64,000 nucleotides of DNA from Eledone cirrhosa (taxonomy: Eukaryota): NCBI GenBank assembly GCA_964016885.1, contig OZ024743.1, positions 102,672,001 to 102,736,000 on the forward strand. Direction: 5' to 3'. Shown here piece after piece: positions 1 through 64,000 of this stretch. The translations under genes were made by a program, and so were the position numbers. The notes beneath the pieces were generated by a model. It ran no database searches, had not been told where the DNA came from, and worked only from the letters and a program-made list of their open reading frames with translations. The stretch's first letter is position 1, and every line of letters starts with the position of its first letter.

Positions 1-930
1 ACAGCCCTCTGGCAGGCGGACCCGGCGATCAGTGGAGACTCCACTTCGTCATTCTATAGAGGGTTGGTCCGCAGCAAGTGCGACGACGCGCTCGGTGAAA
101 CTCTAGGCGTGGAGGAAGATGAACTGGCCAGTCTGTTCGGTAGGACCTTCCGCCCGGGACCGATGGACAACTTCCCAAAGTCCCTGGCCTGGCAGTGCTA
201 CCGAGGAGCTCTACCAGTTCGAGACAAGCTCTACAGACATGGGCGCCCGGGCAGGGACCCTGCAAAAAAGATCTGTCCGAGGTGCGTGCGAGACGAAGAA
301 ACCGTCGCGCACGCATTCATACACTGCCCGGGCGTCACTGACCTGTGGGGCTATGTAGAACGACTATTGTCGCGGGTGGGACCAATCCAGTTGACCACCG
401 AGTCCATTGTCATGATCAAACCGCCACCCTCCTTCAAAAACGAAGGAGAGGCGGTTTTCCTTTGTGTGATAGCTATGGCGAAAGAGGTTGTATGGTGGAC
501 AAGGTTGAAAGGGCTGAGGTCAGACACCTTTCTCTCCGGCCAACAACTGATTCTTTTTTTCAAATACCACTTTGGAAGAAGAATCAGGATGGAGAGAGAG
601 GTGCTGTACCCCAGCAAGTTTTATGAAAGGTGGGTGAAAGTGGCGAGAATGGCCCGAGTGAATGGGCCTTCTCTCTATATCAGCCTGTAGGTTGAGGAAA
701 AGGAGGAGGAGAGGAAAGGAGTACAAGCTCTTCGTACTCCTGGAGATGAGGGTTGCACATTTTTTTCGGGGGTCTGTGTTACCCATATAAACTGTCTCCC
801 TCTATTGGGGAAAATCGACTAACTTTTAAATTCCATCTGTGATAACATTTTACACGTTTTTATTGTATGTAAACTTCCCCCTTTGTATTTGTCCCCTTCT
901 TTTGTGCCCCTGTGGCTAATAAAGAAATAT
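1..930 (+). mobile_element. 3' end of an L1/Tx1-like LINE (ORF2 C-terminus plus 3' UTR), cut by the window edge
   Basis: Frame 1 is open from base 1 to 690 and contains the zinc knuckle CPRC-x8-H-x4-C. The 3' UTR ends AATAAAGAAATATATCT and runs into (TA)n. Near-identical to the reverse complement of ~19529-20460. Confidence 0.9.
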
Positions 931-931
931 A

Positions 932-971
<40 letters not shown>

Positions 972-974
972 TGA

Positions 975-1006
<32 letters not shown>

Positions 1007-1150
1007 ATGGGTCCCAAAAAATGTATACACACCTCAACAGCATTCTAATAAATCTGTATGCATTTTGGGGGGCAAAATGTATATATATATATATATATAT
1101 GTGTGTATGTGTGTGTGTGTGTGGGTGTGTGTGTGTGTGGGTGTGTGTGT

Positions 1151-1241
<91 letters not shown>

Positions 1242-1910
1242 TAAATATAAGTGCATATATTTTTGTATGTATGTATTGAGTCGTCAATTATGAGATTTGT
1301 AGCAATTTATTAAAAAAAAAAAATTTCTACAAATTTTATACTTGACGGCCCAATATATATAAATATGTACGTGTACAGCCACACCCACATATATGTATAT
1401 ATATATATATGTGTGTGTTTGTGTCTGTGTGTGTGTGTGTGTGTGAGCGACAAAACTGTCAGGTAGATGGTGAGGTTGAGAGAGAAAAGTGTGCATTTAT
1501 AAATAGTTTGTCATTGTAAGTTTGAATTATATTTGATTATATTAATTAATATGTGTTTACTTCCTCTACATGCGAAATATTTGGATTGTTTGTTTCTATA
1601 AATGAATAGATTATTTTTTCAGCTTCAGTCGATTATAGAAGATTTATATTTAATAGACGAAATATTCATATTGTATAGGCACTTTAAATATAATTTACAT
1701 TCATAAATGGCCATAAATATTTCTTTTCACTTTGACAGCCATATAATTGTTTGTTCAAATACGACTTAGAAGGAAACACATATGCACACATATATACTCG
1801 TATACGTATATATATATATATATATATATATTTATGTGCGTGTGTGTATGCCTATATATTTATATATACACACATACAAATATATATGTATATACATACA
1901 TATATAAATG

Positions 1911-1969
<59 letters not shown>

Positions 1970-2165
1970 TAATATATATATATACATATATATATTTATA
2001 TATATATATTCATTTATGTATGTATGTATATATACATATATATTTGTATGTGTGTATATATAAATATATATGCGTACACACACACACACATATATATAAA
2101 TATATTCATATATATATATTTATATGTATGTATATATATATATATATATACATATACACTTACAT

Positions 2166-2242
<77 letters not shown>

Positions 2243-2290
2243 CTATATATATATCTATATCTATCTATCTATATATATATATATATATGT
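930..2290. repeat. (TA)n/(TG)n compound microsatellite blocks with a short unique AT-rich spacer
   Basis: Directly visible dinucleotide runs. Confidence 0.95.
1005..1080. mobile_element. Degenerate Tc1/mariner-like MITE
   Basis: GTCCCAAAAAATGTATACACACCTCAACAGCATTCTAA matches the reverse complement of the element at 15388-15489. Flanked by TA repeats. Confidence 0.55.
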
Positions 2291-2375
2291 AGAGGTTATA
2301 TTTAATTTGTTTGGATACAACAAGCAAAATATTTTAATAACTGATATAAAGCATTCAACAAATTATTGGAGTAAA

Positions 2376-4187
2376 TATACAATATATTAACAAATGGAAA
2401 CTATATTTATAAAACATATTTATTTCATTATACATATTTCAAGGGCCACCAAGTCAAACTATGATGCGCTTTCATCAGATAAAATATAATATATGTTGGT
2501 TTTATGAATAAATATTGACATACCCTGAAAATATATGCAACCATTCTGGTTGGAATCTCCTGGATAGTAGAGTTATTAGATTTATTGTTGGTTTATTATG
2601 CAAATTAGTGTCGGAAAGGTTTAAATAACAGTATATTTTAATTAAGCCGTTGGAATAGGGAAAAAAGAAAGAAAGAGGAAAAAAAGAAAGAGAAAAAAAC
2701 GCAAGAAAGAAAGAGAAAAAAACCTGAGTATATTTAAGTAAGAGAAAATAGCGTAATGTTAAGAGAAGAGGCGAAGAAATGAATATAGCGTGGATGAATA
2801 CCGTAGCATGGATAAACAATAAATAATAATAAAGCGTGGATAAATAATAATATCCGGATTCATTATAATGATAAGTTGAAGAATTTTATCTAATGTTTAA
2901 TTAATAAATTTAATTTAATGTTTAATTAATAATTTAATTCAATCCGGAGTTTAAATCTGTATGTTACGTTATTAATATCGAGACCTATATATTATTAAAG
3001 AATATATATTATTAAAATATATATTATTAGAAAATATGTTATTATTAGAAAACCATATTTAATTTTATTAATTATTAATTAATTATTTTAAAAAATTTGT
3101 AAGTTTAAAATATCCGAATATTTCTAAGCCCATGGAAATTCCGAGAGTTTACAGAAGAATAATATATTATTTGTAATAGCAGTAGAGCGTAAAGGAAATT
3201 GCTAGTGATTTATTAATAATTTAGATAGCTCGAAGGATTAAATGCTATAAAGTTATGATGTTAAAAAATTAAGATGGAAAATTTAATTTTTTTAACATCA
3301 TAACTTTATAGCATTTAATCCTTCGAGCTATCTAAATTATTAATAAATCACTAGCAATTTCCTTTACGCTCTACTGCTATTACAAATAATGGATTATTCT
3401 TCTGTAAACTCTCGGAATTTCCATGAGCTTAGAAATACTCGGATATTTTAAACTTACAAATTTTTTAAAATAATTAATTAATAATTAATAAAATTAAATA
3501 TGGTTTTCTAATAATAACATATTTTCTAATAATATATATTTTAATAATATATATTCTTTAATAATATATAGGCCTCGATATTAATTACCTAACATACAGA
3601 TTTAAACTCCGGATTGAATTAATAAATTATTAATTAAATATTTAATCAAATTTATTAATTAAACATTAGATAAAATTCTTCAACTTATCATTATAATGAA
3701 TCCGGATATTATTATTTATCCACGCTTTATTATTATTTATTGTTTATCCATGCTACGGTATTCATCCACGCTATATTCATTTCTTCGCCTCTTCTCTTAA
3801 CATTACGCTATTTTCTCTTACTTAAATATACTCATGTTTTTTTCTCTTTTTTTTCTCTTTCTTTCTTTCGTTTTTTTCTCTTTCTTTTTTTTCTCTTTCT
3901 TTCTTTTTTCCCTATTCCAACGGCTTAATTTAAATATACTGTTATTTAAACCTTTCCGACACTAATTTGCATAATAAACCAACAATAAATCTAATAACTC
4001 CACTATCCAGGAGATTCCAATCAGAATAGTTGCATATTTTTTCAGGGTATGTCAATATTTATTTATAAAACTAACATATATTATATTTTATCTGATGAAT
4101 GCGCACCATAGTTTGCCTTGGTGGCCCTTGAAATATGTATAATGAAATAAATATGGTTTTATAAATATAGTTTCCATTTGTTAATAT

Positions 4188-4195
<8 letters not shown>
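2376..4195. repeat. ~1.8-kb palindrome (foldback) with ~0.9-kb arms and a ~10-nt spacer
   Basis: Centre reads ATGATGTTAAAAAATTAA-GATGGAAAAT-TTAATTTTTTTAACATCAT (~3255-3301). The arms stay complementary out to ~2376 and ~4195. The same ORF start appears on both strands (2502..2819 minus, 3740..3928 plus). Confidence 0.95.
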
Positions 4196-4226
<31 letters not shown>

Positions 4227-4384
4227 CGAAGGAAGTGTGGCAAGTAACCAGATGGACCGTAACGCACCAGAGTACTCGATACGTAGGGTTGTAGAGTTGG
4301 TAAGAGGAAAATGTTTAACCCTCCACGTAGACCTCAAGCCGTTTCGGCGGCTTGAGCTCTGCCGTCGGGGATAAACATTTTCCT

Positions 4385-4462
<78 letters not shown>

Positions 4463-4465
<3 letters not shown>

Positions 4466-4680
4466 ATGTGAGAAAAACCACAGACCGTCCATGTCAACTC
4501 ACCCTTTGAAAAGCAGAAGAACTGCGAAACTGGTAAAGGAACCAAATAAATATATATATATGTTTTTTTTAAATAAGACTCCAGTTGCATTTTCGATTTC
4601 ATCTCTTTTTCTTTATACTTTCACTCGTGTAGGACACCTCGGTTATTTTTCATTTTGTAAAAAAAACCTCACTTTCTAAT
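4463..4680 (+). mobile_element. Solo Penelope-like 3' terminal repeat (family A) inside (TA)n
   Basis: Homologous to 11485-11670, 27517-27750 and, in reverse, to ~7005-7150 and ~29578-29790. Contains a hammerhead-like motif at 4502-4540. Confidence 0.8.
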
Positions 4681-4714
<34 letters not shown>

Positions 4715-4796
4715 ATATATACACAAAGGAAGTTCAGCATAATCGAAGCTCTGGCTTCAGCTATGCTAACGAATGCAATCGGAATGTGTATATATA

Positions 4797-5660
4797 TGGT
4801 TGGTTTTCGCTTCTGTGTCTTTTATATCGGTAATCTAATTTATTCGGTCCTCAATGTTGCCATTGACTGACCAACGGTAAAAAATAATACAGATACAATA
4901 TAAACACAAACACATATATATAGGGTACTTGCAAAAACATGACAACAACATACATAGGCGAGACAGCTCGTAGCATAGGTTAAAGGATAGACCAACACTG
5001 GGGGGAACTAAAAGGACGAAAAAACGGTTCAGTACTATACGAACATGCCAAACAACAACACGACGGTAATATAGACAACAGAGAAATTAGAATATCTAAA
5101 CATAGAAATGACCCAGCGGAATAGGCAAATCAGAGAGGCCATTGTAATAGAACTTAGAAGGCCAAGGCTGAATGGAATAACAACAAAACCCAAACAAACA
5201 ACACTGACCTAAGAGAAGTATAAATAAATAAATAGATAAATAAATAAATAAATAAATACATACACAACCACAAAAACAACAAACACATATAAACACACAC
5301 TAGTAAATATAGAATACATTAACCAATACACAGTCACCCAATCACGAACACACATCTAACAAAACACTATACACACACGCAAACGCATGCTCAAAGAAGA
5401 CAAAATAAAATAAACAAATAAATAAATATATACACTGACTAAATAAAGATGGCGTAGAAAATACAATGCAACGGGAGGAAACAATAGCACCACTGACGTG
5501 TTGCAGATGTGCAACGAAAGAACTTTGATAAACTATATATATGTGTTTGTGTCTATATTGTATCTGTATTATTTTTGACCGTTGGTCAGTCAATGGCAAC
5601 ATTGAGGACCGAATAAATTAGATTACCGATATAAAAGACACAGAAGCGAAAACCAACCAA
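4797..5660 (+). mobile_element. Truncated Penelope-like element (GIY-YIG remnant plus 3' UTR) bounded by ~125-bp inverted repeats
   Basis: ~4948-5010 translates as TYIGETARSIG*RIDQHWGEL, similar to the GIY-YIG domain at 57.9/59.8 kb. 4797-4920 is the reverse complement of ~5535-5660. Confidence 0.75.
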
Positions 5661-5727
5661 ACAGTGAATGTGTTCTGTTATTAATTCTGGCAATATTACA
5701 CAAATATGACCCCCCCCCCCCCAAGTA

Positions 5728-5805
<78 letters not shown>

Positions 5806-5912
5806 TAAATATATATATGTATACGAATAACATTAAAAAATAATGCTGATATTACATAAATCGTTTATTCATTATAATTATTTCAATGGTTCCCTTATGC
5901 AATCTTATATAT

Positions 5913-6517
5913 ATTATATTATATTATATTATATTATATTATATTATATTATATTATATTATATTATGTTATGTTATGTTATGTTATGTTATGTTATGTT
6001 ATGTTATGTTATGTTATGTTATGTTATGTTATGCTATGCTATGCTATGCTATGCTATGCTATGCTATGCTATGCTATGCAATGCAATGCTATGCTATGCT
6101 ATGCTATGCTATGCTATGCTATGCTATGCTATGCTATGCTATGTTATGTTATGTTATGTTATGTTATGTTATGTTATGTTATGTTATGTTATGTTATGTT
6201 ATGTTATGTTATGTTATGTTATATTATATTATATTATATTATATTATATTATATTATATTATATTATATTATATTATATATTATTTTATATTATATTATA
6301 TTATATTATATTATATTATATTATATTATATTATTTTATATTATATTATATTATATTATATTATATTATATTATATTATATTATATTATATTATATTATA
6401 TTATAATATAATATAATATAATATAATATAATATATTATATTATATTATATTATATTATATTATATTATATTATATTATATTATATTATATTATATTATA
6501 TTATATTATATTATATT
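5913..6517. repeat. Compound pentanucleotide microsatellite (ATATT/ATGTT/ATGCT/ATGCA)
   Basis: Directly visible 5-bp periodicity. Confidence 0.97.
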
Positions 6518-6518
6518 A

Positions 6519-6710
6519 AAGGCGGTGGATTGGCAGTATCGGTAGAGGGTCGGACACCATGCTTTTACGCATAGAGTTACGGCCCTTGCCATTCTGAATT
6601 CAAATCCCGCCGAGTTTAACTTTGCCTTTCATCCTTACGGGGTCGAGAAAATAAAGTACCAGTAATGCACTGGTAATTGCTGGCCTTGTGCCAAAAGTAG
6701 AAACAATTAT
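6519..6710 (+). mobile_element. tRNA-derived CORE-type SINE (octopus OR-like), full length
   Basis: A-box-like TGGCAGTATCGG, B-box-like TTCAAATCC, body GCCTTTCATCCTTACGGGGTCGA, tail CTTGTGCCAAAAGTAGAAACAATTAT. Many copies in the window. Confidence 0.85.
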
Positions 6711-7579
6711 ATTATATTATATTATATTTTATTGTATTATATTATATATTATATCATATTATACATATATCTATCTGTATGGGTATATATATGTTATAGA
6801 TATTTAAAGAAAAGTCTTGGTAGTGTGGTATAAATTTGAAAACGATTAGAATGAATTTTCTCGTGGTTTAACACACACGCGTGCACACACAGATACACGC
6901 CATAACACACAAAGAGAAGAAAAGGAATATATATATATATATATATAAGTTTATCCCGGGTTCAATCGGGGGTAACCTCAGTAAGTAAGCTAATCAATAC
7001 AATATATAAGGAAAAAAGATGAAATTGAAAATGCAACTGGAGTCTTTTTTACAAATATATATATATTTATTTGGTTCCTTTACCGGTTTCGCAGTTCTTC
7101 TGCTTTTCAAAAGTAGAATTGAGATGGGGGTTTGTGGTTTTTGTCATTTCTGGTTGGTCTTTGAAGGTTACTTCTGTTTTATATGGAAAAAAAAGTGGCT
7201 CGAAATGCCCGGTTTTTAGAGAAGTAATTTGATTGGTTAGTGAATAAGTATAATAAATTTCGCGCCAGTTCGCGTTACAAAGTTCTTATTATATTTGCCT
7301 TCAAACAAAGAGGGGGCTCAGGTTGTTTTTTTTATATACGAGTGAAGTTTGGTTGGTTGATGCAGTCACGTGAATAAGCACATCAGCTTTCGCTCCAGTT
7401 TGTGTTTGAATTTCATTTTGCTTAACAAAACGTGGCTCACGAAGGCTTCTTTTTATAAATGTAATTTGATTGGTTATAAATGAAATTATGACTGTCACGT
7501 GAACAAGTACATTAAATTTCGCGCCCGAATTTGGGAATTTATTTTGTAGCCTTTTAGAGAATTTTGTGCCAAACAAAAG

Positions 7580-7740
7580 ATAATTGTTTCTACTTTTGGC
7601 ACAAGGCCAGCAATACCCAGTGTAATACTGGTACTTTATTTTATCGACCCCTTAAGGATGAAAGGCAAAGTTAACCTCAGCGGGATTTGAACTCAGAATG
7701 GCAAGGGCCGTAACTCAATACGTCAAAGCGATACTGCCAT
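7580..7740 (-). mobile_element. SINE (same family, 5'-truncated) inserted in the PLE 3' UTR
   Basis: Reverse complement of the SINE body and tail. The empty site is visible in the paralogous UTR at ~30137-30165. Confidence 0.85.
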
Positions 7741-8338
7741 GGGATGGGGAGAATTGTTCTGGTTCAGTGAATAAGACTGGTGCGCGGGGGTGTCAGAATT
7801 CAGACTTTCTATTGAAATAAAGAAAGTAGAGATATGTATGTTTATTTGTATGCTTGTGTGTGTGTGGGGGGGGGGGGTTCTATTAGTAGAAATGGGGGAG
7901 GGAGTTTTGTGTGTGTGTATGTGTGTGTGGGAGTATGATTAGCATGTTAAGATGGAGAGAATATATATAGTTTGTGTATGTGTGTGTAGGAAAATGATTC
8001 TAATAGTAGAAATGGGAGAGGGAGTTGTGTGTGTGTGTGTATGGGTGTTATGTGTGTGTGTGTATGTGTGTGGGAGTAAGGTTAGCTTGTTAAGATGGAG
8101 AGAATATATATATTTTATATTTGCGCGTGTGTAGGAAAATGATTCCGTTAGTAGAAATGGAGGAGGGGGTTATGTGTGTGGGGCTGTGGTTAGCATGTTA
8201 AGGTGTTAGAAGATTAACGTATGTTAAGGTTTATTTAGTTCTGGTTTTTATTTTCTAAAGTAGAAGGTGTTATGTGTGTGTGTGTGTGTATGTGTCTGTT
8301 TGGTTGATTAGCATGTTATGGTGTTGACATAATGTATA

Positions 8339-11230
8339 CTAAACTATATTTAATGCTAGTCTATGTTTTTGAATGAACATATTTTCCTTATTTATTCGTA
8401 TTTGTTCTGTCAGGGCAAAGATACAATGGGAAGACTTTGAATTTGGTGTCTTATTACTTGCACATATGTCTAGATGTGCACTTAGTGGTATCTGTTTCGT
8501 GGTTGGATCTCGTAATTGTTGGCGCTGAACTGTCATTCTGCTTCTGAGTGTGAGATTAGTTTGTCCTGTATAATCTTCATTGCATCCTTTACTTTACTTT
8601 AATGGCATAAATTAGATTTTTTGATGAGCAAGTGAAGTGATTTTTTACAGCAAGATTTTGTCCTGATTGAAATGTATACGTGTTGCCTTCAATTGAGGTG
8701 AGTGCAGGTTCCATAATTAGAGCGACCACATTTTTTGATAATTGGCTGTGGGTTTGTGGTATGTAATTTGGCATTGGTGAATAATGTTTTTAGTAATTTC
8801 GGTTGTCTTTTGCTTTTGATTATTTTGTGTGTTTCAAGGGCTTTTTTCATTCTTGGGTCTTGTTTCAATAGTGGGATGTTCTTGTGAGTAGTGTTGTAAG
8901 CTTCCAAATTTCTTGGGTTGTGTATTGAGATATATGATAGAATATTGGACGTACCTTGAATTTGTTTCTGTTTTCGTAAATCATCATTGCCTATTGCTTT
9001 AGCCCTTTCTATTCCATTGTGTATTAGTAATGGTGGGTACTGTTTTTCGAGTAGAATTTCTTTTGATTCTTGAAGTCTTTTATTTCGCGTTTCATAATTG
9101 GAGACAATAGTGCAAATTTTTCTTGCTAGGTTAAAAGGTATGTTCGTCTTCGTGTGCTTTGTATGGTTGGAGGTGAATAGCAGGTATTGTTTGGAATCTG
9201 TTGGTTTGTAGTATATGTCAGTTTCAATATTTTTGTCTTTTTTTAAGATTAAGATGTCCAGAAATGGGAGTTGATATTGGCTGTATTCCATTGTGAATTG
9301 GATGTGGTTATTGATGCCATTGATTAAATTTTTGAAATCATTTAGTTGGTCGAGTGTGTGAGACCAAAGAATGAGACAATCATCCAAGTAGCGTTTCCAA
9401 TCCTCTGATAAATATTTGTGGAAGTTCAATCCGTATTTTGATTTGGACTGTTCATATATCTGGACTTCCAAGTATGCCATGATTCTAAGTTGGCATAAGT
9501 TGGAGCGGCTTTTGTACCCATCGCAGTCCTCAATATTTGCTTGTAAGTACTGCCATCGAAATAAAAAATGTTCTGTAAAATAAATGTTAATCCCTCGATG
9601 ATGAAGCTTTTTTCTATTCTGTCAGGTATCTCATTGGGATATTTCTCTACCCAGAATCCTATTGCTTCTAGTCCGTATTGGTGTGGGATCGTTGTGTAGA
9701 GATTCACTACATCGAAAGACACAATAATAGTGTCGTTGTTGACATGTTTGGGGGGGGGGGGGTTAAGAGGTCCAGATCGTTTCTTACAAGGCTTGGTATG
9801 TGTTCACGCTGGTTGAGGTGGATTGTTTACAGGCATCGTTAATTATTTTACACTTGTGGATCTTCGGAAGTCCGTAAATGTTGCTGGTTTTGTATTCAAA
9901 ATGTGTTAAATAATCGCGTTCCTTTTTAGTTAAGTCTTCCTGGTATCGACAAATGTATGTGTTTAATCTGTTCATCGTTTTTGATTGCTGGTAGTTTTTT
10001 ACTCTTTCATAGTAGTTATTATTTTGTAAGAGAGAGAACATAGAATGTTTATATTGTTCAGAATCCATAATGACGACAGTACTTCCCTTGCCCGCTTCCT
10101 TAATTATAATGTCCGTATTTTTTTTAGTTCATGTATACTCTCCCATTCCCTTTGATTCGTGTTGGGGTTGGGTTTAGGTTGCGGTAGTTCATGGTATGGG
10201 AAAGTTGCTATGTGGTCACAAAATTTGTCCAGAACTCTGTTTCTACCTTTTGTTGGGTTGCAGCTGCTTTTATTCCGTACAATTGGTTGGTCGTTATTCT
10301 CCTTGTCAAAAAATTCCTCTGTGAGACGTAATTTTCTACAGAAGTGTGAGATATCGTCATTTATCTCATTGAGGTTAGAGTATTGTGGTGTTGGTGTGAA
10401 TTTCAGTCCTTTGGAGAGAATTTTCTTTTGTTGGGCTGAGAAGTTTGTATTTGAATGGTTGATTATTTTCTGTTTTTCAAAATCGGTTTGTGCCACAGGA
10501 TGTCGTTGGTCCTGTAGCCTTGGTCTAAAAAATGATTTGTCTAAATTGTTTTTTCATAGGTATTATTATATGTAATGACATTTCCCCTGTTTTTGTGTGG
10601 TCTTGTATAGAAGTTTCGGACGTATTGAGGTTCGTTTTGTTGATGGTCCGGGTTGTAGATTTTCTTCGTTTGTGTGGGTTGGGATCTACGATTTGGGAAC
10701 AGGAGCTGTGTGGGTTGGGGTCTACGGTTTGGGAATAGGTTTTGTGTGGTTGTGATCTGCGGATCGGGTCCTGTCTTGTGTTGGGGGACACTCGGTTTTT
10801 GTTATTAGGGTTATAGTTTTGTATATGGGTTCTGGGATTATCGTCATAGTTTTTCTGTTGGTATGTTGGACGTTTTGTTACTTTTCCTGTTATTTGTTGT
10901 GCGTGTAGTGTGTGAGTTTTAGTTTGTTTTTAAAATGGGTTACCTGTATGTTGTTCATTTTTGAAATCCATTTCGCTGAACCAGGTGGCGTTTTTTTTTC
11001 CCATCACTGGAGGGATGTTAGTTCTTCATCATCACAATTTTCTTTCCAAAGTTTTAAGGGATTTTCATAGAGAAGGCTTTCAGAGTGCCTTGAGATTTCT
11101 GTTTCCATCTGTTGGTTGAGTGATTTGAATTTTTCTTCGTTGGAGTTGGCTCTTAAGCGCAACAGTTCTATTTCTATTTTTAACTTTTCTAACGCCATCT
11201 TCTCGCTAAGTTTTTGTTGGTTTTCTGGTT
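8339..11230 (-). pseudogene. PLE reverse transcriptase / GIY-YIG endonuclease, disrupted
   Basis: RT and GIY-YIG motifs are collinear but split over several frames by stops and frameshifts. Confidence 0.88.
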
Positions 11231-11665
11231 CATTCGGGATGAGTTTTATTTGGCGCGAAAGCTGATGTGCTTATTCACGTGACTGCATCAACCAACCAAA
11301 CTTCACTCATATATGAAAAACGACCGGACCCCCCCCCCTTTTGCTTGAAGGCATATAAAATAAGAACTTTGTAACGCGAACTGGCACGAAATTTAATATA
11401 CTTATTCACCAACCAATCAAACCTGGCATTTCGAGCCACTTTTTTCCATATAAAACAGAAATAACCTTCAAAGACCAACCAGATGTGAGAAAAACCACAA
11501 ACCCTCCATCTCAATTCTACTTTTGAAAAGTAGAAGAACTGCGAAACCGGTAAAGGAACCAAATAAATATATATATTTTTTTAAAAAGACTCCAGTTGTA
11601 TTATCAATTTCATCATTTTTCCTTATACTTTCACTCGTGTAGGACACCGGTTATTTTTCATTTTG

Positions 11666-11721
<56 letters not shown>

Positions 11722-12388
11722 TTGTATGATATATTCCTGAAAAAATATATTATATATATATATATATATAGGTTGTATGATATATTCCTGAAAAAAATAT
11801 TATTTATGTGGTAACAAACATATTTTCAAAACCGTTATATGACATGACATAACATTATCGATATCTTAAGTGAACCTGAAACTTTATTTACATTATCTTT
11901 CATCAATAGTAAAATATGTAGTGTCATTGATACGATTTTCAGTTCGTTTTATCTTACCCATATTTTTTTGTCTTTGTAAAACGAGTATCTGCAGTATTTT
12001 CCGTGAATGATTACCAGATAAATGGTTTAGTGTCATGTAAGACAAATTATTTCGATTAGGTTTTGAAACAGTTTGACTCACCCTCAAACATCTCTCTTTT
12101 TTACATTCCCGTATGTTAGGAAAGCCAAAAGCATGTTGATGTATTTTTCACACAATTTTCCCTGAAAGTGTCGTCCAGTGTTAAGCTTCCTAGTAACATA
12201 TATTTTTATAATTATATATCTATCATAAAATAATATATTTCTTATGAAAGTTTTCTCAGGAATATCTGATTTACTTAGTCAGATAGATTCTGAATATTCA
12301 TGCTTGGAAACACATGCAGAGGATGTTTGACGCCGATTTCTCTTGTCTGTGTGTATGTGTGTATTTGTGTGTGTGTGTGTGTGTGTGT

Positions 12389-12455
<67 letters not shown>

Positions 12456-13292
12456 TGTGTGTGTGTGTGTGTGTTTATCAAGAAATGATCGCATCTAACG
12501 TTAATATATATATGTCAGCAGAAAAGACAAACAAGCAGCTGCATCTTTACCTCGACGTTCACCTTGCTCGTGTACAAATTAGTGACTTGCGGTGGTATTA
12601 CATTTGTAATAATAATTTGCACAATAGTTTGGAGAACCGCTCTGTCGGTAAGATGCATGTGAGCCATCTACTATAAATAAATTACACATGTACACCCTCT
12701 CTCCTCTATTTCATCATTATTTCCTCTCTGTTCCCTTTCTCTCTCCACCCCTCACACATGCACACGTTCTCTCCCTATTTTCTACACACTCCTTGTTTCT
12801 CTTTCTCGCTCTCATTTGTCTGATTCCTTCTTGTCATTTTACCTTTTTTTTGTTCTTTTTTTTTCTGAGCAATGATAGATAGCAGACCATTTTCTTCAGC
12901 TCCGTAACCCAACCACATGCATCTAACCAAAGTCATGTACAGCTTGTCATTTATACTAGAGTTAATCATGTTACACTTTTTACATGTTAAGTCCATTGTC
13001 TATTTTTTTAGGCGTAATTTTTTACCTATTAATCTCTCTTTTGGACGAAAAATCCATACATTTTCCTGTTCGTTTTTGGTTTTGTTATCGTTTCACATGC
13101 ATTTTACCAAGAAATCGGTTGCTCAATCTGGTGTTATAAGTAAACTACCACATTAACGTGCGAAACTGCACGCCATCAAGCAAGCTGTTTTTTCCACCTA
13201 TGTAACTGCATTGTCTGCTGATGTTAATTCATATATATACTTTGTATTTTTTTGCAAGATTTCTTATCTGTAAACGTGTATTGAAACATATA

Positions 13293-13718
13293 TAGTTATA
13301 ATTGGGGAGAGCCCTGCTGCGACTACAAACACACGCAACTATTGGTGTTCACTTCAATTTATAACAAATTTCCAGTTGATTGGTTTAATAACTGAGTGGT
13401 TGTTTATTTGTCAAAGCTCTTTCATCACACATTCAGTGACAAATTTGTTATGTTGTGTCTCATCTTTGTTCTCTCCTACACCATCTTGTTCTGTCCTACA
13501 CCGGCAGTTCTGACCTACACCAGCACAAAATGGTGTAGGACAGAACAAAGGATAGACACAAAATAACAAATTAGTCACTGAGGAAAACGCTTTGACAATA
13601 AATAAAGAAAAGTCCTGTTATTAAACTAACCAACTGGAAATTTGTAATAAATTGAAGTGGAAACGAACAGGTGTGTGTGTCATTTTATTGGCATCATGAC
13701 TCTCCTAAAGTATAACAG
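13293..13718. mobile_element. ~430-bp palindromic element made of two inverted PLE family-B 3' ends
   Basis: The arms are imperfect reverse complements. They are homologous to 57258-57510 and 60240-60488 (for example GATGGCGTAGGACAGAACAAAGG and GAAATTT...TAAATTGAAGTG). Confidence 0.75.
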
Positions 13719-13722
13719 TACT

Positions 13723-13782
<60 letters not shown>

Positions 13783-13969
13783 TATATATAGGAACGAGTA
13801 GGACCCCGACGGCTGAGCTCAAGCCGTTTCGACGGCTAATTCTGGACTAAATGAAAATTTTTATCCTGGTAAATGAATAGCCGAGCTTCTCAAGGGGATA
13901 AAAGTGATTGTCACAAGGATTGGTCAAAAGTTTGTTTTTGAGACACATAATTCTATCATTGCATTTTAT

Positions 13970-14071
<102 letters not shown>

Positions 14072-14074
14072 GTG

Positions 14075-14215
<141 letters not shown>

Positions 14216-14379
14216 GCATATATATATATATATATACATACATACATATATATATATACTGATGAAGCTCAATATTATATTGATGATAGCCAATCCATCA
14301 ATTTCCCCATGTACCTCAAACTTGCATGTATTTATCTGTATGGGTCCCAAGGCCATGTTTTGAGCACAAATGCTTCAAT

Positions 14380-14700
14380 ATTGATATGCATCACGTACAT
14401 AGAAGCCCTAGAAATAAAATCTATCAGGCAGCAGATCAACAAATATGCATCAAGACAATAATTAATGCTTGCAACACCAAAAGTACGAATGTCACCACGA
14501 ATATCTGTCCAAACCCAATCACCAAAGCGCAGACGTAGGATGTTGATGAAGAAGCAGACAAAGAAAACAATAGTCCGTCAATAAGTTCTATAAAACTCGT
14601 CTGTATACTTCATCCATCATGGCATTCCTGCAAGAATGCAAAACGTGATATTTGTTGAAGACAATGTCGCTCTACACTGTAAGAAGACGGCCAATCTATC
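14380..14700 (+). mobile_element. Possible highly decayed PLE 3' fragment
   Basis: [15 protein letters not shown] resembles the E-A-x-x-I...(L/I)-N end of PLE GIY-YIG domains. No other motif is preserved. Confidence 0.3.
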
Positions 14701-15307
14701 TTATAGGATTTGTTTAAAAATCAAACATATTTACACAAAGATGTGGAAAACATTTTCTAGTTCCCTAAAAGTAATACTTATGCTGGCAAAATCACAACTT
14801 AATTAATTTTCCGTCAATTCTGTGTGAATCTTTGACAACGGACGGTGGAATAACCTGTTCGCTTATATTATATAGAATCTCTTCAGCTAAGGTGAGAAGT
14901 AGCGGGTCTATACTATCACAAACTGGAGACCAAACCTTATCATTAACATCAGAGCTACTTTTAGAATTGAAAAGCCTAACAAATGAGTTAATTTTATGAC
15001 AATAATCGCTAGTTTTAAAAGTGCTTATATTAAAAATATTACAATATATGCCCCATATGGAAGTGCAGAGAGACCAGGTTTTGGAAAGTTTCTCGCTATG
15101 GGGTCCTAATATTTTTGCACAATATAATTATGCGGGTTTTTTTTCATTCCTATCATATATCAGGCGACTTTAGAGCCTGCTATATATTGGACTCGATCTA
15201 CATATATATATATATAGTAATAATAATAAATGTGAAGACTAAAATCCGAAGAGGACTTTGGAGATATATATATATATATATATATATAATCTCCAAAATC
15301 CTCTTCG

Positions 15308-15387
<80 letters not shown>

Positions 15388-15394
<7 letters not shown>

Positions 15395-15486
15395 TCCCAA
15401 AAACATGCATTCACACTTTCGTTGCCTGTACAGGCGGCAATATTTCTTAGAATGCTGTTGAAGTGTGTATACATTTTTGGGACACC

Positions 15487-15489
<3 letters not shown>
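15388..15489. mobile_element. ~100-bp Tc1/mariner-like MITE
   Basis: Inverted ends TAGGGTATCCCAAAAA and TTTTTGGGACACCCTG, flanked by TA on both sides. Confidence 0.7.
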
Positions 15490-15522
<33 letters not shown>

Positions 15523-15660
15523 GCACACACACACACACATATATATATATATAACAGATTAAACTATAATCTGTTATTTTAATAAATATTTGCTCTATGG
15601 TTCTTATATATTTGATATATATTTATCCTAATCGAGCCTTCTTTGGATTTTAGTCTTCAC

Positions 15661-15702
<42 letters not shown>

Positions 15703-15703
<1 letters not shown>

Positions 15704-16780
15704 GGTCTGTTCGGCGTCTTTTTGCTCGCTCCCAGTTAGTCGCTTTATTTACCTGTTATAATTATTCGTTGTTAAATGTTTATTGTTGTGTAAGGGATAT
15801 AAGCCCTTGGACTTAGCCGTGTGAAGGAGAAAGTATAATATTTGGGCCTTCTGATCCAACTATTTGAACATTTTACTTTTAAAAATAATTTAAAAAAAAA
15901 CATGGCTGAACGCCCTATCTCCCCCTTCTCACACCCCAGCAATATGTCTGTTGTTGTTTGACAACGGCGTAAACGTTGAGAGAAGTGTTACAGAAATTGA
16001 TACAACAAACACCACCACAAACAACGTGAACAAAGACAACAACACTGAGAACACTAATTTTAACAGCGACAACCAAAAAATGAAAACAAATGCAACAACG
16101 ATATTAACACCACTAACAAGAAAATAAACAATGAAAACAGCAACAGCAACAATACAAATTAAACCGAAAACACTAACAACGGTGGGACCAAAAACACAAC
16201 CAACTACAACAGTGATAACAGCAACAACACCAACAACACCGTTTGTACAGTAGCAACAGCAAAAGCACCAACAACAAGACCAGTAGCAGCAGTAGCTGCA
16301 GCAATAATGGTGCCGCAGTAAAAGGAGCCACTTCTTTTGCAGGTGCGACCCGAAATATAGAAAGAGTGGTAGTCACGGGGGAGGAGATGGCAGTCGCAAG
16401 ACATGACAATATAGTTTCCCTGAAATCTCTACCCGATTTCTTCAAGGACCAGCAGCTACGCACCGTGACTTACCGCACCGTAAGGAAATTGTTACATCGG
16501 GTGGGGAGATCCACGGAGGCTCGAATCCAAAAGGCCTTGGGGTGCGTCTGGGCGCGCAAAACCCACATCGCCCGAGGCAAAAAGTATGCCACAGTAGACG
16601 TACTTTTAGACCCCCCCCCCCAGAAGCGAAGTCTCGCTCTTTGGAAACCCTAAAGAATGAGGAGATAGTCTTCGTGCCCTCCTACTGCGGGCAAACATTT
16701 GTGAGGGTCAAGTCACCCAGGTCCCGCCTGACGTGCCCATACCTTGGCTGGCCACGTATGTATTTTCTCCAAAATCAACT
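15703..16780 (+). mobile_element. Probable 5' part (UTR plus ORF1 remnant) of an L1/Tx1-like LINE
   Basis: Starts right after (TTA)n. An Asn/Thr-rich stretch is followed by a GC-richer frameshifted coding-like segment (16243..16653 continuing into 16542..16862). The ORF1 assignment is inference. Confidence 0.45.
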
Positions 16781-16867
16781 CTTACAAAAACAACACTTGC
16801 ATTCTGTTACAATTTCTTTCTCTTCTACAGCTTCTTCCTTCACCACCCTCCTTCTTCATTAATATTC

Positions 16868-16985
16868 GGGCAGTGGGTTGATAGAGTCGGTACAGCGTCG
16901 GACAAATGATTAGCAGCATTTTTTCTGCCTCTTTACGTTCTTAGTTCAAACCCTGCCGAGATTAACTTTGCCTTTCATACTTCAT
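16868..16985 (+). mobile_element. SINE fragment (5' half, diverged)
   Basis: GTTCAAACCCTGCCGAGATTAACTTTGCCTTTCAT matches the family. Confidence 0.7.
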
Positions 16986-17619
16986 AAACCATTGAGCGCT
17001 ATGTAAACTCGATAAATATTACATTGTTACCCATTTCTGTAATGTAAAATGTGTCTCCCAAAATAACATTCAAGGAACTCTTAGCCCTTTGAGTAACGTG
17101 ATTATAATACCTATTATATGTTAATGGAGATGACAACGTATCCAATGATGTACTTATCTAATGGGATACATGAAGCAGTTCAGACATTTTCACTGATATT
17201 TTGTCACGTATGCATGTCATGTATTTCTTTATTATTGTCATTGAATCTTTCCAATTTACATCTAATCGAAAGTCTAACGGAAATCGACATTAATTCGTTC
17301 ACTTCAAGCAATTATGTTCGCATTCTCGTTTTTGTTTTATAACAAAATGAAGATTTGTTCTTTCTTATTTTCATTACTTAGCGTGACAAAACTAAAATTA
17401 AAAGAACGTATTTTCAAATTACATTTATAAGTTTACTAATTACAACTTCTACTAGATTATTAAGTCTAGTCTTTTTTTAATTACTTTTTTGGATGGTTAT
17501 AGCTATCAATATTGCTACGCTCAGTGGCCCTTTATGATTTTTAAGCGCCCGAGCGAATTACATCAACAAAACTACTTCATACTAAAGAGAAACGAAGCTA
17601 AAACATAACCCCCCCACAT

Positions 17620-17724
17620 TAAGGTTAACTTTGCCTTTCATCCTTACGGGGTCGATAAAATAAAGTACCAGTAATGTACTGGGTGATTGATGGCCTTGTG
17701 CCAAAAGTAGAAACAATTATTATT
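17620..17724 (+). mobile_element. SINE fragment (3' half)
   Basis: AGGTTAACTTTGCCTTTCATCC...GTAGAAACAATTATTATT. Confidence 0.85.
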
Positions 17725-18411
17725 AACTGCTTAAATTGTCTTATTTTGTATGCGTCTTATTCCTTTGTGTTGTTTCTGTTATTTATTAATTCTAGTTGAG
17801 GACGATGCTGCATCAGCTGATGATATATGCTGAGTTCACATTCATTGCTGGGTTTTCCCTTAATTCTCGGTTCATTCATTAAGGCAGGTAGTGGTTAAGA
17901 CATTTCGTTTAGCTGTAGTAATTACAGCTGAGACTCTGTTGAAAGTTTAGTGTCTAACTCAGTAGAAGAGTAATCTCACATGTGCTCAATGTTTTTTAAA
18001 CGACAGGCGTTGTAATCTTGTAGAAATATTTTGTAATGGTAAACTTAAAAATATTGTCACATTCATGTTATGTTCAATACAACCATATATTGATTACAAC
18101 GAAGCGCTGCAGAATAATGTTTTGTTGTTATTGAGCGAATCATATATATTGCATTCTCTAATGACCTCAGGCATAGGAATAAAGATGAACCCGTTCTAAA
18201 TACCAACGTAGTTATGAGAATGACTTCATAGCATGATTTATGGTATCTGAAACGTCGGTAATTATGTTGTAATTATGTTAAAATTACTACACACGCGGAA
18301 CCGTTTCAAAGTATATGTGATCGTAGACGTGAAAAGCAGTTATTAGAATATCGTTGTGAGCTCATGCAAAGTAGGCATAGCGCACCGTCAAATTATAACA
18401 ATGCTTGTAGG

Positions 18412-19488
18412 AGCACTGAGCGCATTCAATGTGCCAGGCGTTCATTTTCATCGGTCTCTGCAGCTCCGTCAGTGAGACAAGTTGCGCGAAGGCCTGTCTC
18501 ACAAACAGGGCCCACACCGGTTGGTCCGTGAGGAATACCTGGAAATGCCGTTGCCTCAGAGCGTGTTTGCGCATCATCAGCCACGACATTCTAAGCCATC
18601 CGTTGGAAAGGTGCTGGCAGCAGACGGATCTCGTCACCAGAGGGGCCTGCTTTTTCCAAAGGAATTGGAAGAACATGCGTTCCATCTTGGTGAGGTATTC
18701 ACGGGGACAAGGCACGACAGTCAAGCGGTAGTAGATGACACACGCTATGAAAGTGTTCGCCACCTCCGCTCGACCTTTCAAGGATAGTTTGCACTTTGCC
18801 CACTTTTGGGTGAGCGCAAATAACTTGGCCGTGACCTCGTTCCAGTTTTTCTCCACCTGGAGGTCCGGACCAAACCAGACCCTATCAATTTCACTGGTCC
18901 TTCCGTCCAGCGTCCGACGACGCTGTCGGACGGCATGGGTTTGCCTGTCCACGTTCCGAGTTGCAAACCGACAGATTTGTCCGGGTTGAGTTTTGCTCGT
19001 GTGAGCCTTTCGTATTCCTGCAGTAAGTTGCCGATCACCCCGATGTCCGAGGTTTTCGACACTATACTGTCATGTCGTCGGCATAAGCCGACGCCGCTTT
19101 CCTCAGTCCCAGTTCGAACGGGATGCCCTGCAAAAGCTCCAACTCCCGCAGTAGTGGCTCTAGAGTCAATACGTTCAGAATGGAGGAGAGAGGGCATCCC
19201 TGTCGGATGGAACGCGTGATTGCGAACGGCTCCGATAGGTAGCCGTTCACCTTGACTGTGAGCAGATGTTTGTGTGCATGGCTGTGATCCAGCCTTTGAA
19301 GACGAGTCCGAAACCGGCCGCATTGAGAACCGCTTCCGAGTATCGATGGTACACCCTATCGAACGCTTTAGACTGATCTAAATTGATCAGAGCCCCACCG
19401 AAGCCGGGTTTACAACCCCACCCTCTCTATAATGTATCGCATGAGGTGGAGGTTGTGGTCTATGGACCTGGTTGAAATTGCACACGTT
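18412..19488 (-). pseudogene. Decayed internal RT fragment of an L1/Tx1-like LINE
   Basis: SIRQGCPLS, SAYADD and LSLKGRAEVANTF occur in several frames. Paralogous to ~20470-21560. Confidence 0.9.
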
Positions 19489-19528
19489 GAGCTATATAAA
19501 TAGAGAGAGTTAAATAGATAGATAGATA

Positions 19529-22500
19529 GATATATTTCTTTATTAGCCACAGGGGCACAAAAGAAGGGGACAAATACAAAGGGGGAAGTTTACATACAAT
19601 AAAAACGTGTAAAATGTTATCACAGATGGAATTTAAAAGTTAGTCGATTTTCCCCAATAGAGGGAGACAGTTTATATGGGTAACACAGACCCCCGAAAAA
19701 AATGTGCAACCCTCATCTCCAGGAGTACGAAGAGCTTGTACTCCTTTCCTCTCCTCCTCCTTTTCCTCAACCTACAGGCTGATATAGAGAGAAGGCCCAT
19801 TCACTCGGGCCATTCTCGCCACTTTCACCCACCTTTCATAAAACTTGCTGGGGTACAGCACCTCTCTCTCCATCCTGATTCTTCTTCCAAAGTGGTATTT
19901 GAAAAAAAGAATCAGTTGTTGGCCGGAGAGAAAGGTGTCTGACCTCAGCCCTTTCAACCTTGTCCACCATACAACCTCTTTCGCCATAGCTATCACACAA
20001 AGGAAAACCGCCTCTCCTTCGTTTTTGAAGGAGGGTGGCGGTTTGATCATGACAATGGACTCGGTGGTCAACTGGATTGGTCCCACCCGCGACAATAGTC
20101 GTTCTACATAGCCCCACAGGTTAGTGACGCCCGGGCAGTGTATGAATGCGTGCGCGACGGTTTCTTCGTCTCGCACGCACCTCGGACAGATCTTTTTTGC
20201 AGGGTCCCTGCCCGGGCGCCCAAGTCTGTAGAGGTTGTCTCGAACTGGTAGAGCTCCTCGGTAGCACTGCCAGGCCAGGGACTTTTGGAAGTTGTCCATC
20301 GGTCCCGGGCGGAAGGTCCTACCGAACAGACTGGCCAGTTCATCTTCCTCCACGCCTAGAGTTTCACCGAGCGCGTCGTCGCACTTGCTGCGGACCAACC
20401 CTCTATAGAATGACGAAGTGGAGTCTCCACTGATCGCCGGGTCCGCCTGCCAGAGGGCTGTGAGCGCCTGAGCACATTCGATGTGCCAGTCGCCCATTTT
20501 CCTCGGTCTCTGCTTGACCCAGGACTGCAGCTCGGTCAGTGAGACGAGTCGTGGGAAGGCTCGCCTCACGAACGGGGCCCACACCGGTTGTCCGGTGAGG
20601 AATACGTAGAGATGCCGCAGCCTGAGCGCGTGTTTGCGCATCGTCAACCACGGCATCCCCAGCCCTCCGTTAGAAGGGTGTTGGCAGCAGATGGATCTTC
20701 TTACCAAAGGAGCCCGCCTCTTCCAAAGGAATCGGAAGAGGGCGCGCTCCATTTTGGCGAGCGTTTTGGCTGGACAAGGCACGACGGTCAAGCGGTAGTA
20801 GATGGCGGACGCTATAAAAGTGTTCACCACCTCCGCTCGACCTTTCAAGGATAGTTTGCACTCGGCCCACTTCTGGGTGAGTGCAAACACCTTGGCCGTC
20901 ACTTCGTTCCAGTTCTTCTCCACCTGGAGGTCCGGACCAAACCAGACCCCGAGCAGCTTTACCGGTCCTTCCGTCCAGCGCCCGACGACGCCATCGGAAG
21001 GCATCGGTCTGCCTCTCCACGATCCGAGTTGCAAACCGATGGACTTGTCCCGGTTCAGCTTCGCTCCTGTGAGACTTTCGTATTCCTTTAGTAAGGTGCC
21101 GACTTTCTCGATTTGCGAGGCGCTCGACACCATTACTGTCACGTCGTCGGCGTAGGCCGACGCCGCTTTCCGCAGTCCCGGTTCCAGAGGGATGCCCTGC
21201 AATAGCTCCAGCTTCCGCAGTAGTGGCTCGAGAGTCAGTACGTACAGAAGGGAGGAGAGAGAGCATCCCTGTCGAATGGATCGCGTAATATGGAACGGCT
21301 CCGAGAGGTGACCGTTCACCTTGACCCTTGAGCAGATGTTGCTGTTGTGCATTGCAGCAATCCAGCCCCTGAACACGGGTCCGAAGCCTGCCGCCTCGAG
21401 CACCGCATCCAGGTAACGATGGTCAACCCTATCGAAAGCCTTAGACTGATCCAAGTTGATCAGGGCCCCACCGAAGCCGGGTTTACACCCTACCCTCTCT
21501 ATGATGTATCGCATGAGGTGGAGGTTGTCGTGTATGGACCTGGTCGGGATCGCGCATGTCTGCGCTTCTCCCACCAGGTTCTCGACGACAAGCGCCAGCC
21601 TCTTTGCCAACACCTTGGCCAAAATCTGTAACTCTGTGTTTAGCAGAGTTATGGGCCGGAAGTTGCCTATGTCATCCCCCTTATTCTCGTCCTTCCTGAT
21701 TAGTGTGACCACGCCCCCGGTTACAGAACTGGGAATTCTCCCGTTCTGTTGCCAGTGTCAGTAGACCGCTTCCAGGAGACCGGAGAATAAGTCCGGCATT
21801 GCTACGTAAAATTCGTAGGGTAGACCGTCGAGACCTGGAGATTTGCGTTTGCCGCATTGGCTCAGCGCGTCCCCTATCTCAGTGGCTGAAATCGGCTTTT
21901 CGCAGAACTTCGCCTCGCTGTCCGAGAGTCGCGGTAGGCCGTCGAGGTAAGGACCGAAATCCATAGCCTCTCCCGGCGCGCCGCTCCCCCCGAACAGCCG
22001 AGCAAAGTGCCGCTGAAAAGCCGCACACATCTGCTTCGGCTCACGTATCACGCGTCCGTTTTGGTCCTTCAAAGACCGAATCGTGGACTTGTTGCCACTT
22101 TTTGCCTCCGTCACTCGGGCCCAGCTAACAGCTTTGGCTCCCTCGTTTCCCAGAGCACGTATTTTGCTTCTGACAACGCAGCCCTCGTGCTTTGCGTCGA
22201 AGAACTGGTCCAAGGCCGTTCTCGTTGCTAGCACGCTGGCTACGTTGCCACTTCTAATAGCCTCTTCTACTTTATCTACCAGTTCCTTCTCGGTTCTATT
22301 TCTATCTAACGCTAATTCTTTACTAAAAACTATCGAGTCTAATCTAACTGCCCTCTTGAGAGAGTACCACCATCTGTTGTTGACAATGGCCCCTGTCAAG
22401 TGCTGTTTAACTAAAGTGCTAATCCGTCTACTGTAGGCTTTGCTTGTCGGTAACGACAAGTTCAGCTTCCAGTAGCCGGGTCCTTGTCTATGGGTTCTAT

Positions 22501-23188
22501 CAAGGTTGGCCATGCAGGTCACTAGTTTGTGATCTGAATAGGCAACCATGAACATTTGTGGACAGCTTAACATGTCCCTATCCTTATTTCTAACTAGAAC
22601 CCTATCTAGGTACGATCTAGATGTTCCGCTACGATTACTCCACGTCCACAGTGGCGCAGTCGGAAAATCTAGTCGATATCTATCGGCCAGGTCAAATCGG
22701 TCGATTAACTGTTTGAGGCTGTTACACCCCCCTTTATCGGGACATGCTCCCACATAGTCCCACCATACAATCTCTTTCGCCATAGCTTTCACACAAAGGA
22801 AAACCGCCTCCCCCTCGTTTTTGAAGGAGGGTGCCGGTTTGATCATGACAATGGACTCGGTTGTCAACCGGATTGGTCCCACGCGCGACAATAGTCGTTC
22901 TACATAGCGTGTGCGACGGTTTCTTCGTCTCGCACGCATCTCGGACAGATCTTTTTCGAAGGGTCCCTGCCCGGGTGCCCATGTCTGCAGAGCTTGTTTC
23001 GAACTGGTAGAGCTCCTCGGTAGCACTGCCTGACCAGGGACTTTTGGAAGTTATCCATCGGTCCCAGGCGGCAGGTTCTACCGAACAGACTGGCCAGTTC
23101 GTCTTCCTCTACGCCTAGATTTTCTCCGAGCGCGTCGTCGCACTTGCTGCGGACCAACCCTCTATAGAATGACGAAATCTGCCTGCCA
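19529..23188 (-). mobile_element. L1/Tx1-like LINE (partial APE, RT, zinc knuckle, 3' UTR) with a chimeric 5' end, inserted in (GATA)n
   Basis: ORF2 motifs, AATAAA at the 3' end, and (TAGA)n on both flanks (~19514-19530 and 23189 onward). Confidence 0.92.
19772..22760 (-). pseudogene. Tx1-like ORF2 (APE C-terminal half, RT, CCHC) with one in-frame stop
   Basis: Motifs WTW...SYLDR...SDH (APE), KSPGLDG, FRPITLLN, DQSKAFD, QGCSLS, YADD, CPRC..H..C. ORFs 21758..23026 and 19772..21712 are in the same frame, separated by TGA at 21758-21760; the paralog at 31.5 kb has Cys at that position. Confidence 0.92.
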
Positions 23189-23198
23189 GATAGATAGG

Positions 23199-23261
<63 letters not shown>

Positions 23262-23751
23262 ATAGATAGATTGAAATTTATTATAGATTAAAATAAAGGT
23301 TTAGAAATTTAAGAATTTAAGAATTTAAAAATTAAAAAACTTAATTAAGAGGTAAGGGAAAAGATAGATTGTGCGTGCACACAGTCACATTACAGATACC
23401 AGTCATGTGAACGATTCGATTGAATGAGTTGAGACGTAATAAACAAATACTATATTAGCAACTGACGTCATTCACACGGAAAGCGAAGTAACCATCGATA
23501 AACGCTTGAAAACGACTTAGAAAAAATTTAAATCGAAATAAAATGTTATCCCAAAGAGAGGAACATTATCCACTGAAGGTTCCTTAAACCTTGATGAAAG
23601 GAATTTCAGGTCCCGAAATATTGGACAGATAAACGAAGAAAAACGACAACAACAAAACAAACATTACGAGGTAGCTTTTACTTTTCCTTACCTCATCTTA
23701 CAGTCCATTTTACATTGTCTAGCCTTCTATCTCTTTCAACGTTAAATAACT

Positions 23752-24830
23752 TTTTTCTATTGGTCACGAGGGGAATGCGTTTCTTTTATTGGTCGCGGTG
23801 AGTCTCCGTTTTTATTGGCCCTGACGGGGTCGGTTTTTTTATTGGTCACGGCATGGGTCCGTTCTTTTATTGGCGCGGCGGGCGATCCGTTTATTACATT
23901 GGGCGTGGCGAAAGGGGGGGGGGTCAGTTTGTTATTGGGCGTGGCGGGGTTTCTTTTTTAATTGTGCGAGGTGGGGTTCCTTTTTAATTGAGCATCGCGG
24001 GATGTCCGTTCTTTTATTCGCTTGGCGGCGATTTGTTTTTTATGGGATGCGGCGGGGAAACCGTTTTTTGGAAGCTGATTTTTTCATTGAGATTGGAGGG
24101 GGCTTTTTCTTTTTCTTTTATTGGCTTGGCTAGGGTCAGTTTTTCTATTTAACGTGGTGGTGGTGGGGGGTCAGTTTTTCTAACTGTGCGCGGCGAGGGG
24201 ACCGTATTTTTATTGGAACCGATGGGGGTAGGGGCTGTTTTTATTGGGCGAGTTGTCGGGCCGTTTTTTTATTAGGCGAAGCGGGGTCCGTTTTTCTTAT
24301 TTGCGCAGCGGGGGTACCTTTTTTCTATTGGGCGCGGTGGGGGTCCGTTTTATGTAGGGTGACGCGGGTAGTCCTTTTTTTTATTGGGCGTAGCGGGGAT
24401 CCATTTTTCTGATTGGACGCAGTGGGATGTCCATTTTTCTTATTGTGCGTGGGCAGTGTCCATTTTTTTTAATGGGAACAGCGGGCGGCGAGTCATTTTT
24501 TTTATTGGCACGTCAGTGTTCTTGTTTTATACTGGGCGTGGCGGCTGAGAGGTTTTATTATTGGGAGTGGCGGGGGGTGCCACCTTTTTTGCGATTGACA
24601 GGGAGCCGTTTTTTATTGGACGTGGTGAGGGGTCCGTTTTTCCTATTGAGCGCGACAAGTGTCCTTTTATATTCTGCGTGGTGGGGTGCCGGTTTTTTTA
24701 TTGGCGCGCCTTGGTGTTCATTTTTCATACTGGGTGCGACCGGGGTCCGTTTTTTTATTGGCGCAGCGGGAGGTCCGTTTATTTTATTGGGTGCGGTGGT
24801 GTGTCCGTATTTTATCGGAGTGTCCGTTTT
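23752..24830. repeat. Degenerate ~29-bp tandem satellite, consensus approximately TTTTTTATTGGGCGCGGCGGGGGTCCGT
   Basis: Recurrent T-run, ATTGG, GC-rich, GTCCG units across ~1.1 kb. A few similar units also occur at ~26460-26530. Confidence 0.85.
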
Positions 24831-24922
24831 GGGTGTTGGGATTTGGGGTTATTAAGGTTGGGGTTATTAGGATTGGGTTTAATGTTAGTTTCAGGTTAAA
24901 GTTTAGGGTTATGGTTAGGGTG
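24831..24922 (+). repeat. Degenerate TTAGGG-like repeats
   Basis: TTGGGG, TTAAGG, TTAGGA, TCAGG, TTAGGG TTATGG TTAGGG. Confidence 0.6.
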
Positions 24923-25539
24923 CAATGAATGAAAGTATGCGCTTAAACTATCATCACATTTGTGCCAGCTTAACGGTAACTTGATTATGGCTGCAGCAAA
25001 GAAGTCTGGGGTGTGAGAGGGGTAATGAAATGGCGAAAGGCTGTTTTCGCTACTCCTTGAGAATTAAATGTTTTTCCTTGCAAGAAGTGGTCCAATGCCT
25101 GGAAGACGTGATATTCAGTTGTTGCATGTTCTGGTGAATATTTTTCGTCTTTTGACGTGACCTTTCTGGCCAGACCAATTTTATGTGAGATTCGGTTGTT
25201 TTTTTTGTTTTGGTGATTTGGCCGATTGTATTGGTCGCGCTTTCGCCTGGCCAGCTCTTATTGACCAACCTTTGATTTTCTGCTCAACTTATTTCTTCAA
25301 AATTATTGTATTCTAGCTTATTTAATATTCACTTTCCTTGCCACTAAATTACCATCAGTATATTATTTGCTTTCTGATCAAGTTACCGACCGTACGTTCC
25401 ATTCTCCGATAATTGGTGGTGTAAAGGAGGTTTTAGTAAATAGTGTGTATCATACGTATTTTACAATAGGTAAATATAGTGTTTCACCACAATATTTCCA
25501 AGTTTATCTTATCACGCAACATATTTTAAGACACAGTTT

Positions 25540-26100
25540 TACCCTATGTTATGATCGATGGAGATAAAGTAAAGGCTGTGGAATCATTTGTCGATATTGA
25601 AACAAAAGTTAAAACAACCGAGAATATTTCAACGATGATTTTGGAAAAATTAAAGAAAAGCGGAATATTCAACATTTTAGAGGGCAAGCATATGATAATG
25701 CTGTGGTGATAGGTGGTCTAAATACTGTGTTCAGAAACGTATCAAGGAAATTGTCGCTTGTAAAAATCACTCCTTGAATTTGGCAGATGTTCATGCAGCT
25801 TCTGTTGGTATGAATTCTGTTGCCTTTTTGGGGGATGTGGAACGTTTGTTTGTATTTTTTCTTCCTCAACCCAACGCTGGGATATTCTAATTTCAGTCAC
25901 TGGTTAAATTGTCAAGCGTATAATAGAAACTCGTTAGAATTCAAGGACGGAAGCTGTAAGTGTTGTAAAGAAACATTTCTCAAGAATCTTAAGTGCTCTA
26001 GAAAAGTTAACTGGTGAAGAAGAAAATACAGTTACAAGGGCAGCTGTTGGTGTTCTACTTGATGCGCTGAAATTATTTTCCTTTTCGTGGTTTCTTTTAT
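25540..26100 (+). pseudogene. hAT-superfamily (ZMYM1/Tip100-like) transposase remnant
   Basis: Manual translation across frameshifts gives ESFVD, ILEKL, RGQAYDNA, NHSLNLA, SSTQRWDIL, ETR*NSR..AV and ILSALEKL, in the order of the hAT catalytic core. Confidence 0.8.
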
Positions 26101-26147
26101 TGTTTATTTTACACACACACACATATATATATGTGTGTGTAAAATAA

Positions 26148-26340
26148 ATAATTGTTTCTACTTTTTGGCACAAGGCCATCAATTACCCCAGTGTATTACT
26201 GGTACTTTATTTTATCGACCCCGTAAGGATGAAAGGCAAAGTTAACCTCGGCGGGATTTGAACTCAGTCCGTAAAGGGACGTAACTGTGCTGGAAAGCAT
26301 GGCGTCCGACCCTCTACCGATACTGCCAATCCACCGCCCT
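26148..26340 (-). mobile_element. SINE, full length, with a target-site duplication
   Basis: Reverse complement of the family consensus. TGTGTGTAAAATAAATAATTGTTTC occurs at 26134-26158 and 26341-26365. Confidence 0.9.
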
Positions 26341-27072
26341 TGTGTGTAAAATAAATAATTGTTTCATTTATTAGTCACAATAAAATAAATAATGAAAAAG
26401 CGTAGAAGCAGTTAATTAATCCAGTAGAGTTATCAATATGCGAATTAATCGATGGTTGAGAGGGGTTTCGTTTTTTATTGTGGGGGCCAATTTTGTATTT
26501 GGAGCGTCCGTTTTTTATTGGGTGGTCCGTAGATCTTTTGTTAACACTTTTGAATGTTCCATCCAAAACCCAGGAAATGGCCTTCCTCTTTTTGATACAT
26601 AAATGTAAGTATGCACACGTACACACATATATACAGACACATACATGTATATATACATAGACACACATATATACACATAATATGTATGTATGGGTTATAT
26701 CGAACATTAATAATAACGTTCGATGTGTGTGTAAACAAACGGCCCGATTTGAAGCTGTGCCGTGCCGGTGACCGATCGTCACTTGTTTGTTCAACACTGG
26801 TTTTGAGAACAATTAACATGTTTATGGGTCATTACCCTTTATCAGGACTGTATACCTCTGCCAGTCTGTTTAACGGTTGAAAATATATAGTATTTTCTTA
26901 AGTACACATCGTCTGACTAGTCTCATTTGCATACTAAGTGAATTACGGTTGGCCTTGCCGAATATTAAAGATAAGATTAGAATTTTATTTCTCGCCCTTA
27001 CACAGCTGATACATTAATGTAAGTATTCACGCATTCATGTATCAACTGTGCTAGGGCGGAAATAACATTCTA

Positions 27073-27199
<127 letters not shown>

Positions 27200-27440
27200 A
27201 GGAGATTATAGTTTACTTGAAGCATTGTGTAATGAGGTATAAACGTTTGTATATGTATAAGAAAGCCAGAACAATGCAGGTATGGACATAGAATAAAGAA
27301 TGCAAATGCAAAAGATATTGTTGACAATTAGTCTTTTACCTTAGATTTATTTAAATGTCCTTAATTTTCGAGATAATATCTCTTCTTCGGAGGGAAGTAA
27401 AGCGGTTAGACCAGTGTTCTAAATAGCTTGCCAAGTCAAT

Positions 27441-27513
<73 letters not shown>

Positions 27514-27516
27514 GTT

Positions 27517-27742
27517 TGTGAGAAAAACCACAGACCCTCCATCTCAACTCACCTTTTGAAAAGCAGAAGAACTGCGAAACCGGTAAAGGAACCAAATAAA
27601 TATATATATTTAAAAAAAAAAAAATAAAAAAAAAAATAAAAAATAAGACTCCAGTTGCATTTTCGATTTCATCTCTTTTTCTTTATACTTTCACTCGTGT
27701 AGGACACCTCGGTTATTTTTCATTTTGTAAAAAAAACCTCAC

Positions 27743-27750
<8 letters not shown>
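27517..27750 (+). mobile_element. Solo PLE family-A terminal repeat inside (TA)n
   Basis: Near-identical to 4463-4680. Confidence 0.8.
27552..27589 (+). ncRNA. Minimal type I hammerhead ribozyme motif, U3-A8 variant
   Basis: CCTT-TTGAAAA-GCAG-AAGAA-CTGC-GAAA-CCGG-TA-AAGG: stem I CCTT/AAGG, stem II GCAG/CTGC, palindromic stem III ACCGGT, GUA cleavage triplet. Confidence 0.7.
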
Positions 27751-27786
<36 letters not shown>

Positions 27787-27840
27787 CCTTTGCCGAGAAT
27801 AAGTAAGTGACATAGTCTAACGAGTAGGTCCGAGCATTTT

Positions 27841-28222
27841 ATAATAACTAGAAATTGATTAATATATATATAAACATGAATAATCACGAACCTACTATGA
27901 TGTGTGTATTTCTAGTAAATACTCCACGTGGTGATGGCCAGCCGCAGATTTTTAACTTGTTGTGTAAACACGGATTGCTGGAAATTTCTTCCTTGTTGAA
28001 AATCCAAATCCCCACTTCGGTGATTTACCATCCGATTAATTGGTGAAATATATTTCTTTAATGGAATATATACAGGGAAGATTAATCATATTATAAGGTA
28101 TCTATTTTTGAAGTTCTGGTCAACTTTATTTAGTTACCTACCTAGCTATGTGTGTTTACACACTTGTAAAAATTATCTCCTGTGATTATTCATGTTTATA
28201 TATATGTTAATCAATTTCTAGT

Positions 28223-28230
<8 letters not shown>
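27841..28230. mobile_element. ~390-bp element with ~46-bp terminal inverted repeats (MITE-like)
   Basis: ATAATAACTAGAAATTGATTAATATATATATAAACATGAATAATCAC at ~27841-27887 and its reverse complement at ~28182-28228. Confidence 0.65.
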
Positions 28231-28308
<78 letters not shown>

Positions 28309-28869
28309 CTATACGCATACATGCATATATACTTACAGATATGAATATGAATATACAAGTTCTAATGCATGCATATATACAATGGGCGGGAGATGTGTTA
28401 TACGCTTTTGGGGGATTGCTGGGGGATAGTGTTGGTGAAGGCGGTGATGCTGGTGTGGGGGAATGAGTAAACAATATAAAGCAACGTAGTTAAAAATTAA
28501 ACAATTAAGTATGATGAAGCTTGTGGAAATATTAGATTATTGAATAAGAAGTGGGGAGCAGAGATATCTAAGTCTGGGTGAATGTAGGACGATGGGTGTG
28601 ATGGAAACTATGTTGAATGGGTGAGTGGTGGTAGGGTGGTATTGGTGTTAAGTAAGTTTGTGAAGTATATAAGATATATGAATATATCTTATAGAAATAT
28701 ATATATATTGAATTATGTATGATGATGATTGTGGTCAACGTATGTTGATGCCCTAAGGACAGGCACTGGTCTGTTGGAGACGCAGGACATGACAGCGATA
28801 ATGAGGGACAGAGACCGCTGCAGAGAACTCGTCATGGATCTCGGGAATTTTACCCGCCCTAGATATATA

Positions 28870-29127
28870 TATATGTTTGAAAACCCTCTTCAGTCCCAAT
28901 TGACCGTGGGATTTGCACCTAGAAAGTTCCCCTCCGAGGCACAAGTCGGGCAAGGTTGTTTGTGGAAGATCAGCAGTCGTTCATGCATACCAGCCTCTCT
29001 TCTTCACGCCACTGATGTTGTCCAAGGGAAAGGTAAAGGCCGAACACAATGCAAATCCCGGTTCGAGAATCGAACTCACAACCTCACGATTGAAAGCCCG
29101 AAGCTCCAACAACTAAGTCATGCGCCT
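28870..29127 (-). mobile_element. tRNA-derived SINE of a second family
   Basis: The minus strand starts GGCGCATGACTTAGTTG (A-box-like) and contains GAGTTCGATTC (B-box). No complete cloverleaf. Confidence 0.6.
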
Positions 29128-29130
29128 ATA

Positions 29131-29533
29131 TCTATATAATACTAAAACTCTGTGATTGCTTGCTTGCTTGCTGGCTGGCTGGCTTGTCTGTAATGTAATA
29201 CAGCCAAAAGGGCGCATAATGAGAACATATTTTGAAATGGGGATACAAATGGAATAAAACAATTTTCGCGTAAATTGAACCACGGGTTCCTGAGTATGGG
29301 GTTTCTCCAGGTACCTTCATAAACAGAGAGAAAGAGAGAGAAATATAGAAAGACATAGTGGTTGTCAGAGAGTAGATTGAAATAGAGACGTAGAGAGAGG
29401 GGTAGGAGACAGAGAAGGAGAATGGAAGAGAGAGAGAGAGAGAGCTGGTAGTGTTGTTGTGTATATATATATGTGTGTGTGTGTGTATGCGTGTGTGTGT
29501 GTGTCTATGACCAGTGTAAATAGATCACAGACA

Positions 29534-29584
<51 letters not shown>

Positions 29585-30375
29585 GTGAGGTTTTTTTTTA
29601 CAAAATGAAAAATAACTGAGGTGTCCTACACGAGTGAAAGTATGAAGAAAAAAAGATGAAATCGAAAATGCAACTGGAGTCTTATTTAAAATAAAATATA
29701 TATATTTATTCGGTTCCTTTACCGGATTCGCAGTACTTCTGCTTTTCAAAAGTAGAGTTGAGATGGAGGGTCTGTGGTTTTTATCACATCTGGTTGGTCT
29801 TTGAATGTTACTTGTTTTATATGGGAAAAAGTGGCTCGAAACGCCAAGGTTTTTAGAGAAGTAATTTGATTGGTTGCTCAATAATTATAATAAATTTCGC
29901 GCAAGTTCGCGTTACAAAGTACTTCAAACAAGGGGGCGGGCTCAGGTTGTTTTTTCATATATGAGTGTTTGAATTTCTTTTTACTTAATAAAAAGGGTCT
30001 CCCGAAACTTTTTTTTTTTTTAAGTAATTTGATTGGTTATAAATGAAATTATGGCTGTCACGTGAACAAGTTTTCACTAAATCGCGTCCGTATTTGGAAA
30101 TTTATTCTGTAGCCTTTTTAGAGAATCTTATGACAAGCAAAAGATAATGGTCAAGAGAAATGGGATGAGAGAATTGTTCTGGTTCAGTGAATATGGTTGG
30201 TTCGCTGGGGGTGTCAGAATTCAGATTTTCTATTGAAATATATATATATATATTCATTTCACATTATATACATGTCTGTGTATATTTTAATTATTTAAAA
30301 ATTATCTTTAAGTGAACATGATTTTTAAAATATATCTTGATTCGAATGTGACCCAGCGGGTCACGGGTTGTTTAG
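29131..30375 (+). mobile_element. Probable non-autonomous Helitron carrying a nested PLE end
   Basis: 5' end A|TCTATATAATACTAAAA. 3' hairpin GTGACC-CAGCG-GGTCAC lies ~10 nt before TTAG|T, one mismatch from the canonical CTAG. Confidence 0.55.
29578..30238 (-). mobile_element. PLE family-A 3' UTR / terminal repeat fragment in (TA)n
   Basis: Collinear with ~7005-7820 but lacking the SINE. Mutated hammerhead motif at ~29716-29753. Confidence 0.85.
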
Positions 30376-30819
30376 TATATATATAAAATACACTGATTAT
30401 GTTTCAACAAAGGGTAAAAAATAAAATTACGATTTTTATGTCTATTCCAGTTACTCGAAGCACGAGTGGGTGTCCTTGGCGGAAGTGCAGTGGAAGCATT
30501 CATAAATCGTATTCACCGGCCAATTTTCCATGCCTCACAAAATTATCTAGTTAATTCATCTGATACTGGTATCCGAATGTTAATGTAAGTATAAATTTTA
30601 AATATCTGAAAATAGTTACTGTTTGTATATTTTGTCTTATATTCAGTATATCGTACATCATATCTGTTTCTGCCTTAATATCATTACCGTAAGATTAATC
30701 AAACATAAAATATCATGTTGGTTCGTACACAGTATCTAACCCCAACTATCTGACACACGTAATTGTATTTGCAACTTATACAATGTGACTTTATATATAT
30801 ATATATATATAATCGTAAT

Positions 30820-32305
30820 AATAATTTCTTTATAGGCCACAAGGGCCGACATATAGGGGACAATACAAAAGACAGGGACGGTGGGGGATGGGGGAGGGGT
30901 TTACAGAATAATCGAGTAAACCACATAAAAAATAACAATAAACAATATAACATTACAATATAAATTCCTCAATGGGGAAGATCGAACCAGGATTAATTCA
31001 GGAACCCAACCAATCTTGAACCCAGGACGCTCCAAGAACCTTCAAGGAAGGCAGCCTTCTATTTTCCTAATCAGCCAGCCGACAGGTACATTGTAAGAGA
31101 AGGTTCATTCACACGGGTGATCCTGGGAACATTCACCCATTATTCAGCAAATGTACTGGGTGTGGGGAGAGGGGGAAGCACTTCCCTCTCCACCCTCACC
31201 TTCCATTCCAAGTAAAACTTGCAAAAGTTAATGAGCGATTTCCCGAAGAGAAAAGTGTATGTCATCAGTCCTTTCAATCTCGTAAACCACACAACTTCTT
31301 TCGCTACAGCCACAAGCAGAGGAAAACTAACCTCTCTTCCCGGGCGATATTCTCGATGGTCTCGTTCGATAGCGTGCTCTGTTTCACGTGTGATAACAAC
31401 TGTTCAACATAACTCTACAAGATAGTTATGGGCCTGAAATTTTCTAAAGTGTCTCTTTGGTTCTCGCCTCTCCTCATCGGCGTTACTACGCCCCAGCTCA
31501 CAGAATTGGTAATATCTCGTTCTGTTGCCAGTTGCAATAGACCGCTTCGGGGTGATCGGAGAACAAGTCTAGCATATCTACATAAAACTCGAAGGACAGG
31601 CCATCCAAACCGGGTGACTTGTGCCTCGTGCAGCTGACAAGGGCATCACGAATATCGGCTGAAGTTATCGGGCTTTCGCAGCAGTAAGCATCAACTGGCG
31701 GGAGGCGCGGGAGACCATTGAGCGAAGAACGGAAATCCGCTACCATCTTCGACCTTCCGCTTCCCCAGAACAATCGAGCAAAGAGCTGGCAATAGGCCGC
31801 AAATATCTGCCTGGAATCGTTCAGCACGCATCCGTCTTAGTCCGTCAAAGATAGAATGGTGCTTTTGTTACCAGTCTGCGTATCTGCCACTCGGGCCCAT
31901 TGACCAGCTTTGGTTCCCTCGTTTCTTAGAGCACGCACCTTAGCTCTGACAATGCCATCTTCATGTTTCGTATTGGTCTAATGCCATTCCCGGCGCTAGC
32001 AAGTTAGTTGCAATGTCAATCTAATCGCCTCGTCTAATTAGCTACCAGATCCTCCTCCTGTCTAATTTTTTTATCACTACTTCTTTACCTATTGAAACTA
32101 CCTCAATCTGGCTCTTGAGAGCACCCCACCACCCATTGTTGACGAGCCGCTGCCACCTTACACTTAATTAAACTGGTAACTAGGTCCCTGTAGACTTCAC
32201 CCGCTGAGAATGACGTATTCAGATCCTAACCTACATGTGCTATCTAGGTCAACCATGCAGATCACAATGTTGAAATTTTCGAAGAGGTCGATCAAGTCTT
32301 GGCAT
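30820..32305 (-). mobile_element. Old, internally deleted L1/Tx1-like LINE
   Basis: The 3' end resembles the other copies (TTTCTTTATAGGCCACAAGGG). KSPGLDGLSFEFYVDMLDLF occurs in ORF 31498..31827. Most of the RT is missing. Confidence 0.8.
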
Positions 32306-33239
32306 TCAGTTAGAGAGACGGAATAGCAGATGGGACAAATGGTTGAATGCCAGCTGTATCGGCTGTGGTAAGTTTCAAATTGTAGGCAACTAACTATTGT
32401 ATTAAATTATATGATGTTTACATTAAGAAAAGAAGAAACAAACATAATGAAAGAGGAAATGAGAAGAGATGTGTAGACTCTACATCCCAGTTAATGCGAT
32501 ACATACCACGGTCAAATAGAATAGTCACCTAATGGAGTAGTAGAGAAATGTATGTGTATGGACCAGTAATTCATAATAAAGTCATACGGGTGTTGTTGTG
32601 ACATAAGGGGTTTCTTGGGCATTTTTAAAACTGACCCGAACCCATCTCCTCTCCCGGTCTGAGCACAACCGATTTTAGGTTGACCAGAAAATGATAGAGA
32701 GTTAGAGAGGGGAAGGAGAAAAAGGATATTGAAGAAGCATCAACGTCAGTACTGGACTCATGCTTTACCTTGAATGAATAAAAAAGCAAAATTGAATTCG
32801 GTAGGATTCTATATGTCGCTCTAACAAATCTGCCAATTCGCCACCCGGGATAAAATTATATCGTGGTAAATACAGAATGTAGTAAAATAACTATTTTATA
32901 GTGGATATTTGCGTTTGTAGTGTCATATATTTTCATAGTTTCATGAACATATGTGAAGAACCATGAATAATATCAAAGCACACGATCTGATGTGATAAGA
33001 GTATGAAAAAGAATATGTAAAAAAAAAACTGTTTATTATATTATAATATTCTATTTTCAAATGTATTTCGTTCATTCGTTCCGTAAGTGTTTATTTAGTC
33101 TTCACTTTGGCACAGTATAGAGATGGGAACTTAAGCAAAATATTGATGGTGTGAAAATATACGTGAATAGGGATATGAAAAGAATCAAGAAACGGATGTT
33201 GAGTGGGTGGCATAATAATGGTTTCTGATTCAGGCACAA

Positions 33240-33435
33240 CGCTAGCAATTTGAAGAGGAGGGGATAATCGATTAAATCGAACCCAGTGCATTACTGGTAC
33301 TTTATTTTATCGACCGCGTAAGGATGAAAGGCAAAGCTAACGTCGGTGGGATTTGAAGTCAGAACGTAAAGAGCCGTAACTCTATGCTGCAAAGCCTGTT
33401 ATCCGGCGCTCTACCGATTCTGCCAATCCACCGCA
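33240..33435 (-). mobile_element. SINE (diverged copy)
   Basis: CTGGTACTTTATTTTATCGAC...GGATGAAAGGCAAAG...TGCCAATCCACCGC. Confidence 0.8.
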
Positions 33436-33967
33436 TAATTATGATATAGAGAAATGTGATTTATATGGAAAAGTATAAAAGAAATTGTTTATATAACAGT
33501 AAACAATGGATGACAGATTAAATCTGAGATTATGATTTCATTTTCTAATTCTTCTGTAAATCATCATTATTATATATTTATTTCTGCATAAATATATTTC
33601 TGCATAAATATATTTTATATTTTAATTTAATACAATTATGTATTGAAATGTTTACGTGAAAAAAGATTTAGTTTTCCGAAAAATCTCAAATTATAATGCT
33701 TATTACATCGTTGAATTCCTTTTCAATTGTCTTAAATACACTCTATAATCATAATCATCTTCAGTAACACTAGCAGGAAATTTACTACGACTACTACTGC
33801 TAATATCGTCATCATCATCATCATTAACATCATTGATATTTCTGCAAGTATTGTTATTATCGACATGCTCGTTATCATTCTTGTCATGGTGATATGTTTA
33901 TTGTTTAAAGCTGATATACTTGCCCCAAGACAATAGACATTTTAAGTTGCCGTATGTATGTACGTGT

Positions 33968-34580
33968 GTTCTTCACAAATTTTTGCCAAAAGAGAGAGAG
34001 TCGGTTTCTAACATAGACACAAGACTCTCTCATTGGAATTTACACAACAACAACTAGGTAGATTATTTATGTATGCATGTGTAGATATGGATGTTAGTGT
34101 ATGTGTGGATGTTGATGTTTTGAGTTGTATGTGTGCATGTGTATATGCTTTGAATCTGTACATGTGTATATGCAGTTATTAGATGCAACATTTTTGGAAT
34201 GTTTTACAAAGTTTTACTGCTCCATTAATAGATTGTACTTGTAATTTCCTAACTAGTTGTGTTCTTTCTCTTCCTGTGAAGCCTAGCTTCTCAAGATTTG
34301 TATTGAGGCAGTTACTAACATAACCCAGTGCCCCAATAATCACAGGCATAAATCTGAAGGTGTAATCTGGGTGGAGTATCTGCAGATTTCTCATCAGTTC
34401 TGCATAAATATTCTCCTTTTCGCTAATCTTTGATATTATATTGGGATCTGCTGGGCAGCTAATTTCCACTACTGGGCATGCTTTCTTCTCCCTGTCCCAT
34501 ATCATAATATCTGGTCTGTTATGCCTGAATTTTATTGGGGTTTCTACTGGAACATTCCACAAGTACTCTTTCATATTATA
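33968..34580 (-). mobile_element. 5'-truncated R4-like RLE retrotransposon (endonuclease plus 3' UTR)
   Basis: ORF 34179..34574 has RPDIMIWD...VEISCP...KENIY. It duplicates ~34640-35250. Short TATG repeats lie at both ends. Confidence 0.9.
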
Positions 34581-34639
34581 TATATGTATGTCTTCCTTTA
34601 TATTATGTATATGTACGTATGTATGTATGTTCTTCTGGT

Positions 34640-37600
34640 TTTATAATTTGACAATTTTTTCCCAATAGAGAGAGAGTCGGTTTCTAACATAAACACAAGA
34701 CTCTCTCATTGGAATTTACACAACATCAACTAGGTAGATTATGTATGCATGCATGTGTAGATATGGATGTTATTGTATGTGTGGATGTGGAGGCTTTTAG
34801 TTGTATGTGTGCATGTGTATATTCTTTGTATATGTATATGTGTATATGCAGTTATTAGATGCAAAGTTTTTTTGAATATTTTACATATTTTTACTGCTCC
34901 ATTAATAGATTGTAATTTCCTAACTAGTTGTGTTCTTTCTCTTCCTGTGAAGCCTAGCTTCTCAAGATTTGTATTGAGGCAGTTGCTAACATACCCCGGT
35001 GCCCCAATAATCACAGGCATAAATCTGAAGGTGTAATCTGGGTGGAGTATCTGCAGATTTCTCATCAGTTCTGCATAAATATTCTCCTTTTCGCTAATCT
35101 TTGATATTATATTGGCATCTGCTGGGCAGCTAATTTCCACTACTGTGCATGCTTTCTTCCCCCTGTCCCATATAATAATATCTGGTCTGTTATGCTTGCA
35201 TTTTATTGGGGTTTTTACTGGAACGTTCCACCAGTACTCTTTCATATTATGTACGTGGATGTCTTCCACATTGCTGTAGATTTTAATGTGTTTATTATCG
35301 GGGCTATCTTTTTTACGGACTGTACTGTACTGTGTTTTGGCCACTATATCATGCCTCATAGATAGATAGTAACGCGATGACATCTTTGGACAGCTACTGA
35401 TGACATGGGTGATATCCTCGATGTTAGTTCTGCAGAGGCTGCACTTGTTACCACATCTAGGTGTTTTGCCTGCATCCATATCTCTTTTGTGAATCAGGTT
35501 TTTCGTGTTAATATCCTGTTCTTTGATTGCAAAAGCGTATCCTTCAAAGTGGGAGCCAATATAGCGGTTGTTGGTCCAAGATAGACTACTTCCCTTATCT
35601 ATATTACTCTCGCTCTGGGGCTTCCTGGCCACATATCCATGCATGATTTTTTGCTGATAAGCATGCAGCTTTTCATCCATAGATTCACTGTGATAGTGCT
35701 GAGCGACTTCTCTGGGTGTGAGTTTTTGATTATCACACAGGGAATAGCTCTCGAGGCGTTGCTTCACAACTCTCATGATCTTATCTGTTTCATGCAGATA
35801 GACTTGCTCGATAGACGGGCTCCTACGCTTCGAGGTTCGTAGATGTTGTCCGAGGGATATGATGCGACATTCAAATGCTGTCTGGACAGATGTTAGGCCT
35901 CTGCCTCCCTGCTTACGTTTCAAGTAAAGGCGGTCTATGCCACTGTTGATGTGGAAGTTTCCGGTGTTGTTTAGTATTTTTCGAGTTCCAACATCAACTG
36001 CTCGGATTTCGTCTCTCGTCCAATTGAGTATTCCAAACGTTGGTGTTAGGACAGGCACAGCAAACACATTGTGAGCCACAGTTTTGTTTTGTGCAGAGAG
36101 TTCCGATGACCAAAGCTCTCTTAATCGGGTGTAGTATTCCCTGGTTACGTGTTCCTTATTACAGATACCATTATAGGATATGTCCTCATCTATCCCCAAG
36201 TATCTGTAGCAGTCCTCATCAGATATCGGTGAAACAGTTAGGCCATTCATGACAATGTTGCTAGATTGGGTTGTTGTTTTTCCCCGCTTTACAGTCATAT
36301 ATGAGCCAAACTACATTCATATATCCTTTGAGAGCGCTTCATCCCATCCCTGTTCTTGGCATTTAGTTTCAGATCGTCCACAAAGAAATTATGGATTAGG
36401 TTCGTGTTTCTGTCCTCCTGTGAGCCAATGATGTATCCTTCACATTTCTTGAGCAGGAAGGTCATGGAGTTTAATGACAGGATGAATAATATCACAGAGC
36501 GACTGTCTCCCTTAAATATATGCCTGGGATATTTTATTTTATCAGGGAAAATAGAGTCTTCCCTCTCTGTCTTTAACCTTAGGACAGTAACCCAAGTAGA
36601 AGACAGCCTCTCTATGGCTCTGACAATAATGTCTGGGACTTTAGCAAGTTGGAGGGCCTCTATAATCCAAGAGTGGGGAACAAAATCGAAAGCTTTGCTG
36701 TAGTCCAGCCAGACTGTAGCCATATTCCTCCTAAGTTGTCGCACCTCCGACATCGCAGTTTTGTTGATTAGGAGTTGTTCAGCACATCACCAAACGCCTT
36801 TCTTTCCAACTGCTTGTTCATCTGTGATGATGTTATTATTTCCACAATGATATTGGAGGAATAGGTTCAGGCAGGCTGTATACATCTTATACATCAGGTT
36901 CTGGCATGCAATGTGTCAGTATATTTTTTGCCAAGTGGGTGTCTTTCTTGGGGGGGACCAGTAATGTTTGTGCTAATGTCAACATTGTGGTATAAGTGTA
37001 TCTCCCATAAGAACTTGTTGGTAGAAGTCAGTAAGATACCTCCGATAGAATATCAGTTTTTTTGTAACAGTAGCCGGCAATCATGTCTTTTCCTGGTGTT
37101 TTCTTATCTCGGAGTTTTCCTATCACAGTCTCAAGGGTACCCTCCCTTATTTCGTATATTTTTGTTGTAGTGTAGGAACAATAGTTCTTTCGGATTTCTT
37201 TTAACCACACTGCATCTTGGTTGAAATTCTTCTTTTTACCCCATATTTTGCTCCAAAAGGAATCTATGTCTTTCTGGGATGGGGCCTCAGTGGCACTTAT
37301 TATTTTGTTCTTCATACCTCTATAGACTGATGTTTGGTTTCGTCTGAATCTTTTATTAAGCACATTTCTCTCATCTACCTTCTTCAGGTATCGGCGTTTT
37401 TCGCTAACAGATCTCAATTATTGTTTGAGGGTGATCAGATTATATTGAAGAGTTCTGGTTCCACTGTTACCAAACATCGTCTCTATTTTATTTTTCACTC
37501 TTTGTTGGTGAGGAGTGAGGTTTTTTTGTGTTTGTTTGCATGTAAGGAGCATTGTCACATATCCTATGGTTTTTCGTAGGTCAGCAATCTTTTTTTCTAT

Positions 37601-38830
37601 TTTAGTTATATATGATGGTATGTTTGGTGGTGTTTTGTTTTTGTCAATATCTCTGCTATCACCAAGATAATGCTTCACTCTCATTGCTAAGGCATATAAA
37701 CAGGCGTTGATTTGCCAAAATGTTGAGGTTTTTATCCGTCGTAAATATTCATCCTCTATTTCGTCAATAACACGTAATATTTCATTATTTGGTCTTTTAT
37801 TAAATATTGTCGTTTTAATACGTTCAGCAAGAGAGATATTTATACATGAATTAATATCTCTCTGGAAGATTTCGTTGAGGGAAATTTTCAATTGTTTATA
37901 CTTTTGATTATTATCATTATCGATAGTATTTTCCACAATAGTCGATGTAGACTCGGATGGTACACGTGGTGTCAAATTTCTTCGATTATTATTATTATAA
38001 GGCAGTGGATTGGCAGTATCAGTAGAGGGTCGGACGCCATTCTTTGCAGCAAAGAGTTACGGCCCTTTACGGTTTGAGTTCAAATCCCGCTGATGTTAAC
38101 TTTACCTTTCATCCTTACGGAGTCGATAAAATAAAGTACCAGTAATGTACTGGGTAAATGCTGGCCTTGTGCCTAAAGTAGAAACAATTATTATTATTTC
38201 TTCGATTATTATTATTATCGATATTGTTTTCTCCAGCATTCGAGGTAGACTTAGGTGGTACAGGTGGTATAAGTTTCTTACAGTCATAGTCATTTCAAGG
38301 CGCTGTTCGACCTGGCCGCTAGGAAGTCTAGTAGCATGGCGACCTGTAGCACGTGTTGTTGATCCCATGTTTGTTGTGGGGGACTTACAATTAATAATAC
38401 TTATCTTATTTTTACGTTCAACAAACGTCGCTTGTTGGCGTAATTGTTTCGCTGTGAAATAATTTAGCTCTGGGTGCATTTCGTCCCAGTGTAGCTTCAT
38501 TCTGTTCATATAGACAATGGAGGGATTGCTTTTTGCCATTTCATAACAATTAAATAAATCATTATTAAGTTCGCAACTCCCTGAGAAATGCGATTTATTA
38601 TTTCGGTTTCTTCTGTAGCTACAACTGAATAAAGTTTCTTTACATTTCTTGTTGTTTGTCTTCGATACTTCCTTAATTCTGTTGTTGATGTTATGTTCAG
38701 CTATGCTGTTTGTAGCAAAACCTTGTAAAATGAATTATGTATTTAGTCGGATATCTCTACGAATTCGAATAAAAGGTGTCTTCAGAAGATATAGTTAGAA
38801 GAATAACCAGTAATTCAACATGACTGTAGT
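34640..38830 (-). mobile_element. Near full-length decayed R4-like RLE retrotransposon
   Basis: Fragments include the N-terminal region (38102..38539), PGKD, WLDYSKAFD, FKGDS, FFVDDLKL, CSLC..H..C, RHD and RPD..EISCP. Paralogous to the 1169-aa ORF. Confidence 0.92.
37999..38195 (+). mobile_element. SINE inserted into the R4-like ORF, with a 23-bp TSD
   Basis: ATTTCTTCGATTATTATTATTAT occurs at 37976-37998 and 38196-38218. Confidence 0.92.
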
Positions 38831-38970
38831 TGTGGCATTACTGTCGGAGATTGTATTTAGCTTAAATTTAATAGTCTTCCACCCCAAAATATGCGACTGA
38901 TCGCGTTGACTGTGTGTGTATGTATGTATGTATGTATGTATGTATGTATGTATGTATGTATGTATGTATG

Positions 38971-41900
38971 TTTTCTCTTTCTCTTAATTTTGAGTATATT
39001 TTTTGACCGGCCACCTTCCTGGTGGCAAGGTTGTAAAAGAAAAGAAATTGTCATCCCTTGAATCGCAAGAATGTTTTGCAAATTTTGAAGGTGCCAGCTA
39101 TCGCAGCCATTTGTAGACTATGAATTAGGGAGCTGCGCTTTTTGTCCGCAAATCCAAGTTCAGTCATACTTTGGTCCAAGCGGGTTGGTATATAACCCGT
39201 AGCACCAATAATGATGGGTATGAAGCTAAAGGTGTATCTTGGATACTGGATTTGTAAACTCCTCATCAATGGTCCGTAGATGTCCTCCTTCTCCTGTATT
39301 TTTCTGATAACGTTTACATCAAGTGGGCAGCTGATCTCCACAACAGAACACGTTTTCAATGTGTGGTCCCAAACTACAATATCAGGCCGGTTGTGCTTTA
39401 ATTTGGTGGCAGTTTTTATTTTCAGGTTCCACCAGTATTCCTTAGTGCCATCTGTCTCAATATATTCTTCCTCGTTTGTTGTTGATTTTGTTTTCCGAAG
39501 TGCGTTCCAGATGGTTCTAGCTATCCCATCGTGTCTCATGGGGAGGTAGTAGCGAGATGACATTCTTTCGCAGCTGGCAACAATGTGGCTTACATCCTCG
39601 ATCTTTGTTTTACATAGCCTACATTTATTGTCAGCTGCTGGCCCTCCTCTTTTGTGCAGCAGATATTTGGTAGGGAGTTCTTGTTCCTGTATTGCATAGA
39701 GATATCCCTCAAGGTGTGATGTCATAAACTTGTCGGAACTCCATGCCAGGCTTTTTGAGTGGTTTATCCCCTCTATGGTCTGTGTTTTACGCCTCAAGTA
39801 TCCATGCACAACTTTTTCTGTAAATTGGTCAATTTTTTTTTCTTGTTTGAACATTGAATAGGATCTTCCGATTTCTCTGGGTGAGAGATTTATATCGGGC
39901 TTTATTCCATATCTCTCCTCCAGATCAGTCGCTATTCTAATGATATTTCTTTTTTCATGGTCATAAACCTGGGCAAGATGGTTGCCAACCTTTTTCCTCT
40001 GTTGAAGGTGTTGCTTCAGTGTCACTATCCGGGTCTCATATGTTGTTAATATTGATTTTAGACCCCGGCCACCTTCCTTGCGTGAGAAGTATAGCCTATC
40101 CACATCACCATTGATGTTAAAGTTCCCAGTAACACTGAGAAGTTTTCGAGTTCTAACATCCATCTCACTTAGTTCTTGCAATGACCAGTTCAGTAGGCCA
40201 AATGTTGGCGTTAGAATTGGCACAGCATAAGTATTGTGGGCAATGTATTTGTTGTATGCTGACAGTTCTGATGACCATATTTTCTTTACTCTTCTGAGGT
40301 ATTCAGTTCTGGTTCTCTCCTTATTTATGGGTCCATCATATCTGACATTCTCATCCTGTCCAAGATATCTGTAGTTGTCACCTGACTGCAGAGGTTGTAT
40401 TGTCAGGCCGTTCATCTCTAGATTTCTAGAGGAGGGCACAGCTCTTCCACGTTTTACTGCCAAATATGCACACTTGGACTCACCAAATTTCATTTTGATG
40501 TCGGTTGAAAATTGTGTAATGAGGTCCAATTGTTTCTTGATGTCATTGATATTTGGCCCATACAACTTCAGGTCATCAACAAAGAAAATATGGGAGATAC
40601 TTCTGGTCCCACTTCTTTGTCGACCTTGTTTCCTGAGTAGGTAAGATAGTGGATTCAGTGAGAGAACGAAGAGTAGCACTGACAAGCTATCACCCTGAAA
40701 GATGCCCTTCTGGTAATGTATCTTATCAGTCTTAACCTGCTCCTTCTCACCTCTAAGGATCAAACTGGTGTACCAGTTCTTGGTCAGGCGTTCTACAGCA
40801 GCTACCAATGGTTGTGGGACTTTAGCTAACTGTAAAGCCTTAACAATCCACCCATGAGGTACACTATCAAATGCTTTTTGATAGTCCAGCCACACGACAG
40901 TCATGTTTCTGCGATTCTTTGTTGTTTTTTCCTGAATCATTTTGTTAGTTAGTAGGTGATCTATGCAACCCCACACCTCCCTCTTTCCACCAGCTTGCTC
41001 AGGTGTTATGATGTTGTTGGTAACACAGTGATCCTGTAAGAACAGGTTAAGGCACCCAGTATATAATTTATACATGATGTTTTGGCAGGCAATTGGGCGG
41101 TAATTTTTAGCAAGGGTGGTTTGGCTATTTTTGGGAATGAGGAGAGTAGAGGCAGTTGATAACCATCTGGGCAGTTCTTGTGTGCCCTTAATGGTTTCTG
41201 TAAACAGCCGTATGAGATCTTGCCGATAGAAAGTGAAATTCTTCAACCAGTATCCTGTAATGAGGTCTGGGCCTGGCGATTTCCTATTCGACATTTTCTG
41301 TAGAGCTGTTTCCAGTATTGACCCATCTATGTCATATTGTTTTGTCTGGACATGTTGGCAGTAGTCCTGTTCCAGTTCTTTTAGCCAATTAGCTTGTCTG
41401 TTGAATCCGTCATCCGTTTCCCATACAGATCTCCAGTAGCTCTCAACCTGTTCTTTTGAAGGGGTGTCATTTACAGAGATTGAGCTTTTGCCACCGAAGC
41501 TGCGATAAACTGATTTAGGATCTCTGGCAAACAATCTATTTAGCACTTGTCGTTTATGTGCTGTTGACTTATATTTTAGTCTTTCTGTTGTAGCTGTGAG
41601 TTGTTGTTTCAACTGGTGTAATTTGGAGTTCAAAGTTTTAAATTTTGTATCTCCAAATCTTCTCTCTAACATTTTCTTTAGGTCTTCCTGGTGTTGTGTG
41701 AAGTTGCTCTCTATGTTGCATTTCATAACGACTGCGATGTGTGAGATACTTCGTCTCAGGGACAAAATTTTGGTTTTTAAATTTCGCATCCACGCTGGTT
41801 CAGGCTTTCTGTTTGTATCTTGATTGCGTGGTTTTAGATGTGTGTTATATGCTAGCAATGTGACAGCTGAAACATATAACAAAACATTAAGCGTTTCAAA

Positions 41901-42998
41901 TGTCGTTTCTACACCTTTATATCGTATAGCCTTCAGATAATTGCCAGCTATTTCGTTCACCGCTTCCAATTCCAATTTAGTGGGTTCTTTACTGACTCTA
42001 GTGTTGTATGGTCTGTCACTCACATTAAGGCTGTGTATCTCTTGAAACATATCATTCCATATCACTTGTAGGGAGCCCACAAGTTTTTGGTGCTCTGTTT
42101 GTTCAGTAGAGTCATGAATTTCAGCCTCGTTGTTGATGTGGTGACAATTGCTACTAGAGTCAGCTGACCTTTCTCGCTGTTCTTCAGTGGAAGTGGGATG
42201 AATTTCAGCAAAATTGTTGGTGAGCTGTTCACTGTTAGATTTAGCTGGCCATTCTCTTTGTCTGTCAGTGGAGGTGGGGTGGTTGTCTACAAGGGCTGTA
42301 TTTGTAGTATCACTCGATTCCGTTAGATGTATCAATTTACATCTAATGATACGTTTTGCCTGTTCATTTAAATGCTTTGGAGAAAAGTCTAATTCTGGGT
42401 GTTTGGAGTTCCATAAAGTTTTTAGCCGTTGCATAAAACCGAACTTTTGGGGTTCAGATTGTTTGTATGCTTCATATAATACTTTGTTAAGCTCGTAGGT
42501 CCACTGTGTACAACGGTTGTAATTGCGATTTGGTCGAAGGAGACTTGTACTTTTTGCCATGATGAGTTCGTCTATTCACTAATATTTCGTATTTATTTTT
42601 CAAAATAGTCGATGATCTTCTTTAAAAGTTACGACAAAGTTCTGTCAGAATCAAATTTAAAGTTATTCACAGCTTGGGTAATATTTCTTTTCAGTTAGTT
42701 TTTAATTCTACAGCTGTGTTTTATATAAATGTAATATTTCTTTATAAATGTAATATAACAACGTTGCATTTATATGTTAAAGTGTATGTATCGTTCATAT
42801 ATCATAAGTGTATGTATCGTTCATATAAATAGGTGTTTTACAACACACTTACAGTTCAAACACTTATGTAGAATTATTGTATGTAATCTTACCGCGTAAT
42901 GTAGCTCAACTTTTTCCAATATATGGTATGTTGCCTTCATGTAAGCCGTAATTACACACGTCCGATTATCGGACACTGACCACAACGGTCGCCATTTT
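38971..42998 (-). mobile_element. Apparently full-length R4-clade-like RLE retrotransposon flanked by (CATA)n
   Basis: Single intact ORF, ~440-nt 5' UTR, 80-nt 3' UTR with hairpin GCCACC-AGGAA-GGTGGC, and (TATG)n arrays at ~38917-38970 and ~43006-43212. Confidence 0.93.
39051..42560 (-). CDS. Non-LTR retrotransposon polyprotein: Myb-like N-terminus, reverse transcriptase, CCHC, PD-(D/E)xK restriction-like endonuclease (1169 aa)
   Basis: Uninterrupted ORF with WTYELN, SPGPD, YRPIAC, WLDYQKAFDSV, GIFQGDSLS, FVDDLKL, YLG, CRLC-x8-H-x4-C, RHD and RPDI..VEISCP. Confidence 0.95.
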   Translation of the reverse strand: MAKSTSLLRPNRNYNRCTQWTYELNKVLYEAYKQSEPQKFGFMQRLKTLWNSKHPELDFSPKHLNEQAKRIIRCKLIHLTESSDTTNTALVDNHPTSTDRQREWPAKSNSEQLTNNFAEIHPTSTEEQRERSADSSSNCHHINNEAEIHDSTEQTEHQKLVGSLQVIWNDMFQEIHSLNVSDRPYNTRVSKEPTKLELEAVNEIAGNYLKAIRYKGVETTFETLNVLLYVSAVTLLAYNTHLKPRNQDTNRKPEPAWMRNLKTKILSLRRSISHIAVVMKCNIESNFTQHQEDLKKMLERRFGDTKFKTLNSKLHQLKQQLTATTERLKYKSTAHKRQVLNRLFARDPKSVYRSFGGKSSISVNDTPSKEQVESYWRSVWETDDGFNRQANWLKELEQDYCQHVQTKQYDIDGSILETALQKMSNRKSPGPDLITGYWLKNFTFYRQDLIRLFTETIKGTQELPRWLSTASTLLIPKNSQTTLAKNYRPIACQNIMYKLYTGCLNLFLQDHCVTNNIITPEQAGGKREVWGCIDHLLTNKMIQEKTTKNRRNMTVVWLDYQKAFDSVPHGWIVKALQLAKVPQPLVAAVERLTKNWYTSLILRGEKEQVKTDKIHYQKGIFQGDSLSVLLFVLSLNPLSYLLRKQGRQRSGTRSISHIFFVDDLKLYGPNINDIKKQLDLITQFSTDIKMKFGESKCAYLAVKRGRAVPSSRNLEMNGLTIQPLQSGDNYRYLGQDENVRYDGPINKERTRTEYLRRVKKIWSSELSAYNKYIAHNTYAVPILTPTFGLLNWSLQELSEMDVRTRKLLSVTGNFNINGDVDRLYFSRKEGGRGLKSILTTYETRIVTLKQHLQQRKKVGNHLAQVYDHEKRNIIRIATDLEERYGIKPDINLSPREIGRSYSMFKQEKKIDQFTEKVVHGYLRRKTQTIEGINHSKSLAWSSDKFMTSHLEGYLYAIQEQELPTKYLLHKRGGPAADNKCRLCKTKIEDVSHIVASCERMSSRYYLPMRHDGIARTIWNALRKTKSTTNEEEYIETDGTKEYWWNLKIKTATKLKHNRPDIVVWDHTLKTCSVVEISCPLDVNVIRKIQEKEDIYGPLMRSLQIQYPRYTFSFIPIIIGATGYIPTRLDQSMTELGFADKKRSSLIHSLQMAAIAGTFKICKTFLRFKG

Positions 42999-42999
42999 A

Positions 43000-43035
<36 letters not shown>

Positions 43036-43213
43036 TGTATGTATGTATGTATGTATGTTTATTTGTATGTATGTATGTATGTATGTATGTATGTATGTAT
43101 GTATGTATGTATGTATGTATGTATGTATGTATGTACGTACGTACGTATGTATGTATGTATGTACGTATGTACGTACCTATGTATATATGTATGTATGTAC
43201 GTATGTATGTATG

Positions 43214-44230
43214 CCAAATATCTTGGAGTGGTTGATAAGTTTGTCTACTTGGGAAGCACTGTCACTCGATACAGCAACCTTGATAATGAAATCCCTCTCA
43301 GGATTAGGAAAGCAAGTGATGCTTTCGGAAAGTTAGAAAGGTGCCTCAGGGATCGGCGAGACATATGCAAGAAGACAAAGGTAAAGTTGTACAAGGCATG
43401 TGTGCTCTCTTCTCATCTTTATGCATGCGAGACCTGGGTCACATATCAACACCACCTTAAACAATTGGAGCGTTTCCATCTGATGTGCCTCAGACAGATC
43501 CATAGCGTTCACTGGCGGGACCACATCAGTGATGTCGAGATTTTGGAAAGCTCTTTGTGTGACAGTATAGAAGCTTTTGTGCTTAAGTAAAGATTCCGTT
43601 GGAGTGGGCACCTTGCCAGGATGAAGTATTCTAGAATACCAAAAAAAACTCTTTTATGGACAGTTAGTTAAAGGAGAACGACCGCCACATAAACCAAAAA
43701 GAGGTATAAGGATTCGTTGAAAGCCTCTTTGAAAGATGCTAACATCTCTGCTGATACATGGGAAAATGTTGCCGCTGACCGTAACAAATGGAGAAAGACA
43801 AATGGAGAAAGACTGTATATGAGGGGAAAGATGCCTTTGAGGCTTCTCGAATCGCATACGAAAAAGTAAAGCCGAATGTGAGGATGGGAATTACTGGTGC
43901 ATTTCCAGACAACGGTCCTATTATGGCGCTGAGATGCAGTGTCTGTACGAGATTCTGTCTCCGTAAAGCTGGACTTGAAAGTCATCTTCGCAGTCATAAA
44001 GTGAGACCAGTGGTTGACTGCCAGGCTGCTGTTGGAGATGCTACTCATCATGCCTGTCAACATGTGGTAGAGAGTGTAAATCAGCAGAAGGGCTCAAACG
44101 ACATGCAAAAGTACACGAACACCAACCACAGTCGGCTATTCCCAGTGAATGTTTTGGTTGCCAACTCCGTGCAAGACATTTTAGATCATTGGTTGGGCTA
44201 AAAAGCCACATTCGATCGCAGGACTGTTAA
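43214..44230 (+). mobile_element. 5'-truncated, decayed RTE(BovB)-like LINE with C-terminal C2H2 zinc fingers
   Basis: VDKFVYLGS, RIRKASDAFGKL, LYACETW, LERFH..CLR.I...W.D and RWSGHLARM; CSVCTRFCLRKAGLESHLRSH plus two further finger remnants. Confidence 0.88.
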
Positions 44231-44323
44231 TTGTTGTTGTGTGTGTATGTGTGTGTGTGTGTATATAAATATATATAGATATATATATGTGTGTGTGTAT
44301 GTATATATACATTTATTATTATA

Positions 44324-44430
44324 ATCCCGCCGAGGTTAACTTTGCCTTTCATCCTTCCGGGGTCGATAGAATAAAGTACCAGTAATGCATTGGGTAATTG
44401 CTGGCCTTGTGCCAAAAGTAGAAACAATTA
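44324..44430 (+). mobile_element. 5'-truncated SINE followed by (TTA)n
   Basis: ATCCCGCCGAGGTTAAC...GTAGAAACAATTATT. Confidence 0.88.
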
Positions 44431-44447
44431 TTATTATAATAATAATA

Positions 44448-44497
<50 letters not shown>

Positions 44498-44700
44498 AGT
44501 TGCATTTATCTTGCTTTATGTTCATACGAGTTATCACCAAGTCACAACCAGTGACCTCAAGAGACAACAATGTCCGCCATGTTCAAGAAAGAACATACAT
44601 ATTCACACATGCATCTTTAGTGTTTAGACTTGTGATGGACTTATATTGACAGAATCTTCCTTAGTATATGGGCAGTTTCCATTAGTATATTATTATTATT

Positions 44701-47700
44701 GTTTTTTGAGTCTCTGTCATCGATGTTAGTTAACTGGAAAGTTTGTTGAAATGAATATCAAGCCACTACCTGCAGCCTCAGATATTCAGGACGTATCGGA
44801 GGGTTATTGCTGTTCCCAGCAAGCATGCCTTTTGAAGTGTTCCAAAAAGCGGGGCGGAGCCAATTTTCTTTAACCATCGCTGGAAACCTTTTGAGATAGT
44901 ACCTAGTGCGCCTATGACAATCGGGACCACTTTGACTTCATGGCAGTTCCAAATGCTTTTTACCTCCCACTTTAAGTCCTGGTATCGGTTAATTTTCTCC
45001 CTCTCCTTCTCTTGCACTCTCGTGTCGAATGGGCAGGCCACATCCACAATCAGACACGATCTTTTTTCCTTGTCCAAAACCACCAGGTAAGGTCAGGTCT
45101 ATTGTGTTCCAGTTTCTTGTCCGTCTGTATCCTAAAATCCCATAGCATCTTCACCTGATCGTTTTCTATCACCGACTCTGGCTTATGCTCATACCACTTC
45201 TCAGAATGTGGTAAATTGTTTACTTTGCATAAGTGCCAGTGGATCACCCTGCCCATCACATCATGTCTCCAGCCTTTATAGTGAGTCTGGGCTAGGTGTT
45301 TACATTCGGATACAATGTGTACCACAGTTTCCTCTCTCTCTCTCCACAGATCCTGTACAGTGCGCTAGCCTCCTCCTCGAGGGCCTGCTCTTGCGCAGCC
45401 ATTAGCATTCCTTCTGTAGCCTTTTTAAGGTCTCCTCTTCTCAACCAGTTCCATGTCTGTGGATCTCTGAATTCCGTTTTCTCAAAGAAGGTACTATGAA
45501 GGGATTTTTTCATGAAGGCTGCTATTTCTCCTTGTTGTATTTCCGCCTTGGACATCCCCTGGTCTAATGTCCTCTCTTTCAGTACAATTCTGAGCATTGG
45601 CTCCTTACTATCGGTCACGTATTTGTGTAGGTTGTTTTTCTCCATCTGAACACAGTCCTCTATGCTGATAAGACCTCTTCCACCTTCAGATCTCCTTAAG
45701 TAGAGTCTAACTACATTACTCCTCTTGTGGAACATGTTGTAGATAGTCAATAGCTCCCTAGTCTTCCTATCCATTTATTTTTGTTCAGCAACATTCCATC
45801 TCAGAATTCCCGCACTGTACCTAATAATAGACACAGCTCGGGAATGTACTGCACTTATGGCATTCCTACTGTTCAGATGTGACTTTAATACGCTCTTTAC
45901 TCTCCGAATGTATTCAGATCTTATCAATTTCTTCATTGTTTTGTTCTTGATGCCATCGGCCTCCAGAATACCCAAATACTTGTATCCTTCTTCAGTGTCA
46001 ATTTCCTTTATCATCTCACCTGTTGGTATCAGGATTCCGTTGCTTCTGCTCAATTTACCCCTCTTCATCACAAGGACTCCACACTTACTAATACCAAATT
46101 GCATACATATATCATTGCTGAAAATACGGACAGTGTCAACAAGCACATGAAACTCCTCACGCTTCCCGAAAAGCTTAAGATCGTCCATGAAGAGGAGGGT
46201 GATTGATGGTAAGCTCTCCCTTTCCCAACTTGTATCCTGCTCTCACTTTTCGCAGTATAATGGTCAGGGTGTATCAGGGCAAGGACAAACAGCAGAGGGG
46301 ACAGACTATCTCCCTGGAAGATACCTCTCTTGATCTTCACGCCTCCCAAGGATTCTCCAGCTGATGTTAACTCTGTTTTCCAGGACTTCATACTTTGGCT
46401 CAACAACTGTCTGATGTTATCTGCCACCTTGAAGATCTCTAGGCTTTTGGTGATCCAAGAATGAGGCACCATGTCAAATGCCTTTTTGTAGTCTATCCAT
46501 CCCATGGCAAGACCAGTGTGTCTCCTCTTGCAATTCCTCATTACCATCTTCTCAATAAGTAACTGGTCCTTTGTACCACGGGACTTCTTTCGGCATCCTT
46601 TCTGTTCGTCCGGTAACAAGTTGTTTGTGTGAAGGTGATGGTAGATTTCCTCAGACACAATGCTTGTCAACAGTTTCCACATTACGGACAGACATGTGAT
46701 AGGTCTATAGTTGGTAACATCATTACCCTTGATTCGGTCTTTCAATACCAGAAATGTGGTACCTTTTGTCAACCACTCTGGTACCTCACCTGACATCAAG
46801 CAGTCATTGAACATGGTTGTCAGTTTCGGGTGGAGGGATGTTACATGTTTAATTCAATACGCCTGCACACCATCTGAGCCTGGTGATTTCCAGTTGGTTA
46901 GTTTTTTGGCCTGTCCCTTAAGAGTTTCAACTGTCATACTCAAATCAGTTTGTTGGTGTGCCTGTTCACTAATCTCCTTTTGTACTGTCTCAATCCACAC
47001 TGCCTGGTCATTATGTTTAACATCCTGCTCCCATATTCCTCTCCAGAATGTCTTAGTTTGTTCCGCCTCAGGTATCAAATCGTTGCCTCTTTCTTTCCCT
47101 TCAAGCTATCCAAACAACAACTTCTGGTTGTTGTCAAACATGCGGTTTTGTCTATACTGACTGACTCTGCTCTCGTATCGCCTAATTTTTGCACTCTTTG
47201 CTACAATGCGTTGCTTCAGTTCCTCTATGATAATATTTAGCTTTTTCCTCCTAGTTTTGTACTTTATTTCCAGTCTATTTTTTGTCTATGTTTTTTAGTG
47301 TCCCATTCAGTAGGGACTCAAGCTTTCTAATGTCATTTCTCATTTCCCTGATTGGACCATTCAGTCGTTTCTTCCACCAAGGTTCTGATCTTTCTTGTTT
47401 GTTGTTTCCTCTCGCTTTTATGCCAAGTAATTTACTCACCGCATTTGCTGTTGCTTTGAGCATATTGTTGCACTGGTGAAGGCTCCTCGCCTCAAGGTAT
47501 GGGATGACTTTGTTTACCTTAGCTGTTGTTTCTTTTAACTTTTCCTGTCTACAAATCTTAGGTTCATAGGTTTCCCACTATCATTGTTCATTTCATCTAC
47601 CACTAAGTTTAGGATATCAACCAAATCTTGTCCTAGTCAGTCAGCATTCATCTCTTCAATGGCCGTATCTTTGTTCCAGGTATTATTTATTTCAGCATGC

Positions 47701-47985
47701 AGATCATTGTCTGCTTCGGATGGTTCCTCCGTTCTCTCAACCTCTTCACCTTCATTTCCCACTGGCTTGTGTGCCTGGCATACTCCACTCTCCATTTCCA
47801 ACCTATCTCTCTGCTCAGTTCCTCTAGTTCCAGCTCGCTTATCCACCCATTAGTTCTTATTACCCGAGCCTGCCCGGCCAATATTTGTTCATCTAATTTA
47901 AATAGACCAATCTCGTTCCAGATGTGATGCATCCGTTTTCTATAGCATTTTTCCTTGGGTTACTCTTCAGATTGACCGGGTCATC
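44701..47985 (-). mobile_element. Decayed Dong/R4-like RLE retrotransposon ending in (TAA)n
   Basis: Frameshifted pieces: PWWKKRL, NWKSPGSDG, YRPITCL, WIDYKKAFD, GIFQGDSLSP, MDDLKL, AAQEQAL, RHD, RPD..DVACP. Confidence 0.92.
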
Positions 47986-48515
47986 AAATGAGTCTATTTA
48001 TATATTTTGATGCCTTCCTCATTTAGTGGGAATACTACGATGCCTGTCTTAGCAGGAGGTAGTGGGAGAGAATAGCGGCGGTAGCGATAATGAGGCAGTG
48101 GTGGTGGTGATGTGATCGTAGTACTGTAGTGATGATGTTGAAGTTGAAGTAGAAATAGAAGTTGAGGTAAGTTGACTAGAGTTCTTGGCGTGGTAGTGGT
48201 GATGGTGGCGGTGGTGGTGTTGGTGGTGAAATTATTTGCCTGTCTGTCCACTTAGCCATTTTTCTCTTTTTCGACTATAACATTTCTGATCCAAAATTAA
48301 ATATTAAATATTGGGGCCCTATGCCGTAATGTGATGCGTTGCCGCTTGCTGAATGTCAAAACTGTAATCTTATCTCATATTTCATTTGAAATAAGAATTA
48401 TTCTATCACAGTTGTTTTAAATAAGTAAAAATCAAAAACTTACGGGAGCGATTCCATAACGATATATATCCACCATGTGCGTTTTCTTCCCATTCTTCCC
48501 ATTATTATTATTATT

Positions 48516-48716
48516 AAGGGCGGTGGATTGGCAGTATCGGTAGAGGGTCGGACGCCATGCTTTCCAGCATAGTTACGTCCCTTTACGATCTGAGTTCAAA
48601 TCCCGCCGAGGTTGACTTTGCCTTTCATCCTTACGGGGTCGATAAAATAAAGTACCAGTAATGCACTGGGTAATTGCTGGCCTTGTGCCTAAAGTAGAAA
48701 CAATTATTATTATTAT
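48516..48716 (+). mobile_element. SINE, full length, in (TTA)n
   Basis: Family consensus from GGCGGTGGATTGGCAG to GTAGAAACAATTATT. Confidence 0.9.
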
Positions 48717-48725
48717 TGTTGTTAT

Positions 48726-49623
48726 TCCTTGAATCTCAGTCATTGATGTTGGTTAACTGGAAAGTCCGTTGGAATGAATATCAAGCCACTACCTGCAGCC
48801 TCAGATATTCAGGACGTATCGGAGGGTTCTTGCTGTTCCAAGCAAGCATGCCTTTTGAAGCGTTCCAAAAAGCGTGACGGGACCGATTTTCTTTAACCAT
48901 CCCTGGAAACTTTTGGAGATAGTCCCCAGTGCGCCTATGACAATCGGGATCACTTTGACTTCATGGCAGTTCCAAATCCTTTTCACCTCCCACTTTAGGT
49001 CCTGGTATCGGTTAATTTTCTCCCTCTCCTTCTCTTGCACTCTCGTGTCGAAAGGGCAGGCCACATCCACAATCAGACACGATCTTTTTTCTTTGTCCAC
49101 AACCACCAGGTCAGGTCTATTGTGTTCCAGTTTTTTGTCCGTCTGTATCCTAAAATCCCACAGCACCTTCACTTGATTGTTCTCCACCACCGCCTCTGGC
49201 CTATGCTCATACCATTTCTCAGAGTGTGGTAAATTGTTTACTTTGCACAGGTGCCAGTGGATCACCCTGCCCATCACATCGTGTCTCCAGCCCTTATAGT
49301 GGGTCTGGGCTCGGTGTTTACACTCGGACACAATGTGAGCCACAGTCTCCTCTCTCTCTCCACAGATCCTGCACAGTGGGCTAGCCTCCTCCTTGTAAAT
49401 ATGGTGCTTCAACCACTTCGTTTTGAGGGCCTGCTCCTGCGCAGCCATTAGCATTCCTTCTGTAGCCTTTTTGAGGTCTCCTCTTCTCAACCAGTTCCAT
49501 GTCTGTGGATCTCTAAATTCAGTTTTCTCAAAGAAGGTACTATGAAGGGATTTTCCCTTAAGGCTGCTCTTCCTCCTTGATGTTATTTCCTCCTTGGACA
49601 TCCCCTGACCTACTGTCCCCTCC
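48726..49623 (-). mobile_element. 5'-truncated Dong/R4-like copy with an open CCHC-RLE frame, flanked by (TTA)n
   Basis: ORF 48801..49601 has CRIC..H..C, RHD and RPDLV..DVACP. Paralog of ~44701-45570. TTA repeats on both sides. Confidence 0.92.
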
Positions 49624-49655
<32 letters not shown>

Positions 49656-49789
49656 GAATGCTATGGTTGACGGAGGCTCGGCTCTGTAAGGTATTGTAAA
49701 TTTTGAACACTATAACAATTGTAAATTGTTTAAAACTTTAACGAACTTGTAGACAAAAACACCCTCCTCCTCGTGAGAGGGGTCGCCGT

Positions 49790-50834
49790 TTGCTAGACAC
49801 GTATTTCCCCAGCTCGTTTTCTTGACGGAGCTGCAGTCCTGGGTCAAGCGAAGACCGAGAGGGAGCGCCTGGAGACTGGAATGTCTTCAGGCGCTCACAG
49901 CCCTCGACCAATCGGGCAATGTGATCGGTGGAAACTCCACCTCGGCGTTCTATAGATGATTAGTGGAGGGGAAGAGCGACGACGTACTTGGGGAAACTCT
50001 AGGCATCGACGAAAATCAACTAGCCAATCTCTTCGGAAGAACTTTCGGGCCAGGGCCTATGGACAACTTCCAGAAATCTCTGGCCTGGCAGTGCTACCGA
50101 GGAGCCTTGCCAGTTCGGGATAAACTCTACAGGCATGGAGGTGCCGTCAGCCGGGCATGTCCGAGATGCGCGCAGGGCGACGAAACCGTCCTGCACGCAC
50201 TCGTCCAGTGTCCGAAAATTGCTGACTTGTGGGTTTATGTCGAACACCTGCTGTCGCGTTTAGGACGGATCCAGCTATCATCTGAGTCTATCGTGAGGAT
50301 TGCCCCGCCCTCCTCCTTTAGCCGGGAAGGGCAGGCAGTTTTTATCTGTCTGGTGGCCATGGCGAAAGAGATAGTATGGTGGACACGTTTGAAAGGGCTG
50401 AAGACGAGCACTTACCTCTTCGGTGATGCTCTGATTGACTTTTTCAAATTTCATTTGAAAAGGAAAATCAGAGTAGAGAAGGAAGTGCTCTCTTCCCAGC
50501 ATTTTGTTGAAAGATGGGTGAGAGAAGCAAGAATGGCCCGAGTGAATGGGCCGACTCTGAGTATATATCTGTAAACTAAAGGTGGAAAACTTGGAAAGGG
50601 CACTTGCCTTGGTGGTCAGGGTCATTGTGGCTTTTTACTGGGCTTTCTCCACAAATGTCCCTCCGAAGTCTCCCCCCTATTGGGGAATTTTTCATTGTTA
50701 TTTTCATTGTTATTTTTGTTACATCCTCTGTTTTTGTTTTTTTACACGCAGAAATGCCCATTTGTACCGTCCTGCATTGTCCTGCACTGTCCTTAATGTC
50801 TACTTTATGTAAACCCTTGTGGTTAATAAAGAAA

Positions 50835-50835
<1 letters not shown>
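49790..50835 (+). mobile_element. 5'-truncated L1/Tx1-like LINE (second subfamily) ending in (TTA)n
   Basis: ORF 49963..50574 is homologous to 64..690. The 3' UTR ends AATAAAGAAATC followed by (ATT)n. Confidence 0.9.
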
Positions 50836-50902
<67 letters not shown>

Positions 50903-50924
50903 GTCCTTATTATGTTGTTGTTTA

Positions 50925-50968
50925 TCGGTGCAATGGCCATACTCGATAACGACGGGGCAGCCATCATG
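50925..50968 (+). mobile_element. Isolated RTE-like 3' tail
   Basis: GCAATGGCCATACTCGATAACGACGGGGCAGCCATCAT matches the reverse complement of ~51564-51605. Followed by TATG repeats. Confidence 0.6.
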
Positions 50969-51563
50969 TGTGTATGTATGTATGCATGTATGAATGTATG
51001 CGAATTTTTATGTGTGTGTGTGCGTGTGTGTGGATCGATGTATCGGTAACTCCTGATGTGGTCGTAGGCGTGCCGTAGTGACATACAGGCTATCTCGAGC
51101 ATTTTAAATCATCCAGGAGAAGAGAGAGGGGGAATGGGAGAGAGATGGTGCGAAAGAGAGAATAAGTGAATAAGAGATATGGAGGAAGAACCGACCCCAG
51201 TACTGGACTGGTACTTCTTTTATCAACCTCAAAAGGGCGAAAGGCAAAATTGATCTCGAAGTATGGTATACGGTGCATCAACATGGACAAAAACAATAGT
51301 TGTGGTTTGACAGGATTGGTAGAGCCACGGATAAAGTGTAATTGTGGTATGTGTTTTGACTCTTTTCATTCTGAGTTCGTATCCCACCGACGTCAACTTT
51401 GCCATTTATTCTTAAAACAGGTATCAGTGAAGTACTGCGGTTGAATTAAACAACTTTGTCCTTCGCTAAAATAGTTTAGGCTTAGGCCTAAATTAGAAAT
51501 CAACATTAACAACAACAGCAGCAGCGGCATCCAAATCTAAATTGCATGCATATACATACATAC

Positions 51564-51905
51564 ATGATGATGGCTGCCCCCTCGATATCGAGTATGGCCA
51601 TTGCACGATATAACATTATTAAAAATTATCAATTAATGCTATTTTTTATTCAGGCTTTTCCTCTCTTAAAAAGGTCTTGTGACAACAACTGGGGGCCTTT
51701 CACTCCCAGGTAAAAAAGAAGGTACTATCTGAGAAAGTACTCTGCTGAGTTCCTCCACCCTTTGTCGGGTCTTGTATTTCATCTCACTGGGTGTCCGAAT
51801 ATCACCCTCCTCACCAAGCAAGCTCGGTTTAGTCGCCGACGACCCGACCATGAAACAGGTTGTACTGGGTTACATGTTACCAGTACCACTCGAGAGCGAC
51901 CTGAC
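51564..51905 (-). mobile_element. ~340-bp non-autonomous RTE-like unit
   Basis: Shares its head (GTCAGGTC...CTGGTAACATGTA.CCCAGTACAACCTG...GGCGACTAAAC) and a related tail with the two ~610-bp units. CATA repeats on both flanks. Confidence 0.65.
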
Positions 51906-51939
51906 ACATATATACATACATGCATGCATGCATACATAC

Positions 51940-52547
51940 ATGGTGGCTGCCAACTCATTTTCGAGTACGGCCACTACTTTATATCCATGTAGGAGTACCC
52001 CTACCGATGCGCTGAACAAGTGTGACTTTTTAGTCCAACCAACGACTTGAAAACTCTGGTACAAACACTACACTTGTTACAATTATTGACACATAGTGCT
52101 GGACCCATGGTACCATGTGATGACAAGTGCAAGGGATCTCCAGATATAAAGCAATGCCTGTGCCGTGAAGCTTTTATAGTGAGCAAAGGCACTGCACAAA
52201 GCCAGTCCCACTCTCTTAACCAAGATGATATTTACCAAAAAGAAGAACAAGTCAACATCATTGGATACCATCAGGGTTGCAGGTGTTATATCAGAGTTTT
52301 CCTTCTCCTAGAATTCTGCCTTGACAAAGGCTAAGGGGTCATCTCTCCCGGTAATTTTGGATGGCCATTGACTCTTAAGAGCTCATTGCCCTTTGACAGG
52401 TTTTGTTTTTAGTCCTGCAGGATGTCCAAAGTCACCCTCCTCATCAAGAAACCTTGGTGGGGTTGCCAGTTTAGTCGCCAACGACCCGACAATGAGACAG
52501 GTTGTACTGGGATACATGTTACCAGTAGCACCAAATGGTGACCTGAC
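51940..52547 (-). mobile_element. ~610-bp non-autonomous RTE-derived unit, copy 1
   Basis: The 3' part encodes CSVCTRVFKSLVGLKSH, matching the last finger of the RTE at ~44.2 kb. Direct repeat of 52899-53507. Confidence 0.75.
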
Positions 52548-52898
52548 CATACGTGTGCGCGCGCGACATGCAACGCACGCTTCGCACCAGATAAATGAAC
52601 CACCGCTCGGCGACGGCCCCGTCCCTTCTCAATCGAGTGAGCGAAGAAACTACGGATGTGGCGGTTTCTCATCGACGCAAACGCGCACGGTACCCGACCG
52701 ACGGCGAACGCCGCCGCAAAGCCGATCGGTCGGTGTAGACCGGGGGCCGACCCGCAACCGACGCTGCCGCCATCCGAGAGACGCAAGAATGCTCCCACCT
52801 ATTCTACGCCTACCGTGTGCCCTCACATACATACATACATACATACATACATACATACATACATACATACATACATACATACATACATACATACATAC

Positions 52899-53507
52899 AT
52901 GGTGGCTGCCAACTCGTTTTCGAGTACGGCCACTACTTTATATCCATGTAGGAGAACCCCTACCGATGCGCTGAACGAATGTGACTTTTTAGTCCAGCCA
53001 GCGACTTGAAAACTCTGGTACAAACACTACACTTGTGACAATTATTGACACAGTGCTGGGCCCATGGTACCATATGAGGACAAGTTCAGAGAGATCTCCA
53101 GATATAAAGCAATGCCTGTGCCGTGAAGCTTTTATGGTGAGCAAAGGCACTGCACAAAGCCAGTCCCACTCTCTTAACCAAGATGATATTTACCAAAAAG
53201 AAGAACAATTCAACATCATTGGATACCATCAGGGTTGCAGGTGTTATATCAGAGTTTTCCTTCTCCTAGAATTCTACCTTGACAAAGGCTAAGGGGTCAT
53301 CTCTCCCTGTGATTTTGGATGGCCATTGACTCTTAAGAGCCCCTTTGCCTTTTGACAGGTTTTGTTTTTAGTCCTGCAGGATGTCCAAAGTCACTCTCCT
53401 CACCAAGCAACCTTGGTGGGGTTGCCAGTTTAGTCGCCAACGACCCGACATATGGGACAGGTTGTACTGGGATACATGTTACCAGTAGCACCAACTGGTG
53501 ACCTGAC
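52899..53507 (-). mobile_element. ~610-bp non-autonomous RTE-derived unit, copy 2
   Basis: Highly similar to 51940-52547, with (CATA)n on both sides. Confidence 0.75.
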
Positions 53508-53659
53508 ACAAATACATACATACATACATACATACATACATACATACATACATACATACATACATACATACATACATACATACATACGCAAACAACTAAA
53601 ATACCTCTTGTCTAAGCACAATGCATGATAAGAATGATAATTAAGATGAAGACGTGGGA

Positions 53660-53790
53660 TTTTTTGCATATATTCATTTTTGCATATATTCATTTTGCAT
53701 ATATTCATTTTGCATATATTCATTTTTGCATATATTCATTTTTGCATATATTCATTTTGCATATATTCATTTTGCATATATTCATTACTA
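53660..53790. repeat. 16-17-bp minisatellite (TTTTGCATATATTCAT)n
   Basis: About seven directly visible units. Confidence 0.9.
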
Positions 53791-54184
53791 TATTTATGAA
53801 TATTCTCTTTTTTCTGATTTTGCCAGTTTACGTATAGCTTAGTTTCAAATGTTTAACAGTCTTCCATTTACATTGTTTTCTTCCTGTTTATAACAGGGAG
53901 ATTCCGTCGAGGATTTGCCAACTGGATTATGTCTGTGTATATATTTAGACTTGGCAGAGACTGGTCAACCGGAGATGATGTAGTCAACCATTTCATTATC
54001 CTAGTTGTATATTCTGCTTTTCGTCTTATGACCCGCTTTAATTATTTTGTTCACATAGTTGTGTGTGGCCAGACATTGTCTAGTACTGCGAGAATCAGTA
54101 TTTCCGATTCCGATTTTAGTCTGGAGCTTCAGTGCCATTGTTTACATTCATTTTGGCTTACTTCGTCTTCGTTTATTTTTTTTT

Positions 54185-54632
54185 CTGGCACTACCAATAG
54201 ATCGTCGGATAAAATGCTTCACCGTATTTAGTTACGTCTTTCTACATTCTGAGTTCAAATCCCGCCAATGTCAATTTTGACTTTTATCCTTCCAAGATCA
54301 ATAAAATAAAGTACTAGTTAGGTGCCAAATCTAGACAGAATTATTCTTATTTTCCTTCTTATGGTCATTGTTATTATCGCAGTTTTTGTTGTAATATGTA
54401 TTGCTATCATTCTCATCATTTCATTTTCTTCCCCATCATCATTATTGGATTGGCAGTATCGGTAGAGGTTCGGACGCCATGCATTGCAGCATAGAGTTGA
54501 GGCCCTTTAGCTCTAAGTTCAAATCCCACCGAGGTTCACTTTGCCTTTCATCCTTACGGGTTCGATAAGATAAAGTATCAGTAATGCACTGTGATACTTG
54601 CTGGCCTTGTGCCAAAAGTAGAAACAATTATT
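54185..54632 (+). mobile_element. Two SINE copies: old (~54185-54335) and younger (~54445-54632)
   Basis: Both contain the GTTCAAATCCC B-box and the family body. Confidence 0.8.
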
Positions 54633-54854
54633 ATCATTATCATGAATACCCTCGTTTATTATGTCTATTATCTCACTAATAAAAACTATGCACCCCCCAT
54701 GCGCCTCCTTTTATATGCGACTTGTGATAGTGTTCTATAAATAGCAGTTATAAATCTATGTTTATTCTGTAAATATGAAGAAATGTTTACACAACTAAAG
54801 CATTTTTTTGCAAATACTCTCCCTCTTGGTGCTTAATGTGATAGAAAGACTCAC

Positions 54855-55715
54855 TGGTTTGGTTTGGTTTTTAGTTTGGTTATATGTTTAATTGTTTAGT
54901 TGGTTTTTAGCTAGTTGGTTAGTAGTTGAATTGGTAAACTGATTATGTAGATGGCCGGATGGTTAATGTGTTAGTGAGTTCATTGATTGGTTGATTATGT
55001 AATGTCTAAGCTAGTTAAAAGATTATTTGATTGGCTGGGTGGTTGTTTAGTTGTTTAGTTGGCAGGTAGGTTGTTTGAGAGGTTTGATAGATTGTTTGTT
55101 TCGTTGGCTGGCTGGTTGGATGGTTGGATGGTTAGTTGGATGGTTGGATGGTTGAATGGTTGGTTGGATGGTTGGATGGTTGGCTGGTTTGTTGCTTGGC
55201 TGCCTGGCTGGTTGGCTGGTTGGTTGGTTATTTGGTCGGAGGGGTGGCTGGTTGGTTGGATGGTTGACCGGTTGGTTGGCTGGTCGCTTGGATGGTTGGC
55301 TGGCTGGTCGGAGGGTCGGCTGGTTGGATGGTTGAATGGTTGGCTGGATGGTTGGTTGGTTGGTTGGCTGGTTGGTTGGTTGGCTGGTTGGTTGGATGGA
55401 TGGTTGGTTGGCTGGTTGTTGGGTGGTTGGTTGGTTGGTCGGAGGGTTGGCTGGTTGACAGGATGGTTGGCTGGTTGAGGGTTGGCTGGTTGCTTGGTTG
55501 GCTGGTTGTTTAGTTGTTTGATAGGTAGTTATGTAGGTTTATCGCTTTACTAGATTGTTTGGCTGGTTGCTTGATTTGTAAGTTGAGTGGTTAGTTGTTT
55601 GGTCATTTATTTGGTTGGTCGGTTGATTGGTAGACTGGTTGGTTGGTTGGTAGATTAGTAGTTTGATTGGTTGTTAGCTTGGTTGCTTGTTTATTGGGTT
55701 GGCTGACTGTTTAGT
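54855..55715. repeat. Degenerate (TTGG/CTGG/ATGG)n tetranucleotide repeat
   Basis: Directly visible. Confidence 0.9.
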
Positions 55716-56045
55716 AGGGAAAGTGAATACGCTTAATCTCACATAATTTGTGTGTATGCATAAAAGTGTGCGTAATTATATATATAGAATTATGTATATT
55801 GATGTATACATGTGTGTTTAAACAAACATACCCTCACAAATACATGTATCTATATAAGATTAATTGACATACAAAATATGGGGAAATTTGAAAATATTGT
55901 CCCCACGGTCAATTTTCCCGACTTTAGAGGTGCTTTATCCGATTTATCCGGCTATTATTATAGTGATCAACTCTTATTATCATTAGCTGCATTTTCAAAT
56001 TATGTATCTACAATTATGTGTGTGTGTGTGTGCGCGCTCGCGCGC

Positions 56046-56125
<80 letters not shown>

Positions 56126-56639
56126 ATATGTGTGTTCGTAAATATGTACACACGTAGGATGTATATGGAACTCTGATCTTAGAAACCGACGGAAGTCCAA
56201 TACAAACATTATTATCTTCGTTGATCTTAGTTTTTGTATAAACGTATACATCCTACGTGTGTACATATTTATACAAAAACAATGATCAACGACGATAATA
56301 ATGTGTTTCGAAGATCAGAGTTCCATTTGTTCAAACAAAGGAACAGCCTGCTTTTGAAGTTATTATTTAAATGGTTTAGCATTAGACAGAAACGAGCATC
56401 GTTAACGTAGTTTTTAGCGATATTCGGAGTGACACAGTATATAACAAGGTTTGCCGTTTGAATTAGAACTACAACTCATGTTTGCCATTAGAATGAACTG
56501 GGGCAAGTAGAAATAAGTTGTCATGTTCAAAGTCACAACGCACCGCCACGTATCGAACACCCAAACAACTAAGCCATTTGTCTTCATTGTGTGAGAGTAT
56601 GCTTAATGCAGTCCTCATCGCACCGTGTGATAAGGCTGG

Positions 56640-56797
56640 CCGTTTGAATTACAGGTACAACTAAATTTTTGTAGCTGAGTGGTTTAGAACATGGGCATAA
56701 TGAGGTATTTTGCTCAAGTACCCAACCTGCCATCAGAAATCGAACTAACAGCCTTACGAGCGGGAACCGCACATACTAACCACTAAGACAAGCTGCT
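56640..56797 (-). mobile_element. Decayed tRNA-derived SINE head
   Basis: The minus strand has TGTCTTAGTGGTTAG (A box), AGTTCGATTTC (B box), then GTACTTGAGCAAAATAC. Confidence 0.45.
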
Positions 56798-57172
56798 TCA
56801 CAGCAAGGTCAATGACATCAAACTGAAATGACAATGATGAACTTCCCACTGTTGTAAAGTAGTATCAAATATAACTTGAGCCAAATAAAACAACCACCAC
56901 GCGAAGCAAATAAAGCTAGGTCGCAGTGAATATAAAGTACTTAACGTGTATGGATTTGATTGTCATGTTGGAGTTTAAGTAAATATATTTACATTAACTT
57001 GTCAAGTTCCCATGTTTAAATACTCTGTAAATCTTGGATGATCCAATAGAAATCAAGATAAATTGATAGAATATTGAATACAATCACCAAAATATAAAAC
57101 ACAAATAAAATAAAATAAAATAATAAAAACGAAGCAAAGCTATAAGTTAATGGCAACTACTTATTTACTGGG

Positions 57173-57210
<38 letters not shown>

Positions 57211-57257
57211 AGTAAATAAGTAGTTGCCATTAACTACAACATATATATATATATATA

Positions 57258-58720
57258 TTGTTATGCTTTGGGAAGGTCATGTTGCCAATAGGAAACACAC
57301 GCACCAGTTGCTTTCACTCCAACTTATTATAAATTAAATTTATAAATTTAAGAATTTATAAATTTCCGGTTGGTAGGTTGGTTTCACAAGCGGACGGTTG
57401 TTCGTATATTGTCAAAGTTCTTTCGTCACACATTCTGTGACCTATTCAGTAACTGGGGATTTTTTTCTTTGTTTTTGTGCCTCTCCTTTGTTCTGTCCTA
57501 CGCCATCTTGTTTTTGAGTGTGGTGTGTGGTTAGTTTGCGCATGTGTTACAACCGGGTGCCTGTGTGTGTTTATATTTGTTTATTTATTTGTTTATTTAC
57601 ATGTGACTGGTTGGTTGTTTGTTCTATGTGCATATGTGTTTTCATTTTGTCCTTAATTCTAAGTTGTGATGTTGCTATTCCATTCATGTTTTCTATTTAA
57701 TTTTGGTTGGAGTTCATTTATGTTTATTGCCACGGTGATTTGTCTAAACATTGCGTCTTTTCTGTGTGTAGATTCTATTTTTATTTCTATGTTCTCTAAT
57801 TTACCCTTATGTTCTATTTTAGCATGTTGCTGGAGTACAGATGATTCTTTTCTATCTTGAAGCTCTCGCCAGTGTTCATTTAACCGTTCTCCTATACTCC
57901 GAGCTGTCTTACCTATGTACACTATATTCTTATCTCTACATTGTCCTTCAGTACATCTTATGCTATATACTACATTTCTAGTTTTACAGTTAATATGGGG
58001 GCTTAGTTTACAGATTATGCATTTCTTATCTATACAGGGAGGTCTTTGAAAAGGGTATGTATTACTAATAAGTGTGTTTATGGCGGTACCTGGTCTTTCT
58101 ACTATCTTAATATTGAGTTTACGTTTATCTAAGGCCCTTCTACATTTGTAAGCTAATTCACCTCTAGGGGTTGTATTGATGAACATTACACTCTGGTATT
58201 TATTGCTATCATACCATGAGTTTATTCTATTAACCTTATTCCTAGTTCTTTCTATTCTATTCCAAAATGTGTTCCTATACAAGGGGCATGTCCCATTTGT
58301 ATCATTATTTACCATTTATTCCCATTTGGTTCTGGCTCCTCTATATACACTGATTTTATCTCTCTGATTTTAACCAGAGAACTGCATACGGTGGATGAAG
58401 TGTTGTATGTGTCTCTCTAGTTCTTTGGGGTTGCGCATGCGGGACACGTTTCTCACCACCCGTACCAAATCCGCAATCAGTATGTTGATTTTGGTGTGGT
58501 CCGAAACAGCTGAGTTTCGGTGGATCAGATATTTGGAAGACATGGGTTTGGCATAATGGGAACGGAGGATTTGTTTTTTGTTATTAATGGTTTCTAACCA
58601 GAGCTCTGTGTCTAGTACAGGTAATCCATGTTTGGGGTGTGTTTGGGTAGTCTATTGTAACTCTAATACTCCGGTGGATGGAGTTAGCCATTTGCTGGAT
58701 GCTTTCCATGGTGTTTTTCT
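57258..58720 (-). mobile_element. Penelope-like element family B, left inverted arm (RT end, GIY-YIG, 3' UTR)
   Basis: ORF 57659..58315 has CIDKKCIIC, NVVYSIRC, YIGKTARSIGERLNEH and PKLN. Reverse complement of 59031-60488. Confidence 0.92.
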
Positions 58721-60488
58721 CGGACCTCCGATGAACTAAATAAAATGATTGCACATGCGGTGGGGGCCAGTATAAAATTAACCCTTAAGGAACATATGTT
58801 CAAATTTAATGGAAAAACATATGCCCAAGAGGAGGGAGCAGGCATTGGTGTTAGCATTGCAGATGACATAGCTAACCTATTCATGGTATGGTGGGACAAT
58901 AGATTTAAACTTAAACTTAGAGAACAATTAGAAGACAGCAACCTCTTAACACTGATAATGTACTCCCGCTACGTTGATGATATAAACATCGTAGTAAAAA
59001 CACCCCCACTAGAGAACAGTCAGGTATTAGAGAAAAACACCATGGAAAGCATCCAGCAAATAGCTAACTCCATCCACCAGAGTATTAGAGTTACTATAGA
59101 CTACCCAAGCAAACACCCCAACCATCGATTACCTGTACTAGACACAGAGCTCTGGTTAGATAATATCAATAACAAAAAAACAGATCCTCCATTCCCGTTA
59201 TGCAAAACCCATGACTTCCAAATATCTGATCCACCGAAACTCAGCTGTTTCGGACCACACCAAAATCAACATACTGATTGCGGATTTGGTACGGGTGATG
59301 AGAAACGTGTCCCGCATGTGCAACCCCAAATAACTAGAGAGACACATACAACACTTCATCCACCGTATGCAGTTCTCTGGTTACAACCAGAGAGATACGA
59401 TCAGAGTATATAGAGGAGTCAGAACCAAATTGGAAAAAATGGTAAATAATGATACAAATGGGACTTGCCCCTTGTATGGGAGCAAATTTTGAAATAGAAT
59501 AGAAAGAACTAGGAATAAGGTTAATAGAATAAACTCATGGTATGATAGCAATACATACCAGAGTGTAATGTTCATCAATACAACCCCTAGAGGTGAATTA
59601 GCTTACAAATTCAGAAGGGCCCTAGATAAACATAAACTCAATATTAAGATAGTAGAAAGACCAGGTACCTCCATAAAAATACTTATTAGCAATACATACC
59701 CTTTTGAAAGACGTTCTTGGATAGATAAGAAATGTATAATCTGTAAACTAAGCCCCTATATTAACTGTAAAACTAGAAATGTAGTATATAACATAAGATG
59801 TACTGAAGGACAATGTAGAGATAAGGATATAGTGCACATATGTGAGACAACTCGTAGTATAGGAGAACGGATAAATGAACACAGGAGAGCTTCAAGATAG
59901 TAAAGAATCATCTGTACTCTACCAACATGCTAAAATAGAACATAAGGATAAATTAAAGAACATAGAAATAAAAATAGCATCTACACACAGAAATGGCGCA
60001 ATGTTTAGACAAATCACAGAGGCAATGAACATAAATGAACTCCAACCAAAATTAAATAGAAAGCATGAATGGAATAGCAACATCACAACTTACAATTAAG
60101 GACAACATGAAAACACACACACACATAGAACAAACAACCAACCAGTAACATGTAAATAAACAAATAAATAAACAAATATAAACACACACAGACACCCGGA
60201 TGTAACACATGCGCAAACTAAGCACACAACACACAAAAAACAAGATGGCGTAGGACAGAACAAAGGAGAGGCACATAAACAAAGAAAAGAATCCCCAGTC
60301 ACTGAAGAGGTCACAGAATATGTGACGAAAGAATTTTAACAATATATGAACAATCGTCTGGTTGTGGAACCAACCAACCGGAAATTTATAAATTCCTAAA
60401 TTTATAAATTTAATTTATAATAAATTGAAGTGAAAGCACTGCTGCGTGTGTTTCTTATTGGCAACATGACCCTCCCAAAGTATAACAA
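58721..60488 (+). mobile_element. Penelope-like element family B, right arm (RT core, GIY-YIG, 3' UTR), decayed
   Basis: ORF 58745..59413 has FKFNGKTYAQEEGAGIG, YSRYVDD and LPVLD. GIY-YIG pieces in 59568..60099. Confidence 0.92.
60298..60340 (+). ncRNA. Minimal hammerhead-like motif in the PLE family-B 3' UTR
   Basis: GTCA-CTGAAGA-G-GTCACA-GAATA-TGTGAC-GAAA-GAATTT-TAAC. The mirrored copy at 57411-57453 has TGAC, which completes stem I. Confidence 0.5.
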
Positions 60489-60870
60489 TATCGGTTTAAA
60501 CACATGTTTTCAGATAAAGAATCTTGCTAAACAAATTCATAAACGAAATATATATATATAATTCAATATCTAACGAGAAAATCTTATTTCCCATCGAAAC
60601 GTATAAAGCTTAACCACAGGGCAGCAAATCCTTATCATATGTTAATGCTACTTTACTTAAGTATGGGGTACTGAGTTGAATAATAGTCTAACTATATCAA
60701 TCTAAGTATATGCCTGTCTGTCCTAATAGCACAGATTAAACGTGCTAATAATAAACGTTTGCTCTACGGGTTTATTCACACACACACACATACACACACA
60801 GAGACACACGCACATACACGCACACACATACACATGCACACATATACACACACACATACACATACACACA

Positions 60871-60950
<80 letters not shown>

Positions 60951-61716
60951 AAGTCTGTCAATTTCTTTTCATAAACATCCCGAATACATGTGACACATCT
61001 ATAAAATTCTAGCTTATTTTTTACTCACCGGTAAGTAGGTGGATATGCAGCCTTGACTAAAAGGCGAGAAACAATGTTGTCGGTTGCTTCACCATGTTTA
61101 TTGCTGGGACTAAGGATGTTTGGCGGCGGTCACAACCTTTATACATCCTGTATACAACACGTACATATGTGTGTATAACAAAATATGTTGAGGAAACACT
61201 TTATTTCCCAGTGCTTCAGTTAACTCAGCTGGTAATAATTCAAGGGGCAAGTCTTGTCATAGCTTGTGTCACGCTGAATCGTCCTACGATTCACGTTTAT
61301 GTGGAATGCTCAGTCACTTATACGTTAATTCCACAAGCAGAAAAGTCCATGGTTTCAATAAACTGGAGCAATTGTCGTCGGAAACAACGGAAGTTCAGCG
61401 ACAAAAAAAAAAAAAAAAAAAAAACATGCCTGTCTGTATATTTATTTTTTCTTTTAACCTTTTATCATTACGTGTTGCGGAGCACATCACCATGATAACG
61501 ACACGCCGCTGATAACAGCACATTACTATAATAACACGTCGTTTGTGTCGAGGATGTTGACGTTGTTGTTGTGTTGCTACTATTGATGCTGCTGCTGCTG
61601 GTTTTGTTGTTTACCCTAAGTCAGCTCTAAACTATTAAATGTCTGACTAAGCTGAGATTATCTCGAAGTTTACCTAGCCGTACCACACAATTTTATTTTT
61701 GTACATCGGATTCTAC

Positions 61717-61752
<36 letters not shown>

Positions 61753-62751
61753 TTCCCCAAAATGGCTGACTAATGACACGCGTACTTTTCTGCCGTGGAA
61801 ACCTTTTTCTGTTTCTCTCTTCTTATTCTGGCTTGTCTTTCATTTTCATCTTCTCTCTCTCATTTTATATAGCGATAACGTCCGAAATGCTAAGAGAATT
61901 TTCCTACTATATAAAGTGTTCAACTATATCATTATTGTACTCTATATTTCTCCTGTGTTGCTCATCGACGGTTCGCATATATATATGCATACAACTATTT
62001 TTCAGCTTAGTACGCTATATTTAAGAAGGTAAAATGTATGTATTATGAGGGTTGAGCTCTTACCGTCTCAGCAGCACATGAGTAAGTCAATCACCATGTA
62101 TAATTCTCCTCACAACGGTAATAACAAACATCTTCTGCACACCTCTCAAAAACATTCATTCCCACCTTCACCCAGCACTGTTACAACAGGATCTTCAACA
62201 AAAACTCTGTGAAACACTTTTACAGTACCGCTCCCAACTTTGTATCGCAGGATGCACAAAGCATACCTCAATCTCAGGACTGCCCGACTATTAACTACTA
62301 TCAAATGAACGTATCCTCTCGCATACGTCTCAAACTATAAATCAGGTGCTTATCACAAAATAGTTAGTACACGACGCAACAAATACATAGCCAGCCCTAT
62401 AGAAACGATCCAGTGAAGATCACATGAATGTATAGACAATCGATTCACTTTTACAAACCAACTTAATCCTCAAGTCATTCCAGGATCCCGGAGGGTAACA
62501 CCATAGTAATTAATGATACTCTACGGAAAGAGGGGGAGAGAGATTGACAGTCTGTTTGACGCTGGCTGGAGTTCATCAGAACCACGCACTCCCCTGCTTC
62601 CGCCGAAAATTATAAAAGGTGGATTCTTATAGAATCCAGTAATAATCAGGAGCTGATTATTTCGCCGAAAATAAGTAAGTGACATAGTCACTACTTTAAA
62701 ACTGATAGCGTATGGGCATCTAAATATTGCCAAATATACTATACATACATT

Positions 62752-62811
<60 letters not shown>

Positions 62812-64000
62812 TATACATATGTGTGTGCGCATGTGTTTGTGTGTGTGTGTGAATGTCTGTGTGAGAGAGCGTGTACCGTCCTGGGTTTCATTAAAACGTG
62901 CTTATAATAACACGTTTGCTTATAACCTACAATGATTGTGTTTACTAAACAAACGCAAAACTTACAGTTAATTCTAATGAACAGGCCTGAGTGTGGTGTA
63001 AGAATGATAATTATGAATCTAAAAGTCACTTTTGGCTTGAAAAACGATACCATTTCGGTGTTTGAAAGACAGTAATTGTGGTGTGATTATAGAGCTTTAT
63101 GTATATAAACTTATGGGCATATACACATCACATATACACACATACACCCGTCAGTCCATATGCAATAGACAAATGTATAGTTACACACGCACACGCTCGT
63201 ATCTATAGAATATATCTATAAATATTTCGCACTGTAAACAAACTTAGTGAAAATATCAAAATCTGATATCTATAACTAGGCCAAATTTGTACACACGCGT
63301 ACACATGTTCACAGTCTCTACGTATAACTAAACACGCACATAAACTAACTCATCTCTATCTATTTGTACATACAGTCATGCACGCATGTATATGTATCTA
63401 CATACATACACATACGTAAACATATACATATACATAGTTGTATATACACATACATATGAACGCACGTACATTTTCACATGTATATTCAATAACGTATTGC
63501 CACCACTGAATGGCGAAATGTTTCCCTCTCCTCTCCATTTTCCCCCTCAAACGCGTCTTCTCTTTCCTCTATTACCCTCAGCTTTCTCTCTCGCATTCAT
63601 ATAGAACACCACATTAACATACGCACACATATTAAAAATAGATGTAAACCACCATACAGCCACACACCCATTCTGGAGTTGGATATTGGCCTATCGTTCA
63701 CGATGAACAGGAATACTCACATCTGCTCTAATATGAACATTTAGAGATACCACTGCAGGCTACTGTCATATATTTATATTATGGGATGTGCTTTTCGAGG
63801 CGGCAATGGTGGTTTACAATACCTTAGTAGATGTCTGTCGAATATGTTCTGCACTTGTTAGAAATCCAAAGCAGATATTCACAACAGTGTCCGGGGATAT
63901 ATGATTTTTCTCTGACGTGCAAATATCACATCACTTAACTCATTTTTATCTGGTTTTGATATTTCTATAAGACGCCATTTTGCATTGAAGTCTGTTGCAC

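What the first reader, a model, noticed from the sequence alone, without database searches (positions are those of the whole stretch)
33951..43212. Intact R4-like retrotransposon heading a same-orientation stack of three copies at (CATA)n: candidate new target specificity
Seen: three related RLE elements (33968-34580, 34640-38830, 38971-42998) are all on the minus strand, and each 3' end abuts TATG repeats. The third has an uninterrupted 1169-aa ORF, both UTRs and long arrays on both sides. Established: R4-clade elements are site-specific (R4 in rDNA, Dong in TAA repeats). Inference: a potentially active, compact (CATA)n-specific lineage, distinct from the TAA-associated Dong-like family next to it. 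That would make it of interest as a sequence-directed integration enzyme.
Basis: partly seen in the sequence, partly recalled or inferred. Interest (0 to 1): 0.72.

Follow-up and report, generated by a model that had tools for sequence, protein, structure and literature searches.

The report
Young retrotransposon targeting CATA microsatellites
This is an intact, very young jumping gene whose copies across this animal genome sit almost only inside CATA repeats and always face the same way, likely because its own enzyme cuts that repeat; it belongs to a branch of Dong/R4-type elements that likely switched from the usual three-letter TAA target to four-letter repeats.

Summary
Real, and mostly as described. 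The third element (38971-42998, minus strand) has an open 1169-aa ORF: Myb-like N-terminus, RT, CCHC knuckle and restriction-like endonuclease. It heads a very young family, A (13 full-length copies 99.6% alike; 6 of 13 keep the 1169-aa ORF). Genome-wide, 36 of 36 3' junctions read GAGAAAA|CAT. A CATA array precedes 32 of 34 full-length and 22 of 25 truncated 5' ends, never TATG; background is 0.5%. The two flanks of one copy share that locus's own repeat variants (112 versus 36 expected), so the arrays predate insertion and are not tails. Correction: the stack holds two families. The other two copies are an older family, B (48% protein identity to A), with the same target. A and B form a separate clade from the neighbouring TAA family (25 of 25 TAA); two relatives from metagenomes end in (CTTA)n. 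Active Dong-R4 families in octopus are published; a CATA target was not found in eight paper searches, but Repbase and Fell 2025 could not be read. This scan reported the same family before, elsewhere in this genome. Verdict: new target variant of a known kind; enzymatic specificity untested.

The parts
33953..33968 (.). Short degenerate TATG tract at the 3' end of E1
   Evidence: sequence
33969..34582 (-). E1: 5'-truncated 3' fragment of family B (end of CCHC/RLE region and 3' UTR)
   Evidence: 93% to E2 over 612 nt; 51% aa to residues 1029-1164 of E3
34583..34629 (.). Imperfect TATG/TA spacer between E1 and E2
   Evidence: TRF 34610-34630, 5.2 copies; sequence
34630..38912 (-). E2: full-length but dead family-B copy (frameshifts, stops); ends CCAGAAGAA|CATA, starts CAGTCAACG
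37980..38218 (+). SINE-like repeat inserted into E2 in the opposite orientation, (ATT)n tail, about 18-bp duplication on both sides
   Evidence: eight other matches in the window; sequence; tRNA-like head read by eye, not tested
38913..38970 (.). (TATG)n array: 3' flank of E3 and 5' flank of E2
   Evidence: TRF 14.8 copies, 98% matches
38971..42998 (-). E3: full-length, intact family-A element, 4028 bp; starts AAAATGGCG, ends GAGAAAGAGAAAA|CATA
38971..39050 (-). 3' UTR of E3, 80 nt, with a short GC-rich hairpin
   Evidence: folding z -1.6, not significant
39051..42560 (-). ORF, 1169 aa: three-helix Myb-like domain (about 20-75), disordered linker (81-147), RT (FFVDD, D662-D663), CCHC (C980, C983, H992, C997), RLE (R1009-H1010, P1059-D1060, E1075, K1091-x-x-I-Y)
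   Evidence: Pfam RVT_1 E 5.7e-25; alignments; AlphaFold pLDDT 87.6; best fold match R2Tg, Z 32.0, rmsd 4.7, 783 aligned
42561..42998 (-). 5' UTR of E3, 438 nt; no convincing HDV-like ribozyme
42999..43213 (.). (TATG)54 array, 5' flank of E3
   Evidence: TRF 91% matches
43214..44220 (+). 5'-truncated, decayed RTE-like fragment (C-terminal C2H2 fingers) starting at the far end of the same array, opposite orientation
   Evidence: translation; the RTE label is recalled from motif likeness, not from a family search

Best explanation
E3 is an intact member of a very young, single-ORF R4/Dong-type retrotransposon family whose copies sit in existing (CATA)n microsatellites in one fixed orientation, likely because its protein binds the repeat and nicks the TATG strand to prime reverse transcription of its own RNA. 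Shown: precise 3' junction GAGAAAA|CAT, CATA arrays upstream of full-length and truncated copies, arrays older than the insertions, intact catalytic motifs. Inferred from R2 biochemistry: the N-terminal Myb-like domain reads the repeat, the RLE nicks the bottom strand at TATG^, and target-primed reverse transcription starts there. Inferred from flanks: recognition leans upstream (upstream tract usually longer, downstream may be one CAT), duplication is short or absent, and 5' joining uses a few bases of microhomology. Each insertion leaves CATA on both sides, so later copies land beside earlier ones in the same orientation; that explains this stack (older family B first, young family A later). 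A and B belong to one old branch that uses four-letter C(A/T)TA repeats and appears to derive from TAA-targeting Dong-like elements.
For: Family A (30 of 40 scored hits fetched per search; 1192 and 635 first-look candidates): 3' flank begins CAT in 36 of 36, CATA in 35, CATACATA in 31; CATA array upstream in 32 of 34 full-length and 22 of 25 internal starts; TATG 0 of 59; background 400 of 79,440. (TA)n arrays outnumber perfect CATA arrays 141 to 2 in the 200-kb background, yet every 3' junction starts with CAT. Own flanks share 112 non-pure 8-mers against a null mean of 36, maximum 74 in 5000 shuffles (30 loci), e.g. CCTA variants on both sides of L015 and L020. Upstream tract longer in 22 of 30 (median 103.5 vs 49 bp, p 0.003). 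Family B: 3' CATA 30 of 30 (DNA-anchored) and 28 of 29 (found with an outside protein), 5' CATA 22 of 25 full-length, 17 of 22 and 12 of 17 internal, TATG 0. Neighbour family D: 25 of 25 TAA. Youth: 13 full-length A copies 99.47-99.85% alike, 6 of 13 with the 1169-aa ORF. Tree: A and B in a clade with support 1.0/0.999 that excludes D; its sister is a TAA-flanked element. In-clade metagenome loci: L236 (CTTA)n at both ends, L239 (CTTA)n at the 3' end. The same 3' junction appears in another sample's contigs (X7: 28 loose ends with consensus ending TATGTATG). The first lysine of the R2 K..KY motif, reported as catalytic (PMC4838377, passages), is kept.
Against: No biochemistry, no empty allele, no expression data. 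Samples are the best-scoring hits, so biased to young copies. 5 of 59 A 5' junctions and 5 of 17 B internal starts lack the array; most look like later deletions or insertions but this was not shown. The CATA count in the 40 nt next to the junction is not significantly higher upstream (16 vs 10, p 0.2), so the upstream bias rests on tract length only. Many flanks are CATA/TATA/CACA mixtures and one (L076) is ATAA-rich, so the recognised word may be looser than a pure array. Of 4 in-clade metagenome loci, L237 shows only two CATA-like units and L238 none. The second lysine of K..KY is Ile in A and B. The Myb label is a lead (Atlas score 0.86). The tree root rests on one distant outgroup, and no named Dong or R4 sequence was in the tree.
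Confidence: 0.8

Rival explanations
1. RNA-guided placement: the transcript runs on into CAUA repeats, anneals to a nicked or frayed TATG strand and so picks the site; the endonuclease itself is only weakly specific.
For: Every 3' junction starts with CAT, which a short RNA tail would also give. RTE-like elements in the same arrays end in the repeat on the other strand. 5' junctions show some microhomology (mean 1.8 vs 0.8 nt, 18 of 25 scorable).
Against: Downstream CATA can be one unit while upstream tracts are long (L007/L033, L040, L048), the reverse of what tail pairing needs. 5 of 36 downstream flanks depart from CATACATA within 8 bases. The protein keeps a folded Myb-like domain and all RLE motifs.
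Confidence: 0.14
2. The arrays are made by the element (encoded or slipped 3' tail, repeats added at the 5' join), with insertion at near-random sites.
For: Perfect CATA arrays are rare in background (2 in 200 kb) while the clade is very abundant (39,789 first-look candidates), so insertions may lengthen arrays.
Against: Truncated copies have upstream arrays (22 of 25), flanks share locus-specific variants, and compound repeats continue across the insertion, e.g. (CA)n(CATA)n upstream and (TA)n downstream at L033.
Confidence: 0.03
3. Selection, not targeting: insertion is broad but only copies in microsatellite-rich neutral DNA survive.
For: The genome is rich in microsatellites.
Against: Base-precise junction, strict strand (0 of 59 TATG), no use of the far commoner (TA)n, and a different exclusive repeat for the neighbouring TAA family.
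Confidence: 0.03

Closest known systems
Dong (Bombyx mori, Anopheles, Biomphalaria, Darwinula Dong1/2), R4 clade
   Same: Single ORF with Myb/SANT-like N-terminus and no N-terminal zinc finger, RT, CCHC and RLE; inserts into a microsatellite in fixed orientation (definition from PMC7998251, passages read).
   Different: [quoted passage not shown] Only about 31-36% identity to TAA-type proteins. No convincing 5' HDV-like ribozyme, which silkmoth Dong has (PMC3774820, passages). K..IY instead of K..KY.
'Dong-R4' LINE families of Octopus vulgaris and O. bimaculoides
   Same: Recently active Dong-R4 families are reported: 5 families, 1129 young insertions averaging about 4.2 kb in O. vulgaris (PMC13282606, Table 1). 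A full-ORF Dong consensus is known from O. bimaculoides (PMC9115989, passages). Family A may well be one of these.
   Different: Neither paper's main text names a target sequence (term searches).
R4 of nematodes (rDNA-specific)
   Same: Same clade and domain order (PMC7998251).
   Different: R4 inserts at one site of the large-subunit rRNA gene; this family uses dispersed microsatellites.
R2 (R2Bm, R2Tg)
   Same: Closest solved structures: Z 32.0, rmsd 4.7 over 783 residues to R2Tg; the TPRT mechanism is borrowed from them.
   Different: 17-21% identity; R2 has N-terminal zinc fingers plus Myb and targets 28S rDNA.
Togen and microsatellite-specific HERO families
   Same: RLE elements specific for microsatellites, e.g. 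Togen for (TG)n (PMC4640811, passages): repeat targeting has arisen several times.
   Different: Other clades and other repeat units; not compared by sequence here.

Membership tests
RLE non-LTR retrotransposons | Single ORF with RT followed by CCHC knuckle and PD-(D/E)..K endonuclease; no LTRs; variable 5' truncation with fixed 3' end | tested here: met
R4/Dong clade | No N-terminal zinc finger | tested here: met
   No C2H2 or CCHC motif before the RT in the translation or alignment
R4/Dong clade | Diverged N-terminal Myb/SANT-like domain | tested here: inconclusive
   Conserved W..Y..W pattern shared with insect relatives; three helices at 22-74 with pLDDT about 90; best Atlas hit Rap1 Myb at 0.86, a lead only; no Pfam Myb hit
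R4/Dong clade | RT phylogeny groups with named R4, Dong, Rex6 | tested here: inconclusive
   No named reference could be fetched. The clade groups with TAA-flanked elements and Bombyx and Pediculus proteins (about 460-500 bits) and is far from R2 (about 100 bits). HERO and NeSL were not in the tree.
R4/Dong clade | Inserts into rDNA or a microsatellite | tested here: met
Dong in the narrow sense | (TAA)n target | tested here: not met
   36 of 36 3' junctions begin CAT, none TAA; neighbour family D meets it 25 of 25
Dong in the narrow sense | HDV-like ribozyme at the 5' end | tested here: inconclusive
   No Rfam ribozyme match. A loose home-made descriptor gave only a weak internal hit for A, none for B or L236, a 5'-terminal hit for TAA-type L316, and none for two other TAA-type loci. 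Cleavage not assayed.
R2 | 28S rDNA site and N-terminal zinc finger plus Myb | tested here: not met
Any site-specific RLE element | Sequence-specific nicking and TPRT in vitro | not testable with these tools
   needs purified protein

The most novel reading that the evidence does not exclude
An old, undescribed branch of the R4/Dong clade switched from three-letter (TAA)n to four-letter C(A/T)TA repeats, reading them with one compact Myb-like domain placed upstream of the cut, and dropped the 5' ribozyme. Family A is still moving. With CATA, CTTA and TAA users side by side, it is a ready natural series for showing how RLE retrotransposons change target, and a small zinc-finger-free integration enzyme.
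Probability: 0.5. Interest if true: 0.66.

Novelty: new variant of a known kind. Interest (0 to 1): 0.52.

Why it matters
How site-specific retrotransposons change target is an open question, and the N-terminal DNA-binding module is the usual suspect (argued for Dong in PMC7998251). Here young, intact elements with different repeat targets (CATA family A, TAA family D in the same genome, CTTA relatives elsewhere) allow domain swaps and substrate tests. It also explains part of the layout of this genome: hundreds to thousands of copies pile up in one orientation on one microsatellite. Tool interest is modest: RLE proteins are being developed for gene insertion (PMC13580325), but a dispersed repeat is not a safe single site.

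Tried and rejected
Single-sequence AlphaFold gave a useless model (pLDDT 34.6); the 64-sequence alignment worked. Rfam on 38500-43300 and on L057 gave only microsatellite-driven miRNA matches below threshold. UTR folds of A were not significant (z -1.6). Sequencing runs: no RNA holder listed, which says nothing on expression. No empty allele was sought: contigs break in the arrays and both read-laying runs went to the element. The first metagenome scan with the single protein found no relative; the alignment scan did (best 80 of 344). The viral collection gave one TAA-flanked relative. The fold search could not test the N-terminal domain (rows span 218-1169). Synonymous versus replacement counts among 5 intact copies were too few to read. 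An IQ-TREE run timed out; FastTree was used. I first took the 610-bp element found next to many copies for a same-strand partner SINE; its reverse strand encodes C2H2 fingers and it ends in a (TATG)n tail, so it is the 3' end of an RTE-like element on the other strand. A long target-site duplication was rejected by eye: L010, L033 and L047 allow at most about 4 bp, L006 shows CATT on both sides. Papers not held: Fell 2025, Xiong and Eickbush 1993, Burke 1995, Biedler 2015; Kojima and Fujiwara 2004 seen only as a reference.

Full report
1. The observation. Three RLE-type retrotransposon copies lie head to tail on the minus strand between 33969 and 42998. E3 (38971-42998, 4028 bp) has one open frame of 1169 aa from 42560 to 39051, a 438-nt 5' UTR and an 80-nt 3' UTR, between (TATG)14.8 and (TATG)54. 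E1 and E2 are 93% identical to each other but share only 48-51% protein identity with E3. The stack is therefore one copy of family A and two of family B. E2 really starts at 38912, is frameshifted and holds a SINE-like insert. An RTE-like fragment starts at the far end of the long array on the other strand. A third RLE family, D, lies at about 44.7-49.6 kb with 32% identity. The host is likely an octopod: the nearest named proteins come from Argonauta hians.

2. The protein. Pfam finds RVT_1 (E 5.7e-25). The alignment shows FFVDD in the RT, a complete C-x2-C-x8-H-x4-C knuckle, and RH, PD, E and K of the endonuclease. The K..KY motif of R2 reads K..IY in A and B; the first lysine, the catalytic one in R2Bm (PMC4838377, passages), is kept. 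There is no N-terminal zinc finger. AlphaFold with 64 sequences (pLDDT 87.6, pTM 0.80) gives a three-helix domain at 22-74, a disordered linker and an R2-like body; the best structural matches are R2 proteins (Z 32.0, rmsd 4.7, 783 aligned). The three-helix domain resembles Myb by Atlas features at 0.86, which is a lead only; a diverged Myb/SANT domain is reported for R4/Dong (PMC7998251, passages).

3. Family A is young. The 3' end has 1192 first-look candidates in the genome and the 5' end 635; all 40 scored hits were 100% and 99-100% identical (lower bounds, not copy numbers). Thirteen full-length copies are 99.47-99.85% alike and 6 of 13 keep the 1169-aa frame. Family B is older (mean 94% over the last 260 bp of 30 copies). 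Activity today is inferred, not shown.

4. The target. I fetched 30 of the 40 scored hits of each search and extended 20 of them. After removing duplicates, 36 of 36 3' junctions read GAGAAAA|CAT, 35 CATA, 31 CATACATA. A CATA array (20 of 24 bases, within 12 nt) precedes 32 of 34 full-length starts and 22 of 25 internal starts; TATG precedes none. The same test is met at 400 of 79,440 background positions. Misses: L041 and L045 (short duplicated element pieces amid CATA/TA), L011, L032, L058 (other sequence or an internal deletion). Family B gives 3' CATA in 30 of 30 and 28 of 29, and 5' CATA in 22 of 25 full-length, 17 of 22 and 12 of 17 internal starts; the second sample came from a search with an outside protein (30 of 150 scored), so it was not chosen for its flank. 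Family D ends in TAA in 25 of 25 and has TAA upstream in most truncated copies.

5. Target or tail. Across 30 copies with both flanks, the upstream and downstream 100 nt share 112 non-pure 8-mers, against a mean of 36 and a maximum of 74 in 5000 random pairings. Examples are CCTA (L015, L020), CATTTGTA (L031), CATAAATA (L025) and GATA (L050). The element has split an existing array. The upstream tract is the longer in 22 of 30 (median 103.5 vs 49 bp, p 0.003), though the CATA count in the nearest 40 nt does not differ (p 0.2). Duplications are at most about 4 bp where they can be read (by eye). Truncated 5' ends share a mean of 1.8 bases with the repeat against 0.8 expected (18 of 25 scorable).

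6. Beyond this genome. A protein search shows a block of relatives at 39-62% identity, then a drop to about 33%. In trees of 100 and more sequences (only proteins of 800-1350 aa kept) A and B fall in that block's clade with support 1.0, and D falls outside. With one distant outgroup, the clade (0.999) nests among TAA-flanked elements, sister to L316, which has TAA at both ends (0.952); the root is uncertain and no named Dong or R4 was present. Of 4 in-clade metagenome loci, L236 has (CTTA)n at both ends, L239 ends in (CTTA)n, L237 has two CATA-like units and L238 none; of the out-of-clade loci that reach their 3' end most show TAA, with single cases of CT, CAA and poly(A). The CTTA lead came from earlier scan note e1-9581481 and was tested here. 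In run X7 (another coded organism, copies mostly 90-99% alike) 28 contigs leave the 3' end into a consensus ending TATGTATG (agreement 0.55); this is modest support, and the relation of these samples to the host is unknown.

7. Mechanism. Shown: precise 3' end, strict strand, pre-existing arrays, intact enzyme motifs. Inferred from R2: binding by the N-terminal domain, bottom-strand nick in TATG, target-primed reverse transcription. Inferred here: upstream-weighted recognition and self-renewing stacks, since each insertion leaves a target on each side. The main rival is placement by a CAUA RNA tail with a loose nuclease (0.14). The 5' end shows no convincing HDV-like ribozyme, unlike silkmoth Dong (PMC3774820, passages); it begins AAAATGGCG, which I recall as a YY1-type motif (recalled, untested). 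Full-length starts often carry an extra TA before it, which may mean the RNA begins in upstream repeat.

8. What is known. R4/Dong elements carry RT and RLE and insert into rDNA or microsatellites, Dong into (TAA)n (PMC7998251, passages). Other RLE clades have microsatellite specialists (PMC4640811, passages). Young Dong-R4 families are published for Octopus (PMC13282606, part 1 of 3 and passages; PMC9115989 and PMC8967140, passages), with no target named in the text searched. Eight searches found no paper giving a CATA or CTTA target; (CATA, CTTA, Dong, non-LTR retrotransposon, microsatellite; four of five) returned none. Repbase, Dfam, Fell 2025 (described in PMC13580325, passages), Kojima and Fujiwara 2004 and all supplements were not seen and may list it. 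This scan has reported the same family at least six times elsewhere in this genome; those notes are not independent evidence.

9. Verdict. A real, well-supported target change within a known clade: new variant of a known kind, interest 0.52. It works like Dong and probably belongs to the R4 clade, but it fails the TAA criterion of Dong proper.

Noticed in passing
L057:805-1420 and loci L211-L235; window motif hits near 51843-53480: A roughly 610-bp 3' piece of an RTE-like element (C2H2 fingers, terminal hairpin, (TATG)n tail) recurs at near-fixed length (1070 candidates, 98-100% alike) in the same arrays on the opposite strand; 17 of 25 pass the CATA test at the tail end, and several sit in pure (TA)n.
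   Followed up: partly
window 19514-23271: A GC-rich Tx1/L1-like element on the minus strand lies between (ATAG)4.8 and (AGAT)21: a possible GATA-repeat-targeting family.
   Followed up: no
window 44427-49650: Two copies of TAA-targeting family D stacked with another short 3' fragment (about 44500-44690) and a SINE on (TAA)n tracts.
   Followed up: partly
window 37980-38218 and eight other places: An abundant SINE-like repeat with an (ATT)n tail, tied to ATT/TAA tracts, here with a roughly 18-bp duplication inside E2.
   Followed up: no
family A positions about 2070, 3163, 3490, 3595; family B about 3651-3657 (E1, L082, L086, L110): Independent copies are truncated at nearly the same points; the family-B point lies at an internal CATA-like stretch.
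   Followed up: partly
L242, L254, L256 (5' ends): Three TAA-type relatives from metagenomes begin with what looks like a tRNA-derived head, read by eye.
   Followed up: no
L255, L266, L299, L248 (3' ends): Other out-of-clade relatives end in (CT)n, (CAA)n or poly(A): possibly further target changes.
   Followed up: no
L236, L239: The two CTTA-ending relatives have 3' UTRs of over 1 kb, against 80 nt in family A.
   Followed up: no
window 5905-6518: (TTATA)122 pentanucleotide array.
   Followed up: no
window 57659-59413: GIY-YIG and RT fragments on opposite strands, possibly a Penelope-like element.
   Followed up: no
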